DNA from: a virus
Lineage: Duplodnaviria > Caudoviricetes
Direction: 5' to 3' (one strand)
Virus record (IMG/VR): IMGVR_UViG_3300028888_001628
Coordinates: 1 to 64,000 of that record
DNA: 64,000 bases
In this document: in pieces, positions 1 through 64,000 of the stretch
How the letters are laid out: the number at the start of each line of letters is the position of its first letter
Numbering within the stretch: position 1 is the stretch's first letter
Program-made: the position numbers and the translations under genes
The notes under the pieces: generated by a model
Told to the model about the DNA's origin: nothing
What the model saw: the letters and a program-made list of their open reading frames with translations, nothing else
Databases searched by the model: none

Positions 1-287
1 CTGCTATGTTTAAAACAATTCCAGCGTGCTATCATTACAAAGAGCCTCGATTATATACCATGAGAGAGTGGTTAACCACAATGGGAATGCCATACGATTT
101 TATTATGTATGGCGATGTTAAAAACTATTTTTATAAAATTGGTCAGAATGTTCCAGCTAGAACAGCTGAATTCATTATTAGTGAAGCTGTAAATGTAATA
201 GAAAATTGGGATTCAGTCGATCGTATTGTAGATAAGAAAAATGTACTATTTGACAATATTAAACAAAAAATTACTTCATTAAGTTAG
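1..287 (+). CDS. C5-cytosine DNA methyltransferase, C-terminal part (5' truncated)
   Basis: RLYTMREW..MGMPYDF and KIGQNVP resemble motifs IX and X of C5 MTases. Confidence 0.75.
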   Translation, partial: AMFKTIPACYHYKEPRLYTMREWLTTMGMPYDFIMYGDVKNYFYKIGQNVPARTAEFIISEAVNVIENWDSVDRIVDKKNVLFDNIKQKITSLS

Positions 288-309
288 TTAAATAGTTTAC
301 TTTAGAATA

Positions 310-339
310 AACCGTAGTTATTATAACTACGGTTATTTT
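310..339 (+). terminator. Intrinsic terminator-like hairpin
   Basis: AACCGTAGTTA/TAACTACGGTT inverted repeat followed by T-rich tail. Confidence 0.6.
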
Positions 340-361
340 ATGACTTAGTCAGAGGGATCAT

Positions 362-763
362 ATGAATACTTATAAGCGATTGATCGTTGATTTAGACAAT
401 ACAATTTCATTTACAATAAATGGTGATTATATAAACAGCAAACCTATTAAGCCAACTATTGATTTGCTTAAAAGATATCACGATGATGGCTGGGAAATTG
501 TAATAAATTCATCTAGAAATATGAGAACATATGATTGCAATGTTGGTAAAATAAATATATACACATTACCAAATATTGTAAATTGGTTAAATAAATATGA
601 AGTCCCTTATGATGAAATAATAGTAGGAAAGCCGTGGTGTGGCTATGATGGGTTTTACATAGACGATAAAGCTATTAGACCATCTGAATTTCATAGCATG
701 AATCTAGATGAAATTAATGATCTTCTTGAAAAAGAAAGATCTTATATAGAGAGTGTAGTATGA
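362..763 (+). CDS. HAD phosphatase, BcbF/EcbF capsule-biosynthesis type
   Basis: DLDNT motif I, SSRNMRTY, VPYDEIIVGKPWCG..FYIDDKAIRPSEF. Confidence 0.85.
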   Translation: MNTYKRLIVDLDNTISFTINGDYINSKPIKPTIDLLKRYHDDGWEIVINSSRNMRTYDCNVGKINIYTLPNIVNWLNKYEVPYDEIIVGKPWCGYDGFYIDDKAIRPSEFHSMNLDEINDLLEKERSYIESVV

Positions 764-2298
764 TCTTAATTACATCAGCCAGTTACGTAAATTATGGGTT
801 AGCTTCAGAGTTTGGCAATATTCCGCCATGTATGTTGCCAGTCCAAAATAGACGATTATATGAACATCAGTATAATTTAATAGAGCGCTTACAAGATAAA
901 TTAGATAGAAGAGAAAAAGTTTATCTGTCATTACCAGCAGATTATGAAATACCTTACTTTGATGAATTAAACTTTTATCGGCTTGGTATTAACATAATTA
1001 AGATTAGCAGCAAGCTGTCATTACTTTCATCTATTATTGAAGCTTTAGAGTACGCTGATGACACAGAAACTGTTCGTATATTATTCGGTGATACTTTGTT
1101 TGCTGAACTCCCTACTGACTTAGATGTGTACCTTTATGATGATAGTAACGATGATTACAAATGGGATTACTTAGATTCAAACAACGTTTACTCCGGTTAC
1201 TTTGCATTTTCAAATGTTAAAGAACTTCGATCATCTTTGAATTACATACATCATAATGATAATAGTGATAATTTTACTAATGTTATTAGTAAATATAAAC
1301 TTAATGGTCTTAAAGCTTTAGGTTGGTTGGATTTCGGCCTACAGAATACTTATTACCGCTCAACCTCAAAATTCACAACGCAACGTTCATTCAATTCACT
1401 ATACATAAAGAGATTTTCAGTTAAAAAATGCAGTAAAGATCTCAAGAAGATGCAGGCTGAGTATAATTGGTTCACTAATATACCAACTGATATGAAGCAT
1501 TATATTCCAGCAGTATTAAACACGTGTGAAAACGGTTATGAGATTGAGTACTTTTATTTAAGTTCATTGTCCAATATGTATGTGTATGGTGAGAGCTCAT
1601 TTCATACATGGGTTAACATTATTAATGCTTGCTGTGAGTATCTTACGTCTGAATATTCACATTCTGGAGATGAGTCAGTAGCTCATACAAATAACAAGTT
1701 ATTTACTGAAAAGACAAAAAACCGTATTGATAAGTATGCTAGTGATACAGGGTTTGATTTAAATAAACCAATTAAGATAAACAACATCACTGTACCATCT
1801 GTAAATGACATTATAAATGAACTAGATAGCTATATAGAAAAAGATTCTGTTCGTTATTCATCTATTATGCACGGAGATTTTTGCTTTAGTAATACTTTAT
1901 ATGATTTTAAATCGCAATCCGTTAAAGTAATTGATCCACGAGGTATATCAGCAGATGGAAAAGAAATTACGATATATGGTGATTTACGGTACGATGTTGC
2001 CAAACTTGCACATTCAATTATAGGTAAATATGACTTTATAATTGCGGGTAGGTTTGATTACAAAGAAGCTTCACCGTACGATATAACATTTAATGTTTAT
2101 TGCAATAAAAACTGCAGAATTTATAAATACTTTTTAGATCGTATGCTTTCATTATATAATATATCTGCAAATACTATTTACTCTATTATGATAAATCTAT
2201 TTCTTTCTATGCTACCATTGCACAGTGATGATAGATTACGTCAGAAAGCACTTTTCGTGAATGCGTTAAAACTTTATTTGGAGTATAAATCTTTATGA
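760..2298 (+). CDS. Nucleotidyltransferase-like domain fused to APH/kinase-fold domain (BcbG-like)
   Basis: N-term EFGNIPPCMLP, FGDTL, WLDFG; C-term HGDFCFSN and IDPRG kinase motifs. Confidence 0.75.
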   Translation: MILITSASYVNYGLASEFGNIPPCMLPVQNRRLYEHQYNLIERLQDKLDRREKVYLSLPADYEIPYFDELNFYRLGINIIKISSKLSLLSSIIEALEYADDTETVRILFGDTLFAELPTDLDVYLYDDSNDDYKWDYLDSNNVYSGYFAFSNVKELRSSLNYIHHNDNSDNFTNVISKYKLNGLKALGWLDFGLQNTYYRSTSKFTTQRSFNSLYIKRFSVKKCSKDLKKMQAEYNWFTNIPTDMKHYIPAVLNTCENGYEIEYFYLSSLSNMYVYGESSFHTWVNIINACCEYLTSEYSHSGDESVAHTNNKLFTEKTKNRIDKYASDTGFDLNKPIKINNITVPSVNDIINELDSYIEKDSVRYSSIMHGDFCFSNTLYDFKSQSVKVIDPRGISADGKEITIYGDLRYDVAKLAHSIIGKYDFIIAGRFDYKEASPYDITFNVYCNKNCRIYKYFLDRMLSLYNISANTIYSIMINLFLSMLPLHSDDRLRQKALFVNALKLYLEYKSL

Positions 2299-3038
2299 GA
2301 AAGCTACACGTTATAATGCCTATGGCAGGAGAAGGCTCTCGTTTTAAACAAGTTGGTATCGATACACCAAAACCTTTAATAAAAGCAAATGGTGTTCCAT
2401 TCTTTGTTAGAGCGCTGTCATCTATAAAAGATTCATTTGATGATTTAAAAGTTACGTGTATAATTCAATCAAAACATGATACAGATCATTGTTTAAGTAA
2501 TGGTATTAAAAGTGAGTTTCCATTTGCAAATATAGTAGTGTTACCAAAATTAACAAATGGTGCAGTTGAGACTTGTTTAGCTGCTAAGCCTTTTATGTGT
2601 AAAGACGATGCTATTCTTATTATGGATTGTGATCTAGAGTGGAAGTCTAATAAATATATATTAGCTATAAAAAGCCTTCTTAGAAGTGATTCTAGTACTA
2701 TTGGTGGGCTGCTACTTTCGTTTGATTCAGATAAACCAAGATATAGTTATGCTAAGGCTGACAAAGATAATGTTGTTATAGAAACTGCTGAGAAATCTGT
2801 AATATCAAATAATGCACTAGTTGGCGCATATTACTTTAATACTGTAGATGATTTTATCTTATCTTCAGATAAGCTAGTAACTAAAAATAAATTATCAGAT
2901 ATTAAAGAATACTATATTTCATTATTATATAATTATTTAATTCAGAATGGGCGCACAGTTATATTATATAAAGTCGACACTCTACACTCATTCGGTACAC
3001 CAGAGGAACTTAGCGAGTATGAACATTCTTTTAATTAA
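2295..3038 (+). CDS. Sugar nucleotidyltransferase (BcbE-like)
   Basis: MPMAGEGSRF..PKPLI, GAVET, DCD, EYYIS, FGTPEEL. Confidence 0.85.
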   Translation: MRKLHVIMPMAGEGSRFKQVGIDTPKPLIKANGVPFFVRALSSIKDSFDDLKVTCIIQSKHDTDHCLSNGIKSEFPFANIVVLPKLTNGAVETCLAAKPFMCKDDAILIMDCDLEWKSNKYILAIKSLLRSDSSTIGGLLLSFDSDKPRYSYAKADKDNVVIETAEKSVISNNALVGAYYFNTVDDFILSSDKLVTKNKLSDIKEYYISLLYNYLIQNGRTVILYKVDTLHSFGTPEELSEYEHSFN

Positions 3039-4197
3039 AACTGACACTATAAGATTTAAAGAATGCCAATCAAAAGAAATAACATTTGGAGGTGTTGATT
3101 TAGCAGCTTTATTTTTTGGCTCGTTAGTAAAACTTTATCAAGAACATACGTTTTATTTAGTTGGATCAAATGATATTTCTATAGCTAATATGCCAAAAAA
3201 TCTCGTCTCTTTAGAAGAGCCTATTAAAAATAAATCGAAAGAGTCAGGTAAAGTAAAATATAAAGCTGGAATAGATTACTGTAATGAAAATAATATTTCA
3301 TTCGATAAAGCTCTTATTTGGTACGGCCCATCGCTTGCTATAGTTCAATATGATGACAACTATCTTACGATGAAAGGAACTGTAAGAAGACCTTTACAGT
3401 CACAAACAAGATACAGTGATGGCTTAGCTATGGCTACGCAAATGCACGTTCCAACTTACTATATATTAAATGACGCTAGACAGCTTGGGTGTTTACCACT
3501 TGATGTTGATGATCCAAAGATGGTAATTTCACAGATGAACGGTGTGATTCATAATAAAGCTTATTTACCAAATAGTAAGTCTGATTTGTTTATTAGGGAT
3601 ATAGATGTAACATACAAACCGATAGAATTTTTATGGCTTGCTTCTAAAAATAAAATTGATTGGCGTAACTTTAAAAAAGATAATAAGTTTATTATAGTAT
3701 GCAATGGTATGCCATACAGATATAAATACATAAAAGAATGGATTTTAAAATATCTTCCAAATGAGGTTATTTACGGTAAATGGACTAGTCCAAAATTTAT
3801 TTGGGAAGCAATTGAGCGCGATGGTTATACAGATAACTTTAAATTTAAGCCAATGGTAACCATGGAAGATAAAATGTTTTCCACAAGATATACTTTGGTA
3901 ATTCCACTAGAAAAAGAATACCCATCATTTGTTACACAAAAAGCAATATCTATGGTTTACTATGGAATTATTCCATTCTGGTGTATATATGATTATGATA
4001 GTGACAATTTATATAAAGACTTTCCTGACTACATTAAGGTAAGATCTCCTGAAGAGTTTTACGCTAAAATGGATGAGTTAGATTCAAATGAAGAATTATA
4101 CACTGAGATTAAGAATCAGTTATATGATTTATTGTTAGACAAGTACTTTACAATTGACTTTGTAAAAGAAATATTCGATGATGTTATTTCAGACTAA
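3019..4197 (+). CDS. GT-B glycosyltransferase, T4 beta-glucosyltransferase-like (putative DNA glycosyltransferase)
   Basis: ILNDARQL resembles BGT LFTDIRL; FVTQK...YDSD resembles BGT FITLR...FDTK; adjacent to dCMP-modifying enzyme; start moved to ATG 3019. Confidence 0.6.
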   Translation: MNILLIKTDTIRFKECQSKEITFGGVDLAALFFGSLVKLYQEHTFYLVGSNDISIANMPKNLVSLEEPIKNKSKESGKVKYKAGIDYCNENNISFDKALIWYGPSLAIVQYDDNYLTMKGTVRRPLQSQTRYSDGLAMATQMHVPTYYILNDARQLGCLPLDVDDPKMVISQMNGVIHNKAYLPNSKSDLFIRDIDVTYKPIEFLWLASKNKIDWRNFKKDNKFIIVCNGMPYRYKYIKEWILKYLPNEVIYGKWTSPKFIWEAIERDGYTDNFKFKPMVTMEDKMFSTRYTLVIPLEKEYPSFVTQKAISMVYYGIIPFWCIYDYDSDNLYKDFPDYIKVRSPEEFYAKMDELDSNEELYTEIKNQLYDLLLDKYFTIDFVKEIFDDVISD

Positions 4198-4241
4198 ATA
4201 GCTTGTATATTATAATAAACTAACTAATCTGGAGTAACACT

Positions 4242-4934
4242 ATGAATAGTATTAAAACAACCGAAGACATTAGAAAAGAGCTTGTTAGTCTGTATAGCGA
4301 TAAGTGTTTTCGTACAGGCAAATATGGAATGACTGTAGAAATTCAAAATGTGCATTTTCTTGCTGATAAAGACTGGATTATTCGCAAACCAAATTATGAT
4401 TATGCAAAAAGAGAGATTCAATGGTATGAGTCACAGTCTCTGTATGTCAAAGATATTCCTGGTGATGTACCAAAGATTTGGCAAATGTGTGCTGATAAAG
4501 ATGGGAAGATAAATTCTAACTATGGATGGTGCATTTGGTCTGAAGAAAACGGTAGTCAGTTTAAACACTGTGTAGAAAGATTATTAGATGATCATTGTAC
4601 TCGTGAAGCATGTATGATTTACAATAGACCTTCTATGCAAGTTGATTGTAACAAGAACGATATGCATGATTTCATGTGTACATTCTCTACTCAACATTTT
4701 TTAAATGAAATTGATGAGAATAAATTTAGATTAGATTACACAGTTTTTCAGAGAAGCTGCGATGCGTGCTTTGGGTATAATAACGATAAACTCTGGCATG
4801 ATTACGTTCAATCTTATTTATTAGAAGCTCTACGGTCAAAAGGTCTTAACGTTAAATCAGGAAATATGATTTACAACTGTGGATCACTTCATGTTTACGA
4901 ACGACATTTTAAACATTTACAGTTAATAGATTAA
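4242..4934 (+). CDS. dCMP hydroxymethylase-like thymidylate synthase homolog (T4 gp42 family)
   Basis: INSNYG, DFMCT catalytic Cys, RSCDACFGYNND with Asp at the dCMP-specificity position, SLHVYERHF. Confidence 0.85.
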   Translation: MNSIKTTEDIRKELVSLYSDKCFRTGKYGMTVEIQNVHFLADKDWIIRKPNYDYAKREIQWYESQSLYVKDIPGDVPKIWQMCADKDGKINSNYGWCIWSEENGSQFKHCVERLLDDHCTREACMIYNRPSMQVDCNKNDMHDFMCTFSTQHFLNEIDENKFRLDYTVFQRSCDACFGYNNDKLWHDYVQSYLLEALRSKGLNVKSGNMIYNCGSLHVYERHFKHLQLID

Positions 4935-4942
4935 TTTACTTT

Positions 4943-4977
4943 AAATCACCAGAAAAAAATTTTTTCTGGTGATTTTT
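4943..4977 (+). terminator. Intrinsic terminator
   Basis: AAATCACCAGAAAAA/TTTTTCTGGTGATTT plus T tail. Confidence 0.7.
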
Positions 4978-4978
4978 G

Positions 4979-5007
4979 TTTACATATGAAATAGAAAGTT
5001 TTATAGT
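4979..5007 (+). promoter_or_regulatory. Sigma70-like promoter of second sugar module
   Basis: TTTACA-17 nt-TATAGT. Confidence 0.6.
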
Positions 5008-5052
5008 TATATTTGTAAGTTGGGATTACCTATTTTATTGAGAGGTAAGCAA

Positions 5053-5955
5053 ATGATTTCACAAAATAATCTTGGAATTAATCTTGGTTTTGCGAATAAT
5101 CGTTTTCCAGAACCAGAAGTATGGACTGACATAGTTGCTAATAAGCTTGACTTACATAAAGTTCAGTTTGTAGCTGACATTCTTAATCCAACTCTAAAGC
5201 TATACAATAAAGATTACTATGACAGTCAGATAAATAAAACTGTTGAATGTATAGCTAAACACAGCATTAGTGTTACTTCTATAATGACTTCATCATTTAC
5301 TAGAGTAAATCATTTCGCTCATCCGGATAAAGAATACAAAGATGCCTGGTTAGCATGGTTTAATGATTTTCTTGACATGGGTAAAAAGCTTGGGGCTAAA
5401 TCGGCTGGATCTCATTTTGGTATTTTAACAGTTGAGTCTTTGGTTAATAAAGATAAGTTATACAAAGATGCTATACATTATTGGGCTGAACTATCTATTA
5501 TAGCAAGAGATTTAAATTACGACTTTCTTTTCTTTGAACCAATGTCTGTTGATAGAGAATTTGGTAATACTATTGAGAAGACAGAACAAATACTAAGTGA
5601 TTTAAATGAAGTATCAGCTATTCCATTTAAGATTTGTTTAGATGTCGGTCATGCGCCTCATCCATCTCAAAGAGACTATAAAGAGTGGATGAAAAGATTA
5701 GCTAAAGACAGTCCAATAATTCATTTACAACAGACTACTTTAAATAATTCAAATCACTCTCCTTTCACATCTATCTACAACACTAATGGAATTATAGATC
5801 CGTATTGGATTATTAATTTACTAAATGAATCTGGACTATCTCCAGAATTGGATTTTGAGATTGGCTTTAGAGAAAAAGAAGAAATTGAGCATACAGTAAT
5901 AAATGACTTAGTTGAATCGGCTAACTATTGGAAACAGTGCATAGGTGGAAACTAA
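5053..5955 (+). CDS. Xylose-isomerase-like TIM-barrel sugar-phosphate epimerase (EryC-like)
   Basis: GINLGFANNRFPEP, EPM, LDVGH, IHLQQ metal ligands; ATG 5053 follows GAGG. Confidence 0.7.
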   Translation: MISQNNLGINLGFANNRFPEPEVWTDIVANKLDLHKVQFVADILNPTLKLYNKDYYDSQINKTVECIAKHSISVTSIMTSSFTRVNHFAHPDKEYKDAWLAWFNDFLDMGKKLGAKSAGSHFGILTVESLVNKDKLYKDAIHYWAELSIIARDLNYDFLFFEPMSVDREFGNTIEKTEQILSDLNEVSAIPFKICLDVGHAPHPSQRDYKEWMKRLAKDSPIIHLQQTTLNNSNHSPFTSIYNTNGIIDPYWIINLLNESGLSPELDFEIGFREKEEIEHTVINDLVESANYWKQCIGGN

Positions 5956-5956
5956 T

Positions 5957-6910
5957 ATGAAAGCAATTCAAATTGAAAAAGATTTTAATAATTCATCTAT
6001 TGTTGATTTAGATGAACCCACTGTAGAAGAAAATCAATTGTTATTAAACGTAAAAGCAGTAGGCATCTGTCAATCAGATATTGCTAGAGTATTTAATCAA
6101 TCTGCATATTATTATCCTATTATACTAGGACATGAGTTCTCTGGCATAGTTAATGGAAATAAATCAACAGTGTTTCCTATTATACCATGTAGAAAGTGTG
6201 CTGAATGTAGTTTGGGAAATTATGCACAGTGTTCTAATTATTCGTACTATGGCTCTAGACAAAGTGGTGGGATGCAGGAACGAATAGCCGTTAGAAAATG
6301 GAATATCATAAGTGATGATAAACTTTCTTGCGAAGAATTAGCTCTTATAGAACCAAGTGCAGTTGCTATGAATGCTATTCGTTTCATTGATAAATACTGT
6401 AGATCCGTTTTAATAAATGGATGTGGTTTTATCGCTTTAGTAGCTGCGCAAATACTTACACATGTTGGTAAAACAGTGTATATTAGAAATAGAAATCAGG
6501 AGAAGTTAAAGTTTGCAGTTAAGAACTTTGATTTAATTGAATATAAAGATCAGCCATTTGACTGTGCTATTGATTTTGTTTCTAACTCTGCGTCAATGAA
6601 TTTCTTAATTGAAAAAGTAAAATCGCATGGTTCAATCATAGCGGTAGGAAATCCTTCAAATGAAGTAACTTTTGATAAAGCTAATTATTCAAAAGTTTTG
6701 CGAAAAGAACTAAACATTCGTGGGATTTGGAATTCACATCGTGAAGATTGGCTTGATGTTATTAAACTTATTAGTGATCGTAGTATTGATGTGAATAAAC
6801 TAATTACACATAAATACGATTATACTGATTTTAAGAAAGCATTTGAGAAAATAAGAGATAATCAAACAAATTACAACGAGCTGATTATTAAGAGTGTTAT
6901 TTTATTTTAA
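5957..6910 (+). CDS. Zn-dependent polyol(-phosphate) dehydrogenase, GatD-like
   Basis: GICQSD, LGHEFSG, CxxCxxC(x7)C, EPSAV. Confidence 0.85.
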   Translation: MKAIQIEKDFNNSSIVDLDEPTVEENQLLLNVKAVGICQSDIARVFNQSAYYYPIILGHEFSGIVNGNKSTVFPIIPCRKCAECSLGNYAQCSNYSYYGSRQSGGMQERIAVRKWNIISDDKLSCEELALIEPSAVAMNAIRFIDKYCRSVLINGCGFIALVAAQILTHVGKTVYIRNRNQEKLKFAVKNFDLIEYKDQPFDCAIDFVSNSASMNFLIEKVKSHGSIIAVGNPSNEVTFDKANYSKVLRKELNIRGIWNSHREDWLDVIKLISDRSIDVNKLITHKYDYTDFKKAFEKIRDNQTNYNELIIKSVILF

Positions 6911-6933
6911 CCACTATCTATATAGGTGTAAGA

Positions 6934-7956
6934 ATGATTCAGGCTGTATTAAAAGAACTCGGTAAGATTGAACTAAAGCGCGTTTCTCGTAAAAAGCTTA
7001 AGCCAGGTGAGATACGACTTAAGGTTATTTCGTGTGCTATATGCGGATCAGATATTCGTATTTATAATTACGGTAATTCTAGAGTAAATTTACCGCACGT
7101 GATAGGTCATGAAGTAGTAGGTAAGATAATTGAAGTACCTGATGATTGTAATCTTACTGTTGGTGATTATTGCTGCTTTGGAGCAGATCTTCCATGTGGT
7201 GACTCTAATTGTAAATATTGTAAAGCTGGTGACTTTGGATCATGTGATAAAAATTTAGCAATTGGTTACCAATTTGATGGTGGATTTGCTGAAGAAATGA
7301 TTATTCCAAAAGTATGTTATAGCTATGGAGCTGCTTTTGGAGTTATACCAGTAGTAGGCAGTGATGTATATAAATACTCATTGGTTGAGCCTTTAGCATG
7401 TGCTATTCATGGAGTTGAGCCAATGAATATTAAAACATCAGATGATGTTTTAATATTTGGTGGTGGACCAATTGGATTAATGATTGGTGATATATGTTTA
7501 AATTTAGAAAAGTGTAATTCTGTTACTATTGTGGAATTATCACCAGCTAGAGTAGATCTAATTCATAAGCTGTTTCCAAAGTTTAATGTTACAAGTGATT
7601 ATAAAACACTCGATAAAGAGTTTGATGTAATATTTACAGCTAATTCAGCGTCAGATTGTCATAGAATAGCTGTTGATATGGCTGCTAAAAATGCACGTAT
7701 AAATTACTTTGGTGGATTAGGCATTAAAGAGCTTGTACCTATTGACACTAATAAAATTCATTATAAACAGTTAATGATTACTGGAACACACGGTTCACGA
7801 AAATGCGACTTTGATAAAGCTTATACATGCGTTAAGTCGAATTGGTTAGACATGAACAAATATATTACATCGGTGTTTTCTTTAAAAGACATCAATAAAG
7901 CCTTTGATGCTGCTAAAGACTTATGTAACCTTAAGATTATTATAAAGGGTGAGTAG
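6934..7956 (+). CDS. Zn-dependent polyol dehydrogenase, iditol/sorbitol DH-like
   Basis: ICGSD, GHEVVG, structural Zn cysteines, EPLAC, GGGPIG. Confidence 0.85.
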   Translation: MIQAVLKELGKIELKRVSRKKLKPGEIRLKVISCAICGSDIRIYNYGNSRVNLPHVIGHEVVGKIIEVPDDCNLTVGDYCCFGADLPCGDSNCKYCKAGDFGSCDKNLAIGYQFDGGFAEEMIIPKVCYSYGAAFGVIPVVGSDVYKYSLVEPLACAIHGVEPMNIKTSDDVLIFGGGPIGLMIGDICLNLEKCNSVTIVELSPARVDLIHKLFPKFNVTSDYKTLDKEFDVIFTANSASDCHRIAVDMAAKNARINYFGGLGIKELVPIDTNKIHYKQLMITGTHGSRKCDFDKAYTCVKSNWLDMNKYITSVFSLKDINKAFDAAKDLCNLKIIIKGE

Positions 7957-7958
7957 CT

Positions 7959-8594
7959 ATGTTTTCAAGTTCTATAATGTGTGTAAATCAGCTTGAATTA
8001 AAAAGCTATATAGATTTGTTTAATAAATATAAATTTGGAATGATTCACATTGACATTATGGACGGTAAATTTGTAAATAATATAATGTACGGTCCATACA
8101 TTATTAATGATCTTAGAAAGTATACAGATTTAAAATTTGACATTCACCTAATGATAGATAAACCAGAATATAAATTAGGTATGTTTAATTTTAATAGTAA
8201 TGATAGAGTGGCTATTCATTACGAATCTACAAAGAATTTAATGCAGACTATCTTAATGTATAAAGAAAAAGTGGGTGAGTTGTTTATTGCAATAAATCCA
8301 GCTACTCCAGTGTTTTTACTTGAAGAAGTTATTGGTATTATTGATGGCATATTAGTTATGTGCGTAAATCCAGGGTTTGCTTCACAGGATATGATTTTTA
8401 ATATACCAAACAAGATTAAGAATATTCATAAATTATATCCTGAATTAAAGATTGAAGTAGATGGTCATATTACGCCTGATTATTACTATCAATTCAAAGA
8501 TATGGGCGTAGAAGATTTTGTATTAGGGACTTCATTTATTTTTAAGAATGGTTTAATTGGGACTGAATCTATTATAAAAGGGTTATCTGTATAA
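7959..8594 (+). CDS. Ketose-phosphate 3-epimerase (Rpe/AlsE family)
   Basis: HIDIMDG, DIHLM, INPATP, VNPGF, EVDG; N-term SIMC resembles AlsE SLMC. Confidence 0.85.
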   Translation: MFSSSIMCVNQLELKSYIDLFNKYKFGMIHIDIMDGKFVNNIMYGPYIINDLRKYTDLKFDIHLMIDKPEYKLGMFNFNSNDRVAIHYESTKNLMQTILMYKEKVGELFIAINPATPVFLLEEVIGIIDGILVMCVNPGFASQDMIFNIPNKIKNIHKLYPELKIEVDGHITPDYYYQFKDMGVEDFVLGTSFIFKNGLIGTESIIKGLSV

Positions 8595-10150
8595 TGAGTG
8601 CGTACCAAGTAATTATTACATTAGGTGGGACTGGTAAACGATTTGCTGATGCGGGCTATGAGTTACCAAAGTATATGCTTCCTATTAGCATCTTTGATTC
8701 TAATTATAAGGTAATTGATTTAGTAACAAAGATGTATGAAGACAATGATACTGATATTTTATTTTTGTGTAATAAAGATCATATTGAAAAGTATAACCTA
8801 AAACAATTACTTGGTAAATATGGTACAGTGATACCAGTTGTACCTGGTAAAGGGCCAGGTGATGCTATATTGCAGGCTAAAAATTTTATCGATGTTAATA
8901 AACCAACGTTTGTACAGTATTGCGATACTTTTCAGCCATGGGATTTACAAAAGATTAAGAACTATATAGAAAAGTATAACCCAGATTCAGCAGTGGTTGT
9001 TACGAATGAGAAGTGTCCTTCTGTATATGACGGAACATTGTATGGAAGAGTAAAAATAAAAAATAATCTTATAAAAGATATTAAAGAAAAAGCTGAGCCA
9101 GAGTATTCAGACTATCTTGGCTGTGGTACATTTTACTTTAGAAGTGGTCTTGTATTACTTAAATATATTGAAATACAAGATAAAGATAAAGATAAGTATT
9201 ATTTAAACGGTGAGTCATATATTAATTGTACAATAAAGGCAATGCTAGATGATTGTCAAAATGTGATTCCTATAAATGTAACTGACTATCTAAATCTTGG
9301 TGTACCACGTGACTATGAAGAATATATGTATTGGCAAAGACTTGAGTGTAAGTATGCCAATAAAATTACTCATAAAGGACCAATACTCCAAGATTCTACC
9401 ATTATTATGCCTGCCGCTGGTTTAGGTTCAAGATTTAAAAATGTATATAATAAACCTAAGCCATTAATTGATGTTAATAATTCTCCGATGTACAAAGAGG
9501 CTATTAATCTATCTTTTAATCCGGAGAATGTTGTTATTGTTACTAGAAAGGATTTAGAATTTTATAAAGAATTCAAAGATTCTGCTGAAGGTAATGATTA
9601 CACTTTTATAGGTCTTGATTCTATAACTGATGGTCAAGCTATTACAGTTAAAGAGGGATTAAAAGAAATTACACATGGGCCTATTATTATAAATTCGTGT
9701 GATCAGGGAATTTTATATGATGAGGTTAGATTTAATAATATTTATGATTCATCAGATATTATAGTATGCGGTATTAAGAACTATCAACCAGCTTTACGAA
9801 AAGTGAATTCTTTTTCATGGATTAAATGTGATGGAGATAGTGTTATTGAAGTTACGTCAAAAAGATGTGACGGAGATCCAAAAGAAAGTTTAGCTTTTGT
9901 AAGCTGTTTATTGTATAAAAATAAACACATTTTAGAAGATAGTATAAATGCTCTTATTAAAAGAGGAGCTAAAACTAATGGTGAATATTATATAGATGAA
10001 TCCATAAATGATAGTATTTCACTTGGGTATAAAGTAAAAGTTCTTGAGATAGATGCTTATCTTAACTGGGGAACTCCAGAAGAATTAGAACTATATCAAT
10101 GGTGGAATCGATTTTTTACTAAAACAGGTTTGTATGATTATTTGGCATAG
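8594..10150 (+). CDS. Tandem two-domain sugar nucleotidyltransferase
   Basis: GGTGKRF..PKY...LGVPRDY and PAAGLGSRF..PKPLI...WGTPEEL. Confidence 0.85.
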   Translation: MSAYQVIITLGGTGKRFADAGYELPKYMLPISIFDSNYKVIDLVTKMYEDNDTDILFLCNKDHIEKYNLKQLLGKYGTVIPVVPGKGPGDAILQAKNFIDVNKPTFVQYCDTFQPWDLQKIKNYIEKYNPDSAVVVTNEKCPSVYDGTLYGRVKIKNNLIKDIKEKAEPEYSDYLGCGTFYFRSGLVLLKYIEIQDKDKDKYYLNGESYINCTIKAMLDDCQNVIPINVTDYLNLGVPRDYEEYMYWQRLECKYANKITHKGPILQDSTIIMPAAGLGSRFKNVYNKPKPLIDVNNSPMYKEAINLSFNPENVVIVTRKDLEFYKEFKDSAEGNDYTFIGLDSITDGQAITVKEGLKEITHGPIIINSCDQGILYDEVRFNNIYDSSDIIVCGIKNYQPALRKVNSFSWIKCDGDSVIEVTSKRCDGDPKESLAFVSCLLYKNKHILEDSINALIKRGAKTNGEYYIDESINDSISLGYKVKVLEIDAYLNWGTPEELELYQWWNRFFTKTGLYDYLA

Positions 10151-10694
10151 AGTAAATACTATCGATGAATTAAAAGAAATCCCACTTGATGATGGAGTTG
10201 AGATTGATATACGATCTATTAAAGGTAGACCATATTTATCACACTTCATTGATCAAGATGGGGTTCTGTTTGAAGAATGGATAAAATATTATCACCTTAA
10301 AGGTACGCTAGTACTAAATGTAAAAGAAGAGGGGCTAGAAAGCATTTTAATAGACATATTAAATAAATATCAAATAACAAATTATGTATTCTTAGATGAG
10401 CCTTTCTGGTACTTACTGAATGCTTCTAGAAAGCTAAATAACAAAAACTTTGCAATAAGAGTGTCTAAGTTTGAATCGGTTGATACTGCTATCAAATCAA
10501 GGAAGCTTTCTGATTGGGTATGGTACGACTACTTTGATGATTATGTATGTGTAGAAGATATTAAGAAACTCATAAATAATGGCTTTAAAGTTATAATGCC
10601 ATCATGTGAACTTGTAAATTCTAAAACAGATTTTACTAATACACTAGAAAGAAATAACGTTCATTTATGGGCTATTTGTAAAGATAGGAGCTAG
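10134..10694 (+). CDS. GDPD/PI-PLC-like phosphodiesterase
   Basis: HRVN, GVEIDIR, SH, LNVKEEG, RVSKFE. Confidence 0.7.
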   Translation: MIIWHRVNTIDELKEIPLDDGVEIDIRSIKGRPYLSHFIDQDGVLFEEWIKYYHLKGTLVLNVKEEGLESILIDILNKYQITNYVFLDEPFWYLLNASRKLNNKNFAIRVSKFESVDTAIKSRKLSDWVWYDYFDDYVCVEDIKKLINNGFKVIMPSCELVNSKTDFTNTLERNNVHLWAICKDRS

Positions 10695-10698
10695 TTAT

Positions 10699-11583
10699 AT
10701 GAAGTCAGCTGAAGCGGTATTTATGTTACATGGTGATGTTAATAGAAAGTCTACTCTATTAAATATTATAAATGATAATGCTTACATAGTAGTTTGGCCA
10801 GATACTTCTAAAGAAGATGCTGTAAAGAATTTAGTTGGCTATGATCCGGCTAAACATACAATTATTAATATTGGAAATAAAGATAAGCTGTATATTGGAA
10901 GAAATAACATTATAGATTATTGTAAAGAGCATGGTATTAAACGATTTTGGATGGTTGATGATGACGTTTTTGATTTTAGATTAGGTGGCCCATCACAAGA
11001 ATTTAAAGAAAAAGTACGTCAGAATGGTAAAACCACTTTGATGAATGTAGAGTTTGATGATGATGTAGGTTTGGGCGGGATGACAATGCGCGGTGTAATG
11101 TTCAACAAAGCTGTTGATAAACCGCAATTCGGTAAGAGATTTATATGGGCTGTAGTATTTATCGATTTAGATTATAATAATATACGTTATTCTGTTGAGG
11201 GATATGACGATATCGATATGCAGCTAGAATGTGTTAAAAATGGGATTAAAATTCAGACTGTAAATTGGTTAGGTCACGCAAAGCCACAGTGGACAGTTAA
11301 GAAATCACTCAACTCACAATTAGATAAAATAAACTATAATAACTATATCATTTATAAAAAGTGGGGTGATACAGTTAAGATTGATGTTTATTATGATAAA
11401 AATAAGACTAAATACTTTAGAGTGCATACAAAGTACCCATACAATATAAAAAGCACAGATACTACAATATTTGCGACAGACACACTTGAATCATTTGTTA
11501 AATCATTAGAAGATGCTTTTAATAGTCATCCAGAGTCTTTTCACGTGTGTGGCTTACCTCATTTAAAAAAGAAAGATACTTAG
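10699..11583 (+). CDS. GT-A glycosyltransferase of the TET/JBP-associated (GREB1-like) / T-even second glucosyltransferase type
   Basis: GRNNIIDY...FWMVDDD and DDIDMQL motifs. Confidence 0.65.
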   Translation: MKSAEAVFMLHGDVNRKSTLLNIINDNAYIVVWPDTSKEDAVKNLVGYDPAKHTIINIGNKDKLYIGRNNIIDYCKEHGIKRFWMVDDDVFDFRLGGPSQEFKEKVRQNGKTTLMNVEFDDDVGLGGMTMRGVMFNKAVDKPQFGKRFIWAVVFIDLDYNNIRYSVEGYDDIDMQLECVKNGIKIQTVNWLGHAKPQWTVKKSLNSQLDKINYNNYIIYKKWGDTVKIDVYYDKNKTKYFRVHTKYPYNIKSTDTTIFATDTLESFVKSLEDAFNSHPESFHVCGLPHLKKKDT

Positions 11584-11677
11584 TGTTTAATAAATTTAAT
11601 TATGATAAAAGCTATTACAATTATACTAATATTATTTGTAGCTTTACTGATAATTATTCTAAGTGGTTGAGGTTATT

Positions 11678-11956
11678 ATGAACAAATTATTTATTCTGAT
11701 TGCAGTATTGTTTGCACTTTTATTTGCAGTTAGTGCTAACGCGCAGCCAGTTGTATATTACCCGTATGACGTTTACGATTATATCTGCTATAAAGTAGCA
11801 CTTCCATACCCGCATACTAAATGTGAATATCGTAGAATTTATGATTACAGATATATTCCACCTCGTCATCATGTAAGACCATTACCTCCTCCGCCTCATA
11901 GGCATAGACATGGTCATCACCCACCGCCTCCGCCTAATAGAGGACATCATCGATAA
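11678..11956 (+). CDS. Small exported Pro/His/Arg-rich protein
   Basis: Signal peptide ending ANA; PPPPH repeats; GAGG before ATG 11678. Confidence 0.65.
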   Translation: MNKLFILIAVLFALLFAVSANAQPVVYYPYDVYDYICYKVALPYPHTKCEYRRIYDYRYIPPRHHVRPLPPPPHRHRHGHHPPPPPNRGHHR

Positions 11957-11960
11957 ATTT

Positions 11961-12054
11961 AAAGCCTATAGAAATTTCTATAGGCTTTTTCTATAATGTA
12001 TAGAGTTTTATAGATAAAATAAAAACCCATGAGGATTTGTTCTCATGGGTTTTT
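11961..12054. terminator. Two hairpins between convergent genes
   Basis: AAAGCCTATAGAA/TTCTATAGGCTTT and AAAAACCCATGAG/CTCATGGGTTTTT. Confidence 0.75.
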
Positions 12055-12066
12055 ATTAGCATTTAA

Positions 12067-13323
12067 TTAAAAAATTAGTGATCTTAAAAAGCTTTCTTTA
12101 AGTATTTCACATCCCTCTGGATTTTTCTCTGGGCGCCATTGCTCGATCACAGAGTGTGTTAATCGCAAACTTCTTGCTGAAACATTTTGTCCTTTAACAG
12201 TAGCAACCTTTCCATAATAATCAGGGTTAAGTTTTACAGATCCGTCATCAGCTATAATAGTAGCATCTTCTTTAATATAATCAGACACATTAGAGCAAGT
12301 TGCGATAGGATGTGTTACGATTGTACCGTCATCTTTTTCCATCTTAATAGAGAATACAAAACCAACAACCATATTAGCATTACGTGTATCATCATTACCA
12401 ACTACATAGTCAGTAACAAATGCGTCAATATCACTCGCAATGGAATCAGTTGTAGATCTTTTTACTTTTACACAATCAATAGTTCTTGAAGAAGTTGCAT
12501 GATAAACAGCATTTTTATTTTTAAGAACAATACCCTCACCATTGTTTGAGACAATACGATCATAAAAATCATGTTTTGCTTCTGGGTATTTATCTGTGTT
12601 TTCTACAACTGGGTTAATGTCACAACAGAATCCGCTTTTATTTAACATATTCGAAAGTTTTTTTGCATGATTGTGACGTACAGTCCATACTGAATCAATA
12701 AGTCTATCTTTATCATGCAGACAGTCAAACACGATAAATTTAAGTGGTGATCTCTTTTGTACTTCAATAGAATCAGCCGGGTTTAATGCTAATATTGCAG
12801 TTGTCGATTGCAGTTGTGTAAGACACCTAACGTTTGTTTCAGCTTCAGGGTCTGTACTAATAACTTCACAATCTAAAACGAAATTATATGCATAGTCAAA
12901 ATCTTTTGCAGTAACTAACACAGTGTCTGTATAATCCTGTGGAAGATAATCCTCAACTGAATTATTTCTACTATAGAAATGAAACTTTTTCTCTGAAGCA
13001 TCCCATACAATAAGCATCCTACAACCGTCGATCTTTTCTTCGGCAATCCAATCTTTTGAATCCCATACAAGCTTCTGTTGCTCTGGTTTAAGATCTTTAA
13101 TTCGTCTACATAATTGAGGTGTCTCTATTGATAGCATGAACTTTAAAGGCCATGGGATATTCTCAATAGACCCAAACTTTTCTTTAATAAAGTAATTACG
13201 AAGTGCAATTACGTAATCATCTTTCATTAGCTTTCGCCCAGCTGGTGTAACGGTGATACCTAATGAGTTACATTGATTCTGTAAATAATCAATTCTACGA
13301 CCACAAGAAATTGACATTAGCAA
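12067..13323 (-). CDS. ATP-dependent DNA ligase
   Basis: EEKIDGCR, LDCE, FD, EGIVLK, KVK, C-terminal OB domain. Confidence 0.92.
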   Translation of the reverse strand: MLMSISCGRRIDYLQNQCNSLGITVTPAGRKLMKDDYVIALRNYFIKEKFGSIENIPWPLKFMLSIETPQLCRRIKDLKPEQQKLVWDSKDWIAEEKIDGCRMLIVWDASEKKFHFYSRNNSVEDYLPQDYTDTVLVTAKDFDYAYNFVLDCEVISTDPEAETNVRCLTQLQSTTAILALNPADSIEVQKRSPLKFIVFDCLHDKDRLIDSVWTVRHNHAKKLSNMLNKSGFCCDINPVVENTDKYPEAKHDFYDRIVSNNGEGIVLKNKNAVYHATSSRTIDCVKVKRSTTDSIASDIDAFVTDYVVGNDDTRNANMVVGFVFSIKMEKDDGTIVTHPIATCSNVSDYIKEDATIIADDGSVKLNPDYYGKVATVKGQNVSARSLRLTHSVIEQWRPEKNPEGCEILKESFLRSLIF

Positions 13324-13355
13324 GCTCCTTATTTGTTATAACAAAAATAATTATT

Positions 13356-13688
13356 TTATATACACCAACCACCATCAGGCGTATACTTTAAATAGAGTTT
13401 ATGAAACAAATTTTTAATATCAGAGCGTGAAAATCTTCTTGTATATGCACATACACAATTTAATAATTGCTCTTCCTCAAATCTACATGAAGCCGCATTA
13501 TAGCTAGAGCCAGCTAGGTCAGCATATTTATTGTATATTGAATATAGCTTAGGCTTTACCACATCTGATAAGTTTTCTAAAGCTGTACATTTATTAACTA
13601 AATATGGAAATTCTAAATTAGTATCAGTTATTGTTTGTGCAGTAATTCGTATATTACGATCTGTAATTGATTCTTCGACTGAGTGCAT
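13356..13688 (-). CDS. Hypothetical protein
   Basis: Part of tightly packed minus-strand operon. Confidence 0.6.
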   Translation of the reverse strand: MHSVEESITDRNIRITAQTITDTNLEFPYLVNKCTALENLSDVVKPKLYSIYNKYADLAGSSYNAASCRFEEEQLLNCVCAYTRRFSRSDIKNLFHKLYLKYTPDGGWCI

Positions 13689-13715
13689 ATTTACATCCCA
13701 TATTAAAGTTATAAT

Positions 13716-13943
13716 TTAATTATTATAATTTCTAGAGTCATAGATACATTTACCGCCTTTTTCTATAATTTTGTAATAATCAGTTATTTCGCTATTACAA
13801 GTAAAGTTCGCTCTAGAAATATCTTTGCAAATTTCTAAATCATCGAAATCGTCATTTATAATACGACCATCCTTTAATTGGAACACTGTTCGATAATTCT
13901 TACTCAAGAAAATATTCATAAGTAACTCCATAGTATATGACAT
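13716..13943 (-). CDS. Hypothetical protein
   Basis: Operon packing. Confidence 0.55.
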   Translation of the reverse strand: MSYTMELLMNIFLSKNYRTVFQLKDGRIINDDFDDLEICKDISRANFTCNSEITDYYKIIEKGGKCIYDSRNYNN

Positions 13944-13951
13944 ATACCACT

Positions 13952-14140
13952 TTAGTTGTCATGTTTAGCCTCAACTATCCTTGTTTCAACTCTCTTATTA
14001 GAGTCATTCAACCACAAGAGGAAGTTTGCCCAAACGCGACCTCTAAAAGCACTAAACCAGGCGCCAATGTATGTACTATGAATAGTGTATTGGCGCCATT
14101 TATCCGTCTTTTGTGATCTAAGTTCAATCTGATATTTCAT
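13952..14140 (-). CDS. Hypothetical protein
   Basis: Likely start MKYQIELR; operon packing. Confidence 0.55.
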   Translation of the reverse strand: MKYQIELRSQKTDKWRQYTIHSTYIGAWFSAFRGRVWANFLLWLNDSNKRVETRIVEAKHDN

Positions 14141-14150
14141 TGTGCCAAAA

Positions 14151-14351
14151 TTAAAAGTGCATAATAGTATTACTAAACCATTCACCATCAACAAGCGTAA
14201 GCTTATCTACATGGCCACAATAATACATACTAGGCAGTGAATGAGTATAGCGAACAACCTCTTTAATAGAGGTAAATTCAATTTCATAATCAATGGAATC
14301 CTCTTTATGATTATGATCATTTACGTAAACAATATATCGAGTGTTGCTCAT
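14151..14351 (-). CDS. Hypothetical early protein
   Basis: AGGAG RBS, promoter and leader upstream. Confidence 0.65.
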   Translation of the reverse strand: MSNTRYIVYVNDHNHKEDSIDYEIEFTSIKEVVRYTHSLPSMYYCGHVDKLTLVDGEWFSNTIMHF

Positions 14352-14371
14352 ATTAGAATCTCCTGCTCAAT

Positions 14372-14436
14372 AATTGGAATGGCCCATTCCATCCAATTTA
14401 TGAATTACTTATAAACTTATCCATCATAAATGTAAA
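14372..14436 (-). promoter_or_regulatory. Promoter plus conserved leader hairpin (leftward copy)
   Basis: Minus strand TTTACA-17-TATAAG, TCATAAA, stem with AATGGG loop. Confidence 0.75.
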
Positions 14437-14466
14437 TAGAAAAGTTAACAAAGTTTGTGATTTTTA

Positions 14467-14514
14467 TGTATCATGATTGTATCACATCTGTATAATTTGT
14501 ATCATTCAGTATAA
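14467..14514. repeat. Phased TGTAT(C/A)A direct repeats between divergent promoters
   Basis: Copies at 14467, 14478, 14489, 14498 and AGTATAA at 14508. Confidence 0.55.
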
Positions 14515-14567
14515 GAATTTATGACATAGTTTGTTACACAAAAATTTCACATACTTTAAAATTTTTG

Positions 14568-14630
14568 TTTACAAGTACGCATAATTTTGTTATAAGTAAT
14601 TCATAAATTAAATGAGATGGGCTCATTTAA
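14568..14630 (+). promoter_or_regulatory. Promoter plus conserved leader hairpin
   Basis: TTTACA-17-TATAAG, TCATAAA, TTAAATGAG-ATGGG-CTCATTTAA. Confidence 0.8.
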
Positions 14631-14650
14631 TAAATATATAGGAGTTAGGT

Positions 14651-14983
14651 ATGGTAAAATTTACAGTGGCAAGCCCATTACGTAAAAAGTTAAATTCATT
14701 CACTGATTTAGGAGCACTGCTCAGCTATTATGCTGGGCACAACCCTCGTAAGTTCCTTAGTGAGGATGAATTTTTTGCACCATTAGCAAACACAAGTGAT
14801 ACACTGTACACAATGGCTAATGAAAATAATATGAGTGAAAGTGATATGCGTTTATGGGTATGGGGTCACCTTGATAAGAATGTTAAATGTTCCATTATAA
14901 CTAATGAAGGCCCATCTGGTTGGCCAATCGTTAGTGTTAGATGCTGTGATAAAACATTTACATTTGATTGGGCTGACAAATAA
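14651..14983 (+). CDS. Hypothetical early protein
   Basis: Promoter, GGAG RBS, downstream terminator; GPSGWP motif. Confidence 0.7.
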   Translation: MVKFTVASPLRKKLNSFTDLGALLSYYAGHNPRKFLSEDEFFAPLANTSDTLYTMANENNMSESDMRLWVWGHLDKNVKCSIITNEGPSGWPIVSVRCCDKTFTFDWADK

Positions 14984-15050
14984 TTAAAATGGGTGGTAAT
15001 GCCGCCCATTTATTGTGCCTAAAATTTTGCACTTTAGCTTAAAATTTTTG

Positions 15051-15116
15051 TTTACAAGTATTTAAATCTGTATTATAATACATTCATAAATTAAATGGAA
15101 AATGGGTTCCATTTAA
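15051..15116 (+). promoter_or_regulatory. Promoter plus conserved leader hairpin
   Basis: TTTACA-17-TATAAT, TCATAAA, TTAAATGGAA-AATGGG-TTCCATTTAA. Confidence 0.85.
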
Positions 15117-15135
15117 ACTCAAAAGAGGTAAACAT

Positions 15136-15789
15136 ATGCAAGAAAGTAATGAACAAACAAAAGTAACCTGTCTTGAACAAGGTGTTACCTATCACAATGA
15201 AAAGCAACAATGTTCAAAAATGATGAACGCGGTTGCTAAACAATGTTCACAAGAAACTAATATTGATAAAAAGATAATAATGAAAGTTAAAGACTATCTT
15301 CATTATAGAGGTCGAGGATGGGGTGATGATTGTTTATTAAAATCAGAAGAACACGAAGAGTACCCAGATCGTGTGTCACCTACTTTTCGCAATCTTGTAG
15401 AGATAATCAAAAATTCTTATGAAACAGGTAAAGAGGATTTACTTAATGTTTATCTTGAGGCGGTAAAAGAACGTGGTATAACAATAAGCATTGACACTTC
15501 TAAATTTGAACTTCCAAATGATGATACAAAACATAAAGTTGCACTTGCAATAAATCAAATGGATCCTCTGCAATGTGTTATTTGTGAAAAGAATGACTAT
15601 ATGAATGATGTACTTGCTGAAGAAGCAGAAAACATAAATCTTTCACCTAAGAACAAATACAAGAAGATAGTTCAGTTAGCCGCAGCAAAACAAGCAGGTA
15701 AAGATATTGATGATAAGATGCAAGATGAGTACCTTGACATTGAAATGTTCACAAATGGCCTTGAGACAGTGAATAACAATATTCATTAG
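15136..15789 (+). CDS. Hypothetical protein, possibly tandem T4 DsbA/GapR-like DNA-binding domains
   Basis: Two similar helical segments (MNAVAKQCSQETNIDKK; MNDVLAEEAENINLSPKNK); function weakly supported. Confidence 0.45.
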   Translation: MQESNEQTKVTCLEQGVTYHNEKQQCSKMMNAVAKQCSQETNIDKKIIMKVKDYLHYRGRGWGDDCLLKSEEHEEYPDRVSPTFRNLVEIIKNSYETGKEDLLNVYLEAVKERGITISIDTSKFELPNDDTKHKVALAINQMDPLQCVICEKNDYMNDVLAEEAENINLSPKNKYKKIVQLAAAKQAGKDIDDKMQDEYLDIEMFTNGLETVNNNIH

Positions 15790-15841
15790 TTCTACAGTAA
15801 TTCACTGAGTTGATAAAATAACACGCTCAGTGAATTTTTTG

Positions 15842-15907
15842 TTTACAAGTATTTAAATATGTATTATAAATAATTCATAAATTAAATGGAAAATGGATTC
15901 CATTTAA
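15842..15907 (+). promoter_or_regulatory. Promoter plus conserved leader hairpin
   Basis: TTTACA-17-TATAAA, TCATAAA, stem with AATGGA loop. Confidence 0.85.
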
Positions 15908-15926
15908 TAACATAGGAGATTTAAAA

Positions 15927-16043
15927 ATGACAAAGGAAGATATTCAAGGTTTCGCTCTTATACCAGTTGCTTTTATGGGATGTGTTTATCATGAAGAACT
16001 TGCTTCTTTTGTCGGTACAATTCTTCACATGATCTTAGGGTGA
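15927..16043 (+). CDS. 38-aa hydrophobic small protein (absent from ORF track)
   Basis: AGGAG RBS; MTKEDIQGFALIPVAFMGCVYHEELASFVGTILHMILG; first ORF after promoter. Confidence 0.7.
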   Translation: MTKEDIQGFALIPVAFMGCVYHEELASFVGTILHMILG

Positions 16044-16051
16044 GGTAAATT

Positions 16052-16243
16052 ATGTTTAGGTTATTTTATTTCACAAGTAACACTGCATCAGATCTTGTTT
16101 ATTCAAGCAACGATCTTGCACCCTGTTTAGAGTTTATAAAGACACATTCTCTTGTATGTCAACAATGTTTAATTGTTTCTCCAAATAACAGAAGAATAAC
16201 CTTTAACGAATATAACCAATTAGTCTTTGGAAACGCAGCTTAA
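16052..16243 (+). CDS. Hypothetical protein
   Basis: GAGGT RBS. Confidence 0.65.
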   Translation: MFRLFYFTSNTASDLVYSSNDLAPCLEFIKTHSLVCQQCLIVSPNNRRITFNEYNQLVFGNAA

Positions 16244-16253
16244 AAGTATTATT

Positions 16254-16628
16254 ATGAACAAAGTCGTATACAATAACAATTACGGTGGATTTTCAATTTC
16301 ATTAAAAGCTGTTGAGTGGCTTGAAGCAAATTGTAAAGATAATGAACTTCGTGATTTTATTAAATCACTACGTTCAGCTGGCAAAGAATATTCGTTTTCA
16401 TCAAAAGATGAATGTCTTTGTTATGATGTATCTGGTTGGTTTGAGGATAAACGGCACCATAAAGATTTAGTTGCTGTGGTTGAAGCTTTGGGTGATGAAG
16501 CAAACGGTTCATGTGCTCAACTAAATATTAGAAAGATCTGTGGTAATCAGTATCGTATTGAAGAATACGATGGCGCAGAAGATGTTATTACACCTAAAGA
16601 TGACAACGAATGGATTGTTATTAATTAA
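16254..16628 (+). CDS. Conserved phage hypothetical protein
   Basis: KVVYN..YGGFSIS, RHHKDLVAVVE, IEEYDGAE. Confidence 0.75.
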   Translation: MNKVVYNNNYGGFSISLKAVEWLEANCKDNELRDFIKSLRSAGKEYSFSSKDECLCYDVSGWFEDKRHHKDLVAVVEALGDEANGSCAQLNIRKICGNQYRIEEYDGAEDVITPKDDNEWIVIN

Positions 16629-16653
16629 TAATTTACATAGATGGAGATTTACT

Positions 16654-17079
16654 ATGAATGACACAAAGAAAGAACCTATTAATCTTCGTGCACTTGATGA
16701 TGTTTCATGTGCTAATGTAGTTACATCTAGACAGATAAGAAAGCTTATTAGAAAATTTCCTAATATGGAATACATGAATATTGACTGCTGGGTTCACGGT
16801 GGGCACTATATTAAATTTAAATCAGGTGATAATAGATTTGCTTGGTACTGTGACACTAAAGAATCTCACTTTGAAGGTTGTGAGAAGATTAAATCAGACG
16901 ATGAAGATCTTACTACTGAAGAATTAAATAAACTTGTTGTATGCACATATAGATCCATGTGTGATCAGCAAAATGGTGTAGATGTTTCAGATACACCTGA
17001 AGATATTTTAGCTTTTGCTGAATCTAGACTTCAAGAACTTTTGAGAGAAGAGAGTGTTCAATCTCTAGAAAATAATTAA
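16654..17079 (+). CDS. Hypothetical protein
   Basis: GGAG RBS before MNDTKK. Confidence 0.65.
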   Translation: MNDTKKEPINLRALDDVSCANVVTSRQIRKLIRKFPNMEYMNIDCWVHGGHYIKFKSGDNRFAWYCDTKESHFEGCEKIKSDDEDLTTEELNKLVVCTYRSMCDQQNGVDVSDTPEDILAFAESRLQELLREESVQSLENN

Positions 17080-17087
17080 ACTTTTTA

Positions 17088-17155
17088 TTTATAGAACTCT
17101 ACTTCTGTATTATAACGCTCTCATAAAATAAATGGAATAATGTAATTCCCTTTAA
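17088..17155 (+). promoter_or_regulatory. Degenerate copy of promoter plus leader element
   Basis: TTTATA-17-TATAAC, TCATAAA, GGAAT-AATGTA-ATTCC. Confidence 0.55.
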
Positions 17156-17172
17156 CATAATAAGGTGATTAT

Positions 17173-17610
17173 ATGAAATGGCATAAAGGAACTGACTTAC
17201 CAAACATTGAGACTGATACACAATTATGTGTAGTTCAGTATAAATATCCAATCCCTGATTATAGAACTGTTGATGATTGGTTGTTTGAAACACATTATGA
17301 AGTTATGCTGTTTCATAAAGATACACAATCATTCTCAAAGCCTGAAGATACAAAAGGTGTTAATGGTTTACGAAAAGAACTTGTAGTACGTTGGGCTTAT
17401 ATAGAAGAAGATGATGACGTTTATCAAGAGCAAGATGCTTTGACAGCAATATATGCTGCAATTACTCATGTTAGAGAGTTATTTGATTGCTTACTTACAG
17501 ATGGTATTTGCTGTGGAAAAGAATATCGCGATCTTGTAGGATTAAATGAACTTGACACATTGCAGGAAAAAGTCTCAAAAAGAATTTTGCACCTTGACAA
17601 TTTGGTATAA
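17173..17610 (+). CDS. Hypothetical protein (DUF551-like N-terminus)
   Basis: MKWH...LP...VVRWAYI pattern. Confidence 0.6.
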   Translation: MKWHKGTDLPNIETDTQLCVVQYKYPIPDYRTVDDWLFETHYEVMLFHKDTQSFSKPEDTKGVNGLRKELVVRWAYIEEDDDVYQEQDALTAIYAAITHVRELFDCLLTDGICCGKEYRDLVGLNELDTLQEKVSKRILHLDNLV

Positions 17611-17613
17611 GTT

Positions 17614-17892
17614 ATGAAAACATCTGGGTATCTCATTGTAGTTACTGCTCATTATAGAGATGATTCGTCTCTTGATCTTGAGACACGTGAGTGTAAAGAT
17701 AAAGCTGATGTTACTGGTAAGCTTGCTATATGTAAACTAGAATATGAATCAGCTTTATCAAAAGAATTATTTAAAGATGATTTTATTGAAATAAGCATTA
17801 GAGCGTTCGAACTTAATACATACTTTATTCCAAAACTTGTTTCGTCTTTCAGTTTAGAGGGCGGTGCGTGGGGTGGTTGGTCAATCATTTAA
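17614..17892 (+). CDS. Hypothetical protein
   Basis: Operon packing. Confidence 0.6.
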   Translation: MKTSGYLIVVTAHYRDDSSLDLETRECKDKADVTGKLAICKLEYESALSKELFKDDFIEISIRAFELNTYFIPKLVSSFSLEGGAWGGWSII

Positions 17893-18025
17893 TTTGGAGT
17901 ATATAGTAATATAAATTAATATTCCTTAAGAAATAATAACTACAATAGCGGATCAAATTAACAAAGATCCGCTATGTTTGTATATAATCTATATTTAAAC
18001 TACTTAATCACAAGGTACTATAATT

Positions 18026-18415
18026 ATGAAGTCAAGCTATTACGAATTAGACAATGGAAAACAGATCGTCTACTATATTTACAAATACAATCTAAATTTC
18101 TCTTATGGAAATGCAGCAAAATATCTGTGTCGTGCAGGACGAAAACAAAACAATTCAGCAGAGAGTGACTTAAACAAAGCACTTGTTTATATTATTTCAT
18201 CTGACAAAGAAATTCCTCTCGCTAAACGCCTTCTCATGCGAGCTATTAACACTATTAAGTTTAATGATAAAGTACAGTTTGCTGAACACCATTTACAAGA
18301 GATTCTTTGCTCTATTATAAAATATGATGATCCAATAAAAATTGCAAGAATGATAGTGTCTTATATGAAGTTTAGAGGGATCAACGTCAGTGATGAGTTT
18401 AAACTATTTGAGTAG
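18026..18415 (+). CDS. DUF3310-like protein
   Basis: FSYGNAAKYLCRAGRK...DLNKALVYI. Confidence 0.75.
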   Translation: MKSSYYELDNGKQIVYYIYKYNLNFSYGNAAKYLCRAGRKQNNSAESDLNKALVYIISSDKEIPLAKRLLMRAINTIKFNDKVQFAEHHLQEILCSIIKYDDPIKIARMIVSYMKFRGINVSDEFKLFE

Positions 18416-18423
18416 AGGTATTT

Positions 18424-18975
18424 ATGTCAGTACAGCCACGTGTGTTTCCAAAACTATTTATAGGACAGGCTGCTATTTCATTTAAATCATTTCTCAAAAA
18501 GAAGAATTTAGATTATAATATAAATTACATTTCGACAAAAGAAGATTTAGAATCTATTATAGACATTTATAGTGCTTATAAAAACTATACACTTCCAGTT
18601 ATAATAAGTGATATTTCATATCTTGATAGTAGAGGGCAGTCGCTTCTTCTGAAATTTATGGATGACACGAATCTAAATATTATCTTGCTTGCAAGTAGAG
18701 ATAATATATTAGACACTATAATTTCTAGAGTGAAAGAATTCAGAAAGTTCTACGTATTTAATAGAGGTGATAAAGCAGGTTTTATAAATATCGGTAAAGC
18801 ACGAGAAATGTTTAATAATGACATTGGTTCGTTTGATGAAGATACTTCTTATGAGGATAAGTTACTTCAATATAACAAATATAATCCGCTACTATCTTAT
18901 GATGATTTACTTGTAAGATCGTATAATTCTGCTGATCGTAAAAAGTTACTTAATATTATAGAGTACAGTCAATGA
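18424..18975 (+). CDS. Clamp-loader delta-prime-like subunit
   Basis: QSLLLKFMDD...ILDTIISR AAA+ segment without Walker A. Confidence 0.65.
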   Translation: MSVQPRVFPKLFIGQAAISFKSFLKKKNLDYNINYISTKEDLESIIDIYSAYKNYTLPVIISDISYLDSRGQSLLLKFMDDTNLNIILLASRDNILDTIISRVKEFRKFYVFNRGDKAGFINIGKAREMFNNDIGSFDEDTSYEDKLLQYNKYNPLLSYDDLLVRSYNSADRKKLLNIIEYSQ

Positions 18976-19682
18976 ATAACAATCTTCTTTTAAGAAAGCG
19001 AATAAATTTTCCAAAACAGTATATAGAATTTCTACATTTCATTCATCCTCAATTTGAAATAGTTGAAGACATAGATTCGTATGATAATGGTATCTCTAAT
19101 GGAATTATCTATACTGGGAATTATTCAAACGATCTTATCGACAAACTAAATCGTTTTACCGATAATTGGATTATAGTTAATGCACATCACTTTGATGAAG
19201 ATCTCACCACTAATGACGGTTTAGTAAAAAACTTACTTCCACTACATTATATTAGAGCAAAGAATTTAAATAAAGATGGTTTTTCAATATATAATAATAT
19301 AAGTTATGATTTGCTTCTTGAGAAAGTAAAGAACTGTCTTATTAGTAATACGCAGTTGATTTTAGATGATTCTTCAGATGTATCTGTTTATAGTTTGTTT
19401 TCATCTATATTAGGTACACAAGATATTCTAAACAATGAATTTTTTAATCTTGTTAATAAAGACAACGTATCATTAGTAACCTCGTCTGTTTTAACATTTC
19501 TTAATAAAGTACAGACGCAAAACATTCGCGGATCATCTGCGCATTATGCGAATTTAATAATACAGTCGAATCGAAGATATGGAAAGAGAATTAAACAAGC
19601 GATTAGTAAATTTATAAAGTCAAAGTCAAACAAAGAAGTGTCTCTTTATAATTTATTAACAGATTTAAACAGGGTAAAGTGA
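18972..19682 (+). CDS. Hypothetical protein, possible clamp-loader accessory subunit
   Basis: Coupled to preceding gene; function from context only. Confidence 0.45.
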   Translation: MNNNLLLRKRINFPKQYIEFLHFIHPQFEIVEDIDSYDNGISNGIIYTGNYSNDLIDKLNRFTDNWIIVNAHHFDEDLTTNDGLVKNLLPLHYIRAKNLNKDGFSIYNNISYDLLLEKVKNCLISNTQLILDDSSDVSVYSLFSSILGTQDILNNEFFNLVNKDNVSLVTSSVLTFLNKVQTQNIRGSSAHYANLIIQSNRRYGKRIKQAISKFIKSKSNKEVSLYNLLTDLNRVK

Positions 19683-19684
19683 TT

Positions 19685-20119
19685 ATGACTAGACCAGTTG
19701 GATTGGAAAGTATTTATAAGTATATTTGCTCTTTAATAGAATCTATGGAAGTTATCCCGACAGCAGATAAACTTCCTGACTATCGAGAACTTCGAAGTTC
19801 ACCTGATAAATTCTATGAAATGTTTTCAGAAGCTACTTATAAATACAATGTTATTTGTGATTCATTACAAAAACTTCAGTACTCAAATGCAATGATTGTA
19901 AAAGCATTAAATGAATTAATGGGTGCTGAATGTAAAGAATCTTATAACGTTAAAAATCAGTACATTAAATCGTTTACCGGAATTAAGTCAGAGTGTAACG
20001 CACTTATTTCAGGTTATGAAACAGCGAAAGCATCTGCTGAATCAATAGTTAAGTTTTTTAATTCAGCGCAGTATATCATCTGCAGCAATCGCTTCGAAAG
20101 TACGTCAGCAAATTATTAA
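19685..20119 (+). CDS. Hypothetical helical protein (UvsY-like size)
   Basis: Coiled-coil character only. Confidence 0.5.
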   Translation: MTRPVGLESIYKYICSLIESMEVIPTADKLPDYRELRSSPDKFYEMFSEATYKYNVICDSLQKLQYSNAMIVKALNELMGAECKESYNVKNQYIKSFTGIKSECNALISGYETAKASAESIVKFFNSAQYIICSNRFESTSANY

Positions 20120-20224
20120 TAATATAAGACCTCTATAATAATAGAATAATTATAGAGGTTTGTTTGTCTATCTATAATAGAACTTTTCTATTGAAAATAA
20201 TTTTAGCTTAGAGATAAATTTTTG

Positions 20225-20290
20225 TTTACAAAACTAATTAGTTTAGTTATAATACACTCATAAATTAAATGGAAAATGGGTTCCATTTAA
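20225..20290 (+). promoter_or_regulatory. Promoter plus conserved leader hairpin
   Basis: TTTACA-17-TATAAT, TCATAAA, hairpin identical to 15091-15116. Confidence 0.85.
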
Positions 20291-20312
20291 TCATACAAGA
20301 AAGGTTAAAGAT

Positions 20313-20654
20313 ATGACAAACAGCGAAAAGCTCAATAAAACATTTCAAATTCGCAACTTCGTTGAATCATGGTTCTTCGATGAATTTTGTGCTAATAAAT
20401 ACAATTACTCACAAGATGAACTTGTAGATCATATCTGGAGCTTTTTCTCATACAGTAACGATATTGATTTAGAATCATGTTGCAAAGACGCTTCTGATAA
20501 AGGTTTTATTGTAGATAGTAATGATATTAAAAATTATCTTGCAGATTTTGCAGGTGATGTTGTGTTTAATATGTATGAAGATGACTTACTTCCAGATATG
20601 TATGCAAGTATGATTGAAGAGGATAAATATGACAAACGTTTTCTCAATAGTTAA
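20313..20654 (+). CDS. Acidic hypothetical early protein
   Basis: First ORF after promoter; D/E and aromatic rich. Confidence 0.65.
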   Translation: MTNSEKLNKTFQIRNFVESWFFDEFCANKYNYSQDELVDHIWSFFSYSNDIDLESCCKDASDKGFIVDSNDIKNYLADFAGDVVFNMYEDDLLPDMYASMIEEDKYDKRFLNS

Positions 20655-21045
20655 TTTCTCATTAAGCGCTGACGAAAATAATAAGCAGTTTACGAAAAGC
20701 TCATTGCAAAAAGCAGTGAGTAAAACTGCTTGGCAGATATTAAATGAGATTAATTGTTTTAAGTATGAAAACTATGTTCCGAGTAATTATGATACACCAT
20801 TTGATAAGCAAAGTGTCATTGTGATTGTTAGATCTAATGATGGTTTAGTACTCGATAAATTCGGCCGTCATTTTGGGTACAACGAATGGATTGCACTTAA
20901 AGAGATATGTAGAAAGTTTTTAAAGAGAGGTAGACGCCCTGAAGAATTTGTTTTATTATTTATGACAGAAGCAGACTACAAAACTGCAAGAAAAGCTGAT
21001 GACAACACAGGCAGGTTATTCTTCGACATAGGAGCTTGCAAATGA
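20629..21045 (+). CDS. Hypothetical protein
   Basis: GAGGA RBS before MTNVF. Confidence 0.6.
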   Translation: MTNVFSIVNFSLSADENNKQFTKSSLQKAVSKTAWQILNEINCFKYENYVPSNYDTPFDKQSVIVIVRSNDGLVLDKFGRHFGYNEWIALKEICRKFLKRGRRPEEFVLLFMTEADYKTARKADDNTGRLFFDIGACK

Positions 21046-21278
21046 GTGAATTTTACACTGTAGAAATTCCATACGAATCATTAAATTTTAACACATGGGT
21101 ACCATACACTGGAGAAATGACTGGCATAAATGATTGGTGGAACAGTTCACCATGTAAATACAACTCTGTTGATGACGCTTTCGCTGCAATTAAAGCTGAT
21201 TCTAATTTCTCTAACTGTCATTGGAGAATTGTAAAGAATGTGACAATAACTGAAATAGTTAAAGAAAATATTTTATAA
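21042..21278 (+). CDS. Hypothetical protein
   Basis: AGGAG RBS, ATGA overlap. Confidence 0.6.
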   Translation: MSEFYTVEIPYESLNFNTWVPYTGEMTGINDWWNSSPCKYNSVDDAFAAIKADSNFSNCHWRIVKNVTITEIVKENIL

Positions 21279-21291
21279 TATAAAATAAATA

Positions 21292-21342
21292 TTTACATTA
21301 ATTTTAAAGTGTATTATATTAGTATAGTTGAAAGGATCAACT
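21292..21342 (+). promoter_or_regulatory. Sigma70-like promoter with AAGGA-loop leader hairpin
   Basis: TTTACA-17-TATATT, AGTTGA-AAGGA-TCAACT. Confidence 0.6.
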
Positions 21343-21358
21343 CAATAAGGAGCTTATA

Positions 21359-22234
21359 ATGATTAAATTTTCGTCATCAAAATCTAGTGCTATTCGCGAT
21401 ATTGAAAACACTTATAAAATTAATCTCACTACTTGTACAAAAGAACAGTTAGATCGATTAACTTCTAGTCACAATAACACGCATAGAGTTAAAAAATTAT
21501 GTGATCTCATGTTAAATTGTAAGCAGTTTGATTTAGATAATATGACACCTATTGAGAGATCTAATTTGAAGTATCTTGTTATGTCAACAGATGAACTTCT
21601 AACTACTCTTAAAAAGAAAGCCTCAAGTATTTACTACAAACCACGTGAAGCGAGACTTCGTTGGCTGATGTCTTTTAATGACTTTTATCAGATATGTGCA
21701 TATAAATTGTTACTTAATGATGGAATTCTTCGATTTAATGCGAACTATAAATTAGACCCAGCTATTCATTGCTGGTTACTTCGTACAGCTATGTGGCAGT
21801 CTTATAAGAGGCCTACTAGACCAGATGAAATAACTGTCTTGGATAAACCGTGCGGTGATGATACAAATACTACTATAGGTGATCTTATTCTTAAAGATGA
21901 TGAGATTGGTATTCACAATAACTTTGATTCAGATAAACGAATTGAATGGATTTTGTCAAAGATGGATAAGACGCCTCATAATAAAATCGTATTAAAAGCT
22001 AATGATACGGTAGTTCCATTCAGTGAATATTTGTTTGCAAAACTGTTTATCATTCACCAACTAGGTAAAAAAGAACTTTCTAAAATGATGTATAACTCAT
22101 CAAATGATAAGTTAGTTAGTAATCAAATATTTAATAAGTTTTACAAGAAAGTTATGACACATATAGCAACACTTTTAAATGAAGAAGCAAACGAATGCGG
22201 TGAGACATTTAGTATTAATGAGGACGATCTGTAA
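21359..22234 (+). CDS. Putative phage sigma70-like factor
   Basis: LDKPCGDDTNTTIGDLI matches sigma region 3.2 pattern; region-2-like RFN..YKLDPAIHCW. Confidence 0.55.
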   Translation: MIKFSSSKSSAIRDIENTYKINLTTCTKEQLDRLTSSHNNTHRVKKLCDLMLNCKQFDLDNMTPIERSNLKYLVMSTDELLTTLKKKASSIYYKPREARLRWLMSFNDFYQICAYKLLLNDGILRFNANYKLDPAIHCWLLRTAMWQSYKRPTRPDEITVLDKPCGDDTNTTIGDLILKDDEIGIHNNFDSDKRIEWILSKMDKTPHNKIVLKANDTVVPFSEYLFAKLFIIHQLGKKELSKMMYNSSNDKLVSNQIFNKFYKKVMTHIATLLNEEANECGETFSINEDDL

Positions 22235-22235
22235 T

Positions 22236-22751
22236 ATGTCGTGGAATATTTATTTATTTGCAGAAATTTCTTCAGACAGTATGAAAACATGGAAGCCACT
22301 TACTGATAAATGTGTATGTGACAATTTTAAATATTATGATAACGACTTCTATGATTCATTACCATATATGAAAGTATCTGATTCATCTCATCCATCTGTA
22401 AATAGTTTTGCAGATACAGATAAAGTAAAATTTTGCACTTTGACAGAACTGCGTAATCATTATAATAAAATTATTGAGAGTATTTTAACGAGATTTAGAT
22501 CATTGTATTTAGCGTTAGGTGTTTCAACGTCTGTAATATGTGCCGATTATTCAGAATATGAAGACAGTGGAAATGATGATTCTTGGATTAAGCGTATGAC
22601 TTTTCCTGTTAATAAAGAACTTTTGTATGATGCAGCTTTATCACTAAGTGTTTATAACAAAGCATCTGAAGTAATCGGTATCTGTAATACGCTTGATAAT
22701 CTTAAAAATGATTATAATGATGAGATACGTTTAACTTTTATACCTATGTAG
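22236..22751 (+). CDS. Hypothetical protein
   Basis: GAGG RBS before MSWNIYLFAE. Confidence 0.65.
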   Translation: MSWNIYLFAEISSDSMKTWKPLTDKCVCDNFKYYDNDFYDSLPYMKVSDSSHPSVNSFADTDKVKFCTLTELRNHYNKIIESILTRFRSLYLALGVSTSVICADYSEYEDSGNDDSWIKRMTFPVNKELLYDAALSLSVYNKASEVIGICNTLDNLKNDYNDEIRLTFIPM

Positions 22752-22799
22752 AAATTTGTATATTATAATAGTTAATTGAACAGCGTAAGGAGTTTTAAT

Positions 22800-23843
22800 A
22801 TGACTATTGAAAGTTACAGTTTAGTAGAACATTTCGATTATATGTGTAAATGTGTTCCTCAACCTTTTATGATTCCAAGCGATACAGTTAAATCATTCTC
22901 TGTTAGAATTAATGAAGGTTGTGAGAGGGATTATTGTATCGAGACTAATAAAAATGTTTATACATTAACACTACAATCAGTTAGAAAGCTTGTAGACACT
23001 CTCGGAATTAAATCTAAACTTCTTAATCAGGTTTGTTCTGAAACAGATGTCTTTGATTTAACTGTACCGATTATTAATAAGTTACTGAAATGCTTTTCAG
23101 ACTGCTTTGTGTTTTATGCTACTGACGATGATGCACTCACTATAATCGATCTAAATGTAAATATGGTTAAGGGTGAAGAAGGCACAAAGTATGAATTAGG
23201 ACCTAGTCCGTGGACTGTTGATGTATCAAGCTCACCTTCTTCATTTACTTGTTTTGCTGACTTTAAGGGTAAATATAGTATTGACGATAAAAATGATACA
23301 AATCTTCTTGTTAAGGCAGAAGATCTTATGCAAGGCACAAATGTAAATTTTGCACTTTTTAAAACAGTAGTCGGTGCTAATTTGCAACCAATGCTAGTAT
23401 TTAGTAGCAAATTTACTAATATGAAAGGTTTCTCTGATATTCATCCAATGTTATATGATGAGGTATCAGACACAAAGATAGTATTCCCTATTAATTATGC
23501 AAAAGATTCAGAAGCTACTATGAATGACTTGCTTAGAAAAGTAACTCATTTATACGAGTCAACAGATATGAATGACTTTATTTTTAGAGAGGTAAATGAG
23601 CTTGCTTCATCTGATGATACACCTAACCCAGTGAAAGCATTTATTGCTGATATTTTAGTAAATAGCGTTATAAATCTTAACCAACCTGTTAAAGATATTC
23701 TTACTGAATCTGTAACTATTACAAATAATATGAAGCCATCAAAGAAAGCTAAATTTAAAAAGCAACTTGGTGCTTTACTTGGTTGGTGTTTTGTGGCTAA
23801 ACACGCGTGTTGCGAACATTGTGGTCACATGGATATCAACTAA
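22800..23843 (+). CDS. Hypothetical protein with C-terminal CxxC
   Basis: AAGGAG RBS; long ORF. Confidence 0.7.
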   Translation: MTIESYSLVEHFDYMCKCVPQPFMIPSDTVKSFSVRINEGCERDYCIETNKNVYTLTLQSVRKLVDTLGIKSKLLNQVCSETDVFDLTVPIINKLLKCFSDCFVFYATDDDALTIIDLNVNMVKGEEGTKYELGPSPWTVDVSSSPSSFTCFADFKGKYSIDDKNDTNLLVKAEDLMQGTNVNFALFKTVVGANLQPMLVFSSKFTNMKGFSDIHPMLYDEVSDTKIVFPINYAKDSEATMNDLLRKVTHLYESTDMNDFIFREVNELASSDDTPNPVKAFIADILVNSVINLNQPVKDILTESVTITNNMKPSKKAKFKKQLGALLGWCFVAKHACCEHCGHMDIN

Positions 23844-23870
23844 ATAATAAATAACAGTAAGGTCTCTGAG

Positions 23871-24122
23871 ATGGAAAAAGAATTTTATTTGTATAAAATA
23901 GATCCTGACGGAAATGGTGAAATATATGGAAAGTTTCCAAATCTTATGATGGCCAAAATGTCAGCAGATCTATTACTAATAAAAGACTATTGTTTTATTC
24001 TATCAGGTGATCTTACTAAGATTTATTTTTATGAAAACGGTATTTGGGATTATGATATAATTACTGATAAAGGTAAACTTGATTTTTTGGATATCTATCC
24101 TAATCCACATGATTATAAATGA
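23871..24122 (+). CDS. Hypothetical protein
   Basis: Operon packing. Confidence 0.6.
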   Translation: MEKEFYLYKIDPDGNGEIYGKFPNLMMAKMSADLLLIKDYCFILSGDLTKIYFYENGIWDYDIITDKGKLDFLDIYPNPHDYK

Positions 24123-24130
24123 GGTAATAA

Positions 24131-24628
24131 ATGAAACGAAAACTTACATTAGAAGAACGTGTTGCAAAACTAGAAAAAGCACTAAAACTTGAGTATCGTG
24201 ACGTTGAATATACAGAATATTATCCTAAGTATAGTAAAGCCGTATTTGCACGGCTACTTGACGATAAAACTGTTAATCCTACTGGCGCAGAATGGAAAGA
24301 TTTTCAAAAATCAATAGAAGCTGATGGTCTACGAGTCTCTGGTCCAGCTAATCTTGTTGATTCTCTTGATGTAGAGTGCCCAGAAGCTGAAGCTATTATT
24401 AAGAAAGCTGAACAAGAAGTTGCAAAAGTGCTTAAAAATGATAAAGTAGAAGTGGATGTGGTTCAGCAGAAAAACAAACACCTTATTGAAATTTGGGTTA
24501 TTGAAGACACTATGGATCAGTATAACAAAGATAATGATCCAGATTTATTTGCACAAGATTATTATGGTGGTCGTCGATTCTATGGTGGCGATAGATACGG
24601 CACATACGGCTATCATCGAAAATGGTAA
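24131..24628 (+). CDS. Leader-family protein (putative internal virion protein)
   Basis: LEERVAKLEKALKLE leader. Confidence 0.6.
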   Translation: MKRKLTLEERVAKLEKALKLEYRDVEYTEYYPKYSKAVFARLLDDKTVNPTGAEWKDFQKSIEADGLRVSGPANLVDSLDVECPEAEAIIKKAEQEVAKVLKNDKVEVDVVQQKNKHLIEIWVIEDTMDQYNKDNDPDLFAQDYYGGRRFYGGDRYGTYGYHRKW

Positions 24629-24718
24629 TTTAAAATATAACTAAAATGTAATAAACCCCACTATTATCAAATATAATAGTTGGGTTTATTTGTATATAAT
24701 TAATAGTGAGTTTATTGT

Positions 24719-26686
24719 ATGAGCAAAAAGAATACTAAGGTAGCAAAGTTAATAAAACTTTTAACAGGTGATAATAAAGTTGAACAGATTGCGAATGTAA
24801 TCGATAAAGTACAAGTAAAAGAGTACGAGCAGATAAGGCCTATAGTTCCAATAGAGAAATGGATAAACGATCAGTATTATGTTGGGAAAGACTGTGTTGA
24901 TAAATTATATCCTTTTTGGAAGGATCTCATCTGTGAAATATTTGGTGGTGGAAAGCAAAATTATAATCAGATAGTTTTAACGGGTGGTATCGGTACAGGT
25001 AAATCAACTTGTGGATTGTATATAGTTCTAAGAAAGTTGTATGAACTATCTTGTTATGAAAATGTTGCAGGTCTATTTGGTTTAATGTCAAATACTATGA
25101 CAGCATTTTTGTATTTTTCTCTAACTAAGTATCAGGCTGAGCGATCAGGGTTTTCGCAGTTAAGATCCATTATAGATGGTGTCCCATACTTTAAAGAATT
25201 ATTTAAACGTAATCAATATAGAAATTCTACATTAGACTTTCCAGAGAACATCCGTATTTTTTACGGTTCATCTACATCTGATATGATTGGTCTTAACTGT
25301 ATTAGTGCAGTTATTGACGAGGCTAACTTCTTTGGTGATAGCTCAGGTTCTGAAGTTGATTTAGGATCAGTAGAAGAATTATACAATGCAGTTCTATCAA
25401 GAACGTCTTCGCGTTTTACTTCAAATGGTGTTAATAACTCGCTCAATTTAGTTATATCTTCATCTACATTTAAAACGTCAATGACTTCTAAATTATATGA
25501 GAAGTCACTAACAGATCCTTCTATTAAATATGCAAGAGCAAGGCTATGGGATATTAAACCTAAAGGCACATATAAAGATGAGACATTCTTTGTATTTGCA
25601 GGCAATGATAAATTTGATCCATTTATAATAAATGATGTATCTGATCTCAGTGTTAAATTAGGTATTAGTTTAGACCCTAGTTTATCTATGAAAGAAGCTA
25701 TCTCTAAACTATCACAAGAATACAGAAATCTCATTGACGAAGTACCTATTGATTTTTACCCAAACTATGCAAATAATGTATCACAGGCGCTTCAAGATTT
25801 CTCTGGTATGTCAGTCTCTTCTACTGGAAGATTATTCTCTTCAAGATCAACTTTTGAGGCTTGCATAGATCCTTCTGTACAGCCGTTATTTACTAAGGAT
25901 GAGTTTGTTGTAGAGACGTGTAATAATGAACCTTCTAACTGCATACAGTATTATTTAAATGGCATAGAATTTCCACACAAAGAATGTCCAAGATATTTGC
26001 ACATAGATATTGGCGTTGCAAACGACGCCTACGGTATTGCTTGTTGTTATAAATATGGAAGTAAAGTTATAGATGGTGTTGAATCACCTGAGTTTTACTA
26101 TGACTTTGTTTTACGAATAGTCCCACCTGCACCACCGAAACGAGTGTCTATTTCAAGATGCCATGAGTTCATTAAATATATGAGAGACACACTTGGATTA
26201 AGAATAGGTTTAATCTCATTCGACCAATTTCAAAGTGAAGCAAGTAGACAGTATCTCTCTGAGAATGGTTTTAACGTTGCTTATCAGAGTGTAGATAAAA
26301 CTGATACACAGTACTTATTCTTTGTAGATTGTTTATATAAAGGTGTGGTTCATTTCAGTCAAGAATTTGCAGATTCTATTAAGAAAGAATTATTCGAACT
26401 TATCTGGTATAAGGCAAAACATAAGGTAGACCACCCAGGATCCACAAAGACTGGTGGTATGAAAGACCGCTGCGACGGTGTTGTTGGTGCATTATATAAT
26501 GCTTACACTTCTAAAGAAGCTGTTTTCGACCCATCTGACATTCTGAATCTTTCTAAATTTAACAATGAATTTGATCTAGCGCCTAGTGTAGATGATTTTA
26601 ATGATAATTTATTAAATGGAATAAAGCGAGTGTCTTTGGATGAGATAGATGATATATCGCCATATCTTAATAGAGATAATATTTAA
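24719..26686 (+). CDS. terL: Terminase large subunit
   Basis: GGIGTGKS Walker A, VIDEANF Walker B, HIDIG, SFDQFQS, KVDHP...KDRCD nuclease. Confidence 0.92.
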   Translation: MSKKNTKVAKLIKLLTGDNKVEQIANVIDKVQVKEYEQIRPIVPIEKWINDQYYVGKDCVDKLYPFWKDLICEIFGGGKQNYNQIVLTGGIGTGKSTCGLYIVLRKLYELSCYENVAGLFGLMSNTMTAFLYFSLTKYQAERSGFSQLRSIIDGVPYFKELFKRNQYRNSTLDFPENIRIFYGSSTSDMIGLNCISAVIDEANFFGDSSGSEVDLGSVEELYNAVLSRTSSRFTSNGVNNSLNLVISSSTFKTSMTSKLYEKSLTDPSIKYARARLWDIKPKGTYKDETFFVFAGNDKFDPFIINDVSDLSVKLGISLDPSLSMKEAISKLSQEYRNLIDEVPIDFYPNYANNVSQALQDFSGMSVSSTGRLFSSRSTFEACIDPSVQPLFTKDEFVVETCNNEPSNCIQYYLNGIEFPHKECPRYLHIDIGVANDAYGIACCYKYGSKVIDGVESPEFYYDFVLRIVPPAPPKRVSISRCHEFIKYMRDTLGLRIGLISFDQFQSEASRQYLSENGFNVAYQSVDKTDTQYLFFVDCLYKGVVHFSQEFADSIKKELFELIWYKAKHKVDHPGSTKTGGMKDRCDGVVGALYNAYTSKEAVFDPSDILNLSKFNNEFDLAPSVDDFNDNLLNGIKRVSLDEIDDISPYLNRDNI

Positions 26687-26797
26687 CACTATCTAAATTC
26701 ATATAAACCATCTATTTAATTTTAAATAGATGGTTTTGTATTATCTATTATATAGTAAATATTCTTTGTAGTGTGTAAATTATTTTGAGGCTATAAG

Positions 26798-28579
26798 ATG
26801 GGTTTATTAGATAATTATAAATTACAAAAAAGATTAGAAAAATTAGAGTATCTTATATACGAAAAAACATCTTGGAGAGGTGAGCCGTCAAAAGCGTATT
26901 TAATTTGGAAATACTTAATGGACAATGGACCGTCATCCACAAGCACATTAAAAAGAGAATTTCCACCTAAAATATCATCTGATACGGCGATAAAGTTCTT
27001 TGTTGATAATAATCTGTTATACAAAAATGGTGATACAGTATCTGCTAATGCAGATTACAGTTGGGATGATGTTGGAGTTATACCTAGAACTGCCCAGCAA
27101 GAGCAAATAATCAATACCATGAATGATAACTCTAGCGTAGAAGAAGAGCCAGTACAACCACGAACTAGGACACCTCGCGCTAGACAAGTAAAACAGAATT
27201 TATTTTCTAAGAAATTAGAAGAAGTAAAAGCAGCTGTTGAAGCTGGTCAAGATGTAAATCAAGAAAATGATAAAGAACAAACTCCATTAATGTTTGCTTT
27301 AAACGCTAAAAATGCAGATAATCTAGACATTATTCAGTATTTATTACAGAACGGGGCAGATATTACCAGTACATATAGAGGCTATGATGCCTATGGATTA
27401 GCATGTAAAAATAATAAAGAAGAAGCTGCTAGAATTATATTAATTAATGATACATATAGTACTATTACTAAACCAATGTATTTATTTTCACGTATTAATG
27501 GTGGAACGCCTAGTGATAGTGAGTTTGTAATGGTAGCTTCTACTAAAGAAAGAGGTGCTTTTGATTCATCAACGCATCTATTATATTATAGAATATTTTT
27601 GTATGGTACAATTACGTTAGATCAATATGAACAAGCTATTTCTACAATAATTAATAATAGTAACATTGATAACGGCGTATCTGGGTTGGCATTAAACGGT
27701 GAATTTGAAAGAAATATATTTAACACGTATAAATGTTTTGCTGATAAGTATCATAGATTGCCAGTAACATTTTTAAATCAAATTGAGCGGTTTTCTATTA
27801 ATATAAAGAGAAATCTTCTTGAATACTTCAAAAAAGCTTTAGATGGTAAATTACGATCTTCATTAGGTATCTCTGATTTTATTGATCAGTATACTTATTT
27901 ATGTAATGAGCTTAATGAGCAACCAGATTTAAGTAATGTTTTTTCATCAGAAATTCTTCGTAATCAAACTGAAACACAAATACGCCGTCTCATTTCTAAT
28001 TTAGTTCATAATAACGATGTATCGACTCTTAGAAAGATAGTAAACTCCGGTGTTAAAATTAGTTTGAGTGCAGCTATAGATGAGTGCAGCTCTGTAAGTG
28101 ATGATAATATAGCTAGACTAATATTAAAGTTAGCTAACAAAGAACGACCAAGCGTTTACGATTTTAGATCTGTAGCACAGTCTAAAAATAAATATTTAGT
28201 TGAATACTTTATTGATAATGGTTACGCTGAAGATATTATGTATGAATGTATTTCTAGTATTGTAACTGGTGATTCTTTATGTATAAAAGTTCTTATAGAT
28301 AATGGTTATGAATTTCCACGTGGAGAAGAAGTCTCTAATTTTAGAAGTAATGTACGTAATAAAAGAAATATACAGAATTATATCGATAAAATAGTAGCTG
28401 GTATTAATAGAGATGAAATAAATAGAGATTTATTAACAGCTATTGAGCAAAACACTGATATTATGAATAGTAAAGAAATAGCTAATGCTATTAAAAATAA
28501 TGATAACGTGACGTCTAGACAGATTCAAAGAATACTAGATAGAAATAACGTTTCACAGTCAGATACTTACGATATGTAA
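26798..28579 (+). CDS. Leader + wHTH-like + ankyrin-repeat protein, paralog 1
   Basis: LQKRLEKLEYLIYE; GQDVN...TPLMFA...LLQNGADI. Confidence 0.8.
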   Translation: MGLLDNYKLQKRLEKLEYLIYEKTSWRGEPSKAYLIWKYLMDNGPSSTSTLKREFPPKISSDTAIKFFVDNNLLYKNGDTVSANADYSWDDVGVIPRTAQQEQIINTMNDNSSVEEEPVQPRTRTPRARQVKQNLFSKKLEEVKAAVEAGQDVNQENDKEQTPLMFALNAKNADNLDIIQYLLQNGADITSTYRGYDAYGLACKNNKEEAARIILINDTYSTITKPMYLFSRINGGTPSDSEFVMVASTKERGAFDSSTHLLYYRIFLYGTITLDQYEQAISTIINNSNIDNGVSGLALNGEFERNIFNTYKCFADKYHRLPVTFLNQIERFSINIKRNLLEYFKKALDGKLRSSLGISDFIDQYTYLCNELNEQPDLSNVFSSEILRNQTETQIRRLISNLVHNNDVSTLRKIVNSGVKISLSAAIDECSSVSDDNIARLILKLANKERPSVYDFRSVAQSKNKYLVEYFIDNGYAEDIMYECISSIVTGDSLCIKVLIDNGYEFPRGEEVSNFRSNVRNKRNIQNYIDKIVAGINRDEINRDLLTAIEQNTDIMNSKEIANAIKNNDNVTSRQIQRILDRNNVSQSDTYDM

Positions 28580-28595
28580 TTATATGGAGTGCAGC

Positions 28596-30437
28596 ATGAG
28601 TTTATTAGATAATTATAAATTACGAAAGAGATTAGAAAAATTAGAATCACTTGCATATGAAAAGACTTCTTGGAGAGGTGAACCATCAAAAGCGTATCTT
28701 TTATGGAAATATCTAATGGATAATGGGCCTCAGACTGTAAGTAATGTACAATCTGAATTTCCACCTAAGATATCATCTAACACAGCCATTAACTTTTTTG
28801 CTAGCAATGACTTAATTTATAGAAATGGAAATACACTTTCAGCCAATCCTGATTATAATTGGGAAGACGTTGGTGTTATTCCTAGAACTGCTCAACAAGA
28901 GACTATAAGTGACATGATGAGCGGTTCGCTAGATGTAGAAGATGAAGCACCGGTACAAACAAGAGCTCCTATATCTAGAAGGCGTGCTGTTAAGGCTAAT
29001 ATATTTTCTAAAAAAGTAGAAGAAGTTCAAGCAGCTATAGATGAAGGCGTTGATGTAAACACAACAGATAATAGAGATAGAACACCTTTAATGGTAGCCT
29101 GTATGGCTAGAAATGGTGACACTGGAGCAGTTATTAAGCTTCTTCTAGACAATGGTGCTAACCCAAACGACGATTATAATACAAAGCCGGCTGTATTATA
29201 TACTGTAAAGTATAATAATAAAGAAGGCACTTTAGCATTAGCTAACGCCGGAGCTTATTTAGCCATAGTTGGAGATTCAGCTGCGCTAATGGTTAATATA
29301 ATAAATAGTAAGCTATTTAGTGCTAATGAAATAGTCAGTATGATTACTGAAGACTTCATGAGAAAGTATATTGAAAAAGATTTTTTCATTAGACCTATGA
29401 TTTCGAGTGGTTGCTCTAATCTTGATAATCCTAATTTATTCTTAGACAAGCTTATAAGCACTACTTTAAAAGTTACTAATAAGCCTACTGTTATAAATGA
29501 TGGTCTGTCTGTAAATGTGAACTCTCCTTACTGGTTTATAGTAGCAGATGCACTTGAAAGAAATGGACGTGCTATCTATATATCTGGTAACGATGATTAC
29601 GTAATATCTAGGGTTGTTGAACAGCGTAAAGTAGCCGATAAAGTATATGACTTAGCAGAAAAGATTGGTAATGGAGTTCTTAAAACTGGTAGTCTAACTG
29701 GTTATTGTAGAGCTGTAATTGGAATATGTAATAAATATAACAAATCAGTAAATGTACTAGAAAATCTGCTAAAACAAGATGTGTTTAATGACTTTAGTCC
29801 GTATTATCAATGGGAGATTCTCTCATTAGCTACTGATGATGAGAGAGAAAACGAGGTGGTTAGTGATACACTTATAAGATGTCTTAATAAATTAAAATTT
29901 AAAAAACCTACACCTGATATGCTTTATGATGTTATTTATAATTGTTCAGAAATAGGCAATCTTGATATGAATGGTGAAATACCTAGTTCAATAACAAGAC
30001 TCGTGTGCAAAAAAATTAAACCATACGCTAGAATTATTAATGATATTGGTATAACACGAATAGCTGGTATGAGAGATAGATTATTCATTGAAGAAATGAT
30101 CGATGCTGGGTTAGGTGAAGATTTAGCTGCAAGCTGGGCACTATCTAATGTGTGTAAACAGGAATTAGAAAAAGCAGGCGTATCTAATATAGGCAAACCA
30201 CGTAACAGTTTAACGGGAAATAGCTTAATTAATAGAATTATAGATCATATATATAATGACACAATGGATCAACATGCCAGACAACGTATAAATGAAGATC
30301 CAGAAATATTAAGTAATGAAGTAATTCAAGATGCTTTAAATGATCCATCTAATGAAGATTCAGTTACAGCAGCTCAATTAAAGAGACAGTACGATCAGTG
30401 GCTCGCTTCAGGTGAAAAACCTAAGTATGATATGTAA
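28596..30437 (+). CDS. Leader + wHTH-like + ankyrin-repeat protein, paralog 2
   Basis: First ~100 aa highly similar to paralog 1; TPLMVAC...LLDNGANPN. Confidence 0.8.
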   Translation: MSLLDNYKLRKRLEKLESLAYEKTSWRGEPSKAYLLWKYLMDNGPQTVSNVQSEFPPKISSNTAINFFASNDLIYRNGNTLSANPDYNWEDVGVIPRTAQQETISDMMSGSLDVEDEAPVQTRAPISRRRAVKANIFSKKVEEVQAAIDEGVDVNTTDNRDRTPLMVACMARNGDTGAVIKLLLDNGANPNDDYNTKPAVLYTVKYNNKEGTLALANAGAYLAIVGDSAALMVNIINSKLFSANEIVSMITEDFMRKYIEKDFFIRPMISSGCSNLDNPNLFLDKLISTTLKVTNKPTVINDGLSVNVNSPYWFIVADALERNGRAIYISGNDDYVISRVVEQRKVADKVYDLAEKIGNGVLKTGSLTGYCRAVIGICNKYNKSVNVLENLLKQDVFNDFSPYYQWEILSLATDDERENEVVSDTLIRCLNKLKFKKPTPDMLYDVIYNCSEIGNLDMNGEIPSSITRLVCKKIKPYARIINDIGITRIAGMRDRLFIEEMIDAGLGEDLAASWALSNVCKQELEKAGVSNIGKPRNSLTGNSLINRIIDHIYNDTMDQHARQRINEDPEILSNEVIQDALNDPSNEDSVTAAQLKRQYDQWLASGEKPKYDM

Positions 30438-30495
30438 ATAAATTAACGAGCTATATAGCTCGTTAATAAATCTATACTTTATATAGGATATACAA

Positions 30496-32088
30496 ATGAA
30501 CTTATTAAACACTTATAAGTTACAAAAAAGATTAGAAAAGTTAGAATCAATCTTGCGTATATTTAATGAGGATGAGATAACTGACATAAACAACACTGCA
30601 CGCACGCAACGTGCAAGAAAATCAAAAGCTAACATATTTTCAAGAAAACTTGATAGTGTGTTAGCAGCAATAGATGAAGGTCAAGATATAAATCAAGTTA
30701 ATAGTAAAGGTCAAACGCCATTGTTAGCGATGACAGCTGCAACACCGATCGAAGTAGTTAAATGCTTATTGGATAATGGTGCAGATTTAAATCTTACATA
30801 TAAAGACAAAGACGCGTTTGAGTTAGCAAGTAAAAATAACCGCGAAGATATTGCAAGCTTAATTCTTAGCGATAGTAATTTTAAACCTAAATACAATATT
30901 TTACAGACATATTACAATCTTAGCAGGCATACGGCTACTGATACTAGTTTTATTTCATTAGCTGCTTCTAAAGAATCTGGTGAGTTTTCATTTGATCTAT
31001 ATTTACCATACTACTATACTTTTAATAGTGGTGTATTAACAAAAGAACAGTATAAAAATGTAATGACTACAGTTGTTAATAATTGTAGTAGTTTTAAAGA
31101 TGATACATCAGAGTATAATAAATATCTAGTGTCTGAACTGGATAAAGATGCACCTGTTACTATATGCTGTATTGCTGATAGATTTAAACTTTTTGTAAAG
31201 TTATATGATCAGAATGTAAATCTTAAATCATTGCCGCATGATAGTCAACTAGCACTTATCGATCTTTGCAAGAGATGCATAGAGGGTGATATACAGCTCA
31301 CGCGTGGTGATGTATATGATGCTATTTCAATGTGCAGTACACTGTGTGATTTAGTTGGTTACGACTATAATCCATACGAAGCTGTCTATGATCCATCTAC
31401 AATTAAAAAACTCTCTGAAAAAAATCTGTATCATTTAATGAATGCTGCTATACGAGGTAATCGTGAAGATAGACTTAAACAAATGATTGCTGCTAGAGCA
31501 AAGATTAGTTTATGTACAGCAAAAACGTATCTAAGTAATAATAAAAACTTAGATAGAAAGTGGGTACAGTTAATAGTACAGTTGATAGATTTACCTAAAG
31601 GTAGAACAGACGCCACAACATTACAATGTATATACGAATCTATATTTAGCCACTATGATGACTATATAGAATTTCTAATTGATAGAGGCTATGGTGATAG
31701 ATTAGCTTATTATTGTGCTGATAGACGAAAAGGAAAACCAGGAGGTATTGATCGTGACACTCGTGACTGTGCGGTAGTATTAGTAAGAAATGGTTATGAT
31801 CTTAATAAAGATTATAATTACGCTGTTGATGATGAAGTTAACCCTAACAATGTAAATGCTGTAGCAAAAGCTATTGTTAGAGCTATAAAATATGATTCTA
31901 TTGATAGCAACCTTATAAAATCTATTGAAAAATACCCTGCGGCTTTAGGTAGTGATATTGTTACAGATGCTATAGCTAATGCTGGTGATAATAACGCAAT
32001 TAGTCGTCAGATTCAAAGAATGAAAGATAGACTATATAGCGATGATCTTGATAACGATAGTGGTGATGATAACGTTTATGATTTCTAA
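30496..32088 (+). CDS. Leader + ankyrin-repeat protein, paralog 3 (no wHTH)
   Basis: LQKRLEKLESILRIFNE; GQTPLL...LLDNGADLN. Confidence 0.8.
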   Translation: MNLLNTYKLQKRLEKLESILRIFNEDEITDINNTARTQRARKSKANIFSRKLDSVLAAIDEGQDINQVNSKGQTPLLAMTAATPIEVVKCLLDNGADLNLTYKDKDAFELASKNNREDIASLILSDSNFKPKYNILQTYYNLSRHTATDTSFISLAASKESGEFSFDLYLPYYYTFNSGVLTKEQYKNVMTTVVNNCSSFKDDTSEYNKYLVSELDKDAPVTICCIADRFKLFVKLYDQNVNLKSLPHDSQLALIDLCKRCIEGDIQLTRGDVYDAISMCSTLCDLVGYDYNPYEAVYDPSTIKKLSEKNLYHLMNAAIRGNREDRLKQMIAARAKISLCTAKTYLSNNKNLDRKWVQLIVQLIDLPKGRTDATTLQCIYESIFSHYDDYIEFLIDRGYGDRLAYYCADRRKGKPGGIDRDTRDCAVVLVRNGYDLNKDYNYAVDDEVNPNNVNAVAKAIVRAIKYDSIDSNLIKSIEKYPAALGSDIVTDAIANAGDNNAISRQIQRMKDRLYSDDLDNDSGDDNVYDF

Positions 32089-32121
32089 ATATTTTTATAA
32101 CTTACCATAAGGAATTATATT

Positions 32122-33330
32122 ATGAAATATAAAATAGTTAAAAATGAATCCTTCGATAAATATATTGACTATATTATGCGTGGGCGAGGTCGTCGATTTG
32201 AAGACCGCTGGGATAGCCTTGATTTAGATGATGTCGCTGCTGATGTAGAAGTACCTTCAAATAGTGAGATCAGCACTGCAGTACGCGAACTTGATTTGTT
32301 TGATGATGTTGCTATAAAGACTGGTGCTGGTGATGTTAAAGTCGGCGGTGATGGCAAACTTCGTTTACTAGACTTTGATGATGAGCCTGTTAAAAAGCAA
32401 TCTAAATCTGACGATGACGAGAAACCAGACTCACGTACTAAGGGTCTTGATTGGGATGATGACGGTAACAAAGTTAGCAATAAAAAATCCGCTATTGGCG
32501 GTGTTATTGGTGCACTTGATTACGATGATGACATTGATACTTCAAAAATTGTTGCTTCTATTGATGATGTTTACGCGGCATTATCAAGTGCAGATCCTAA
32601 GGTTGTAAAATCAATGATTAAACGATATGCTGCAGATATTACAGATGAGAATAAAATCAAAGAGGTTTTATTAGGCCATGCAGTACAGCTAAATTATGAA
32701 TCTCTACGTGTTATGTGTGGTGATATGAAAGTTGTACTATCTGCTAAAGAAAAGCAAATAGAGTATATCGATAGAGGTGATATTACAAAAGCTCTAGAAC
32801 GATTTAAAAAGATTGCTTCTAAATTAGATGGCTCAAATAATACGTACGGATTAATTCCAAATGCTATTGTATCATGTAATGAAAATGATCAGATTAAATG
32901 TACTAATATAATTGACTTTCTTATGACATGGTGTGAACTTCCACTTGTACCAATGTATTTCCGCGGTGCTATTGTAAAGAAATGTTATAGCTTAGCTGAT
33001 TTCTTAATCGATAATATGCCAGATGTTAAATTCTCGGTTGAGTTTTTAGTTGGTGCACGAGGATTACTTACACGCACTAAAAATTACACTGACATTCCAA
33101 AGAGTGTATTAAATAAGATTGTTGAACACGTTGACGTTGAAAAATTAAGATCTACTACTATTGGTGATCTAATGATTATGATGGCAAATAATAAAAATAA
33201 TAAAGCTGTTAAAGATATTTATGCAAAATGTAGCGATAATAAAAAATATATGGTGATTGACTATATTGAAGAAAACGAAATGGCTGCATTTCAAACTATC
33301 TCAGATATTCTCAATCTCGACAAAGAATAA
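32122..33330 (+). CDS. Hypothetical protein, acidic N-terminus and helical C-terminus
   Basis: Long ORF with AGGA RBS; KNES possible cleavage site. Confidence 0.7.
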   Translation: MKYKIVKNESFDKYIDYIMRGRGRRFEDRWDSLDLDDVAADVEVPSNSEISTAVRELDLFDDVAIKTGAGDVKVGGDGKLRLLDFDDEPVKKQSKSDDDEKPDSRTKGLDWDDDGNKVSNKKSAIGGVIGALDYDDDIDTSKIVASIDDVYAALSSADPKVVKSMIKRYAADITDENKIKEVLLGHAVQLNYESLRVMCGDMKVVLSAKEKQIEYIDRGDITKALERFKKIASKLDGSNNTYGLIPNAIVSCNENDQIKCTNIIDFLMTWCELPLVPMYFRGAIVKKCYSLADFLIDNMPDVKFSVEFLVGARGLLTRTKNYTDIPKSVLNKIVEHVDVEKLRSTTIGDLMIMMANNKNNKAVKDIYAKCSDNKKYMVIDYIEENEMAAFQTISDILNLDKE

Positions 33331-33376
33331 ACTTAATGGCGTATCAATTACGATACGCCATTTTAATATGTAAATA

Positions 33377-34378
33377 ATGCTTATGAAAGATAAATTAATC
33401 TCTCGTTTAAAAAAATTAGAACATAGAATTTCTCTATTAGAGTCTAAACAAGTTGGTATTTTGTATCATGTATGCACGCTAAATGCTTATCTTGACTATA
33501 TATTACCTGAAGATAAATTATCTGCATCTGGTAAATATATGAATTGGCTTTATGGTAGTAATTCTTATGTATCATTTACGCGTGATAGACGATTCGTTGT
33601 ACAAACCGATAATGTACAAGATTCTGATATTCTAGTGCAACTTGTTATTGATGGTGATAAGCTATCAGAGAAATATAAAGTAGGCCCATATAATGACTTC
33701 GCTTATGACTATGACGGAAATGAAATAGATGATAACGAGTTAGTTAAGTATAGAGAAAAAGAAGAAGTTGTTAGAGGACCCATTAAAAATATCTCTAGAT
33801 ATATAAAGAATGTTTATATTGACGCTAGGGATGCAAATAATAGTTCGATAGACAACCTTAAAGATCTCATTGAATTAAATCCGAGTGCAAAATATTTTAA
33901 TTTTATTAGTGGTAAAGACTCTGCGTTTGGTAATTTTATAAAATCACATGGCTTAAAAAATGGTGACTCTGTTAAAGACTGTCTAAATGTATTTACAGAA
34001 TATTATTATACTGTAATGAATAATCTATTTAGTGGTGATATACATAAGATAGAAATGGCTATGTGGGCTATGGAAGATGATTCGTCAAAAATAAATAAAG
34101 TGTATGGTGACAAAGGTACTTTATTGAATTACTACTGTGACAGTGATAAGAACACAGATATCGTAAAATTGTTGTTAAAGTACGGTGCTGATGCAAATGT
34201 ACAAAATAATAATGGTGATACTGCATTAATAATTGCAGCTAGAAGTGGAAGTCCTGATATAGTTAAACTTATCTTAAAAGCAGGTGTATATAGAGGTGAG
34301 GTAAATGATAAAGGTGAGACAGCATTTGATGTTGCAGCTACACCATACATAAAAGAACTGCTAGACAAAAAGAAATAG
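33377..34378 (+). CDS. Leader + ADP-ribosyltransferase-like domain + ankyrin repeats
   Basis: LYH, VSFTR, EKEE; canonical GDTALIIAA and GETAFDVA ankyrins. Confidence 0.65.
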   Translation: MLMKDKLISRLKKLEHRISLLESKQVGILYHVCTLNAYLDYILPEDKLSASGKYMNWLYGSNSYVSFTRDRRFVVQTDNVQDSDILVQLVIDGDKLSEKYKVGPYNDFAYDYDGNEIDDNELVKYREKEEVVRGPIKNISRYIKNVYIDARDANNSSIDNLKDLIELNPSAKYFNFISGKDSAFGNFIKSHGLKNGDSVKDCLNVFTEYYYTVMNNLFSGDIHKIEMAMWAMEDDSSKINKVYGDKGTLLNYYCDSDKNTDIVKLLLKYGADANVQNNNGDTALIIAARSGSPDIVKLILKAGVYRGEVNDKGETAFDVAATPYIKELLDKKK

Positions 34379-34454
34379 TTAATACAGAAAGCAAATCTAT
34401 TGTATATAAAACCTAGTATAATAATACTAGGTTTTATTTTTATAAAGAGTGGTT

Positions 34455-35522
34455 ATGAACAGTGTTACTTATAATTACAGACCGCAGAATTTCTCAAGCA
34501 TAGTTGGTAATGAAATAAACAACAAACTGCTGTTAGAAATAGCAAGATCAGGTGGGCCTTCTACGTTAGTTCTTGCAGGTTCTTATGGTTGTGGCAAGAC
34601 TACATCAGCGAGGTGCTTTGCAAAAGCTGTTAATTGTGATCATCTTACAAATGACATCTGCTGTAAATGTGAATCATGTATGATGGATTTATCAAATAGC
34701 CCATTCTACAGTGAAATGGATTCATCTATAATAGGCAACGTAGATAATATTAGAGATCTATATGAAGATCTAACTTTTGTGCCTAGAGGTAAAAAGAGAG
34801 TGATAGTGTTTGATGAATGCCATTTGATTAGTAGGGCAGGTCAATCGGCATTATTAAAAGTATTTGAGGACGCGCCACCAAATATATACTATCTACTATG
34901 TACAACTAATAAAGACGCTTTACTTCCAACTATCATTTCAAGATCACTTACATTAGAGTTTAATACTAAATCTAAAGATGAAGTAATTAGTAACTTAAAG
35001 AAAATTTCTCTTGAGATGAATATCAATTTACCGGATAGTGTTGCAAGTTTAATAGCACTAAGATCGAAAGGTCATATGCGAGATGCACATAAACTTTTTG
35101 AGAAGTTTTTATTAATAGGTGAGAAGGATTTCTTAAACCTTGAAGAATCAGGCTATATTTATTTAGCAAAATATTTCGCACAGGTGCTATGGTTATTAAA
35201 GAATAATAGAGCCTCTTCAGAAGAGATCAAAAAGCACAAAGAAATAATGATAGAGATAGTTGATCGTTTAATGCGAATACCTATTGCATTATTAAAAGAT
35301 GATTATCAAAACTTATTTCTTGATCTTGCAAAGAAATGTTTTAATAGTGAATACAAAACAGAACCGATAATAGATGCAATAGTAAAACAGTTTGATGTAC
35401 GATCTATAATGAATCTGTACAAAGTTGCATTAGATGATTTCACAATGAGTTCTTTTGATAGTGATATAAGATTTCAAACTGCATTGCTGTCTACATATCA
35501 AAGATTGCTTATGGGGATATAG
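34455..35522 (+). CDS. dnaX: DNA polymerase III gamma/tau-like clamp loader ATPase
   Basis: YRPQNF, GSYGCGKTT, Cys cluster, DECH, ALLKVFE, TIISR, GHMRDA. Confidence 0.9.
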   Translation: MNSVTYNYRPQNFSSIVGNEINNKLLLEIARSGGPSTLVLAGSYGCGKTTSARCFAKAVNCDHLTNDICCKCESCMMDLSNSPFYSEMDSSIIGNVDNIRDLYEDLTFVPRGKKRVIVFDECHLISRAGQSALLKVFEDAPPNIYYLLCTTNKDALLPTIISRSLTLEFNTKSKDEVISNLKKISLEMNINLPDSVASLIALRSKGHMRDAHKLFEKFLLIGEKDFLNLEESGYIYLAKYFAQVLWLLKNNRASSEEIKKHKEIMIEIVDRLMRIPIALLKDDYQNLFLDLAKKCFNSEYKTEPIIDAIVKQFDVRSIMNLYKVALDDFTMSSFDSDIRFQTALLSTYQRLLMGI

Positions 35523-35526
35523 TTTT

Positions 35527-36234
35527 ATGAAAAGACATACTTTAGAGTATAGAATAGCTCGATTAGAGCGATATATAAAAAATGAATTTATAGATCAGTT
35601 CGACAAGCCTAAAAGATCAGAAGAAAAAGAATGGGTAAATGATTTATTCAGTAAATATAAATCGCTAAAAAGTAGTCTTACTACAAATTTAAATTCAGTA
35701 ACAGACACTAATAAAGATAGCCCATTTAATTTAATTTTATCATCTAAAGATAAGTGCATAGATTTTCTTATTACCTCAAAAGGTAATAGAGATGAGATGT
35801 CATGTACGGCTTTTAATAAGGGTGATAATGCAAAGATAGACTCACTGAAAAAATTTCATTTAAATAATGAAATTAACAAAGTTGCAGCATTTATCTTACA
35901 AACACTAAAGAGTCACAAATGTGAGAGTCGCAGTAGAAAGTTCGAAGAAGTATCGTTGACTGCACTTGACTGCCAATACATACTTAAGAGCGTTGATAGA
36001 TTACTTAGTGATATTTCAGATAACGCTTCTTCTAAAGTAGAAGACGATAACTCTGATTATGGATTTATTAATGTAGCTATATATAACCCTAACTATGTAA
36101 CGGACTACGATATTATCGCTCGTGATTATAATAAATTTGAAGTTATACACAACGATAAAAATATTCGCACAGTAAGTGATCTTAAGAAGGTTGCTGAAGT
36201 TGTTGTAAATGATTTTAGTAGCAATTATATGTGA
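35527..36234 (+). CDS. Leader-family protein
   Basis: LEYRIARLERYIKNE. Confidence 0.65.
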   Translation: MKRHTLEYRIARLERYIKNEFIDQFDKPKRSEEKEWVNDLFSKYKSLKSSLTTNLNSVTDTNKDSPFNLILSSKDKCIDFLITSKGNRDEMSCTAFNKGDNAKIDSLKKFHLNNEINKVAAFILQTLKSHKCESRSRKFEEVSLTALDCQYILKSVDRLLSDISDNASSKVEDDNSDYGFINVAIYNPNYVTDYDIIARDYNKFEVIHNDKNIRTVSDLKKVAEVVVNDFSSNYM

Positions 36235-36260
36235 TACTGATATTTAATAAATGCAAAATA

Positions 36261-36308
36261 AAGTGTATATTATAACACATCATCGTTATAATATACACTT
36301 TTCTTTTA
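36261..36308. terminator. Perfect 16-bp inverted repeat (terminator overlapping a promoter motif)
   Basis: AAGTGTATATTATAAC-8 nt-GTTATAATATACACTT then T tail. Confidence 0.65.
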
Positions 36309-36321
36309 TAAGGAACATTGT

Positions 36322-36954
36322 ATGATAGTTAGTATTATTGGTTTAATAGGATCTGGGAAAACAACTCTTGTTAGTAATCTTGCACGTAATAACGGATATA
36401 CTGTATTTGAAGAACCTGTTAACTCAAACCCATTCTTAAGTGATTATTACAAAGATCCTACTAGATGGAGTTTTACACTTCAAACATATTATTTATGGGA
36501 ACGATATAAACAATCGCAAGAAGCATACATGAGATCTTTACGCGGTGATACTGTAATACTAGACAGTTCTTTATATTCTGATTATGCTTTTGCTATCTTA
36601 CAAAAAGAATCTAACTACTTCACTTATGATGAATTTGCTACTTATTTGAATATGCATTCTATATTAGCAACACAGACAGCGTACCCTGATTTAGTCATAA
36701 AGTTAGAGCTATCACCTGAAGAATCATTGAATAGAATTAATAAGAGATCACGAGAATGTGAATCTAATATTTCAATTGAGTATCTCATTAAATTAGATGC
36801 TGCATATAATACAGTTTTAGAAAAGCTAAATAAACATACTAGTATTGTTAAAGTTGATGCAAGTCCTTGTGAAATGTATGTATATAAAGATGTTAATGAC
36901 ATTATTAATAACTCTAAAGTAAAAGAAAAAGATTTAGATTTAAAATATCTATAA
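36322..36954 (+). CDS. Deoxynucleoside kinase
   Basis: GLIGSGKTT, EPV..NPFL..YY.DP.RW, RINKRSR. Confidence 0.9.
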   Translation: MIVSIIGLIGSGKTTLVSNLARNNGYTVFEEPVNSNPFLSDYYKDPTRWSFTLQTYYLWERYKQSQEAYMRSLRGDTVILDSSLYSDYAFAILQKESNYFTYDEFATYLNMHSILATQTAYPDLVIKLELSPEESLNRINKRSRECESNISIEYLIKLDAAYNTVLEKLNKHTSIVKVDASPCEMYVYKDVNDIINNSKVKEKDLDLKYL

Positions 36955-37020
36955 ACAGTGATTAAACGTATATCATATAATGTGATATACGTTTTATTAT
37001 TATAAGTATAAGGTGATAAT

Positions 37021-38268
37021 ATGAATGATAAAGAAGTAGAGAGTATAATATTAGCGGAACAGAGCAGACAGAAAAACACTCTTAGAATGATAGCATCTGA
37101 AAGTGAACCGTCTGACGATGTGCTAGAATGCCTTGGGTCATGTTTTACTTCAAAATATAGTGAGGGGTACCCAAATGGAACTAACAACCCAGCCGGCTTT
37201 CGTTACTACCAAGGACAAGAGAACACTAATAAGATTGAGAATCTTTGCATAGAACGTGCTAGAGAAGCTTTTAATTTACCTGACGATTGGCACGTTAACG
37301 TACAAGCGTTAAGTGGGTCACCTGCAAATATTGCTGTCTATACTGCGCTATGTAATATTGGTGATAAAGTTGTTGGCTTAGGGCTTAATTCTGGAGGGCA
37401 TTTAAGTCATGGTCATAAAGTTAATTTTACTGGAAAGAATTATGAAGTTCACCAGTTCGACGTTGATAAAGACACTCAACTAATTAACTATGACAAATTA
37501 AATGACTTTGTTTATAACGCAAGACCTAAGATGATGATTATTGGTACAACTGCATATAGTCGCGTTCTTGATTGGAAAAGATTAAGAGACATTGCAAATA
37601 AAGCAGGTTGTTACTTTGTAGCAGATGTTGCTCATGTTGCAGGTTTAATTGCAGGTGGTGCTTATCCGTCACCGGTCCCGTATGCAGATGTAGTTACTAT
37701 GACTACGCATAAAACACTGCGTGGACCTAGAGGCGCGCTTATATTTTGTAGAAATGAATTTGCTAAAAAGATCGATAGAGCTGTTTTCCCGGGCAACTCT
37801 GGTGGGCCACACATGAATAATATAGCTGGGATTGCAGTTGCTCTTAAAGAAGCTACTACAGAAGACTTTAAAGATTATGCACACCAGGTTGTTAAAAATG
37901 CAAAGTGCCTCGCCAATATTTTATGTAATATTTATGGGTTTAATATTATCTCAGGTGGGACAGACTCTCATTTGATGGTTGTAGATGTTACAAATAAAAA
38001 TATTGATGGGAAAACTGCAGCAATAGCACTTGAAAAAGCTGGCATAGAGTGTTCTTATTCTACTATCCCGTATGATCCTAATCCACCAGCAAATCCATCT
38101 GGGATTAGATTAGGTACTTCAATTTTAACTACACGTGGAATGAAGGAAGATGATATGAGCGTAGTTGCAGCTTATATCAATAAATCATTGGATAATTATA
38201 ATGATGATCAAGTCTTAGAGACTATAAAAGATTCTGTATCTAAATTTGTAAAACAATTTAATAAGTGA
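37021..38268 (+). CDS. glyA: Serine hydroxymethyltransferase
   Basis: KYSEGYP, GGHLSHG, DVAH, TTHKTLRGPRG, SGIRLGT. Confidence 0.97.
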   Translation: MNDKEVESIILAEQSRQKNTLRMIASESEPSDDVLECLGSCFTSKYSEGYPNGTNNPAGFRYYQGQENTNKIENLCIERAREAFNLPDDWHVNVQALSGSPANIAVYTALCNIGDKVVGLGLNSGGHLSHGHKVNFTGKNYEVHQFDVDKDTQLINYDKLNDFVYNARPKMMIIGTTAYSRVLDWKRLRDIANKAGCYFVADVAHVAGLIAGGAYPSPVPYADVVTMTTHKTLRGPRGALIFCRNEFAKKIDRAVFPGNSGGPHMNNIAGIAVALKEATTEDFKDYAHQVVKNAKCLANILCNIYGFNIISGGTDSHLMVVDVTNKNIDGKTAAIALEKAGIECSYSTIPYDPNPPANPSGIRLGTSILTTRGMKEDDMSVVAAYINKSLDNYNDDQVLETIKDSVSKFVKQFNK

Positions 38269-38275
38269 GGTACCT

Positions 38276-39040
38276 ATGTTTAATAAGAAACACAAAATGC
38301 TAATTGAGCGACGTCTTTCACGTCTTGAAAAAGCTATTGATGAAGAAATTAAATTAGAAAATTTGTATGAATTTGAAGATGATATTGAGGACGATTTTGA
38401 TGAGTTTGAAGATGAGCTAGAAGATGATCTTGAAGATGATCTTGAAGATGATCTTGAAGATGAGCTTGATGATGATGAAGATGATATGTATGAATCTCGT
38501 CGTCGCAAATTAGAGCGGCGTGTTAGATTCTTAGAACGAAAACTTGCAGATGAAGGTATCCTTGACAGCATTAAAAATGTAGCCAACAAAATTTCTGGCA
38601 AAGCAGCTGATGCTAAATTATCTGCGAAAGAACTTGTTAGTAAACTAAAACTAGAACTTGAAACTATGGCACTCGGTATTACATCAAAGCTTGATGATGC
38701 TGTTGGAGCTTTTGATTGGGGTGATCCAATTATAAAATCAGGGTCTAATGGCATTGTGAGGTGTCGTATTGTAGGTGAAAATGGTAGTTTACCACACACA
38801 AAGCGTACTAAAGATAATGTAGGTATAGATTTAGAGGTTAATACAGACGGCGCTGATAAATTAAAAGATTGCGTTGTTAATTATGACGTGTATATTAATT
38901 CAAAAGCAACAACCGCTAGTGCACCAGATCCTATTAGTGATAGCAATAAATTACTTTCACTATTAAAACCAAACGAATGGAAAAAGATTGCACAATCTTT
39001 TAAACCTGTATTTAATAAGTACGTAGAAGACAATACTTAA
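38276..39040 (+). CDS. Leader-family protein with two leader copies flanking an acidic tract (scaffold/core-like)
   Basis: IERRLSRLEKAIDE and LERRVRFLERKLADE around (EDDL)n. Confidence 0.65.
   Translation: MFNKKHKMLIERRLSRLEKAIDEEIKLENLYEFEDDIEDDFDEFEDELEDDLEDDLEDDLEDELDDDEDDMYESRRRKLERRVRFLERKLADEGILDSIKNVANKISGKAADAKLSAKELVSKLKLELETMALGITSKLDDAVGAFDWGDPIIKSGSNGIVRCRIVGENGSLPHTKRTKDNVGIDLEVNTDGADKLKDCVVNYDVYINSKATTASAPDPISDSNKLLSLLKPNEWKKIAQSFKPVFNKYVEDNT
38408..38476 (+). repeat. 12-bp tandem repeat GAAGATGATCTT encoding EDDL
   Basis: Three exact and several degenerate copies. Confidence 0.8.
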
Positions 39041-39142
39041 TGTCTAACACATTATAAATTTAAGCCCTTAGATTTATTCTAAGGGCTTTATTTGTATATC
39101 TAAATAATAAGACTAACCTATCATTTATAGTGAGGTAGTTAT

Positions 39143-39949
39143 ATGTTTGATTTGTATAATAAAATAAGTTCATCTATAAAAAATCTCTTTAGTAAGAAAG
39201 AAATTAAAACAGAAGTAAAAGATTTTCCAGTTGATAGTAATAATTCTGTAGAAATAAATGTAAACAAAGAACCTATAAATATTACTATTACAAAATCACA
39301 GTATGAGTACGCACATGGAAAACGCTTTAAGAATGGTCAGCCTAAGTGGATAGTTATTCATTATACAGCATGTGCAAATGTGTCAGCTAAATCTATGGCT
39401 AAAGCTATGAAGAATAATACAGGTGCGTCTTCTCATTTTTATATAGATGAGAAAGATATTTACTCTGCAGTACCGCTTGACTATATAGCTTGGCACGTTG
39501 GTGACGGTAAATGTAAACAGCCTTATGGTAAAAAACTATCATTATTAGAATTAAGTAAATCTAAATCTAATGATTGGCGATATGACTTAGCTGCTTCTAA
39601 TCACTTAAAATGGCAAAAAGAAAATGATGACTTCTTAGGGAATTCACAGTCAATTGGTGTTGACATTTGTGTTAAGAAAAAATCTACTAAAACGACAAAA
39701 GCAACTGACACTGATTGGTACTTTGAAGATAAGGCCATTGATAATCTTGCAAAAACTGTTGCTCATCTAATGCAAGAATATAATATAGACATAAATCATG
39801 TAATTAGGCACGGAGATGCGACAGGAAAGTTATGCCCTCGTCCGCTAATATCAATTTTATCAAATGAGGATAATGATAGTAAATGGGAAGCTTTTAAGGA
39901 AAAAGTTAGATATTACAGAGATAGAGGTGTTACTGCAAAGTGGAAATAA
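39143..39949 (+). CDS. N-acetylmuramoyl-L-alanine amidase (endolysin)
   Basis: IVIHYT, SSHFYID, AWHVG, SIGVD, RH.D..GKLCP. Confidence 0.9.
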   Translation: MFDLYNKISSSIKNLFSKKEIKTEVKDFPVDSNNSVEINVNKEPINITITKSQYEYAHGKRFKNGQPKWIVIHYTACANVSAKSMAKAMKNNTGASSHFYIDEKDIYSAVPLDYIAWHVGDGKCKQPYGKKLSLLELSKSKSNDWRYDLAASNHLKWQKENDDFLGNSQSIGVDICVKKKSTKTTKATDTDWYFEDKAIDNLAKTVAHLMQEYNIDINHVIRHGDATGKLCPRPLISILSNEDNDSKWEAFKEKVRYYRDRGVTAKWK

Positions 39950-39980
39950 AGTAGCACTTTTATCATAAACATGAGGTACA

Positions 39981-41462
39981 GTGATGCCAGCAAGATTAAA
40001 CTTAGACGAGCTCAAAAAAGAGTATATATGTAAGATTTTTGGATGGCTCACTGTACTTGATGTGATTAGAACAGACGCTGGTGCGTACCTTTTTAGATGC
40101 AAATGCAAGTGTGGCGCACTAAAAGATGTTGATAAAAAGCACGTTTTACATGGTAGCATAAAAAGCTGTGGTTGTTATCAAAAGTCTAAAGAAAAAGCCG
40201 ATAAGTATTCTAAATGGTGTAAAGAAAATCCTGATAAGGTAAAGGCAAAAGCAGAAAAAGCAAAAGAATACTTTAAAGAACACCCTGATCAACTTATAGA
40301 GCAAGGTAAATCTCATTCTGAGTGGATAAAAAGTAATGACAGTGAAAGATATAGACTTGCTAATTGGCATAAAGAAAATTCAGAGCTGTCTGCAAAAGCT
40401 TCCGCAAAAAGATCTCAGTGGAGTAAGGATCATCCAGACCTTCAAAAGAAAATAAATGAAAAAGTATCAAAGGCTATTACAGATGATGAAAGAAAGTCGC
40501 GCAGTGAAAGAAGACGTAGATTTTATATAGAGCGGCCTGATGATGCCGCTGAAATGAATAAACGTATAAGTGAAACTGTAAAACAGTTTTGGAAAGACAA
40601 CCCTGACGTAATGGCTAACATTACACAAAAGAGAGCTTTGCTGCTAAAAGAAAACCCAGAAATAATAGCAGGAATATCAGAGTCTGTTAAACAAGCATTT
40701 GCTAAAAAACGGTCAGAAATAGACTTTAGCGGCATCATTGACATTATACATCCTGATTATGTTAGCGATTTACTAAGTGGAAACATAAAATGCGATAGTA
40801 AAGTAATGACGAAATGCCCTAGGTGTAATAATTATGAAACACATCCATTTGGTGCAATATTTAGTCTCAGACAATCTGCTATAAGAAGTGAATTACTATG
40901 TAAAAAATGTGCGTACTCAATTACATCGTCTAAAGCTGAAGGTGAGATAGCTGAATATATTTCATCATTCTACAAAGGTGATTGTGTAAGAAACATACGT
41001 AGCATTATACCACCGCAGGAACTTGACTTATATTATCCTGAAAAGAAAATTGCTATTGAGTTCAATGGTGATTATTGGCATGATGAAAATCATAAACCTA
41101 AAGACTATCACTATAACAAGTTCAAAGCGTGTTTAGAAAAAGGAATCTTACTAGTTTCAATTTTTGAACATGATTGGAACACAAGAAAAGATGTCATTAA
41201 ACAGTACTTAATAGACTTATTTAATGGTACAGAAAACTGTCTATCATTTGTAAATGAAAAATATGTAAATAATAACTATCCACTGCCAAATATGTGTGAT
41301 AAATCATTATTAAGTGTCATTAGCAATAGCTATATTTATGATAAAGATGACGTAAAAGTATTCACATGTGGCTATTCTGAAGTTGGTGATAAACAATGGG
41401 AATTATTTAAAGAAAAAATAAAGTCATACAAAGACAGCGTGATTAAAGTAACAATAGTGTAA
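39981..41462 (+). mobile_element. Free-standing homing endonuclease-like gene (helical repeats, Zn finger, PD-(D/E)xK/Vsr-like nuclease)
   Basis: CKCKCG..KSCGC, WxKENP repeats, CPRC..CKKC, ELDLY..IAIEFNGDYWH. Confidence 0.8.
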
Positions 41463-41535
41463 CATTTAAAAGTATCTATTGTATATCAAATAATAGTAAC
41501 TGTGTACACAATTATAATATAGTGGAGAATTTAGT

Positions 41536-42330
41536 ATGGCGTTTTCAGAAAATTTATTATTACCTTCTAGAGGTATCATTTATCGTAGAAGTGACTTTGA
41601 CGGCAATGTAAAAGTAAAACCATTTACCACAAAAGCGTATAAATCATTACTTGCAAGTAACGCATCTGACTCAGGTTTAAAACAGTTTATAGACACTTGT
41701 TTGGAAGATTGCCCAGTTAAAGCTAAAGACATGAATCAAGAGGACCTTCTAGCTATTCTGTTTAAAGCTAGAACAATGACACTTGGTAACACTTTAAAGA
41801 TGCAGGTAAAGTGCCCAGAATGTAAACACATTGAAGATCTAGAATGGGATCTTAACAGCATTGAGATAAATTATTTATTTGCTGAAAATTATCCTATTGT
41901 AGTAACATTACCTAGCGGAAAAGAAATTAGAGTAAGATTCCCAACTGGTGCTGATATCAATAAAGCTAAACAAGAAGCTGATCGTCGAGCTGGTATCTTT
42001 AAAAAGCAAGCATCAGATTTCATCCATATTTATACTACAGTGTCTTTGATAGATGTAGATAACATGGACATTATTGAGAAGGCTGATTGGTATGAAAATC
42101 TTTCACCACATGATGCAATCTATATCGACGAAATTTTCTCAGAAATGAATGATACATTTGGTGTTAAAATGACACGAGAAGTTCATTGTTCTGTTTGTGA
42201 TAAATTATTCACAACATACATAGACATCTCTTCTGATTTTTTTCGCCCCGACAGACACATCTCTCTCGGCATTACAAGCAAGGCAGGAAATTTGGCAGGC
42301 ACTACTGAAGAACCAAGTATTTCTGAGTAA
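41536..42330 (+). CDS. Baseplate hub/tail assembly chaperone (T4 gp26-like)
   Basis: LPSRG.Y, KPFT, CPEC, LPSG, RFPT, CSVC, DFFRP. Confidence 0.75.
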   Translation: MAFSENLLLPSRGIIYRRSDFDGNVKVKPFTTKAYKSLLASNASDSGLKQFIDTCLEDCPVKAKDMNQEDLLAILFKARTMTLGNTLKMQVKCPECKHIEDLEWDLNSIEINYLFAENYPIVVTLPSGKEIRVRFPTGADINKAKQEADRRAGIFKKQASDFIHIYTTVSLIDVDNMDIIEKADWYENLSPHDAIYIDEIFSEMNDTFGVKMTREVHCSVCDKLFTTYIDISSDFFRPDRHISLGITSKAGNLAGTTEEPSISE

Positions 42331-42451
42331 GCATATAGGAATTTCTTTCACTGAAAGTGATAGCATGACTTATATGGAATTTAAAGCTGCATTGCATATT
42401 TCGTCAGAATATCTGAAAGAGATAGGACCTCAAATGTCAGATCTAGGATAA
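42242..42451 (+). CDS. +1 frame extension of the chaperone (putative frameshift product)
   Basis: 69 sense codons open from the T7 run to a stop just before a terminator. Confidence 0.6.
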   Translation, partial: FAPTDTSLSALQARQEIWQALLKNQVFLSKHIGISFTESDSMTYMEFKAALHISSEYLKEIGPQMSDLG

Positions 42452-42453
42452 TC

Positions 42454-42490
42454 AAAAACCCTCTATATTTAAATATAGAGGGTTTTATTT
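42454..42490 (+). terminator. Intrinsic terminator
   Basis: AAAACCCTCTATATTT/AAATATAGAGGGTTTT. Confidence 0.75.
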
Positions 42491-42544
42491 GTATAATTAT
42501 AAACAGTAAAGAATTATTCACTATACACAAACTGAGGGTGTGAA

Positions 42545-43171
42545 ATGTCAAAAATTTCTACAAAAGATGTGATAAATTATTCTGCACTTATCACAGAACA
42601 AGATGGTTATGTAAAAAGATCTGAAAATTCATCTGTAGTATGTACAGCTGATAAGGTATTAGATGCAATAGAATTGAATAATGTAAATGAAGATGATATT
42701 TCAGATGTGAAAGACCGCGTTAATAATTGGTTGAAATATATAAATGATACTGATCATCAAACAGGTGAGTACTTTGATAATGTAAGATCAGAGATTTGTA
42801 AGCCAACTGTAGATGAAACTAAAATCGGTCTTATTGCAAGCTCGTTTGCATCTTTTGATAGATACAGATTATATAAGATAAAGAATGATAGAGATAAGCA
42901 GTCTGATTTTCTTGGTGAAGAAGGTGATAAAATTACTTTCACTATATCTGAATATAAACTTGTAAAATCAGGAAATTCTAAATTTGGAAATCAAGGTAAG
43001 TATTATCTATATAAAATAAAAGATGAGTCTAATAATATTATCATGTGGTTTGCTGATCACGACTGCGAAGATGAATTTTCTAATCACGAAAAAGCAACAG
43101 CTACTATCACTAAACTAAATACATTTAATGAAGTTAAGCAGACAAATGTATCAAAGCTCAGATTCCTATAA
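42545..43171 (+). CDS. Hypothetical protein with C-terminal OB-fold-like domain
   Basis: FLGEEGDKI...FG...FNEVKQT beta-rich pattern. Confidence 0.65.
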   Translation: MSKISTKDVINYSALITEQDGYVKRSENSSVVCTADKVLDAIELNNVNEDDISDVKDRVNNWLKYINDTDHQTGEYFDNVRSEICKPTVDETKIGLIASSFASFDRYRLYKIKNDRDKQSDFLGEEGDKITFTISEYKLVKSGNSKFGNQGKYYLYKIKDESNNIIMWFADHDCEDEFSNHEKATATITKLNTFNEVKQTNVSKLRFL

Positions 43172-43424
43172 TATTATAAACGAAGTTAGATATAAGATTC
43201 TATGTAAATTGTATGCACGTTATAAAGCTGCATTTAAGATAGCATTAGACAATGCTAATTTCAAACCTATCGCAGATGCAAAGATGAATGAGCTTGACTC
43301 TATATTATGCGAAATAGAGAACTATCCAATATCATGGTCTTATTACACTAGGCAAGATATTCAGTTTACAAGTGACTTTGAAAATTTAGTAGTCTTTAAT
43401 GACACTACAATATCAAATTATTAG
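43128..43424 (+). CDS. Hypothetical protein
   Basis: Fills gap; start uncertain. Confidence 0.4.
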   Translation: MKLSRQMYQSSDSYNIINEVRYKILCKLYARYKAAFKIALDNANFKPIADAKMNELDSILCEIENYPISWSYYTRQDIQFTSDFENLVVFNDTTISNY

Positions 43425-43609
43425 CTGATCGGTAACATTTATAATGTTGTGAAATATAATAATGTGTTACTTGCTATTCTACTGATTTAAGTTGAATATT
43501 AAGCTCGCATCTAAATTGCTGATGTGATAGTTCATACTAAAGCTCCTACCTCTATCTATATCTAAATTTTTATTTATAGATAGAGGTTTTATCTTAAGAA
43601 GGTAAAAGT

Positions 43610-44305
43610 ATGTTAATAATATCTGAAGATAAATTAAAAGAACTCGCAAGTACGAAATATAAAGTATATTCTAAAGAACCTTTATCAGAAGGTGTGGAGT
43701 GTTTAGCTAATCGTGATACTATTAATGATAATGAGAAGTTCTATATCACAAGTGTAGCAGCTAGTAATATAAAACATGATAATGATAAATTCTATTACAC
43801 TACAGAGGATCTCAGCGCTGTAGCCGATTGGTTTCCAGCACAGATAATCCAGATTGGAACTACTTTTAAAAAATGCCGCAATAAATCTGCAATGAAGTGT
43901 ACTTCTATTGTAGATGACAAAGTTGGAAAGTCTATTAAGAGCAATAAGTGCATAGTTGATGTATCAGGGCTTCCAGCATTTAACGGTGTTAATGAAGATC
44001 TTACTGTAAATGAATATAGATTTTATTTAACTTTATTTAATGATTATTCAGTTAAACAGTGCCAGTATGAGCGCCATAACTTACAAGATGCTATATTTAA
44101 ATCATCAAAGTATGATTTAGTTGCTAAACTCCAAAATTCAGATTTTCTTAAGTCTAAAGATTTCAAGATGATTAACAATTTGAGACAAAAAGATGAGTCT
44201 GTTAAAGTAGGCCTTATTATAAAAGAAGGTGACATGAGATATGGTACCGATTATGGAAGTGTTTATATAAACATGGACAATAAGATTTCTATTATATGGC
44301 ACTAG
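43610..44305 (+). CDS. Hypothetical protein
   Basis: AAGG RBS. Confidence 0.7.
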   Translation: MLIISEDKLKELASTKYKVYSKEPLSEGVECLANRDTINDNEKFYITSVAASNIKHDNDKFYYTTEDLSAVADWFPAQIIQIGTTFKKCRNKSAMKCTSIVDDKVGKSIKSNKCIVDVSGLPAFNGVNEDLTVNEYRFYLTLFNDYSVKQCQYERHNLQDAIFKSSKYDLVAKLQNSDFLKSKDFKMINNLRQKDESVKVGLIIKEGDMRYGTDYGSVYINMDNKISIIWH

Positions 44306-44385
44306 ATTAATAACATTTTCTATTTATTGTATATAAACCTATATAGAATATTCTATATAGGTTATTTATTTATGAGGTATTTAGT

Positions 44386-44727
44386 ATGGCTAAACAAAAG
44401 CAAATTAATGTGTCTGAGTTAATTGATGATTATGATGATAAGTTTATAGAGTCTATCTCATTAAAGAACGTAACGAATTACAAAGAATTCAAAGAACTTC
44501 TTTTGAAATTAGAGAAGGCAAATTACGTTGTTACAAACTTCTACGAAACAATGTATAATGATTATGTGATGATGATAAATAGTGATTGTGAAATATCACC
44601 TACAGGTTTAGAAATTAGTACACTTAAAAAGTATAAATCTCTAGCGTCAAAAATACAAAAAGCTTATAGTTATATTCTGTATATGAGTACTTTTGAAAAT
44701 CCATTTAAATCTGCGCCGAGGAAATAA
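44386..44727 (+). CDS. Hypothetical protein
   Basis: GAGGT RBS. Confidence 0.7.
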   Translation: MAKQKQINVSELIDDYDDKFIESISLKNVTNYKEFKELLLKLEKANYVVTNFYETMYNDYVMMINSDCEISPTGLEISTLKKYKSLASKIQKAYSYILYMSTFENPFKSAPRK

Positions 44728-44728
44728 T

Positions 44729-45034
44729 ATGAAAGAAGTTCTAATTAAAAAGAAAAAGACATTGGAAAGTGCTATTGATAGATTTAACGAATATAAAAAA
44801 TTCGTAGATCACTATAATTCTACAAAGTCACTTGATATGTATGTTGAATTTATCGGTAGAGCATCTAACACTTTCAGTGAAGGACTATCAGAGCATTATG
44901 ACAATTTAATTCGACTCTATCAAAATGGAAATGAAAAACCGCTTCTTTCTAATTTATATGATAGGCTTCTTGCTGCAGATGAATATAAGAATAAGATTGC
45001 TGATGAACTTACAAACTTACTTAAAGAACTATGA
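44729..45034 (+). CDS. Hypothetical protein
   Basis: GAGG RBS before MKEVL. Confidence 0.65.
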   Translation: MKEVLIKKKKTLESAIDRFNEYKKFVDHYNSTKSLDMYVEFIGRASNTFSEGLSEHYDNLIRLYQNGNEKPLLSNLYDRLLAADEYKNKIADELTNLLKEL

Positions 45035-46293
45035 AAGTAAAACTAAACAATGTAGGTATTATAAGTAACTGTGAAGTAGAGTTTGTCCCTGGTGTAAACC
45101 TAGTTATAGGAAACTCAGGGTCAGGTAAATCCACTCTAATGAGATGTATTTATAACGTAGCTGCAAATGATTTCGCAGATAGCGATATATCATTCGGTAA
45201 AAATACAATGTCAGTTAGAGTGGATCACGATGATAATACCATTGAATATACAAGAAGCATAAAATCAAAAGATGACAAATGTTCTTATGTGGTTAATGGT
45301 GAGAAATATGTGAAATTAGGAAGACAACCTCTACCTGCAGTTAAGAATCTTTTAAAAATAGGTAATGTAAATGTAAATGGTGAAGATGTGAATTTTAATT
45401 TTAATTTACAGTTCTCTTCGCCATTTTTAATTCTAGGTAGTCAGTCAACGTTATACAATGTACTTACGTACAGAAGTAATTTTGACATATCGTCTATAAA
45501 TGATTATTATGCGACTGATATAAGAAAGAATGCAACAGAAACTGCTACAGATGTAAAACTTAAAGAGCAACTTAAAAATAATTTAGAGTCTCTTAAAAAG
45601 CAAGCTGATTTACTATCACCGATCGAAAACTTATACAGCAATCTTGTTGACTATAAACACAAGAATAATACTTTAAAAGAATTAGAACTATTATATGACT
45701 CAATGATTTCACTTGATAAATGTAATAGTAAATCTAAAGATTGCAGTACTCAATTAAACATTATAAGTAATTGTATTTCAAAGATAGAATCAGTTATAGA
45801 ACTTACTTCATATAATAACACAAACAAATCTATAAAAGATTGTAATAACAAAATAGACTTACTTGCTAATTTAGTTAGTGATACAGATTGTGCAATGAAT
45901 AAGATTCACATACTTTCTGACATTAATAAATGCAGCAAATTATTGTTAGTATTAGATAGTACTTGCGATAATATTAAGACAATTAATAAGTGTTTAAATA
46001 CAGATACTAATATAACTAACGATCTTGTAAATGACATAATAAAAGTTTATAAATTGCATCTATCACTGAATAAATATAATGAATCACTATGTACTCTACA
46101 AGATGTAAACAATCTATCTGTAAATTCAGTTGGTGATTTGATTGAGATTCTTCGTCAGCTAAATAATTTAAGCAGCTTAAATGAAAGAATATCATCTGTT
46201 GATTCAAAGATAAAGGTAGTTGATAACCGTATGTCTGAATTTGAAGTTTGTCCATTATGTGGCTGCAATTTAAAAAATTGCATATCACACTAA
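45031..46293 (+). CDS. SbcC/Rad50 N-terminal half
   Basis: GNSGSGKST Walker A, Q-loop, coiled coil ending at CPLCG zinc hook. Confidence 0.85.
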   Translation: MKVKLNNVGIISNCEVEFVPGVNLVIGNSGSGKSTLMRCIYNVAANDFADSDISFGKNTMSVRVDHDDNTIEYTRSIKSKDDKCSYVVNGEKYVKLGRQPLPAVKNLLKIGNVNVNGEDVNFNFNLQFSSPFLILGSQSTLYNVLTYRSNFDISSINDYYATDIRKNATETATDVKLKEQLKNNLESLKKQADLLSPIENLYSNLVDYKHKNNTLKELELLYDSMISLDKCNSKSKDCSTQLNIISNCISKIESVIELTSYNNTNKSIKDCNNKIDLLANLVSDTDCAMNKIHILSDINKCSKLLLVLDSTCDNIKTINKCLNTDTNITNDLVNDIIKVYKLHLSLNKYNESLCTLQDVNNLSVNSVGDLIEILRQLNNLSSLNERISSVDSKIKVVDNRMSEFEVCPLCGCNLKNCISH

Positions 46294-46358
46294 ATTAGTT
46301 TACATCCCATGTAGTTTATTGTATAAATATTACGTAAACTAACATGGGGTTTTATTTT

Positions 46359-46790
46359 ATGAAGTTCACTAAACAGCAGATGAAATTTTTTGAAAAAGCT
46401 GCAGAGATTGCATCTTATTCTGATTTTACAAAACAGCACTTGGGTTGTGTTGCGGTTATTAAAAATAAGATAGTAGCTGCTGCACATAACAAATTAAAGA
46501 CACACCCTATTCAGAAAAGATACGATGAATTTAGAAAATTTAACTGTGTTAGTGATACTCAGAATATGCACAGTCTTCACGCTGAAATAGCGTGTATAAA
46601 TTCTTTAAAGGACGTTAATATCAATTATAAAGATTTGGAATTGTACATTGTGCGTCTTAGGAAAGACAGAGATTATGGTCTTGCAAGACCATGCGCAGCT
46701 TGCATGAAATTTATTCAAAGCAAGGGGATTAGAAGAATTTTCTATAGTACGAATACAGGTTTTGCTTTTGAAGAACTTTCGAAAGCTTAA
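46359..46790 (+). CDS. Cytidine/dCMP deaminase-fold protein
   Basis: HAE...PCAAC. Confidence 0.85.
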   Translation: MKFTKQQMKFFEKAAEIASYSDFTKQHLGCVAVIKNKIVAAAHNKLKTHPIQKRYDEFRKFNCVSDTQNMHSLHAEIACINSLKDVNINYKDLELYIVRLRKDRDYGLARPCAACMKFIQSKGIRRIFYSTNTGFAFEELSKA

Positions 46791-46842
46791 TATCTATATA
46801 TTTGTATTTGTTTTATTTACTTTTATAAAGGAGTTATTTGGT

Positions 46843-47121
46843 ATGACAAAAGGCGATTTCACAAAGAAAGTTAAAGAAGCACTCGAACTTACTTCACTTA
46901 AAGTTGCAGATGAGGTTATTGACAAAATGTCCGCACTTCTAATCGATCTTTTAAAAGAAGGCGAAGAGGTTTCATTTGGTAGCCTTGGAAAACTTTCAGT
47001 GACTGAACGTGCAGCGCGTAAAGGACGTAACCCACAGACTGGTGAAGAGATTGACATTCCAGCGAAGAAGGCTGTTAAACTTAAAGTGTCAAATACAGCA
47101 AAGAAAATGATCAACTCATAA
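46843..47121 (+). CDS. hup: HU-like DNA-binding protein
   Basis: RAARKGRNPQTGEEIDIPA; AAGGAG RBS. Confidence 0.95.
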   Translation: MTKGDFTKKVKEALELTSLKVADEVIDKMSALLIDLLKEGEEVSFGSLGKLSVTERAARKGRNPQTGEEIDIPAKKAVKLKVSNTAKKMINS

Positions 47122-47205
47122 TTTCATATCTGATCTAATTATTGTATATAAATACCTAGGATTATGTGACAATCCTAGGTATTTTAGTATAATGGAGAAT
47201 TTAGT

Positions 47206-47454
47206 ATGGACAATCTAGTAAAGAAATTTCAAGAACTTAAATCAAAGCACAGTGAACTTACAGCTGAAAAGTTAAAGTGTGAAGCAAAACGTGATCAGTT
47301 AATGAGTGACATTAAAGCTATCCAGGATAAGTATCCTAATTATGATTTATCGTCTACTTCTTCTGTAGAAAAAATTATCAATGAACTTACAAGTCAGTTG
47401 TCTTTAGAACTTAAACAGATTAACGATAAGTACGATAAAATTAAGGCTGTCTAA
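47206..47454 (+). CDS. Small coiled-coil protein, possible third SbcC piece
   Basis: Heptad pattern; coupled to SbcD-like gene. Confidence 0.6.
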   Translation: MDNLVKKFQELKSKHSELTAEKLKCEAKRDQLMSDIKAIQDKYPNYDLSSTSSVEKIINELTSQLSLELKQINDKYDKIKAV

Positions 47455-48350
47455 TGTGTAATAATATTCTATTCATCGGTGATCTACATTTAAAGTGTAC
47501 TTCACCGATTTCTCGTTGTGATGATTACCCATCTGCTATTCTAAAGAAATTAGAGTACTTATCTAACTGCGTTAGTATTGAGAAATGTAATACTTTTGTT
47601 TTATTAGGCGATGTATTTGATTCACCTGTAACTTCATTACCTTATCTTGCACAAGTAATAAATACTTTTAAAAAGATACAAGACAGGGGTATTACCGTTT
47701 ACACTATCGTAGGTAATCATGATATTAAAAATAACAGAATGGATAGTCTTGAATCAACTGCACTTGGGATTTTAATATCTACAGGGTATTTAAAACTTGC
47801 GCCTTCGTCTCTAGAGATAGAAAACACTGTATTTAAGTTTTACAATTACCCAGAAGATATAGAATCTAAAAAATCTGATAAATATGAAGTATGCGTAGCA
47901 CATAGGTATTATGACTTCGGTTTAGCGTGTGATTCTTTACACGAAGATGATTTAGAAAAACTAAATTATGATGCGATGATATTAGGTCATTATCATGTAC
48001 CTTGTGATACTGTAACTATTCATAATACTGTGTTATATAGACCTGGTTCATTGTCAAGATCTACTTCAGAGCCATATAATAAATTAAGAACACCACGTGC
48101 ACTTGTATTTAACTGTGTAAATCATAAAGCTAATTATATAGAGGTACAGTGCAGTCCTGGATCAGATATATTTGTAAATAAAATTGAATCTAATAATCAA
48201 CCGTCTTTAACGATGAAAGATCTTATTAGTTTTATTACTACATCTTATTCTTCATCTGATATTGACGTTAGAGAATATTTTAATCAAATGAAGATTCCAC
48301 TTGACTGCAAACTAATAATAGCAAAATATCTTGACAATATTGGAGCTTAG
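47454..48350 (+). CDS. SbcD/Mre11-like nuclease
   Basis: GDLH, GDVFD, GNHD, AH, GHYH, PGS. Confidence 0.88.
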   Translation: MCNNILFIGDLHLKCTSPISRCDDYPSAILKKLEYLSNCVSIEKCNTFVLLGDVFDSPVTSLPYLAQVINTFKKIQDRGITVYTIVGNHDIKNNRMDSLESTALGILISTGYLKLAPSSLEIENTVFKFYNYPEDIESKKSDKYEVCVAHRYYDFGLACDSLHEDDLEKLNYDAMILGHYHVPCDTVTIHNTVLYRPGSLSRSTSEPYNKLRTPRALVFNCVNHKANYIEVQCSPGSDIFVNKIESNNQPSLTMKDLISFITTSYSSSDIDVREYFNQMKIPLDCKLIIAKYLDNIGA

Positions 48351-48352
48351 TT

Positions 48353-49459
48353 ATGGATAAGATAACTTTTCTTAAATTTAATGGGAATGACTTTACTAAC
48401 TTTATCTCATTTGTAAAGTCGATGAACTCTAGAGATAAGTCAAAGTATTCTAGAGTCGCATTTTTAAGTGTAGAAAATGATCAGTTAGTATGTAGAGCTA
48501 TAGATGATGTTTCAAACACAGTTGAATATTATGTTGAACTGTATAAAGAAGATTCAAATATAGACGAGCCTATAGCTGCTTCTATATCAGATTTATCAGC
48601 TCTAATTAAAAGTGCTGATAGTGATAAGTTCACAATTAGAAAGTCTTATGGGCAGTATGAATTTAAGGTTGTAGGTGGCGGATGGATGCCATTTAAAACT
48701 TCTGACGCAGATCTAAGTAAGTTTAATCTACATGGTGACATTACTCACTTAGGTGATATCAATTCAACGAAATTAAAAAATGCTATTTCATCTGTCTTAG
48801 GATACACACAAGAATATACTTATGCACGAGATAAATATATTCAATTCAGTAAAGATCAGATGGTTGTAACTTCAAGACTATCTAGTGTCATTACAAATGA
48901 CGAATTTATCGAAATGACATTACATAGAGATGACGCTACAATGTTGAGATCACTATTAAAAGATAACTTTAATTTGTCAGTTGATAGAATCTCTGGTGCG
49001 GTTAGCAGAATGCTATTTAGCGGGCCAAAATTTAAGCTATCTACAATAGAAGCCGGAATTGAATTAGGTAATATAAAATACAATAAAGACATTAAAGACT
49101 ACGTCACAGTTAATTGTGACGAATTATACAAGCTAACTACTTTTGCAGAAGAATATTCAGCGTCTAAACACATTGTTGGAATGTCAATTAAGAATAAAGA
49201 ACTAAATGTGAGTGTTAAGAATGTTCTCGCTGCAAAACATGTATCAACTGTAAAATCAACCTTTAATGGCGATGTTGTAGACACTTCTAAAGAGGCTGAA
49301 GTTTCATCACATAATTTATTAAAGGCATTAAAACTATTTCAGGATAAGCATTCTAGAGAGGTTAATATCTATATTACAGATAAGCTTGTAACTGAGCAGA
49401 ACAGTATTATTTTGTTTGACAATAGCACTCAAGCTATAATTAATATTTATAATAGATAG
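48353..49459 (+). CDS. Putative beta-type sliding clamp
   Basis: 368 aa with three alpha/beta units; clamp loader genes present. Confidence 0.55.
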   Translation: MDKITFLKFNGNDFTNFISFVKSMNSRDKSKYSRVAFLSVENDQLVCRAIDDVSNTVEYYVELYKEDSNIDEPIAASISDLSALIKSADSDKFTIRKSYGQYEFKVVGGGWMPFKTSDADLSKFNLHGDITHLGDINSTKLKNAISSVLGYTQEYTYARDKYIQFSKDQMVVTSRLSSVITNDEFIEMTLHRDDATMLRSLLKDNFNLSVDRISGAVSRMLFSGPKFKLSTIEAGIELGNIKYNKDIKDYVTVNCDELYKLTTFAEEYSASKHIVGMSIKNKELNVSVKNVLAAKHVSTVKSTFNGDVVDTSKEAEVSSHNLLKALKLFQDKHSREVNIYITDKLVTEQNSIILFDNSTQAIINIYNR

Positions 49460-49462
49460 ACT

Positions 49463-49624
49463 ATGGGTAAATCTTTTAAGAAAAATAATTTCTCAGAAAA
49501 TAATAGTAGAAATAAATCAAATGACTATAAACGCCGTAAGAATCAAATTAGGGAAGAACACGTTCATGAAGAATTCTCTGATTACAAAATTCATGGTTTT
49601 AAGAAGGATAAAATTCCTAGATAA
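49463..49624 (+). CDS. 53-aa basic small protein (absent from ORF track)
   Basis: MGKSFKK...; lies between upstream stop and terminator. Confidence 0.55.
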   Translation: MGKSFKKNNFSENNSRNKSNDYKRRKNQIREEHVHEEFSDYKIHGFKKDKIPR

Positions 49625-49692
49625 TTAATATATAATAAGCCTAGCTATATCTAACAAATGTAGCTAGGCTTATTTATTATATAGGATAAAAA

Positions 49693-50691
49693 ATGAATAC
49701 AAGATTGTTAGAATATAGAATTTATAGATTAGAAAGACTTATCAATGAAGCCAAACAAGTTGGAACTCTGTATCATAACTGTTCAGCTGAGATAGCAGCT
49801 AAATATATTGTAAAAGATAATATACTTCAATCATCTGGAGCATATGTAAATAAGATCACAGGTACTACAGATATTGTATCATTTACAAGATTTAAACATA
49901 AAAAACTTCCTCATAATATCCTGTCATTGATAAACACTCCATTTATAGTTCGTTTTAGAGTAAATGGTGATAAACTATCTGAGAACTATAAAGTTTTTCC
50001 ATATAATGACTTTCCTGACGCTACAGGTAAGCTTGCTATGCTTAGTGATCAGCAAGAAGAGTGCGTCAAAGGACCTATTAAAAACTTTTCTAAATACGTA
50101 GAAAGCGTTGAATTTATCTTTAGTAGTGATATAAATATTGATTACTCTAATGATTCATACGCATCAGACAAAGGAAGAATAAATACATTTAATCAGATCG
50201 TTGATTGGTGTAATAAAAATAATATTGAATATGTTGTCGATAAAAAATATGCAGACTTTATAGATAAAGCAAAGAATGGTAAAGGTGATCCATACGAAGT
50301 TAGCCCTCATGTAAATGAAAGAAACACTCTTCGAACTTTAATTAGTAATATAGGTCTAAAAAGAATGGGCTTGCCAAATACATATAAGATAAACGGTGAT
50401 ATTTTTGGTTATGACAATGACAAGATTTACTTTGTCATGGAATACATAAATTCTGTAAAAGACCCAGCTGGGTATGTATCATTTGATGCGTACATTACTA
50501 ATTATAACACTCCAATACAATGTGAAGACACACCTGATGTAAGTGAGATTTGCAATAAAGCCAAGATAAATGCTAGTAAGTTTAGTGAAATGGACGACAA
50601 AGCTTTTATAAAATTTATTAAGAAATTACCAATAGCGTGTGGTATATCAAGAAAAGTTAAAAACGTAATGAATAAACTAGGATACGTTTAG
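49693..50691 (+). CDS. Leader + ADP-ribosyltransferase-like domain protein
   Basis: LEYRIYRLERLINE; LYH, VSFTR, QQEE; paralog of 33377 N-terminal domain. Confidence 0.65.
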   Translation: MNTRLLEYRIYRLERLINEAKQVGTLYHNCSAEIAAKYIVKDNILQSSGAYVNKITGTTDIVSFTRFKHKKLPHNILSLINTPFIVRFRVNGDKLSENYKVFPYNDFPDATGKLAMLSDQQEECVKGPIKNFSKYVESVEFIFSSDINIDYSNDSYASDKGRINTFNQIVDWCNKNNIEYVVDKKYADFIDKAKNGKGDPYEVSPHVNERNTLRTLISNIGLKRMGLPNTYKINGDIFGYDNDKIYFVMEYINSVKDPAGYVSFDAYITNYNTPIQCEDTPDVSEICNKAKINASKFSEMDDKAFIKFIKKLPIACGISRKVKNVMNKLGYV

Positions 50692-50723
50692 TTATAGACG
50701 TATAATTCTATATCAAATAATTA

Positions 50724-50788
50724 TTGAATGAAGCTTGTATGGATTAAGCAATAAATATATGTAGCAGGTTCGAATCCTGTCATTCAAT
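50724..50788 (+). ncRNA. tRNA-like element lacking an anticodon arm
   Basis: TTGAATG/CATTCAA acceptor, GCTT/AAGC D-stem with GG, GCAGG-TTCGAAT-CCTGT T-arm. Confidence 0.65.
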
Positions 50789-50861
50789 GACAACTAATGA
50801 GTTGTTTCATACTGTTCTAGGTCGGTATGACAGTTTACTAATTACTGAACTAATAATTAGT

Positions 50862-50897
50862 AAATCCCTAGTAAAATTTACTAGGGATTTTATTTTA
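50862..50897 (+). terminator. Intrinsic terminator
   Basis: AAATCCCTAGTAAA/TTTACTAGGGATTT. Confidence 0.7.
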
Positions 50898-50996
50898 GTA
50901 ATTTAAAATTATTTTCATAATTAGTTAAATAACTTAAAATAGCTTTGTATATTATAGTTATGAATATAACCTCCTCTATTATAGGAGACAATAACT

Positions 50997-51284
50997 ATGA
51001 TGAGATTTCAAACTAAAGAAGGTAAAATATTTAATGCTGTTTCATTTAACCGCTTCATATCTAAAATGGAACAGGGAACACTTTACATAGCAAAAGTGAT
51101 TCTCGATAATGAAACTTGGATTGTAAACAGTAATGAAGATAAAAATGATCTTCGAAATAAAGCAATTTCATTTGTTAAGAAATTCAAACAACCTGTAAAA
51201 ATTTGCAGAGTTGATAGATTCATTGATGAATATGAATCTAATGAACTATATAGCTTATCTTATGAAGATTGCTTATCTAAGTAA
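50997..51284 (+). CDS. Hypothetical protein
   Basis: AGGAG RBS. Confidence 0.7.
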   Translation: MMRFQTKEGKIFNAVSFNRFISKMEQGTLYIAKVILDNETWIVNSNEDKNDLRNKAISFVKKFKQPVKICRVDRFIDEYESNELYSLSYEDCLSK

Positions 51285-51298
51285 TAAATCAAATATAC

Positions 51299-51394
51299 TG
51301 TAGCCAATTTTGAAATTCTTTGCCCTGGTGGGAGATACCGCTACATATCGTTTACCACTGGAGGTTAACTTCCCGTCCTGTGTAGGGGCGCCAG
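51299..51394 (+). ncRNA. Candidate structured RNA
   Basis: GC-rich island with nested stems and possible pseudoknot; strand uncertain. Confidence 0.35.
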
Positions 51395-51637
51395 TTATAG
51401 AATCTATTATGATTTCTATAATCAGTAAAGATGAACTGCTCAAATAATGAGTAAGCACTTTATGACATGGTTTTCAGCAGACTATTGGGCGTACAAACAA
51501 AATAATCCAGAAGGTAGTTGGATATCTTTTGAATTATTATAGAGAGTGATACTACCGAATTTCTTACTCTCTTTTTAAATAATTCATTAGGTTCGCGACA
51601 TTGAAATAAGTGGTTCTCGAACTAAAATAAAATAGTA

Positions 51638-51993
51638 AATCTAAATTCCAATCTAAATTCTAATCTAAATTCCAATCCAAACTCCAATCTCAATCTTCAA
51701 CTTCGTACTTCGGTCTAATTCTTAAGCTGATTCACTGAATCTTAATTTGCTTTACGTAATTCAAAACGACCTTCTGAATTTTAGAACTGATGAACTTCTA
51801 CTGAACGGAATTTCTTCTAAAGAATTTTTAAAAGACTGATCACCTTCTAAAAATTTTCAAAGAGGATTTCATTCAACTGATGACTCAATCTAAATTCTAA
51901 TCTAAATTCTAATCTAAATTCTAATCTAAATAATAATATTATTTTATTTATTAATACTATAAATAATAATATAAATATTTAAAATAGAATTTT
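51638..51993. repeat. AATCTAAATTC(T/C) 12-mer arrays plus AT-rich tract; candidate replication origin
   Basis: Arrays at 51638-51697 and 51887-51931, near-pure AT 51931-51993. Confidence 0.6.
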
Positions 51994-52280
51994 TAGAACT
52001 CAGAATTCAGATCAAAAATAAACCAACCTTCAAAACTAAAAAATTCTTTAAAAGAAATTCCGCGTCTGTGGACCTTCAACCTAATTAAATCTTTAGAAGA
52101 AGTTCCGCGCCGTGCCTCAACTTGATGATTAAGTTCGTAAAACATAACCGCTATTAAGCGTAGAGAGGCCTCTGAGATCACTTTAGAATCGTTGCATATA
52201 ATTTATCCTCTACAAATTAACCAATGATTCTACATGTTGTATATTAAATAATATAACAATTAACTCAAATGGAGGTCATT

Positions 52281-52442
52281 ATGTTTGAGATTTCTTTTTC
52301 TGAATTTACGAATAACAATTTCTATTCTGACTATTCAATTTCGTACATGACTGGTTTTACAGTTGCAGATACGCATAACTCTAAAGCTAAGGTCATTGTG
52401 AACGTTGATTCCAAAACAGCTTTTGCTTACATGGATAAATAA
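52281..52442 (+). CDS. 53-aa small protein (absent from ORF track)
   Basis: GGAGG RBS, TTGTATA motif upstream; MFEISFSEF... Confidence 0.65.
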   Translation: MFEISFSEFTNNNFYSDYSISYMTGFTVADTHNSKAKVIVNVDSKTAFAYMDK

Positions 52443-52444
52443 GT

Positions 52445-53077
52445 ATGAATATTGAAAGTCTAGAAAGTAGTATTACAGATTTACTTATTAAGTACAGAGG
52501 TATTCAATCTTCAATAGAGAACGTGAAGAATTCTATTTCTGAAGTAGATTCTAGACTTTCTATCTTAGAAGAAGAGAAGAATACACTTAAATTATGTAAA
52601 CCTATAATCGATGATATTATTAGTAAGTTCTCTAATTCTCTTCTAAAGAAATTAGAAGATCTACTTACAATAGGTTTAAAACAAATATTCTTTGATAAGA
52701 ACTATTCAGTGCAGATAAAAGTAGTTGATAAACGCAATTCTAAGTGCGTAGAATTACTTTTGAATGACAATGGTAATTTAATACCTATTAAGAATTCAAA
52801 TGTTGCTGGTGGTGTTTTGGTTGTTATAGCATCTATTATACAGATGTTCTACATAATCAATCTCGATTCAGTAGACAAGTTTATGTTCTTAGATGAGCAG
52901 TTCACAGCTATTTCAAAGATTTACGTTCCACAGTTTATGGAATTTGTTAAATCACTTTGTGAAGAAACTGGTCTTGTTATAGTACTAATTACACATGATG
53001 ATAAATTCATGCAATATGGTGATAGAGTTTATCTCGCAAATAGCGGTAAATTTACATTACAAGAATCAGTGGAATAG
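52445..53077 (+). CDS. SbcC/Rad50 C-terminal half
   Basis: Coiled coil, AGG signature, FMFLDE Walker B, ITHD H-loop; no Walker A. Confidence 0.85.
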   Translation: MNIESLESSITDLLIKYRGIQSSIENVKNSISEVDSRLSILEEEKNTLKLCKPIIDDIISKFSNSLLKKLEDLLTIGLKQIFFDKNYSVQIKVVDKRNSKCVELLLNDNGNLIPIKNSNVAGGVLVVIASIIQMFYIINLDSVDKFMFLDEQFTAISKIYVPQFMEFVKSLCEETGLVIVLITHDDKFMQYGDRVYLANSGKFTLQESVE

Positions 53078-53080
53078 CTT

Positions 53081-53764
53081 ATGAATCTTACAGAGTATTT
53101 CAATTCTTTATCAAAGATAGACAGAGTTTATAATAAATATGCAGCTTATTCAGCTGCATTTAATGATCCGTATAGACTAGCAACATCTTATGACGCGTTT
53201 AAGTATGATGGATTTGATAGTAATCTTAAACGATGGATTGCTAGTCAAGGTAAATGTATCGCAATGCCTAACATGATAGGTAATGAAGTTGTATCAATCA
53301 TGTTTCGATCTTGTGCAGATAAGGTGTTTAGATATTATACAGAATGTCACAGGATTCCATACGGTGCAGGTTTTAATGAAAAGCGTTATAGTCAACCATG
53401 GATTATAGTTGAATCTGTGTTAGACTCTGATTTTATTAGAAATTTTTATCCGTTTGTTATTTCAACAAACGGTGTATCAGTTTCTAAGAATACAATGGAA
53501 TTCTTAATGGGTACTTCATCAAAGGTATATTGTGGATTCGATACAGATAAAGCTGGGACAGATTCATTTCATTCTTTAGCAAAGAAGTATTCAAACAGAG
53601 ATAATAATTGCTTTCATATAAAGCGTTTTCTAACGCCTATGAATTTTGAAGGTAAATATTTAAAAGACTTTGGTGAAATTATAGATTGTCTATACAATAA
53701 AAGATTAGACGACTATGATTATTATGTATCGTCTCTTAAATATTCCATTGCTATATTAGATTAA
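53081..53764 (+). CDS. TOPRIM primase-like protein
   Basis: IVESVLD, FDTDKAG, KDFGE. Confidence 0.8.
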   Translation: MNLTEYFNSLSKIDRVYNKYAAYSAAFNDPYRLATSYDAFKYDGFDSNLKRWIASQGKCIAMPNMIGNEVVSIMFRSCADKVFRYYTECHRIPYGAGFNEKRYSQPWIIVESVLDSDFIRNFYPFVISTNGVSVSKNTMEFLMGTSSKVYCGFDTDKAGTDSFHSLAKKYSNRDNNCFHIKRFLTPMNFEGKYLKDFGEIIDCLYNKRLDDYDYYVSSLKYSIAILD

Positions 53765-53766
53765 TT

Positions 53767-54549
53767 ATGTTAAATGAAAAGTACGCACTTCAGTATAAAG
53801 TATCAGAAATAAATTCACTTGCTGATAAGATATACGATCACATTATAGAAGTTTCAAATGATTTGGAAGATGGTTTGTCAGATTTAAACGATGAGTTGTC
53901 TGATGAAGGTTCCGTATTAGCATATAAAGAGAAAGTCACTGGTCTATTGAAATATTCTATAATGATTTACGTCTATATATTGGATTATGATTCAAATCAG
54001 ACAGGTGGATACATTCCAGATACAGGCGCTATAAAGTTATATTTCTCTTTACCACAATTCAATTCTAGAAAGAATAATTATAATCACGATAGATTTAGAA
54101 AGACTTTACTGCATGAGTTAACTCATGCTAATGATTATTTTATTGACTATTATAATCACAAAGTCTCTCATCAATACACGCATAACAATTTATCAGACGA
54201 TGATAGATCAATCATAGAGAATTCTAATAAAGGTATTTTTGATTTATTGTATCGCCTATGGAATGACTCAGAATTAAACGCACAGCAGATAACTATAACA
54301 GATGATCTTGTAAAACAACTTAAAGATACGATTTCTTATTTGAAAACTGTATCGTTAGATAGTGGTTTGTTTGATGCTATAAAGAGAGCTCTTTCTTATA
54401 ATAAATACTATAACAGAAAACACGATTACATGTCATGGTCAGATTACAAATTCAAGAAATGGTTTATTATAAATTCTGAAAAGAGATTAGAATCTTTGTT
54501 ATATAGAAAACGCAAGAATGATTTCTTGTTAGATTCTTCATATGATTAA
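53767..54549 (+). CDS. HExxH metallopeptidase-like protein
   Basis: LLHELTH and downstream ELNA. Confidence 0.65.
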   Translation: MLNEKYALQYKVSEINSLADKIYDHIIEVSNDLEDGLSDLNDELSDEGSVLAYKEKVTGLLKYSIMIYVYILDYDSNQTGGYIPDTGAIKLYFSLPQFNSRKNNYNHDRFRKTLLHELTHANDYFIDYYNHKVSHQYTHNNLSDDDRSIIENSNKGIFDLLYRLWNDSELNAQQITITDDLVKQLKDTISYLKTVSLDSGLFDAIKRALSYNKYYNRKHDYMSWSDYKFKKWFIINSEKRLESLLYRKRKNDFLLDSSYD

Positions 54550-54617
54550 ACCAATTTATATCACTTTGTATATAATAATTAAATCTAATTTATTTGTTAT
54601 TATATAAGGATTTAAAC

Positions 54618-55493
54618 ATGGCGAGATATAGTAATAAACCGAGTGCTATGCCAAAGTTAAGCGAATTTGTAGTAAATAATGAAGCAACGCAACTTTGTTG
54701 GGATTACACATTTACATTAGCGAAAGTTGTAGTTGCTAAATATTTCTCTAAGTATTTAGAGTACTTTGATAGAGAGGATCTTGCACAGTTAGCGACTGCA
54801 GACGCTGTTGCTTTTATAGTCAAGATTTCAAGTACTCAAAAAGACGATGATATTCGTAATATGAGAAATGTTCTCTTTACGAGAATTAGAAATACAGTTT
54901 CTAATTTTATATTTAGATCGAATCGTTTAGTAAATACAGATAATGAAGTTTTAGACAAGCAAGCTGTATATCCAAAATCGTTTAGCATTAATGCTGATCT
55001 TGTAAAGATGGATGATCTTTCAATCGAATCTATAGATTCATTTCGCGATATATCATTGCGTGTTTGGAAATTCTTTAAAACAAATTCTGCTAAAAGAGAA
55101 TATTTTATCAATGATTCTAACAATTCTATAGATGATTGGAAGTCATATTCAGAGGTTCATAATATGCGGACACCGTGTGATTTGATTAATTCATACAATA
55201 AATATTCAGATGATCAGATTGAAGCACTAGCTGAAAAATTAGATAGTATCACTGGACAGAATTATTTTTATATTCTATATCAGTTATTAGGTGATAAGTT
55301 TTTAGCATTTCTTGATGTCTTTCAAGAGGACAAGTTTAATATTCCATCAACCTCTTTAGTTAAAAAGATTTTAACAGATATGTCAATCTTTGAAGATTTT
55401 GATAAAGGTCTCACAGTTGAAACATTATCGAATAAATATAATAAATCACAAAAGGTAATTCAGCGTGTGATTGATTCTAGAGAGGTAATTTAA
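54618..55493 (+). CDS. Putative transcription factor: sigma-region-2-like N-terminus, Mor-like HTH C-terminus
   Basis: DREDLAQ...FTRIRN; FQEDKFNIPS...GLTVETLSNKYNKSQKVIQRVI. Confidence 0.5.
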   Translation: MARYSNKPSAMPKLSEFVVNNEATQLCWDYTFTLAKVVVAKYFSKYLEYFDREDLAQLATADAVAFIVKISSTQKDDDIRNMRNVLFTRIRNTVSNFIFRSNRLVNTDNEVLDKQAVYPKSFSINADLVKMDDLSIESIDSFRDISLRVWKFFKTNSAKREYFINDSNNSIDDWKSYSEVHNMRTPCDLINSYNKYSDDQIEALAEKLDSITGQNYFYILYQLLGDKFLAFLDVFQEDKFNIPSTSLVKKILTDMSIFEDFDKGLTVETLSNKYNKSQKVIQRVIDSREVI

Positions 55494-55495
55494 TT

Positions 55496-55975
55496 ATGGC
55501 TAAAAATAATAAAGAAGATACATCTTCTATTGCTAAAAAGTCATCTCAAGCGAAAGAAATTATTGATGCTTCTGTTATCTCTGATATTCCAGTTGAACTT
55601 GCAAATAATTTAACGTTAGTTGCGAAAAGAATCACTGCATTTCTTTCATATTATTCAGCAGCTTCTCTAACACGATTAAATACATTAAACAAATTTATTT
55701 CAGATGCTGAAGATAAGCTATATAACGTGAATGTAGACAGGCTCGATATGAAAGATCTTAATGCACGTTATAAAGAGGCAAAGAAAGCACAGGCTGAAAT
55801 TATGGGTATTTGTAGTCAGGTATCAAAGCAAGCTGTTGACACAGAGAATACAGCTCGTGTTGATGAGATTTACAACTTACTTAAATCAATGTCTGCTACA
55901 ACACTTTCACAGTTAAAAGATGCTCTAACATCAGATGATGATTTTGATTCAGATGATTCTGATTCAGAGGAATAA
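55496..55975 (+). CDS. Hypothetical helical protein (possible small terminase)
   Basis: Helical with acidic tail; function is a guess. Confidence 0.45.
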   Translation: MAKNNKEDTSSIAKKSSQAKEIIDASVISDIPVELANNLTLVAKRITAFLSYYSAASLTRLNTLNKFISDAEDKLYNVNVDRLDMKDLNARYKEAKKAQAEIMGICSQVSKQAVDTENTARVDEIYNLLKSMSATTLSQLKDALTSDDDFDSDDSDSEE

Positions 55976-55978
55976 TAC

Positions 55979-56737
55979 ATGATAGCTGATTTAATAAGTG
56001 ACTCTTTAAAGATTAGACTTATTACAAGAAATGTAATGTCAGTTTTTTCTACAAAAGATGAGTACACAGATACATTTCTAATGAAATTGAAGCATTCAAA
56101 TTATATAATCAATAAAGAGATTATTAAATCAGATGAGTTTATTGCATACACAAGAAAAACTTATAATCCGTATAAGAATATTTATAAGTACGTTTCAAAG
56201 CGCAAAGACGTTAGAACTGATAAGTTTGTAGAGTTCTTGAATTACTTTGGTTTAAATCATTTATTATGGATGCACTTTTATCAACTAAACAGTGATTCAT
56301 TATCATTAGTTGAGACTCTAATACTACTTGCAACAGAAAAACCGATTGTTATTACAAATTATTTAGATGATTCTGAGTACAAGAAAAAGTTATATTCATT
56401 ATTATTTCATGTGGGTCTAGAAAATAGACTAATAATAATTCCATGTAAAGATCTTCATGACGCTGTAAATAATTCAACTTGCCAATGTTATGTTAAAAAT
56501 AATGAGACAGTTAAAATACAGTCTACTTTCTCAAGCAGTTTTCTCAACAGTGAATTTAATACATCTGAGGAATATTATAATAACAAACGACCACGATTAT
56601 ATGTAGAGGATTCTAATTATATTGTTCCAGTGTCATATACCTACACTTTGTATGAACTATTTCTTATTTACTTATTTACAATAAAGACGTTTATATTATC
56701 TTTAAATAATTGGAGATATCAACTACCATGTCTGTAG
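55979..56737 (+). CDS. Hypothetical protein, possible degenerate ABC-ATPase fold
   Basis: FLNYFGL...QL...KPIVI..YLD pattern lacking catalytic motifs. Confidence 0.4.
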   Translation: MIADLISDSLKIRLITRNVMSVFSTKDEYTDTFLMKLKHSNYIINKEIIKSDEFIAYTRKTYNPYKNIYKYVSKRKDVRTDKFVEFLNYFGLNHLLWMHFYQLNSDSLSLVETLILLATEKPIVITNYLDDSEYKKKLYSLLFHVGLENRLIIIPCKDLHDAVNNSTCQCYVKNNETVKIQSTFSSSFLNSEFNTSEEYYNNKRPRLYVEDSNYIVPVSYTYTLYELFLIYLFTIKTFILSLNNWRYQLPCL

Positions 56738-57024
56738 ATTATAATGTAGATTATTCAAATCATACTCTTATAGACAATAAATCTAAGTATAGTAAAATAT
56801 ATAAGCTAACTGAGGTTGAAGCTTCAGATGTACATTTGGGTGATCTTATTTTACTAAAAACCCCATGTGGACAATTTAGACTCTATATGGCAATAGGTGA
56901 TTCTGATGAAGACAACACACTTCATCTAACAAGATATTCAGAGATTGATTTTGCAAAAGCTGGTGAAATCTCATCTGATATTTTATCAAATGACAATAAT
57001 ACTTCTTATCCATGTGGTTGTTAA
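56728..57024 (+). CDS. Hypothetical protein
   Basis: GGAG RBS. Confidence 0.6.
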   Translation: MSVDYNVDYSNHTLIDNKSKYSKIYKLTEVEASDVHLGDLILLKTPCGQFRLYMAIGDSDEDNTLHLTRYSEIDFAKAGEISSDILSNDNNTSYPCGC

Positions 57025-57126
57025 ATAGGTAAGAAGACTGTTGTATATATTATATGTTGGTTGCTATTGATGGTAGAAATGAAATAGGTCATTCTAACTA
57101 TATAGCTAACAATAGGAGAAACTAAT

Positions 57127-57393
57127 ATGGCAAATGTAAACGAATTTTATGATGCACAAACAGAATGCTCAATTCTTTTAGAGACTTTAAGAACCACCGC
57201 AAATTATGCAAATGATTTGATAGGCTTTATCTCTGTAAAAAGAGTAGATGATGAAGAGAATATTCTTGAGCTTCAATCTTACTCTAAAGAGAGTTTAGAC
57301 AATCTGCAGAAAATTGCACGTCAGATGAGTTCTTATGCTGATCGTTTTAATGCGAAACTAAACAAACTAAAAAGTATTACAGATGAATTTTAA
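57127..57393 (+). CDS. Hypothetical helical protein
   Basis: AGGAG RBS, terminator downstream. Confidence 0.7.
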   Translation: MANVNEFYDAQTECSILLETLRTTANYANDLIGFISVKRVDDEENILELQSYSKESLDNLQKIARQMSSYADRFNAKLNKLKSITDEF

Positions 57394-57568
57394 TAGCTAT
57401 TGATTCAAATACCCAGAAATAAATTTTCTGGGTATTATTTTATATATTAGTTACAGATCTGTAACTCTATTAAAATGTTCAGTAGTATTTTGTATAATAT
57501 AATTATGTTAGGGTTAATATATAAATCATAGTGAGTAATAACAACTTACTTTATTAGGAGCGTAGGAT

Positions 57569-58657
57569 ATGGCAGGTCGTACAGACTTCAAAAAATTATA
57601 TGGCGAACTTATGGATCTTACTACTAAAGAAGAGTCATTTTCGCCAAGTGGATCGATTATTTTAGATGCGATTATTTCAAATGGGAAAGGATTACCTTCA
57701 GGTACATTTATTGAGATTGCTTCCGAATCAGGATGTGGTAAATCCACAATGTGTCTGCATATTGCAAAGAAATACTGCGCGCAGGGAAAACGTGTAATTT
57801 ACATAGACACAGAGTCAGGGTTAAACGGTAATCAGATCGACTGTTTTGGAATGAGACAGTACGTAGATGATATGTTATTCATTCCGGTTCGTATGCAGAC
57901 ATACGGTGAAGTTGATAACTTTTTAATGCAAGTCCTTGAAGATAAAGATGTAGCACTTATTATTTACGATAGTATTACAGCTACAGTTCCAGGTCGTTTG
58001 ACAGAAAAGAATGTAGATGAAATGAATGAACCTGGCGTAGCTGCTCGTATTCAGTCAAACTTCATGCAGAAATTCAAAGCCCGTTTCAAGAACTCAAATA
58101 AAACAGTTATCTTTGTAAATCAGTTAAGAACAAAGATTGCAATGGGTTATGGTCAGGTTACAAAACTTGCACAGGCTGGTGGTCAAGCGTTAGGTTATTA
58201 TATGGACATTCGCATTATGATGAAGAAAATCAAAATGCTTGAACAGACTTTACCTGGTTATGAAAAACCTGTTCCTTATGGATGCGATCTTGCAATTTGG
58301 ACTGATAAGAATCGTTATGCTAGACCAATGCTCAAAAAGATTATTACAATTCATTTCGGTAAAGGCATTTCAAATGCAGGTGCTATTCGTGCAGTTTTAG
58401 AATATCATGGTGTAGTTGAAAAGGTTCCTCGAAAGGGATATAAGATTAAATATCAAGATGAAGAGGTAATGGTTAAAACTGATGAGGTTGAAGGATTTAT
58501 TAAAGAACGTCTAAAATATTTTGCAGAGGTTGCAGATAGCTTAGGTGGAATCGCTCTAATTCCAAATGAAGAAGATGAGGTTATTGATTCTTCGGCTGAA
58601 TTAGGCGAGACTGTTTCATTAGACGAAGATGATGTAGAAGAACCTTCAGATGATTAA
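57569..58657 (+). CDS. recA: RecA/UvsX recombinase
   Basis: SESGCGKST, YIDTE, YDSI, VIFVNQLR, GGQAL, KNR. Confidence 0.92.
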   Translation: MAGRTDFKKLYGELMDLTTKEESFSPSGSIILDAIISNGKGLPSGTFIEIASESGCGKSTMCLHIAKKYCAQGKRVIYIDTESGLNGNQIDCFGMRQYVDDMLFIPVRMQTYGEVDNFLMQVLEDKDVALIIYDSITATVPGRLTEKNVDEMNEPGVAARIQSNFMQKFKARFKNSNKTVIFVNQLRTKIAMGYGQVTKLAQAGGQALGYYMDIRIMMKKIKMLEQTLPGYEKPVPYGCDLAIWTDKNRYARPMLKKIITIHFGKGISNAGAIRAVLEYHGVVEKVPRKGYKIKYQDEEVMVKTDEVEGFIKERLKYFAEVADSLGGIALIPNEEDEVIDSSAELGETVSLDEDDVEEPSDD

Positions 58658-58692
58658 TTAAAGTTATAAAGTAATATCTAATTTGTAAATAT

Positions 58693-58730
58693 AAAACTCT
58701 CTATGGAATCTAATCTATAGAGAGTTTTAT
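58693..58730 (+). terminator. Intrinsic terminator
   Basis: AAAACTCTCTAT/ATAGAGAGTTTT. Confidence 0.7.
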
Positions 58731-58753
58731 TTGTATAAGAAAGGGTATTTACT

Positions 58754-60292
58754 ATGCCAGAAGAAAACGACAAATTAGAATATACTGCAAAAGATTTCGA
58801 GTCATTTGATTCTGTAGATCTTTTGTGCGATAAGATTGAAGATATTAATAAAAATGATGATAATGGCTATACACCTCTATGTGCAGCTATATTATCAAAT
58901 GCAGATCCTTTAATAATCTTATATTTAACACGGGCAGTATTAAATAATAGTCTTATAATAGACAGTTCAATCGACACTAATAACTGTCTTCCTGAGAGAT
59001 ATGATCACTTTTATAACAGTAATGACGAAGAAATTAAGGTAAGTTCTAAAGATGCGTCTATTACAGAAGTGTGTGATAAAGGTAAATCGCCGTTACAAAT
59101 TGCTATAATGTCAGGTAATATACCTGCGATTAATATTCTATTACAGAATAAAAATTACCCCATCTATATAAATGCAGAGCGTAAAAGAGAGTATGACAAT
59201 AAAGAATACTTTTACATCTATTATAAGAAATATGATAGTAATGGTATCCCAGAGTTTGAACCAGATGAGCCAGATACACCTAAGTATTTAAAAATACCTC
59301 TAATGATAGAGTATGTAAATGGCAGACCAAAACCTACTGTACTTTCATCAGATATATTATCTGCATCTTCAAATACAAAATCAGATATTTTAATAGCTTT
59401 ATCTTCAACCTACACTGGGATTTGGCATTATGTAGGTAAAACAAAATATGACAACGAATGTAACATATTTGACTTATATGGAAATACGCCTCTTATATTT
59501 GCAACTAAATATCAGTGCTATGACTCTATTAGATTTATTTTAGACCGCATAGTAGAATCAGGTGACGATCCTATTAATGCTATTGTATATACAAATAAGA
59601 AATTAGGTGATACTGAAGAATCTGCGCTTTCAATAGCACTTAGTAATAATGACAAAGGTGCATTAAGAATCTTCTATGGTTATTATAGTGAAGATAATTT
59701 ATTACGCACTGCTTTTGTAACTGGCTATACTGATATGATAAACGCTCTTCTGTATAATAAGATGCAAGATGCTGCATTTAGCATATTAAAATGGAAAGAT
59801 AGTAACAATAACTTATTTCTTACAAAAAACTATAATACTAATAATTTACTTTCATACATAAATGATAGTTATAACAACTCACTTAATGCAGAGAGCCCAG
59901 TAAAGTATTTCTTTGAATATATCACAGATAGACTAGATACTAATACTAGCACTTTAGATTCTATTTTATCGTTACTGCATATTATTGTAGATTATCATTG
60001 TTACAAATTTGTAGCAGATGATTACATCGAATCTATAGTCGATAATGAAGATGATCTATATAACAGCGTAATGACTGTTATAGAGGATAAGCATGATAGT
60101 ATGCCAAATAATTCGTTTGTATTAGAAAAGTATATAGAGTCTTCTTGTTATTATTTAGTAAAACTTCTAATTCAGAGAAGTATTAATGGTGAAGAATCGT
60201 TTGTATTGAATGATAAAGAATATGGGTATCTTGCTAACTGCGATGACGAAAGTGTAATAGAGATCTTAAAGGAATTAGCGTATGAGCAATAG
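58754..60292 (+). CDS. Ankyrin-repeat protein with inserts
   Basis: GYTPLCAAI, GKSPLQIAI, GNTPLIFAT, ESALSIAL. Confidence 0.8.
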   Translation: MPEENDKLEYTAKDFESFDSVDLLCDKIEDINKNDDNGYTPLCAAILSNADPLIILYLTRAVLNNSLIIDSSIDTNNCLPERYDHFYNSNDEEIKVSSKDASITEVCDKGKSPLQIAIMSGNIPAINILLQNKNYPIYINAERKREYDNKEYFYIYYKKYDSNGIPEFEPDEPDTPKYLKIPLMIEYVNGRPKPTVLSSDILSASSNTKSDILIALSSTYTGIWHYVGKTKYDNECNIFDLYGNTPLIFATKYQCYDSIRFILDRIVESGDDPINAIVYTNKKLGDTEESALSIALSNNDKGALRIFYGYYSEDNLLRTAFVTGYTDMINALLYNKMQDAAFSILKWKDSNNNLFLTKNYNTNNLLSYINDSYNNSLNAESPVKYFFEYITDRLDTNTSTLDSILSLLHIIVDYHCYKFVADDYIESIVDNEDDLYNSVMTVIEDKHDSMPNNSFVLEKYIESSCYYLVKLLIQRSINGEESFVLNDKEYGYLANCDDESVIEILKELAYEQ

Positions 60293-62624
60293 TCTTAATA
60301 ATTCCGTAATTAATTTTTATGTTAATCGTAATCTTATAAATATATTAGCATATCTTATAAAAGAAAATAGTATTTCTGCTGATACTGTAGTTAATAGCAT
60401 TTATGAGAAATATAGTGTTGCTTCACGTGAAGATAAAGAACGGTTATCGTCATTATATATAAAGTATGATTTATCAGTTTTAGTAGAAAGAATTCTTTAT
60501 GAGTGTGCAGACTATGATACAGTAGATCGTATGTATGCATTAGTTAAAGAATCAAATAATGCAACTATTAACGATAGTATAGACGCTTACTTAAGCATTA
60601 CTAACTTGTCAAACTTTATAGCAGAAAAACCACATATAGCTGCTTTTATATTCTTAAATGTGGAAGAATCACATTTTTCAGATTTAGATGGTTTTTCAAT
60701 TTCAGATGAAGCATTTCTTAATTCAGTAGTTAGTAACTATAATGACTCAAAACACAGTAACTTACTAAACTACTTAATAGAAAATAATAGTACTATTATA
60801 AAGAATCTTTGGAAGAAAGACATTCAATTCAATGACAATCAGATAAAGCTATTGAATAATAGTACTGAATATAATCATAATATTTCAGATACAGACATAG
60901 TAAATAATATAAATAGACATATAGACCGCTATATAAAGTGCGTAAGCGATAAGATTATTGCTGATCTATATTCACACAATAGATTAGTCTACAGTTCTTA
61001 CACAGCAATCGATAATTGCTATAATGATTCTATATTAGAAATATTTAGAAATAATTATGTTACTGTGACACCGTCCACTTACAGTAGCTCTTTACTTAGA
61101 AAGATAAACGACTATAATCTAGTACACTTGTTTTCATATCTTAAATCACATGATACATTCTCTGAATCAGAATTAAACTACTTAATTGGAAGATCAGATT
61201 GCAATAGTAACATCAAGTCACTTATATTATGCAGCTACACAACAGTAGAAGACATTGATAGAGATTCTAATTATCAGTTATATCTTGAAGTATTTAAATC
61301 AACTGTTTATAGTGACTTTGTATATAATATAATAAATAATTATTCGTATTCTTCAGATGAAATAGACTCGCTGGAAGATTTTGCGTTAGATATAGCGCTG
61401 TGTGTTAGTAACAATGACTTGCATGAAATATTTGACTATGCAATAAACAATAATATGCACAATCTTTTAAGTTGTCTTCTATATGAAAGAGAATTAAATG
61501 AAACAGATTATATTGAGATTAAAAACTTAACAAGCAATAATAATTTCAAATCAGCACTCGATAGAAATATTGGGAATGACAAAGTACGAAGCTCATACAA
61601 ATTATTAGAGCATGACTGTTTTGACTTATTCAATTATCTTTTAATGAATTCTTTGGATGATAGTGATTGCTACGGGTTTTTAACGACAGATATAAACTCA
61701 AACTACAAAAGATTTAGAGACTATCTAATTTCATATATAAATGATAATACTAGTTTAATACATTCATACACAGATAGAGGTATCTATAGCGCTCTAATAT
61801 ATGTATTATTTAACGATATTGTGCCTGTAAGTGAATCTTCAATAGATATCTGTACAAACATATATAGTTCTTCAGCCTTCGATTTAACAAGTGAGCTTGA
61901 CTCTATATATGATGTTTGTGATAATAAAGAAAACTGTATATCTGTCATAGCAGACGTACACAAACACAGATGTTTAGTACATAATACATCAGCAGGGTTT
62001 TTAAATTGGGCATACACTATAGCACAGCTTAATGATTACAGTACAGATCAACTTATAAAAGCGGCTGATTATTGTTACAGTGGTACAGTCTCTGATTACG
62101 ATGGAAATATCATAAATGATTACACAGATAGCTTCATTTACAAGCTGTGTGATAATACAGTTTCAATAGGTGTGCGTGGATCAGGGATGATTTATTCAAT
62201 TCCATTCGGTGTTAATAATTACGCAGATCTAAGTTTTTCAGAATCTCTATATGCAGACGTAGATTGGGACGATTTAGTATCTGCAAACAGTTATAGTATA
62301 ATTTCACTTAAGATTATGAATAGCTATGTAACAGTTGATTCCAATGTAAGAACATATATAATAAATAATTGGAAGAAATTTATTCCATATATTACAGAAG
62401 GTTATACACGCGGATGTAAACCTCTTACTAATGTTACTTATGATTACAATTTATTCTTATCATCAGATAACTTTGCAAGTGAAGTAGGACATAGTACAAA
62501 TCAATCTACGTATAGTAATATATTGAACAGTAATTATTACCCAATAACAGTTTGTTATATGCAGTACACAAAACACGTAATAGCTTCTAAAATAACTAAT
62601 ATTTCAGAAAGTGATCTTGTTTAA
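60282..62624 (+). CDS. Large helical-repeat hypothetical protein
   Basis: 780 aa N/S/D/Y-rich; degenerate ankyrin-like units. Confidence 0.65.
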   Translation: MSNSLNNSVINFYVNRNLINILAYLIKENSISADTVVNSIYEKYSVASREDKERLSSLYIKYDLSVLVERILYECADYDTVDRMYALVKESNNATINDSIDAYLSITNLSNFIAEKPHIAAFIFLNVEESHFSDLDGFSISDEAFLNSVVSNYNDSKHSNLLNYLIENNSTIIKNLWKKDIQFNDNQIKLLNNSTEYNHNISDTDIVNNINRHIDRYIKCVSDKIIADLYSHNRLVYSSYTAIDNCYNDSILEIFRNNYVTVTPSTYSSSLLRKINDYNLVHLFSYLKSHDTFSESELNYLIGRSDCNSNIKSLILCSYTTVEDIDRDSNYQLYLEVFKSTVYSDFVYNIINNYSYSSDEIDSLEDFALDIALCVSNNDLHEIFDYAINNNMHNLLSCLLYERELNETDYIEIKNLTSNNNFKSALDRNIGNDKVRSSYKLLEHDCFDLFNYLLMNSLDDSDCYGFLTTDINSNYKRFRDYLISYINDNTSLIHSYTDRGIYSALIYVLFNDIVPVSESSIDICTNIYSSSAFDLTSELDSIYDVCDNKENCISVIADVHKHRCLVHNTSAGFLNWAYTIAQLNDYSTDQLIKAADYCYSGTVSDYDGNIINDYTDSFIYKLCDNTVSIGVRGSGMIYSIPFGVNNYADLSFSESLYADVDWDDLVSANSYSIISLKIMNSYVTVDSNVRTYIINNWKKFIPYITEGYTRGCKPLTNVTYDYNLFLSSDNFASEVGHSTNQSTYSNILNSNYYPITVCYMQYTKHVIASKITNISESDLV

Positions 62625-62642
62625 GTCATAGAGAGTTATATC

Positions 62643-64000
62643 ATGAGTTTAAAATCATTTTTTAAAAATCTATTTGGTTTAGGTCAAAAGATAGAAGTAA
62701 TAAAAGACACAACTGACTCACGTGATGATAAGTTAGAGAATTTATTTCTAAATAGAGATAATAACATTCTAACTTCATTACGTGATCTTTCAACTGATCG
62801 TCTCTCAAGAATCAAAGATTATCGTGAAATGATGAAAGACGGTATTACTCTTTCAGCAATCGAGCTTATCTCTGAAGACGCATCTCTGATAGATCAAGAC
62901 ATTGGTTTAGCTGCATGGATTGAGTCTTCAGATAATCCTGACTTTGCTGAAATGATGACAGATTTTCTAAAGAATAAATTACGCATTAACGATATTATTT
63001 ATCCTATTGCGTTTAATATAGTTGCGTTTGGTGAATGTTTTCTTAATACGAATTATTCTAATATAGCGTATCGAAAAGAATACAACGTAGGTGACTTTTT
63101 TACTATTGCTGAACCTGAAGACGTAGTTCATATTTATAGATTCGGTGTTCCATTAGGTTATTTATATAGACCACAAAGTACAGATAAGAATTCTATCGAT
63201 AGTGATAAGTTATTACCTGAGAGATCATTTATTCACTTCATTTCTGATAGAGCTAATCATGATTCTATCTCTGAAGATTCATATATTCAATATGGTGCAT
63301 CTTTTCTTGAGGCTGCAAGGCCTTATTATAAACAGAGACAGCTATTAGACGATCTTTTAATTCTTGCAAGATTAACAAGATCTTCTTTTTATAGACTGTT
63401 TTCTGTAGATGTTGGTGCTGCATCTTCACAAGATACTGCTCGTATGATGAGAGAGTTAAAGACAGCTATTTCATCAAAACAATCTATCAATGTTAGTACA
63501 GAGGTTTTTAGTTCAAGATCTTCACCTATTTTAACAGGTGGTAATGTTTATTTCCCAACTCGTAATGGTCAGGGTGCAGTAACAGTTCAAGAGGTTGGTG
63601 GTGAAGTTAACGTGTCAGCATTAGCTGATATTGATTATTTTGATGATCGCTATTATGGTGCGTTAAAGGTCCCTAAACAATTCTTAGGGCAGTCTGATGA
63701 AGCTCCTGGCGGATTAGGTGATACAACACTAACACAGTTAGACATTCGTTATGCAAGGACAGTAAAACGTTGTCAGCGAATTATTAAATCAGGTTTAAAA
63801 GATTTAATTTATTGGTTCTGCTCAATTCACAATATTCTTCCACCAAACTTTACAGTTGAAATGCCTCGCATATTAACTGCAGAAGACACGAGATTATCAG
63901 ATATTCAAAAGTCAGAAATTGAGGTTACAAATTCTATATTAGAACTTATCAAAGGTGTTGATGAAAACGCGTTAAATAATGCTGACAAAGCAAAGTTAAT
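62643..64000 (+). CDS. Portal protein, T4 gp20-like (3' truncated; absent from ORF track)
   Basis: YREM...SAIELISED, YGASFLEAAR..KQ..LLDD...R..R..F.VDVG, DIDYF...ALKVP. Confidence 0.88.
   Translation, partial: MSLKSFFKNLFGLGQKIEVIKDTTDSRDDKLENLFLNRDNNILTSLRDLSTDRLSRIKDYREMMKDGITLSAIELISEDASLIDQDIGLAAWIESSDNPDFAEMMTDFLKNKLRINDIIYPIAFNIVAFGECFLNTNYSNIAYRKEYNVGDFFTIAEPEDVVHIYRFGVPLGYLYRPQSTDKNSIDSDKLLPERSFIHFISDRANHDSISEDSYIQYGASFLEAARPYYKQRQLLDDLLILARLTRSSFYRLFSVDVGAASSQDTARMMRELKTAISSKQSINVSTEVFSSRSSPILTGGNVYFPTRNGQGAVTVQEVGGEVNVSALADIDYFDDRYYGALKVPKQFLGQSDEAPGGLGDTTLTQLDIRYARTVKRCQRIIKSGLKDLIYWFCSIHNILPPNFTVEMPRILTAEDTRLSDIQKSEIEVTNSILELIKGVDENALNNADKAKL

Follow-up and report, generated by a model that had tools for sequence, protein, structure and literature searches.

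We identified, at positions 1–11583 of the window (the whole 64,000-nucleotide stretch of DNA analysed), what we judge with a probability of roughly 70% to be a cluster with which an uncultured jumbo phage hypermodifies its DNA, comprising two donor modules and two transferases that act on 5hmC. As a T4-like 5hmC enzyme is accompanied by two DNA-type transferases, each with its own pathway, captured from bacteria, to an unusual sugar donor, the DNA of this phage probably carries a cytosine decoration that has not yet been described. The evidence consists of gene content, folds, family memberships, active-site signatures and block-wise conservation, all of which were observed directly.

The phage is known from metagenomes only, as a 156-kb record estimated to be ~68% complete. 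It has no DNA-level match, and no cultured phage has a terminase more than 29% identical to its own. All 13 open reading frames at positions 1–11583 lie on the + strand, and their positions, together with gene-by-gene profile and structure matches, bear out the co-oriented genes and functions listed in the initial annotation. That list stands but its extent needed correction, as the contig start cuts the cluster and more genes lie upstream. On L007, from the same phage, the region upstream of this contig end encodes the full C5-methyltransferase, a Tmk-like (thymidylate-kinase-like) kinase and a dUTPase-fold protein. The features are as follows.

3–287, + strand: C-terminal 94 amino acids of a divergent C5 cytosine DNA methyltransferase (PF00145), cut by the contig start
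310–334, + strand: terminator-like hairpin with an 11-pair stem, separating the methyltransferase gene from module 1
362–763, + strand: HAD-type sugar-phosphate phosphatase of the EcbF/BcbF subfamily (TIGR01689), an analogue of AfhF and RB69 gp51
760–2298, + strand: nucleotidyltransferase (NTase)-like N-terminal domain plus an APH/choline-kinase-like sugar kinase, an AfhE-like architecture (phrog_24015, E = 1.3e-102)
2295–3038, + strand: single-domain NTase (PF00483, sub-threshold; phrog_3980)
3019–4197, + strand: GT-B glycosyltransferase, predicted first DNA transferase, with a fold closest to T4 beta-glucosyltransferase (BGT)
4242–4934, + strand: gp42-type dCMP hydroxymethylase that would make 5hm-dCMP (phmmer E = 7.5e-57 to T4 gp42 structures, 1b49)
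4943–5007, + strand: 15-pair terminator-like hairpin, then a promoter-like TTTACA-17-TATAGT, where module 1/TS gives way to module 2
5020–5955, + strand: EryC-like sugar-phosphate epimerase/isomerase, a xylose-isomerase-like TIM barrel (PF01261, E = 1.7e-13; 4k3z, E = 1.5e-45)
5945–6910, + strand: Zn-dependent dehydrogenase, galactitol-1-phosphate 5-dehydrogenase-like (4a2c, E = 5e-36)
6934–7956, + strand: second Zn-dependent enzyme, polyol/threonine-dehydrogenase-like (profile and structure matches)
7959–8594, + strand: ribulose-phosphate 3-epimerase (Rpe) family enzyme (PF00834, E = 8.5e-44)
8594–10150, + strand: fused double NTase (PF00483 at residues 7–215, PF12804 at 274–371)
10134–10694, + strand: minimal GDPD-fold phosphodiesterase (fold matches and invariant residues)
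10699–11583, + strand: TAGT-family GT-A glycosyltransferase, predicted to be the second transferase acting on DNA (PF20691, 44.5 bits versus a cut-off of 27.5)

Each transferase gene comes after its predicted donor-synthesis module. The earlier claim that each transferase has a module of its own held up, as the modules are real units with separate bacterial counterparts that move as blocks in related phages and are divided by a hairpin and a promoter-like site. Among relatives, the modules are kept as blocks, permuted, or module 2 is swapped for an arabinose-type module. L003 has both modules, with the block order permuted around the methyltransferase. L004 retains the NTase-kinase, NTase, GT-B and TS genes, lacks the HAD gene and carries, in place of module 2, a SIS-Rpe-NTase/APH-HAD arabinose-type module and a second GT-B.

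The HAD phosphatase of module 1 matches TIGR01689 (E = 2e-59; 199 bits versus a cut-off of 162), a profile named after BcbF, and is 66–69% identical to Bacteroidota homologues and 32% identical to RB69 gp51 (E = 1e-12). In the fused protein, the kinase motif HGDxxxxN...D is invariant (HGDFCFSN...IDPRG) and residues 216–489 match the RB69 gp52 kinase at 25% identity (E = 5e-12); the NTase call for the N-terminal part comes from language-model features only (score of 0.91). The single-domain NTase matches phrog_3980 (E = 3.9e-50) and, at 20.8 bits, falls slightly below the PF00483 cut-off of 21.2 (E = 3.2e-4). Among 80 bacterial loci, 75 have the three genes in this same order, in LPS or capsule settings. 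The trio has relatives both in the phage route to UDP-arabinofuranose and among Pasteurella capsule fructose side-chain genes. We propose that module 1 was captured from a bacterial LPS/capsule locus, works like the phage AfhE/AfhF route and supplies the GT-B donor. The kinase would phosphorylate the anomeric position of a sugar already bearing a terminal phosphate, the HAD phosphatase would then strip that terminal phosphate, and the NTase would act last to make an NDP-furanose. The sugar is expected to be a ketofuranose or pentofuranose, with fructofuranose as the best single guess.

The EryC-like epimerase of module 2 is 49% identical to Clostridia and Treponema homologues that head the same cassette; a Clostridia MAG has TIM-ADH-ADH-(X)-Rpe, in the same order as module 2, and a Treponema MAG has TIM-ADH-ADH but no Rpe. 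The dehydrogenase at 5945–6910 matches NF007642 under its equivalog cut-off (E = 4.8e-43). Full-length homologues of the double NTase were found in a bacterium (L014; 28% identity, E = 7e-63), where it occurs with a GDPD-like gene and a GT-A gene, and in cyanophages S-SM2 and Bellamy. The GDPD-fold protein has 612 relatives, with invariant H5, R6, N8, E23, D25 and H37, and its AF2 model (pLDDT of 95.7) has GDPDs, including GlpQ, as top fold matches (TMq of 0.68–0.77). To our knowledge, such an enzyme has no role in any known DNA glycosylation pathway, which counts against hypermodification. Module 2 would start from ketose phosphates of the pentose-phosphate pathway, which would pass through the Rpe-family and EryC-like epimerases and then the two polyol-phosphate-type dehydrogenases, with the double NTase finally activating the product as donor for the TAGT enzyme. 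This product may be a polyol-phosphate donor rather than a sugar.

The best structural match of the GT-B enzyme was T4 BGT, which outscored other GT-B enzymes by 3 Z units, and the GT-A enzyme shares its Pfam family, PF20691, with the T6 second-sugar (gentiobiosyl-forming) enzyme, so that both likenesses to T-even transferases drawn in the initial annotation were supported. The GT-A protein also matches phrog_842 (E = 1.7e-10), and its WMLDDD motif is invariant. Two results count against hypermodification: at the sequence level the GT-B enzyme matched neither the T4 BGT nor the AGT Pfam family, and the direct alignment of the GT-A protein with its T6 counterpart was confined to the surroundings of the DDD motif. 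We infer that DNA is the acceptor, and likewise infer the donor identities, the transfer order and the role of the GDPD-like enzyme. After replication, the soluble T4-BGT-like GT-B and the TAGT-family GT-A would decorate 5hmC in DNA.

The two enzymes could also act in parallel, each putting its own donor on a different 5hmC to give two mono-adducts rather than a stacked disaccharide, a tentative possibility that we consider somewhat unlikely. T4 alpha- and beta-glucosyltransferases both use 5hmC (PMC13390438), GT-A enzymes of MT/TET phages, TAGT-type enzymes of TET phages among them, attach sugars straight to 5hmC (bioRxiv 10.1101/2023.12.21.572611), and the modules are separate transcription units that are independently exchangeable in relatives. 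However, the T2/T6 enzyme, the only characterised TS-associated TAGT member, adds a second sugar (PMC13390438), and successive transferases stack sugars in RB69 and DLP3 (PMC13326640).

It is improbable that one or both modules work off DNA, as auxiliary genes for host surface glycan remodelling or virion protein glycosylation. Such a role would fit the origin of the donor cassettes in bacterial LPS/capsule loci, the fusion of some GDPD-like relatives to GT2 and GT61 domains, and the double NTase homologues in S-SM2 and Bellamy, whose sugar clusters lack a TS homologue, a finding that counts against DNA as the target. Yet the cluster contains no membrane protein, flippase or polymerase, as had been noted initially, and none of its 13 proteins has a convincing membrane segment. 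The GT-B enzyme is nearest to T4 BGT, and none of the 80 bacterial loci has a homologue of it. TAGT is a DNA-modification family whose cut-off was exceeded by none of the control cellular genomes, and in relatives both modules still adjoin the TS homologue, methyltransferase and kinase despite rearrangement.

Hypermodification further rests on the base. The dCMP-type TS homologue reported earlier proved to be of the hydroxymethylase kind, given its match to 1b49 and its 44% identity to T6 gp42. Its motifs DFMCT and QRSCDACFGYNND correspond to L143D, a retained D169 and N177D (ThyA numbering). All tested 5-hydroxy-dCMP synthases have Asn at ThyA position 169 (PMC13326640); because Asp is kept there, 5hmC is the predicted product and not the 5-hydroxycytosine of RB69. 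The gp42-type enzyme would convert dCMP to 5-hydroxymethyl-dCMP before replication, and the Tmk-like kinase and dUTPase-fold enzyme encoded directly upstream of the window would aid its incorporation into DNA. A Tmk-like kinase likewise lies within the RB69, DLP3 and RL38J1 clusters (PMC13326640). No recognisable MazG-type dCTPase was found, which counts against hypermodification, as does a C5-methyltransferase that lacks an obvious substrate if 5hmC replaces all C. The methyltransferase fragment (3–287; PF00145 E = 1.4e-3, under the cut-off) is 100% identical to L007:9642–9923, the C terminus of a 435-amino-acid protein that matches PF00145 in full length at E = 1.4e-16. Motifs PVC, ENA, QKRPR and QNV are all present, and motif I is atypical.

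The 5hmC used by the TAGT enzyme might instead be made from 5mC after replication, by the adjacent C5-methyltransferase together with a TET-type dioxygenase whose gene would lie in the third of the genome that is missing, with the TS homologue serving the GT-B enzyme only. A C5-methyltransferase is found in the cluster of the phage and its relatives (twice in L004), the TAGT name reflects a link with TET, and six metagenomic contigs with ThyS and a dioxygenase have been reported (bioRxiv 10.1101/2023.12.21.572611). This route is nevertheless highly improbable: neither the 156-kb record nor the 21-kb neighbourhoods of L003 and L004 had a Tet_JBP match, and T-even TAGT members do not need TET. 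An arabinosyl-5-hydroxycytosine system of the RB69/DLP3 type is barely credible, even with a HAD phosphatase and kinase homologous to RB69 gp51 and gp52 and Mosigvirus 'UDP-arabinose' genes among the tblastn matches, as the TS homologue has no significant match to RB69 gp48 and an active-site signature (Asp169) that contradicts it, SIS/arabinose-5-phosphate isomerase is absent from the record and the HAD phosphatase belongs to the BcbF subfamily.

The combination, which the initial annotation had not recognised from characterised phages, is less unprecedented than it seemed. Kinase, phosphatase and NTase logic like that of module 1 has since been described in arabinosyl-5-hydroxycytosine phages (PMC13326640), and GT + ThyS clusters with extra sugar enzymes have been catalogued in bulk by Pyle et al. 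(bioRxiv 10.1101/2023.12.21.572611). In those metaviromic GT + ThyS or MT/5mYOX clusters, GT-A and GT-B genes adjoin ThyS, with methyltransferases, epimerases, APH-type kinases and secondary GTs nearby; their tests drew on the E. coli metabolite pool alone and gave hexose, HexNAc and heptose. A polyol-phosphate cassette, double NTase and GDPD-like enzyme are not described in the accessible text.

The Pasteurella capsule has a fructose side chain that needs BcbE and BcbG, whereas bcbF is only predicted to take part, no mutant having been obtained (PMC13552107). Compared by HAD family (TIGR01689, EcbF-BcbF) and gene order, module 1 resembles BcbE/F/G of Pasteurella multocida type B/E, which makes its link to fructose an indirect one. 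Bacterial trios differ in that their product goes onto polysaccharide through locus-specific transferases (WavE, GT2, GT4, GT9), whereas in the jumbo phage the trio stands with a BGT-like enzyme and a dCMP hydroxymethylase. In CDP-alditol synthesis for teichoic acids and capsules (TarI/TarJ, Bcs1, AbpA/AbpB), a dehydrogenase and a cytidylyltransferase act on ketopentose 5-phosphates. In a possible parallel, the jumbo phage has Zn-dependent MDR dehydrogenases, one of them nearest to a polyol-phosphate dehydrogenase, side by side with NTases and an Rpe-family enzyme. There was no direct TarJ or TarI match and an IspD match at only E = 0.008, and the known schemes, with two enzymes each, are smaller than this set of two dehydrogenases, two epimerases and a GDPD-fold protein.

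With T-even phages, the cluster shares a gp42-type dCMP hydroxymethylase (44% identity), a GT-B fold nearest to T4 BGT and a TAGT-family GT-A, which in T6 is the immediate neighbour of gene 42. T-even phages draw on host UDP-glucose and have no genes for donor synthesis, whereas the jumbo phage, unrelated by terminase and DNA, has nine donor-pathway genes and a C5-methyltransferase embedded in the cluster. Arabinosyl-5-hydroxycytosine systems (RB69, DLP3, HY126) comprise a 5hodCMP synthase, API, AfhE kinase/pyrophosphorylase, AfhF phosphatase and GT-B arabinosyltransferases (PMC13326640). The jumbo phage resembles them in a phage-made NDP-sugar predicted to arise through kinase, HAD phosphatase and NTase, in the homologous HAD phosphatase and kinase, in its GT-B transferase and in a Tmk-like kinase in the cluster. 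It differs in its predicted base (5hmC, not 5hoC), in lacking arabinose-5-phosphate isomerase, in having a bacterial BcbF-type cassette with an extra NTase as its trio, and in adding a second, unrelated module with a GT-A.

We read the cluster, with a probability of about 0.7, as a pathway in which 5hmC would be made before replication and then, after replication, be decorated by a BGT-like GT-B and a TAGT enzyme that draw on two phage-made donors. As the initial annotation had described, 13 ORFs run head to tail on the + strand from 3 to 11583, and the functional labels that it gave to all 13 genes were each verified or refined. The genes, with the features directly downstream, are as follows.

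3-287, + strand: C5-methyltransferase, partial
362-763, + strand: HAD phosphatase (module 1)
760-2298, + strand: NTase-kinase (module 1)
2295-3038, + strand: NTase (module 1)
3019-4197, + strand: GT-B
4242-4934, + strand: gp42-type thymidylate-synthase (TS) homolog
5020-5955, + strand: EryC-like TIM barrel (module 2)
5945-6910, + strand: first dehydrogenase (module 2)
6934-7956, + strand: second dehydrogenase (module 2)
7959-8594, + strand: Rpe-family epimerase (module 2)
8594-10150, + strand: double NTase (module 2)
10134-10694, + strand: GDPD-like 186-aa protein (module 2)
10699-11583, + strand: GT-A (TAGT), 294 aa
11663-11956: 97-aa ORF directly 3' of the TAGT gene, with a strongly hydrophobic N-terminus and without a family match; it may have no connection with the cluster and encode a membrane or secreted protein
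12018-12057: 16-pair terminator-like hairpin in which the ligase gene ends
12067-13323, - strand: ATP-dependent DNA ligase, convergent with the cluster

The full IMG/VR record is linear (155,974 bases, ~31% G+C, estimated 68% complete), and its genes include those for a large terminase and a portal protein. Cultured phages gave no DNA-level match in the near or the distant search mode, and the terminase shares no more than 29% identity with that of any cultured phage; the source virus is therefore an uncultured tailed phage, probably a jumbo one. Because the contig begins within the methyltransferase gene, the first ORF is a C-terminal fragment comprising only the last 94 residues of the enzyme. 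JGI contig L007, from the same phage (100% identity to the window across 2,034 bases), reaches 9.6 kb further upstream and carries the complete 435-aa methyltransferase (PF00145, E 1.4e-16), with genes upstream of it for a thymidylate-kinase-like nucleotide kinase (phrog_761; L007:8022-8603), a 121-aa protein, a dUTPase-fold protein, a 173-aa protein and an EcoRI-methylase-like protein. The cluster therefore extends beyond 1-11583. Hypermodification clusters of RB69, DLP3 and RL38J1 also contain a Tmk-like nucleotide kinase (PMC13326640). No MazG, TET/JBP, ThyX or SIS was found in the 156-kb record, nor was the dUTPase, which is located upstream of the contig start; with only 68% of the genome covered, such absences are weak evidence. 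Two genes of the dCMP/cytidine deaminase family are present (window 46344-46790 and 138447-139034 of the full record, G000:C1; PF00383, 45 and 85 bits) and, by analogy with T4 cd, could supply dUMP. HNH/homing-endonuclease genes occur at 39981-41462 in the window and at 2604-3743 in the related phage contig L004, where a NUMOD3 endonuclease has been inserted into the cluster, with the Tmk-like kinase on one side and the methyltransferase on the other.

The TS homolog matches crystal structures of T4 dCMP hydroxymethylase (E 7.5e-57) and is 44% identical to T6 gp42, with which its DFMCT and QRSCDACFGYNND segments align. The catalytic Cys lies in DFMCT, Asp occupies the position of ThyA N177 (dCMP specificity) and an acidic Asp is found at that of ThyA L143. 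In RB69 and many other phages, a TS homolog instead yields 5-hydroxy-dCMP (2026; PMC13326640), and an Asn at position 169 in E. coli ThyA numbering (D169N) has been proposed as the diagnostic of the synthase (PMC13326640). An alignment of the window protein, its relatives, T6 gp42 and RB69 gp48 placed QRSCD of the window protein, which keeps Asp as gp42 does, against MRSQN of gp48, which has Asn. BLAST gave no significant similarity to gp48 (E 0.06). Given Asp at the 169, N177 and L143 positions and the lack of significant similarity to gp48, the product is predicted to be 5hm-dCMP. We reject an RB69-type 5hoC/arabinose system on the basis of the D169 signature.

The C5 methyltransferase is divergent, with motifs PVC, ENA, QKRPR and QNV and an atypical SAM motif I (LTGGAYFG). 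It is embedded in the hypermodification cluster of every relative, twice in L004.

L007:8619-9926: same phage, upstream of window 1-287
L003:5940-7217: related phage contig
L004:3727-5031 and 11206-12477: related phage contig

Were C completely replaced by 5hmC, this enzyme would lack an evident substrate. A TET enzyme may be encoded in the third of the genome that the record lacks; the search for TET/JBP in the recovered 156 kb returned nothing.

The GT-B has a two-Rossmann-domain GT-B fold whose closest match is T4 beta-glucosyltransferase (BGT). By sequence it falls in neither the BGT nor the AGT family of Pfam, no Pfam family matched at E <= 0.01 and a related-locus search in IMG/VR confirmed no locus; we predict a T4 BGT-like DNA glycosyltransferase acting on 5hmC. 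TAGT matches PF20691 at 44.5 bits (gathering cut-off 27.5, passed by none of 14 control cellular genomes) and falls in phrog_842, annotated beta-glucosyl-HMC-alpha-glucosyltransferase. The T6 enzyme to which addition of the second glucose is assigned (PMC13390438) belongs to the same Pfam family (37.2 bits), and its gene directly adjoins gene 42; the neighbourhood of TAGT likewise has a base-hydroxymethylating enzyme, the TS homolog 5.8 kb upstream, and no TET. In the DxD-type motif of TAGT, which aligns with QRIWMIDD of the T6 enzyme, W84, M85, D87, D88 and D89 are invariant among 19 homologs. With hhalign, the TAGT alignment matched the T6 enzyme over 15 columns around the DDD motif only (probability 6%); because direct alignment is limited to WMxDD, the link between the two enzymes rests on common Pfam and PHROG membership. 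Transfer could be stacked (GT-B first and TAGT second, as in T6) or parallel (as in T4), and the sequence fits both.

The HAD phosphatase of module 1 belongs to the EcbF-BcbF capsule phosphatase subfamily (TIGR01689, 199.1 bits, NCBIfam cut-off 162) and shares 32% identity with RB69 gp51 (E 1e-12). The C-terminal half of the 512-aa NTase-kinase is APH/choline-kinase-like, with an intact HGDxxxxN...D loop, and is homologous to RB69 gp52; residues 1-215 are NTase-like by language-model features only (0.91), and a PDB sequence search with the protein was empty. Scanning one genome per prokaryotic species with the 512-aa protein as query, we found 228 prokaryotic relatives. In 75 of the best 80 of these 228, the HAD and a 247-aa NTase flank the homolog in the phage order, and a relative of the phage GT-B was found in none of these 80 loci. 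The trio is closest in Bacteroidota (HAD 66-69% and kinase 42-45% identical) and also occurs in Campylobacter, Helicobacter, Vibrio, Phenylobacterium and others. It is the sole conserved unit of those loci, its neighbours being variable LPS/capsule genes (WavE, GT2, GT4, GT9, epimerases). In the type B capsule of Pasteurella multocida, the fructose side chain has been attributed to BcbE, BcbF and BcbG, of which BcbE and BcbG were shown to be required (PMC13552107). In RB69, DLP3 and HY126, the AfhE/AfhF route phosphorylates arabinose-5-phosphate at C1, removes the 5-phosphate and makes UDP-arabinofuranose (PMC13326640). The window phage is like these phages in its homologous HAD partner and kinase, but no arabinose-5-phosphate isomerase (SIS) was matched in its 156-kb record; its relative L004 has one. 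Taken together, the likeness to AfhE/AfhF, the bacterial trio loci and the BcbE/F/G assignment argue that the phage acquired module 1 from a bacterial surface-glycan locus as a cassette for donor synthesis and that its product is most likely an NDP-furanose. Fructofuranose is the best single guess for the sugar, offered tentatively as the link is indirect.

Module 2 is set off from the TS gene by a 15-pair hairpin and a promoter-like TTTACA-17-TATAGT. Its first protein matches Brucella EryC (E 1.5e-45), a tetrulose-4-phosphate racemase whose deposited entry bears an older name. Of the two dehydrogenases, the first has its nearest match in galactitol-1-phosphate 5-dehydrogenase (GatD, E 5e-36) and the second in threonine and polyol dehydrogenases; the Rpe-family epimerase gene comes after both. 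The recognisable relatives of these enzymes all act on phosphorylated ketoses or polyols. A Clostridia MAG shares the first four genes and their order (49, 34, 36 and 37% identity), and a Treponema MAG the first three (50, 34 and 37%).

L011:8001-12717, Clostridia MAG: EryC-like TIM barrel and two Zn-dehydrogenases, with a URO-D-like protein and Rpe
L012:8001-11090, Treponema MAG: EryC-like TIM barrel and two Zn-dehydrogenases, with neither URO-D-like protein nor Rpe

The start of module 2 is, from this shared order, a second captured bacterial cassette. The Clostridia MAG cassette adjoins sulfatases and glycoside hydrolases. The gene after Rpe encodes a fused double NTase, for which a PDB sequence search was empty. 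A sugar cluster of Synechococcus phage S-SM2 (L097, 147116-162651) has a full-length homolog of it and no TS homolog, together with a Zn-dehydrogenase, a transketolase-like protein, a class II aldolase, HAD-like 'phosphoheptose isomerases' and several glycosyltransferases.

The 186-aa protein had no Pfam match, including to PF03009, and a PDB sequence search was again empty. Its model is a small TIM barrel (pLDDT 95.7), for which the top 10 Foldseek matches were all GDPDs (TMq 0.67-0.71, with values up to 0.77 lower in the list); the teichoic-acid hydrolase GlpQ was among the best. An exhaustive search yielded 612 relatives of ~200 aa, and H5, R6, N8, E23, D25 and H37 are invariant among 56 aligned sequences. 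The His-Arg ... Glu-x-Asp ... His catalytic pattern is thus present, its equivalence to that of GDPDs following from motif order, not superposition. These features suggest a minimal GDPD-fold member of the GDPD superfamily.

Mini-GDPD family (~600 cluster representatives), HRxN...ExD...H invariant: window 10134-10694; P0197-P0346; L014:2561-3160

Members are often fused to or adjoin IspD-like NTases and GT-A glycosyltransferases, and longer relatives are fused to IspD-like NTase, GT2, GT61 or inositol monophosphatase domains. In L014, a bacterial contig of 62% G+C, a full-length double NTase homolog, a GT2 gene and a GDPD-like gene are immediate neighbours; this arrangement and the family fusions indicate that double NTase, GDPD-like protein and GT-A form a recurring sub-unit.

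The product of module 2 could be a rare NDP-sugar; alternatively, it could be an NDP-polyol from which polyol phosphate would be passed on in the manner of teichoic acids. In the latter alternative, which we consider unlikely, ribulose- or xylulose-5-phosphate would be reduced and joined to a nucleotide, giving an NDP-activated pentitol or other polyol; polyol phosphate, not a second sugar, would then be phosphodiester-linked to the first sugar or to 5hmC, with the GDPD-fold enzyme as phosphotransferase or trimming enzyme. TarI/TarJ-type CDP-alditol synthesis pairs an MDR-family reductase of ketopentose-5-phosphate with a cytidylyltransferase of the IspD family; module 2 has MDR dehydrogenases, one of them nearest to GatD, and IspD was matched at E 0.008 only. 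If this alternative were true, the phage DNA would bear a teichoic-acid-like, negatively charged glycosyl-polyol-phosphate side chain; we know of no description of this class of DNA modification.

Related phages carry the same parts in other arrangements. L003, a 220-kb contig, has all the cluster genes (63-95% identity) in the order module 2, TAGT, methyltransferase, module 1, GT-B, TS. L004 (222 kb) keeps the NTase-kinase, NTase, GT-B (44% identical) and TS, and in place of module 2 and TAGT has SIS, Rpe, an NTase/APH kinase, a HAD-like protein and a second GT-B, a replacement of the arabinose type. Reduced versions are found in L005 and Pseudoalteromonas phage XG4. That of L005 (a 264-kb contig; 6479-12892) comprises a kinase, HAD, NTase and GT-B and adjoins a dCMP deaminase, a nucleoside deoxyribosyltransferase, an HD hydrolase and ThyX, not a gp42-type enzyme, which hints that a different base is glycosylated there, for example 5hmU. 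Given the arrangements in L003, L004, L005 and XG4, the modules behave as exchangeable blocks attached to TS, kinase and methyltransferase genes, and this exchange provides the strongest context argument that both modules would serve DNA modification. A cluster target other than DNA is less likely, even with double NTase homologs occurring in cyanophage sugar clusters. Capsule synthesis by the phage, against which the initial annotation had argued, is rejected because the two transferases belong to kinds that modify DNA and because the cluster lacks any protein for membrane insertion or export.

Glycosylation of cytosine ranks with the strongest protection that phages have from restriction enzymes and CRISPR, and the glycosylated bases are also targets of type IV restriction. 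From the cluster we predict an adduct on 5hmC for which the phage would make two donors itself, neither resembling the known ones: a capsule cassette with a link to fructofuranose would supply one, and a polyol-phosphate cassette with an attached phosphodiesterase the other. It illustrates how such pathways may be assembled, with ready-made bacterial cassettes joined to DNA-specific transferases and swapped as blocks among related jumbo phages, and it offers a testable function for uncharacterised bacterial units (the HAD/NTase-kinase/NTase trio, the TIM-ADH-ADH-Rpe cassette and the mini-GDPD family). Should the predicted chemistry hold, labelling of 5hmC would be a possible use for the enzymes.

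Pieces of this pathway logic are already known. T-even phages combine ThyS-dependent 5hmC with GT-B and TAGT enzymes, and known donors comprise host UDP-glucose (T-even), phage-made UDP-arabinofuranose (RB69, DLP3) and galactose plus glucose (RL38J1). Phage-made NDP-furanose has been described for RB69 and DLP3 (PMC13326640), and diverse glycosyltransferase clusters have been described in metaviromes (bioRxiv 10.1101/2023.12.21.572611). What is new here is the combination of a BcbF-type trio with 5hmC, the polyol-phosphate cassette, double NTase and GDPD-fold enzyme preceding the TAGT gene, and the exchange of modules as blocks between related phages.

Follow-up and report, generated by a model that had tools for sequence, protein, structure and literature searches.

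A phage operon that joins a capsule-type sugar-activation cassette to a BGT-like glycosyltransferase and a dCMP hydroxymethylase: a candidate route to fructofuranosylated DNA

The DNA examined here comes from an uncultured jumbo phage, with a probable host in the Bacteroidota, and this phage probably decorates its DNA with an unusual sugar of its own making, perhaps fructose. Such a sugar is probable because one operon joins a capsule sugar-activation cassette, a BGT-like glycosyltransferase (GT) and an hmC synthase. We analysed a window of 64,000 nucleotides of the phage record (155,974 bp, about 68% complete), and our main reading, to which we give a probability of about 0.5, is that positions 362-4934 are one operon making glycosylated 5hmC DNA with a self-made donor, likeliest by a fructofuranose route. 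Glycosylation of phage DNA determines its visibility to restriction, CRISPR and type IV defence, and phage cytosines are known to carry glucose, gentiobiose, arabinose or galactose/glucose. A capsule-type furanose, fructofuranose or another, would be a chemically distinct, acid-labile DNA mark, and if our reading is true the operon would offer a defined enzyme set for making DNA marked in this way.

Positions 362-4197 hold four translationally coupled genes on the + strand, encoding a HAD phosphatase, a fusion of a nucleotidyltransferase (NTase) fold with a kinase, a separate NTase and a GT-B enzyme. With a dCMP hydroxymethylase gene that begins 44 nt after the GT gene they form a five-gene unit (362-4934) between two hairpins, the sole terminator-like ones flanking it on the + strand. 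The features are as follows.

310-334, + strand: terminator-like hairpin, 11-bp stem and T tail; closes the C5-methylase-like gene upstream and marks the operon's 5' boundary
362-763, + strand: HAD phosphatase of the BcbF/EcbF subfamily, 133 aa (TIGR01689 and HAD motifs)
760-2298, + strand: KfoE/BcbE-type fusion of an NTase-fold N-domain and an APH-like kinase, 512 aa (full-length homology, fold and motifs)
2295-3038, + strand: sugar-1-phosphate nucleotidyltransferase, 247 aa (PF00483, 4evw and an intact loop)
3019-4197, + strand: GT-B glycosyltransferase, 392 aa (AF2 fold); putative 5hmC-DNA GT
4242-4934, + strand: dCMP hydroxymethylase of the T4 gp42 type, 230 aa (PDB 1b49, E 7.5e-57, residues 5-224)
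4943-4975, + strand: terminator-like hairpin, 15-bp stem and T tail; closes the five-gene unit

The overlaps between genes in 362-4197 that were described in the original prediction are confirmed: ATGA stop/start overlaps lie at 760-763 (phosphatase and fusion) and 2295-2298 (fusion and NTase), and the NTase stop and the GT start at 3019 overlap by 20 nt. Its four open reading frames also stand, with the unit extended to 4934 and with a different start for the GT. This start had been placed at 2947, and is most likely the ATG at 3019 (MNILLIK, with GAGGA upstream), because all database homologues begin there. At 1-7 kb downstream of the operon there is a second, TAGT-like GT (10699-11583) with a second donor module (module 2), in which there are Rpe- and isomerase-like genes and a double NTase that adjoins the TAGT-like GT, a pairing kept in phage contig L088.

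The first three genes of the operon form a cassette of the kind found in bacterial polysaccharide loci, which the phage lineage took over from the Bacteroidota. In a quick tree the phage copy nests among Bacteroidota, and the fusion groups with the 522-aa protein of the Escherichia coli K4-type locus, apart from AfhE types. The HAD phosphatase proved to be BcbF-like, as had been proposed, with a score of 199.1 bits (residues 5-127) against NCBIfam TIGR01689 (EcbF-BcbF), whose curated cut-off is a whole-protein score of 162 bits; the HADs of the K4-type locus (193.4 bits) and E. coli O20 (196.8 bits) also pass this value, and those of XG4 (94.6 bits) and the Bas46 AfhF homologue (49.3 bits) fall below it. 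The HAD catalytic motifs DLDNT, INSSR, GKP and IDD are legible in its translation, and the protein is 57% identical to the K4-type HAD and 66-74% identical to the HADs of Bacteroidales trios. By analogy, we propose that it would strip the distal phosphate off a sugar bisphosphate.

The fusion is a full-length homologue of the 522-aa K4-type protein (38% identity, E 6e-111, residues 1-510 on 1-518), is 45-47% identical to Bacteroidales homologues and matches phrog_24015 at 1.3e-102. Its family is very large (>3000 matches) and substrate specificity may vary across it. The N-terminal 200 residues have a sugar-1-phosphate nucleotidyltransferase fold (Z 15.9 to RmlA 4ecm and 15.2 to 4evw), and no Pfam NTase match was found in the 512 residues. 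The Gly-rich GxGxR loop is absent, with TSASY in its place, so this domain is probably not an active nucleotidyltransferase. The C-terminal ~310 residues contain the kinase motifs HGDxCFSN and IDPRG, and K223, E234, H371, D373, N378 and D392 are invariant. Of the combined NTase-kinase originally described, the kinase and the NTase fold are retained while NTase activity is doubtful, and our proposal, again by analogy, is that the protein acts as an anomeric kinase on a sugar phosphate. The NDP-sugar-forming step is likely that of the 247-aa NTase, which has an intact MAGEGSRF loop and matches PF00483 (3.2e-4) and PDB 4evw (E 3.6e-13). This protein is only 27-30% identical to bacterial trio NTases (27%, E 3e-23, for that of the E. 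coli O20 locus).

We compared the trio with 80 trio-bearing bacterial polysaccharide loci, in which it always has a surface-polysaccharide context. About 90% of them, from several phyla, have the HAD-kinase-NTase order (71 of 75 and 68 of 76 evaluable loci, the latter being those with the NTase directly downstream of the kinase). The same order with overlapping starts is seen in region 2 of E. coli K4 (a small HAD ORF, kfoE and a 241-aa ORF), whose Pasteurella multocida equivalents are bcbF, bcbE and bcbG. Judged by the BcbF model match and the comparison with K4, the 512-aa and 247-aa phage proteins appear to correspond to BcbE and BcbG, which bears out the BcbE/F/G-like capsule trio first suggested. 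Nesting among Bacteroidota likewise supports a bacterial origin for the cassette. The bacterial product decorates capsule through a different transferase, and the phage GT has no homologue in the 80 loci, whereas in the phage the cassette has a BGT-like GT and a dCMP hydroxymethylase as partners and its NTase is much more diverged.

The trio's association with fructose branches, mentioned in the original prediction, is present in the literature as a purely genetic link: P. multocida type B loses the fructose branch when bcbE or bcbG is mutated (PMC13552107), and in E. coli K4 deletion of kfoE is described as giving unfructosylated chondroitin (Liu 2014, via PMC8858990). KfoE is called a 'fructosyltransferase' in the literature rather than a kinase, and our literature search for an activated fructofuranose donor found no paper. 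The whole trio is carried by an intact K4-type locus (L093), and the NTase is intact in 18 of 20 K4-type loci. L093 runs kpsMT, galE, a 546-aa ORF, a 686-aa GT2, an IS, a 477-aa ORF, the HAD, the 522-aa ORF, the 241-aa ORF, ugd, a GT2, kpsS, kpsC, kpsU (kdsB), kpsD, kpsE and kpsF; the record has no kfo gene names, and this order presumably agrees with the kfoA-G order of the fructosylated-chondroitin locus. By homology to these fructose-linked capsule genes, the odds that the sugar is fructose are about even.

We infer the order of the chemical steps from AfhE/AfhF, whose substrate Ara5P is chemically close to the one proposed here: D-fructose is D-arabino-hexulose, so Fru6P is Ara5P with a hydroxymethyl on the anomeric carbon. 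The gp42-type enzyme would make 5hm-dCMP, which would then be incorporated into DNA. The KfoE-type kinase would phosphorylate a furanose phosphate from the host at its anomeric hydroxyl, likeliest D-fructose 6-phosphate to give fructose 2,6-bisphosphate; the BcbF-type HAD would remove the distal phosphate to leave fructose 2-phosphate; the 247-aa NTase would convert this to NDP-fructofuranose; and the BGT-like GT-B would move the sugar onto the hydroxymethyl group of 5hmC in DNA. That the DNA carries 5-(fructofuranosyloxymethyl)cytosine made by this exact sequence of intermediates is a tentative proposal, which we hold at slightly under even odds. If true, this would be the first case of a ketose on DNA, and the first of an acid-labile ketofuranoside there, and the four-gene phage set, whose DNA acceptor is simple, would be the most tractable system for working out how fructofuranose is activated for the E. 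coli K4, P. multocida B/E and Haemophilus influenzae e capsules.

The same pathway logic and DNA target could instead serve another furanose, a possibility to which we give slightly better than one chance in four. Candidates are D-arabinofuranose (from Ara5P made by host KdsD), D-ribofuranose (from Rib5P), D-xylulofuranose or ribulofuranose (from pentulose 5-phosphates), or the product of module 2, with its Rpe- and isomerase-like genes nearby. The only biochemically characterized relatives, AfhE/AfhF, make UDP-Araf: in RB69-like, HY126 and DLP3 phages they are reported to convert Ara5P to Ara-1,5-P2, Ara-1-P and UDP-Araf, leading to arabinosyl-5hoC DNA (PMC13326640). In that system, too, an anomeric kinase, a HAD phosphatase and an NTase of a phage feed a DNA GT beside a TS homologue, and its kinase and HAD are distantly related to those in the window (25% identity, E 2.5e-12, between the kinase half and the Bas46 AfhE homologue; 32%, E 4.7e-12, between the phosphatase and the Bas46 AfhF homologue). 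The strong divergence of the phage NTase from the bacterial ones also fits another sugar, as does E. coli O20, whose galF-gnd cluster carries the trio and whose only published polysaccharide has ribofuranose and galactose, although this structure is said not to fit the cluster.

Several observations argue against another furanose and for fructose. On the BcbF model the score of the phage HAD (199 bits) is close to that of the K4 HAD (193 bits) and well away from the 49 bits of the Bas46 AfhF homologue. The architecture is of the KfoE type, a degenerate N-domain with a separate NTase, whereas in AfhE the N-domain is a canonical NTase and there is no separate one; NTP_transf_3 is matched by the AfhE-like proteins of XG4 and phage contig L087. 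The AfhE/AfhF pathway also differs in having a SIS arabinose-5-P isomerase and a 5hoC base from a D169N synthase. No match to the SIS isomerase domain (PF01380) was found in the 155,974-bp, ~68%-complete record, although a host enzyme could serve in place of such an isomerase. Phage contigs L087 and L089 each carry a SIS gene with an AfhE-type module and a KfoE-type pair in one cluster, and the presence of both modules side by side implies two different products. The product of the cassette is therefore probably something other than arabinose. As to ribose, the ribofuranose of other E. coli O antigens has been attributed to a phosphoribosyltransferase route, in clusters without sugar-activation genes for it.

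The hydroxymethylase gives the acceptor base, for which either hmC or hoC had been suggested. Its catalytic Cys lies in a DFMCT that aligns with the T4 DFMCT, its NND stretch, with the cytosine-selecting Asp, aligns with the T4 RND, and the RSCD...NND residues place Asp at the equivalents of both ThyA-169 and ThyA-177. In 5hoC synthases Asn is found at ThyA position 169 (D169N; PMC13326640), and the corresponding region reads RSCD in the window enzyme and RSQN in Bas46. Because the enzyme is gp42-like (E 7.5e-57) and has Asp at the ThyA-169 position, the predicted acceptor is 5hmC, not 5hoC, and only the first of the two suggested bases is kept. Neither a dCTPase nor a dUTPase was found in the ~68%-complete record, so replacement of C in the phage DNA may be less than full.

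The GT was expected to be BGT-like, and it is so in fold and not in sequence. Its AF2 model (pLDDT 93.7) has T4 BGT as its best solved match (1j39, Z 20.6, 317 aligned, 16% identity; 1j39, 1c3j and 1qkj together give Z 20.0-20.6, rmsd 4.0-4.4 and 314-319 aligned), followed by AGT (Z 16.6) and then by the HY126 DNA GT (15.9), the latter among generic GT4 enzymes. Searches of the PDB with the sequence (phmmer and a 29-sequence profile) returned no match to BGT or anything else, and with no detectable similarity at the sequence level we regard the GT as a family separate from T4 BGT. This family has at least 545 cluster representatives; the GT itself has no Pfam match, and a weak GT10 C-terminal match occurs in 13 of 29 members.

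A shared GT-B fold is no proof of a DNA acceptor, and since the bacterial trio always serves surface polysaccharides the cassette might act in glycosylation of virion proteins or in remodelling of host surface polysaccharide during infection. We consider this very improbable: the operon includes a dCMP hydroxymethylase, the two best fold matches, BGT and then AGT, are glucosyltransferases of T4 DNA, the locus is without flippase, polymerase or lipid-carrier genes, and in phage contigs members of the GT family repeatedly adjoin TS homologues (in five other contig types), dCMP deaminase, dUTPase and C5-methylase-like genes.

We propose, from the coupling of the genes, that the GT is paired with the cassette and would transfer its NDP-sugar to 5hmC in DNA. 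Another explanation is that the GT takes a nucleotide sugar of the host, for instance UDP-glucose, to glycosylate 5hmC and that the trio's product feeds another transferase, either the TAGT-like GT or a second-sugar step, in which case adjacency overstates coupling. T4 BGT, the closest fold, takes its UDP-glucose from the host. The T4 likeness extends to the hydroxymethylase, which is clearly a gp42 homologue, but the window phage has a donor pathway of its own. The same 11 kb contains two GTs and two donor modules; module 2, however, has its own double NTase beside the TAGT-like GT, conserved as a pair in L088. Among relatives, the GT family member of L095 has no donor module nearby, and in L087 and L089 a methylase gene parts the KfoE-type pair from the GT. 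Set against these are the 20-nt overlap of NTase and GT and the recurrence of NTase-GT adjacency in L088 and L090, with XG4 having a fused NTase-kinase and then the GT. On balance, use of a host sugar is unlikely, at about one chance in seven, and we favour the cassette as the donor source. The operon places three candidate donor enzymes beside a single transferase whose acceptor is simple and can be assayed.

The relatives also show what surrounds this GT family. A kinase/phosphatase/NTase module immediately precedes the GT in the window, L088, L090 and XG4, and an AfhE-type module precedes it in L087 and L089, while L094 and L095 have other donor modules or none. The GT fold does not fix the donor, because family members occur with such different modules or without one. 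The pattern is that of a swap-in/swap-out hot spot, in which sugar-activation modules are exchanged before one BGT-like DNA GT family.

The IMG/VR virus record to which the window belongs is 155,974 bp long and about 68% complete, and the window, its initial 64 kb, has a G+C content of 30%. A megablast search of a phage collection with window positions 1-10000 gave zero matches, and near-identical proteins are encoded on metagenome contigs of 200-300 kb, which points to a jumbo phage lineage without a cultured relative. Five tightly packed genes on the + strand, bounded by two terminator-like hairpins, form the unit analysed here:

310-334, terminator-like hairpin, 5' bound of the five-gene unit
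362-763, + strand, HAD phosphatase, 133 aa
760-2298, + strand, fusion of an NTase-fold domain and a kinase, 512 aa
2295-3038, + strand, sugar nucleotidyltransferase, 247 aa
3019-4197, + strand, GT-B glycosyltransferase, 392 aa
4242-4934, + strand, dCMP hydroxymethylase
4943-4975, terminator-like hairpin, 3' bound of the five-gene unit

The original prediction had described four overlapping genes as a module spanning 362-4197. Both the genes and their overlaps were confirmed (ATGA at both 760 and 2295, 20 nt at 3019), but the unit has to be extended by the hydroxymethylase gene, which lies 44 nt 3' of the glycosyltransferase gene and has its own ribosome-binding site. A glycosyltransferase start at 2947 was dropped in favour of 3019, where every homologue begins. 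A promoter scan returned 29 sites versus 34 in shuffled sequence, and thus no excess. Searches of the ~68% complete record found no member of the dUTPase or MazG families and no SIS isomerase.

The phosphatase scored 199.1 bits on the NCBIfam model TIGR01689 ('EcbF-BcbF capsule biosynthesis phosphatase'), for which the cut-off is 162 bits. Scores on this model separated the HAD proteins compared cleanly: 199 bits for the window protein, 202 for a close phage relative (L088), 193 and 197 for proteins of the Escherichia coli K4-type and O20 loci, 130 for a distant phage version (L090), 95 for Pseudoalteromonas phage XG4 and 49 for the AfhF homologue of Bas46, a phage with homologues of the UDP-arabinofuranose pathway proteins AfhE and AfhF. 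The label 'phosphoheptose isomerase' on phrog_1238, which the window phosphatase matches, is likely an annotation error.

For the kinase fusion there was no Pfam match, and single-sequence and profile searches of the PDB gave nothing meaningful. Over its C-terminal 300 residues it shows homology to the Bas46 AfhE homologue, within the kinase half of that protein (25%, E 2.5e-12), and K223, E234, HGDxCFSN and IDPRG are invariant in a 12-sequence alignment. Residues 1-205 were modelled (pLDDT 80) with a sugar-1-phosphate nucleotidyltransferase fold (best matches RmlA 4ecm, Z 15.9, and 4evw, Z 15.2), with TSASY in place of the Gly-rich GxGxR loop, which is poorly ordered in the model. The earlier label of NTase-kinase is apt as a description of architecture, but this domain is probably not the working nucleotidyltransferase. 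That role fits the separate 247-aa protein, which retains a MAGEGSRF loop and matches PF00483 and the Vibrio cholerae pyrophosphorylase 4evw.

Two types of E. coli locus contain the same trio of phosphatase, kinase fusion and nucleotidyltransferase, namely a group-2 kps capsule locus and the O20 galF-gnd cluster. Region 2 of the kps locus (L093) reads galE, a 546-aa ORF, a 686-aa GT2, an IS, a 477-aa ORF, HAD, a 522-aa ORF, a 241-aa ORF, ugd and GT2, an order which we take to be that of the K4 fructosylated-chondroitin locus kfoA-G, with the 522-aa protein at the kfoE position. The window kinase is 38% identical to this protein over its full length (E 6e-111), the two HAD proteins are 57% identical, and the 241-aa ORF, annotated as 'GT family 2', is really a nucleotidyltransferase, intact in 18 of 20 K4-type loci. 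RefSeq calls the trio nucleotidyltransferase of E. coli a 'glycosyltransferase family 2 protein' (L093 11122-11847; L086 9987-10742), a likely annotation error. PMC8858990, citing Liu 2014, attributes unfructosylated chondroitin to deletion of kfoE.

The O20 trio is likewise intact (L086 8030-10742, E. coli O20:H12) and stands at the start of an O20/O137-type cluster. The published O20 polysaccharide consists of ribofuranose and galactose, a structure which, according to a 2019 review, does not fit the galF-gnd cluster; the review lists no activation genes for this cluster. Because of this mismatch, O20 is uninformative on the identity of the sugar. The true product of the cluster may contain an overlooked acid-labile furanose. 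Campylobacter jejuni HS1 gave no help, as it has a different transferase, the 849-aa HS1.08, and no phosphatase or kinase is named in the gene table consulted for it.

Relatives of the kinase fusion number in the thousands, and we surveyed the 80 best bacterial loci, which came from Bacteroidota, Gamma-, Alpha- and Betaproteobacteria and others, with none from Pasteurella among those 80. A BcbF-like HAD gene was directly upstream of the kinase in 71/75 evaluable loci and a nucleotidyltransferase directly downstream in 68/76, with glycosyltransferases, flippases and acyltransferases as neighbours; a homologue of the phage glycosyltransferase occurred in 0 of the 80. The trio is a polysaccharide-locus cassette of bacteria, in agreement with the earlier proposal of a capsule pathway. 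A quick maximum-likelihood tree built on the kinase domain grouped the phage kinases in one clade (support 100), nested within a clade of Bacteroidota (support 96); the E. coli kinases fell in a gammaproteobacterial clade and AfhE types lay far outside on long branches. This nesting indicates a bacterial source for the cassette, most likely in the phylum of the host. By homology, the trio corresponds to the capsule fructose-branch cassette, captured here by a phage.

D-fructose is D-arabino-hexulose, so the furanose form of fructose 6-phosphate (Fru6P) equals arabinose 5-phosphate bearing an additional hydroxymethyl group on its anomeric carbon. In the homologous phage pathway, arabinose 5-phosphate is phosphorylated at C1 by AfhE, AfhF takes off the 5-phosphate and the nucleotidyltransferase domain of AfhE then yields UDP-arabinofuranose (PMC13326640). 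By analogy, the trio would convert Fru6P to Fru-2,6-P2, then to Fru-2-P and finally to an NDP-fructofuranose. We give fructofuranose a probability of about one half as the sugar. Literature searches for an activated fructofuranose donor (UDP-, CDP-, GDP- or ADP-fructose, fructose-2-phosphate) found nothing relevant, and no report of fructose in phage DNA hypermodification was found.

That the sugar is another furanose seems rather unlikely. Arabinose was suggested by the matches to Bas46 genes annotated for UDP-arabinose synthesis, but the TIGR01689 scores, the difference in architecture and the presence of both module types together in relatives argue against it, and an RB69-like arabinose reading was downgraded on these grounds. 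In each of the related jumbo-phage contigs L087 and L089, one cluster combines a KfoE-type kinase and nucleotidyltransferase with two glycosyltransferase paralogues, a SIS isomerase, Rpe, an AfhE-type fusion and a KdsC-like phosphatase, which suggests that the KfoE-type module is not a mere duplicate of the arabinose pathway.

The glycosyltransferase had no Pfam match, and single-sequence and profile searches of the PDB gave nothing meaningful. Its model (pLDDT 93.7) has as its best solved fold T4 beta-glucosyltransferase (BGT; Z 20.0-20.6 over ~317 residues, 15-16% identity), which exceeds T4 alpha-glucosyltransferase, generic GT4 enzymes and the HY126 phage DNA glycosyltransferase by four Z units; Foldseek concurs on the fold, and the predicted likeness to BGT was borne out. 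A GT10 C-terminal domain matched weakly in 13/29 family members. The family comprises at least 545 cluster representatives (E <= 0.001), is viral in all contexts examined and lies next to TS homologues of the gp42 type in the window, L087, L088, L089, XG4 and L095, the last without a donor module. Its members lie directly 3' of kinase/phosphatase/nucleotidyltransferase modules of three architectures (window and L088; L090; XG4, L087 and L089), and on a short metagenome contig (L094 1826-4549) a member is preceded by genes for a PRK-family kinase and a HAD hydrolase, which make up a third type of donor module. With such varied modules ahead of one family, these look like hydroxymethylcytosine-DNA glycosyltransferases whose donor is set by the preceding module, and donor modules have evidently been swapped around them. 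We infer that the window enzyme pairs with the donor of the trio, and not with that of a second sugar module or a host UDP-sugar. L087 2317-8646 and L089 5077-11197 hold a 459-aa paralogue, SIS isomerase, Rpe, the AfhE-type fusion, the KdsC-like phosphatase and a glycosyltransferase of 394-398 aa.

The hydroxymethylase is closely related to T4 dCMP hydroxymethylase (E 7.5e-57); it keeps the catalytic Cys and has Asp at each of the two diagnostic positions (RSCD...NND), whereas RB69-type 5-hydroxycytosine synthases have Asn at the first. The predicted acceptor is consequently 5-hydroxymethylcytosine; of the two bases originally proposed, 5-hydroxycytosine is ruled out by this signature. The earlier reading thus mostly survives, as a phage-captured fructose-branch cassette joined to a BGT-like enzyme and a hydroxymethylcytosine synthase; the sugar would be present on phage DNA. 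Hydroxymethylcytosine that is glycosylated from a donor made by the phage itself is a known kind of modification, of which this operon would be a variant.

The second sugar module (5020-11583, 3' of the hairpin at 4943-4975) encodes a xylose-isomerase-like TIM barrel, two Zn-dependent polyol or alcohol dehydrogenases, an Rpe/AlsE-like 3-epimerase scoring under both curated cut-offs, a 518-aa double nucleotidyltransferase, a 186-aa unknown and a TAGT-family GT-A. It probably provides DNA with a second sugar or alditol, distinct from the first; in L088 the same seven-gene block sits upstream of the trio and glycosyltransferase. In Ralstonia phage phiRSL1 (L092 5992-12789), ORF236 encodes a fusion of the KfoE type (30% identical over 97% of the query) and ORF235 a nucleotidyltransferase; the pair lies 4 kb away from a homologue of dUMP hydroxymethyltransferase and together with genes for an APS kinase and a sulfotransferase-like protein, making a sulfated or glycosylated hmU pathway possible. 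Most large ORFs of the window had no match in a PHROG search. A C5-cytosine DNA methyltransferase-like gene adjoins the glycosyltransferase family or donor modules in all phage contigs examined; these genes and further window features are:

Window 3-287, C5-methylase-like gene, C-terminal end only, as the record begins within the gene
L087 926-2230 and 8667-9938, C5-methylase-like genes
L088 5940-7217, C5-methylase-like gene
L089 3698-4990 and 11194-12468, C5-methylase-like genes
L091 5363-6580, C5-methylase-like gene
L095 8329-9543, C5-methylase-like gene
Window 12067-13323, - strand, ATP-dependent DNA ligase
Window 37021-38268, methyltransferase, 415 aa (phrog_9968, E 5e-129)
Window 39981-41462, HNH/homing endonuclease

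Follow-up and report, generated by a model that had tools for sequence, protein, structure and literature searches.

Module 2 lies at positions 4943 to 11583 of the window (the whole 64,000-nucleotide stretch of phage DNA that was analysed), directly after the gene for a T4 gp42-type dCMP hydroxymethylase (4242..4934, + strand; PDB 1b49, E 7.5e-57). The upstream module 1/dCMP hydroxymethylase operon is closed by an intrinsic terminator on the + strand (4943..4975) with a 15-pair stem, a 3-nt loop and a T-run, which ranks second in strength among the terminator-like sites of the first 15 kb. A promoter-like site, TTTACA-17-TATAGT, follows on the same strand (4979..5007), as the earlier note had described, and so does its set of seven tightly packed genes: g1 to g7 are all on the + strand, with successive gaps (+) or overlaps (-) of +1, +23, +2, -1, -17 and +4 nt. 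Generic sigma-70 matches do not exceed chance in this 31% GC DNA (85 found, 93 expected); the class TTTACA-N17-TATA, of which this site is a member, has 10 copies in the window against 0.99 expected, mostly upstream of genes, and none of 100 shuffles reached 10. Separate promotion of the module is supported here, but an own terminator and promoter are not a constant trait of the cassette across relatives: a hairpin precedes the cassette in L018, a hairpin and a TTTACA motif precede an alternative cassette in L020, and in L011 the cassette comes directly after an upstream methylase gene. The cassette had also been described as ending in a GT-A glycosyltransferase. This gene, g7, is the last of the seven, but the transcription unit probably continues through a small gene (11678..11956, + strand) to a bidirectional terminator with a 16-pair stem (12018..12057), which is common to the convergent DNA ligase gene, is the strongest terminator-like site of the first 15 kb and is the probable end of the operon. 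The translation of the small gene has a signal peptide and, behind it, a tail rich in Tyr, Pro, His and Arg; a family search with it returned no match, and it probably has no part in the sugar pathway.

Matches to Pfam, PDB and PHROG entries, together with predicted folds, bear out all of the gene assignments made earlier from the raw sequence. The first gene, g1 (5053..5955), encodes an EryC-like TIM barrel of the xylose-isomerase fold, a predicted ketose-1-phosphate 3-epimerase (PF01261, 1.7e-13; PDB 4k3z, E 1.7e-45). Its probable start is ATG 5053, which lies 7 nt behind a GAGAGG ribosome-binding site; the in-frame TTG 5020 of the ORF list is a less likely start. Its best characterised relative, EryC of Brucella (PDB 4k3z), is a tetrulose-4-phosphate racemase of erythritol catabolism with a four-carbon substrate (PMC11508834), and epimerises the carbon beside a carbonyl that itself adjoins CH2-O-phosphate. 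g1 is much closer to uncharacterised enzymes of a bacterial operon than to EryC (approximately 49% identity to the product of the first gene of that operon, E ~1e-93). Two Zn-dependent medium-chain dehydrogenases follow. g2 (ADH1, GatD-like; 5957..6910) has ADH_N and ADH_zinc_N domains, matches PDB 4a2c (5e-36), retains both the catalytic and the structural Zn ligands and has galactitol-1-P 5-dehydrogenase as its best characterised relative; alignments of its orthologues all start at ATG 5957 and not at the listed GTG 5945. g3 (ADH2; 6934..7956) matches ADH_N (2.9e-19) and PDB 5kia (8e-26). g4 (7959..8594) belongs to the ribulose-phosphate 3-epimerase family (Rpe/AlsE; PF00834, 8.5e-44), with NCBIfam scores of 147-152 bits for Rpe and 128 bits for AlsE that lie below both equivalog cut-offs.

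The fifth gene, g5 (8594..10150), encodes a fused double sugar-phosphate nucleotidyltransferase (NTase; PF00483 over residues 7-215, PF12804 over residues 274-371). The G-x-G-x-R loops of both halves are invariant in four orthologues, so that the catalytic loop has been kept twice. g5 is 28-29% identical over its full length to gp204 of cyanophage S-SM2 and gp209 of Bellamy, and its counterpart in L020 and in bacteria is two separate genes. g6 (10134..10694) encodes a minimal phosphodiesterase of GDPD fold and motif (AF2 pLDDT 95.5; the top PDB matches by Foldseek are GDPDs, E 6e-7), whose family shows no variation at H5, R6, N8, D25 and H37 and almost none at E23. The NTases and the GDPD are genetically linked: members of the g6 family are fused to NTase, PRK, GT2 and GT61 proteins, including GDPD-NTase and GDPD-PRK gene fusions. 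Among the 21 metagenome loci with a double NTase that are 8 kb or longer, 17 have a GDPD, and 11 have in addition a PRK, a HAD and a class II aldolase.

The last gene, g7 (10699..11583), encodes a GT-A of the TAGT/beta-glucosyl-HMC-alpha-glucosyltransferase family (PF20691, 44.5 bits against a cut-off of 27.5; phrog_842, 1.7e-10). The best structural matches of its AF2 model (pLDDT 85) are TAGT proteins and a beta-glucosyl-HMC-alpha-glucosyltransferase, the top BFVD matches being TAGT-domain proteins (E 3.6e-11). D87-D89 of its DxD motif are invariant, and PF20691 was found in 32/32 homologue clusters. By Pfam, PHROG and predicted fold, g7 belongs with the T2/T6 beta-glucosyl-HMC-alpha-glucosyltransferase and the TET-associated glycosyltransferases, and a gp42-type dCMP hydroxymethylase accompanies it, as is the case in T-even phages. 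Known members of the family use host UDP-glucose or UDP-GlcNAc, whereas here the glycosyltransferase gene stands at the end of a donor pathway of six enzymes. A TET search gave no match here, and none in any control genome either. The hydroxymethylase retains the catalytic Cys and an Asp at the position of residue 169 of E. coli ThyA, so it is not of the D169N 5-hydroxy-dCMP type (PMC13326640), and is predicted to supply hmC as the acceptor base. The cassette of relatives adjoins C5-methylases, NrdD, a topoisomerase and a nucleotidase, and in four phages it lies among genes of nucleotide metabolism and DNA modification. Family membership and this context predict that g7 is a DNA sugar transferase; it could act on a non-DNA acceptor.

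The first four genes are a captured bacterial operon. They correspond one-to-one and in the same order to the genes of an operon, tim-adh1-adh2-rpe, that is found in Treponema primitia (identities of 49/35/36/36%) and in Clostridia. The order recurs in several phyla, in 52 of the 80 bacterial loci. Where its surroundings were sampled, the bacterial operon lies in a catabolic context, next to glycoside hydrolases or to an ABC sugar transporter and a ROK protein. The phage copies differ at the cofactor sites. At the end of beta-2 of ADH1, nearly all of 66 bacterial orthologues have Asp, as judged by eye, whereas 4/4 phage copies have IRNRN; in ADH2, most bacterial orthologues have (Q/N)RSxxR, whereas 4/4 phage copies have (V/L)E(L/I), which in g3 reads IVELS. 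To judge from these motifs, g2 has changed from NAD to NADP type and g3 from NADP to NAD type, a reciprocal switch that matches what a reversed flux would require. The same switch occurs in three loci of gut Clostridia (Oscillospiraceae/Lachnospiraceae; L059, L062 and L072), and these alone among the 80 also contain a homologue of g6 (E 1e-69 to 1e-73) and a pair of neighbouring NTase genes. Neighbouring genes were scanned in L059 and L062, where both have a GT2 and L062 also has GtrA and an acyltransferase. In the trees of ADH1, ADH2 and Rpe, the phage clade comes out as sister to the three loci (support 0.94, 0.87 and 0.91), a placement that could partly reflect convergence because all phage branches are long; the TIM tree does not group phages with the switched bacterial loci. 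The collinear operon, the switched motifs and the existence of bacterial loci uniting the switched operon with NTases, GDPD and GT2/GtrA together support the proposal of the earlier note that catabolic-type enzymes are used biosynthetically.

Comparison of related phages demonstrated that the cassette is mobile, in line with its earlier description as swappable. It occupies four different insertion sites and is absent from the equivalent, syntenic site of one relative, and in every phage copy g1-g4 share one operon with the NTases, the GDPD and the glycosyltransferase. A different sugar cassette is found in L020, together with an orthologue of g7 (64% identity) that is nested among the glycosyltransferases of the g1-g4 cassettes in the tree, a homologue of g6 (49%) and split NTases. 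Here g1-g4 are replaced by a phosphoribulokinase (PRK)-like kinase (NF005655, 6e-58; 196 bits against a cut-off of 236), a HAD protein whose best match is ribulose-1,5-bisphosphate (RuBP) 5-phosphatase (3e-31; 109 bits against a cut-off of 330) and a class II aldolase, with no recognisable reductase among the genes of this cassette. RuBP 5-phosphatase yields ribulose-1-P, and the haloarchaeal non-carboxylating pentose bisphosphate pathway, which is catabolic and ends in DHAP and glycolaldehyde, uses a RuBP phosphatase and a Ru1P aldolase (PMC9700705). In the alternative route, that of L020 and the 11 metagenome loci, a HAD resembling RuBP 5-phosphatase and a class II aldolase homologue likewise occur together, here with the PRK-like kinase, and this set implies a ribulose-1-P intermediate; the route differs from the haloarchaeal pathway in being linked to NTases, GDPD and glycosyltransferase, and all scores lie below the equivalog cut-offs. 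Since this route serves a nested glycosyltransferase orthologue, it points to a pentulose-1-phosphate donor.

On balance we favour a reading in which a mobile, self-contained operon makes an unusual nucleotide-activated sugar from intermediates of the pentose phosphate pathway and transfers it to the hmC DNA of the phage. A large uncultured gut or rumen phage would thus probably run a bacterial sugar-breakdown operon backwards and place an activated five-carbon keto-sugar on its own DNA. The Rpe-like g4 would equilibrate ribulose-5-P and xylulose-5-P, g2 with its NADP-type site would reduce the ketopentose-5-P to a pentitol phosphate, and g3 with its NAD-type site would re-oxidise this at the carbon adjoining the phosphate to give a pentulose-1-phosphate, so that the '5'-end phosphate becomes a '1'-end phosphate with neither kinase nor phosphatase. 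g1 would then epimerise C3, both NTase domains of g5, together with the GDPD-fold g6, would convert the product to a glycosyl donor, and g7 would transfer the sugar either to hmC directly or to a sugar placed by module 1. The flux direction, the pentulose-1-phosphate intermediate and the DNA acceptor are what we infer from sequence comparison. The L-sorbose operon of Klebsiella and Lactobacillus, with L-sorbose-1-P reductase and D-glucitol-6-P dehydrogenase, converts a ketose-1-P via an alditol phosphate to a ketose-6-P. We propose the same logic, likened by description, for tim-adh1-adh2-rpe and, reversed, for the phage, although the L-sorbose operon belongs to a hexose pathway, has a PTS context and operates catabolically. 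L-Sorbose-1-P reductase, the precedent for the g3 step, is a hexose enzyme, and we know of no characterised medium-chain dehydrogenase that oxidises a pentitol phosphate beside the phosphate. The 1-phosphate of a ketose is not anomeric, and the making of a true glycosyl donor by g5 and g6 is therefore conjecture.

The sugar itself may be L-xylulose, which is the sole product common to both routes if every enzyme performs the textbook reaction of its family. Judged by the alternative cassette, a pentulose such as xylulose is a better candidate than the hexuloses listed in the earlier note. Allulose, sorbose or tagatose made from fructose-6-P via a hexitol phosphate, with g4 as an AlsE-type hexulose-6-P 3-epimerase, would fit the nearly equal AlsE and Rpe scores of g4, the galactitol-1-P 5-dehydrogenase relative of g2, the fact that the known two-dehydrogenase 'phosphate flip' is a hexose pathway and the resemblance of the Treponema operon, which adjoins an ABC transporter, RbsD and a ROK protein, to an allose operon. 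We nevertheless regard a hexulose as unlikely, as the PRK-like kinase and RuBP-5-phosphatase-like HAD that serve the nested g7 orthologue are pentulose enzymes and the closest characterised relative of g1 takes a short ketose phosphate (PMC11508834).

Less probable still is a product resembling CDP-ribitol or CDP-arabinitol, whose alditol phosphate would be joined to a DNA sugar as a phosphodiester and trimmed or edited by g6. Pairing of a Zn-dehydrogenase with an IspD/MobA-like NTase follows TarJ/TarI logic, the second domain of g5 matches PF12804, and phosphodiester chemistry would suit a phosphodiesterase. NTases can also activate non-anomeric sugar phosphates, as with CDP-6-D-fructose and CDP-6-D-glucitol: in the CDP-6-D-glucitol pathway of Campylobacter jejuni HS:5, an NTase uses a ketose phosphate whose phosphate is not anomeric, and a dehydrogenase takes part as well (PMC10918830). 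This precedent covers those two elements of a nucleotide-sugar pathway, but the HS:5 pathway has a single NTase and a single reductase and lacks a phosphodiesterase, and the alditol phosphate is moved to the capsule (PMC10918830). Against an alditol, the terminal enzyme here is a GT-A with DxD and not a LicD-, TagF- or Stealth-type phosphotransferase, the bacterial counterparts have GT2 and GtrA, the L020 route lacks a recognisable reductase, and the opposite cofactor motifs of g2 and g3 suggest reduction followed by re-oxidation, with no final alditol.

We give a similarly low probability to remodelling of a host surface glycan or glycosylation of a phage protein. In cells, g1-g6 find their nearest counterpart in a surface-glycan locus (GT2, GtrA, acyltransferase), the small secreted protein is probably co-transcribed with the cassette, and the g5 homologues of S-SM2 and Bellamy, also full-length fused double NTases, lie in large 'LPS-like' clusters, where a small HAD and a class II aldolase are close by. 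These clusters are usually attributed to surface polysaccharide; neither a GDPD homologue nor a TAGT was found within 8 kb of those NTases. Against this reading, the phages have replaced GT2/GtrA by a soluble GT of a DNA-glycosyltransferase family (PF20691 in all homologue clusters), the cassette lacks a flippase, a polyprenol transferase and a membrane GT, and its neighbours in four phages are genes of nucleotide metabolism and DNA modification. A role as an auxiliary catabolic module, by which a polyol or rare sugar would enter the pentose phosphate pathway of the infected host, is very improbable even though the source operon of g1-g4 is catabolic in most bacteria, given the single operon with NTases, GDPD and GT in every phage copy, the switch of both cofactor motifs from the catabolic form and a cassette with neither transporter nor kinase.

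For the preferred reading, DNA modification with a phage-made pentulose, the arabinosyl-cytosine systems of RB69, DLP3 and HY126 (AfhE/AfhF) provide a parallel in their phage-encoded NDP-sugar pathway from ribulose-5-P, and they too adjoin a thymidylate-synthase homologue and DNA glycosyltransferases (PMC13326640). Module 2 differs in having no SIS isomerase, kinase or phosphatase and in possessing two dehydrogenases, a TIM epimerase, two NTase domains and a GDPD. Its base enzyme keeps the Asp of the hmC type and is not of the 5-hydroxycytosine type, and its glycosyltransferase is GT-A and not GT-B. A cassette of the arabinosyl type, consisting of a SIS isomerase, Rpe, an NTase-kinase and a HAD, is present in a relative (L003/L008).

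Judged by its gene content, module 2 is probably a system for glycosylating phage 5-hydroxymethylcytosine (hmC) with a donor pathway that lacks a characterised counterpart; the feature proposed in the earlier note is real and its interpretation largely correct. The window covers the opening 64 kb of an IMG/VR phage contig of 156 kb with 31% GC, estimated to be about 68% complete. Relatives of this phage have genes for an anaerobic ribonucleotide reductase and for T4-like parts, and the bacteria whose genes come closest to those of the cassette are anaerobes of gut, rumen and termites. Set beside the 31% GC, this indicates that the host is probably a low-GC anaerobe. The terminator, separate promoter and seven tightly packed genes described earlier are all present. 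A hairpin at 4943-4975, with 15 pairs and a T-run after it, closes the upstream operon, the promoter-like site TTTACA-17-TATAGT lies 3' of it at 4979-5007, and the gaps between the seven genes range from -17 to +23 nt. A generic sigma-70 scan of the window gave 85 sites against 93 expected, which is no enrichment in AT-rich DNA. The TTTACA-N17-TATA form occurs 10 times against 0.99 expected, mostly 5' of genes, and the site at 4979-5007 therefore represents the phage's own promoter class. The first gene (g1) starts at ATG 5053, with a GAGAGG site 7 nt upstream, and the second (g2) at ATG 5957, the first position of every orthologue alignment. Transcription probably continues past the terminal glycosyltransferase gene (g7) through a small plus-strand gene at 11678-11956 to a strong bidirectional terminator with a 16-pair stem at 12018-12057, which separates the cassette operon from a convergent, minus-strand ATP-dependent DNA ligase gene (12067-13323). 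The product of the small gene has no family match; a clear signal peptide (MNKLFILIAVLFALLFAVSANA) precedes a tail rich in Tyr, Pro, His and Arg that has PPPP runs, and no counterpart lies 3' of the cassette in the related phage locus L018. In the related fragment L003 the ligase and module 1, the operon upstream of module 2, point the same way, unlike in the window, so an inversion separates these two genomes here.

The first four genes encode a xylose-isomerase-fold TIM barrel (g1), two dehydrogenases (g2, ADH1; g3, ADH2) and an Rpe-family protein (g4). The TIM barrel (PF01261, 51 bits, cut-off 31) has Brucella EryC as its sole strong solved relative (PDB 4k3z, E 1.7e-45, residues 7-295), a tetrulose-4-phosphate racemase (PMC11508834). 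Assignment as a UlaE-type L-xylulose-5-phosphate 3-epimerase was rejected, as neither PDB nor NCBIfam gave a match in that branch and no strong match other than EryC turned up. Both dehydrogenases are zinc-dependent medium-chain enzymes with complete catalytic and structural zinc sites: C42, H63 and E64, four Cys at 82-96 and the Rossmann motif GCGFIA in g2; C37, H59 and E60, a Cys cluster at 88-104 and GGGPIG in g3. The nearest relative of g2 is galactitol-1-phosphate 5-dehydrogenase (4a2c, 5e-36) and those of g3 are threonine and scyllo-inosose dehydrogenases, both proteins falling far below the cut-offs of the NCBIfam equivalogs GatD and Tdh. The Rpe-family protein matches PF00834 at 150 bits and is below the equivalog cut-offs for TIGR01163 (147 against 212.6 bits), PRK05581 (152 against 165) and AlsE (128 against 271).

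Two series can be told apart among the homologues of g1, one phage-like at 57-94% identity and one bacterial at close to 50%. In Treponema primitia the products of a TIM-ADH-ADH-Rpe operon match g1 to g4 one for one, in the same order (49, 35, 36 and 36% identity), and this operon adjoins an ABC sugar transporter, RbsD and a ROK protein. Clostridia carry it among glycoside hydrolases and sulfatases, in some cases with a URO-D-family gene inserted. The operon (L015 10001-13693; L024-L103) occurs in at least five phyla, the 80 loci of a species-genome scan (L024-L103) coming from Spirochaetes, Bacillota, Chloroflexota, Bacteroidota and Actinomycetota, and 52 of these 80 have the exact order TIM-ADH-ADH-Rpe. 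It seems to encode an uncharacterised catabolic pathway, possibly converting a pentulose-1-phosphate to xylulose-5-phosphate by way of a pentitol phosphate. By this match in sequence and order, g1 to g4 appear to be a bacterial operon captured by the phage.

The phage copies have exchanged the cofactor motifs of both dehydrogenases. An acidic residue at the end of Rossmann strand beta-2 marks an NAD enzyme and Arg or Ser an NADP enzyme. At this site ADH1 reads L-x-D-(I/V)-D in nearly all of 66 bacterial sequences and Y-I-R-N-R-N in all four phage sequences; ADH2 reads (Q/N)-R-S-x-x-R in most of 66 bacterial sequences and (V/L)-E-(L/I)-(S/N) in all four from phages. For a pathway of reduction followed by oxidation, a reciprocal exchange of motifs is what opposite flux requires, which argues that the phage pathway, as it appears, runs counter to the catabolic operon. 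The same double switch was found in three bacterial loci (L059, L062 and L072), from uncultured gut Oscillospiraceae and Lachnospiraceae. Only these three of the 80 also carry a homologue of the cassette's GDPD-fold enzyme, g6 (E 1e-69 to 1e-73), together with two adjacent nucleotidyltransferase (NTase) genes, a pair that matches the halves of the fused double NTase, g5, in order. In a neighbour scan of L059 and L062, a GT2 gene lay beside both, and GtrA and an acyltransferase were present in L062. Taken together, the operon match, the double motif switch and this bacterial NTase/GDPD counterpart support, at the level of sequence, the suggestion in the earlier note that catabolic-type enzymes are used biosynthetically.

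Trees of ADH1, ADH2 and Rpe each place the phage clade as sister to these three loci (support 0.94, 0.87 and 0.91). The TIM tree disagrees with these trees on the bacterial sister group of the phages, and because of this conflict a bacterial origin of the cassette is proposed tentatively. The most economical reading is a history of three stages: a catabolic operon would first have become a nucleotide-sugar pathway for a bacterial surface glycan; phages would then have acquired the six-gene pathway, a direction of transfer that we infer; and a DNA glycosyltransferase would have taken the place of the GT2/GtrA transferase. A metabolic reversal thus appears to be readable in the sequence, with a four-gene catabolic operon made biosynthetic by reciprocal exchange of NAD and NADP sites, in the service first of a surface glycan and, once the transferase had been exchanged, of DNA.

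Several features of g7 and its surroundings point to DNA as the target. The protein matches PF20691 (TAGT) at 44.5-44.8 bits (Pfam gathering cut-off 27.5), a domain found in all 31 clusters of full-length g7 homologues, the sole cluster without it being shorter (266 aa). A 202-kb contig encodes an identical g7. Its model (AF2, pLDDT 85) matches GT-A enzymes in the PDB, its top BFVD matches are viral TAGT-domain proteins (E 3.6e-11, TM 0.61), and D87, D88 and D89, containing the GT-A DxD site, are invariant. The cassette follows directly after the module-1 GT-B and a T4 gp42-type dCMP hydroxymethylase (4242-4934; E 7.5e-57) that retains the catalytic Cys and Asp. The cassette's neighbours in relatives are C5-methylases on both sides (L011), NrdD, which precedes it (L018), or a nearby topoisomerase subunit and nucleotidase (L019), and the phage version has none of the membrane components of the bacterial one. 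The family of g7, the adjacent hydroxymethylase, the DNA-gene neighbours and the lack of membrane components are indirect but consistent support for a target that is probably DNA. The combination of a gp42-type hydroxymethylase with DNA glycosyltransferases (here the module-1 GT-B and the GT-A g7) is common to T-even phages and the window phage and is that of T-even hmC glycosylation.

Membership of the arabinosyl-5-hydroxycytosine (Afh) system, with 5-hydroxycytosine as acceptor, was considered and discarded. The thymidylate-synthase homologue of that system is recognised by Asn at E. coli ThyA position 169 (PMC13326640), whereas the window hydroxymethylase, with the motif QRSCDACFGYNND, keeps Asp at this position; by the criterion of PMC13326640 its product should be 5-hydroxymethyl-dCMP rather than 5-hydroxy-dCMP. 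A search of the 156-kb contig, about 68% complete, for PF12851 (TET/JBP) gave no match, a search that was blank in control genomes too. The predicted acceptor of g7 is either hmC itself or the sugar added by module 1; the PHROG that g7 matches, beta-glucosyl-HMC-alpha-glucosyltransferase, is named for addition to a first sugar.

The fused double NTase retains the G-x-G-x-R pyrophosphorylase loop in both domains (LGGTGKRF, residues 10-17; AAGLGSRF, 274-281), and these are conserved over four orthologues at 67-71% identity. At 186 aa, g6 is about 60 residues under the canonical GDPD length and had no Pfam or NCBIfam match at E 0.01, the GDPD family PF03009 included. A profile-free search placed it in a family of about 600 clusters, a divergent minimal GDPD branch with the GDPD signature H-R ... 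E-x-D ... H-D at the start of its consensus; across 49 homologues H5, R6, N8, D25 and H37 are invariant and E23 nearly so. Its AF2 model (pLDDT 95.5) has the TIM-barrel GDPD fold, with the GDPDs 3qvq, 3ks6, 2pz0 and 7e0v as top Foldseek matches (E 6e-7 to 5e-5, TM 0.66-0.77), and members of the family are fused to NTases, a PRK-family kinase, GT2 or GT61. A metagenome scan with g5 alone returned nothing and one with an alignment of g5 orthologues returned 80 loci. Among 21 genuine double-NTase loci of at least 8 kb, 17 had a GDPD, 15 a class II aldolase, 14 a HAD phosphatase and 12 a PRK-like kinase, with all four present in 11. One bacterial locus (L125) has the order PRK fusion, aldolase II, double NTase, GT2, GDPD, HAD. 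This set, recurrent in bacteria and large viruses (L125 7122-13536; L022 1-10223; L112-L132), looks like a nucleotide-sugar pathway; its kinase often carries a fused GDPD or membrane GT87-like domain, and L022, on a contig that also bears FtsH-like and desaturase genes, has HAD-aldolase II and GDPD-NTase fusions. The NTases and the GDPD appear to form a single functional core served by two front ends, and their linkage is a marker of a widespread, uncharacterised nucleotide-sugar pathway in bacteria and large viruses.

The second front end (route B) is found in the phage locus L020, with the order GDPD, aldolase II, NTase, NTase, PRK, HAD, TAGT. Its TAGT is 64% identical to g7 and nested in the GT tree among the transferases of TIM-ADH-ADH-Rpe (route A) cassettes, from which we infer that the donors reached through the two front ends are very probably identical or very similar. 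The L020 kinase scores 196 bits on the phosphoribulokinase model, and the best match of its HAD is ribulose-1,5-bisphosphate 5-phosphatase, which yields ribulose-1-phosphate in haloarchaea (PMC9700705). Route B would thus run from ribulose-5-phosphate through the bisphosphate to ribulose-1-phosphate, with epimerisation of the aldolase-II type giving a pentulose-1-phosphate. Route A would reach the same class of compound with no kinase or phosphatase: g2 would reduce a ketopentose-5-phosphate at C2 with NADPH, and g3 would oxidise the pentitol phosphate at the phosphate-adjacent carbon with NAD+, giving a product that on renumbering is a pentulose-1-phosphate. This shift of the phosphate is the logic of the L-sorbose operon in reverse. 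Inversion at C3 would fall to g1, a relative of EryC, the substrate of which is a ketose with its carbonyl adjoining CH2-O-P. If every enzyme performs its family's textbook reaction, route A would proceed from D-Ru5P through ribitol-5-P and L-Ru1P to L-Xu1P and route B by 4-epimerisation of D-Ru1P to L-Xu1P, so that L-xylulose-1-phosphate would be the point of convergence. In the catabolic direction the same scheme would give a role to all four bacterial enzymes, the terminal Rpe included. D-Xylulose or a ribulose is an alternative to this L-xylulose scheme, and a hexulose stays a rival, as g4 and g2 both have relatives that act on hexoses.

Two competent NTase domains and a GDPD recur as a constant trio, and this suggests a further idea, which we hold to be improbable: the phosphate, activated by NMP, would migrate to the anomeric oxygen by way of a cyclic phosphate, and a second nucleotidylation would follow. 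PI-PLC and GDPD enzymes use attack by a neighbouring hydroxyl and form a cyclic phosphate. NTase domain 1 would convert the pentulose-1-phosphate to NDP-1-pentulose; the GDPD would expel NMP with the neighbouring anomeric 2-OH, giving the 1,2-cyclic phosphate and then pentulose-2-phosphate; and NTase domain 2 would form the true donor, NDP-2-pentulofuranose, for use by a GT2 in bacteria and the TAGT in phages. Our literature search for a nucleotide-ketose pathway (xylulose, fructofuranose) found none. If true, the double NTase and GDPD would solve the general problem, so far unsolved, of attaching a nucleotide to the tertiary anomeric oxygen of a ketose, within a widespread pathway with two interchangeable front ends (PRK/HAD/aldolase II or the reversed tim-adh-adh-rpe set), and phage hmC would carry a ketofuranosyl group (xylulosyl or ribulosyl), a DNA modification so far undescribed.

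The note also held that the cassette looks swappable, and the comparison of loci agrees, if on fragments. The seven genes stay together in a block that has a different genomic position in each of four cases (the window, L011, L018 and L019); it is upstream of module 1 in L011 and downstream of it in the window. The L003/L008 relative, with a ligase 82% identical and module-1-region genes 57-70% identical to those of the window, has only small ORFs between hydroxymethylase and ligase, so module 2 is absent from this syntenic site (L003 is a 24-kb fragment, and its genome may have module 2 at another place); L020 adds the alternative front end. Beside its GT-B, L003/L008 instead has an Afh-like arabinose cassette (cf. 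PMC13326640). This cassette (L008 1375-4738, minus strand, with L003 2663-3847) comprises an SIS isomerase, Rpe, an NTase-kinase fusion and a small HAD; the same relative has the module-1 pair of KfoE-like kinase and NTase, and so two donor pathways in another combination. A movable cassette with two front ends, beside fructose-like and arabinose-like sugar modules in related phages, supports the view of DNA 'serotypes' diversifying under host defence pressure. Glycosylation is a main route by which phage DNA escapes restriction enzymes and CRISPR. The DNA sugars of phages known to us are glucose, gentiobiose, GlcNAc, arabinose and galactose/glucose chains, to which the cassette would add a new class, probably a ketopentose.

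The cassette, searched by megablast, and g7 and g1, searched by tblastn, gave no match in 50,697 GenBank phages, where only g5 has homologues, distant and in cyanophages; IMG/VR scans with g7 and g5 gave remote relatives only. The full-length homologues of the double NTase in S-SM2 (154113-155681) and Bellamy (164713-166287) are annotated 'dN-sugar pyrophosphorylase' or hypothetical protein and are followed by a conserved 370-aa protein of unknown function and a class II aldolase. Small 'phosphoheptose isomerase' genes of these phages resemble the module-1 HAD phosphatase, and a profile search of the cyanophage clusters for a g6 homologue found none. Mobile elements adjoin some of the loci: a NUMOD3 homing endonuclease gene (L003 11288-12214, minus strand) beside the ligase, and an IS605 OrfB/TnpB-like gene with LAGLIDADG and NUMOD3 genes (L020 961-2148 and 13413-17341) beside the sugar locus. 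Paralogues of a C5-cytosine DNA methylase flank the sugar modules in the window (6-287), L011 (8677-9981 and 16559-17836), L008 (6282-7583) and L003 (3869-5137), in genomes of a phage group that also encode a dCMP hydroxymethylase and whose DNA is expected to be hmC-substituted.
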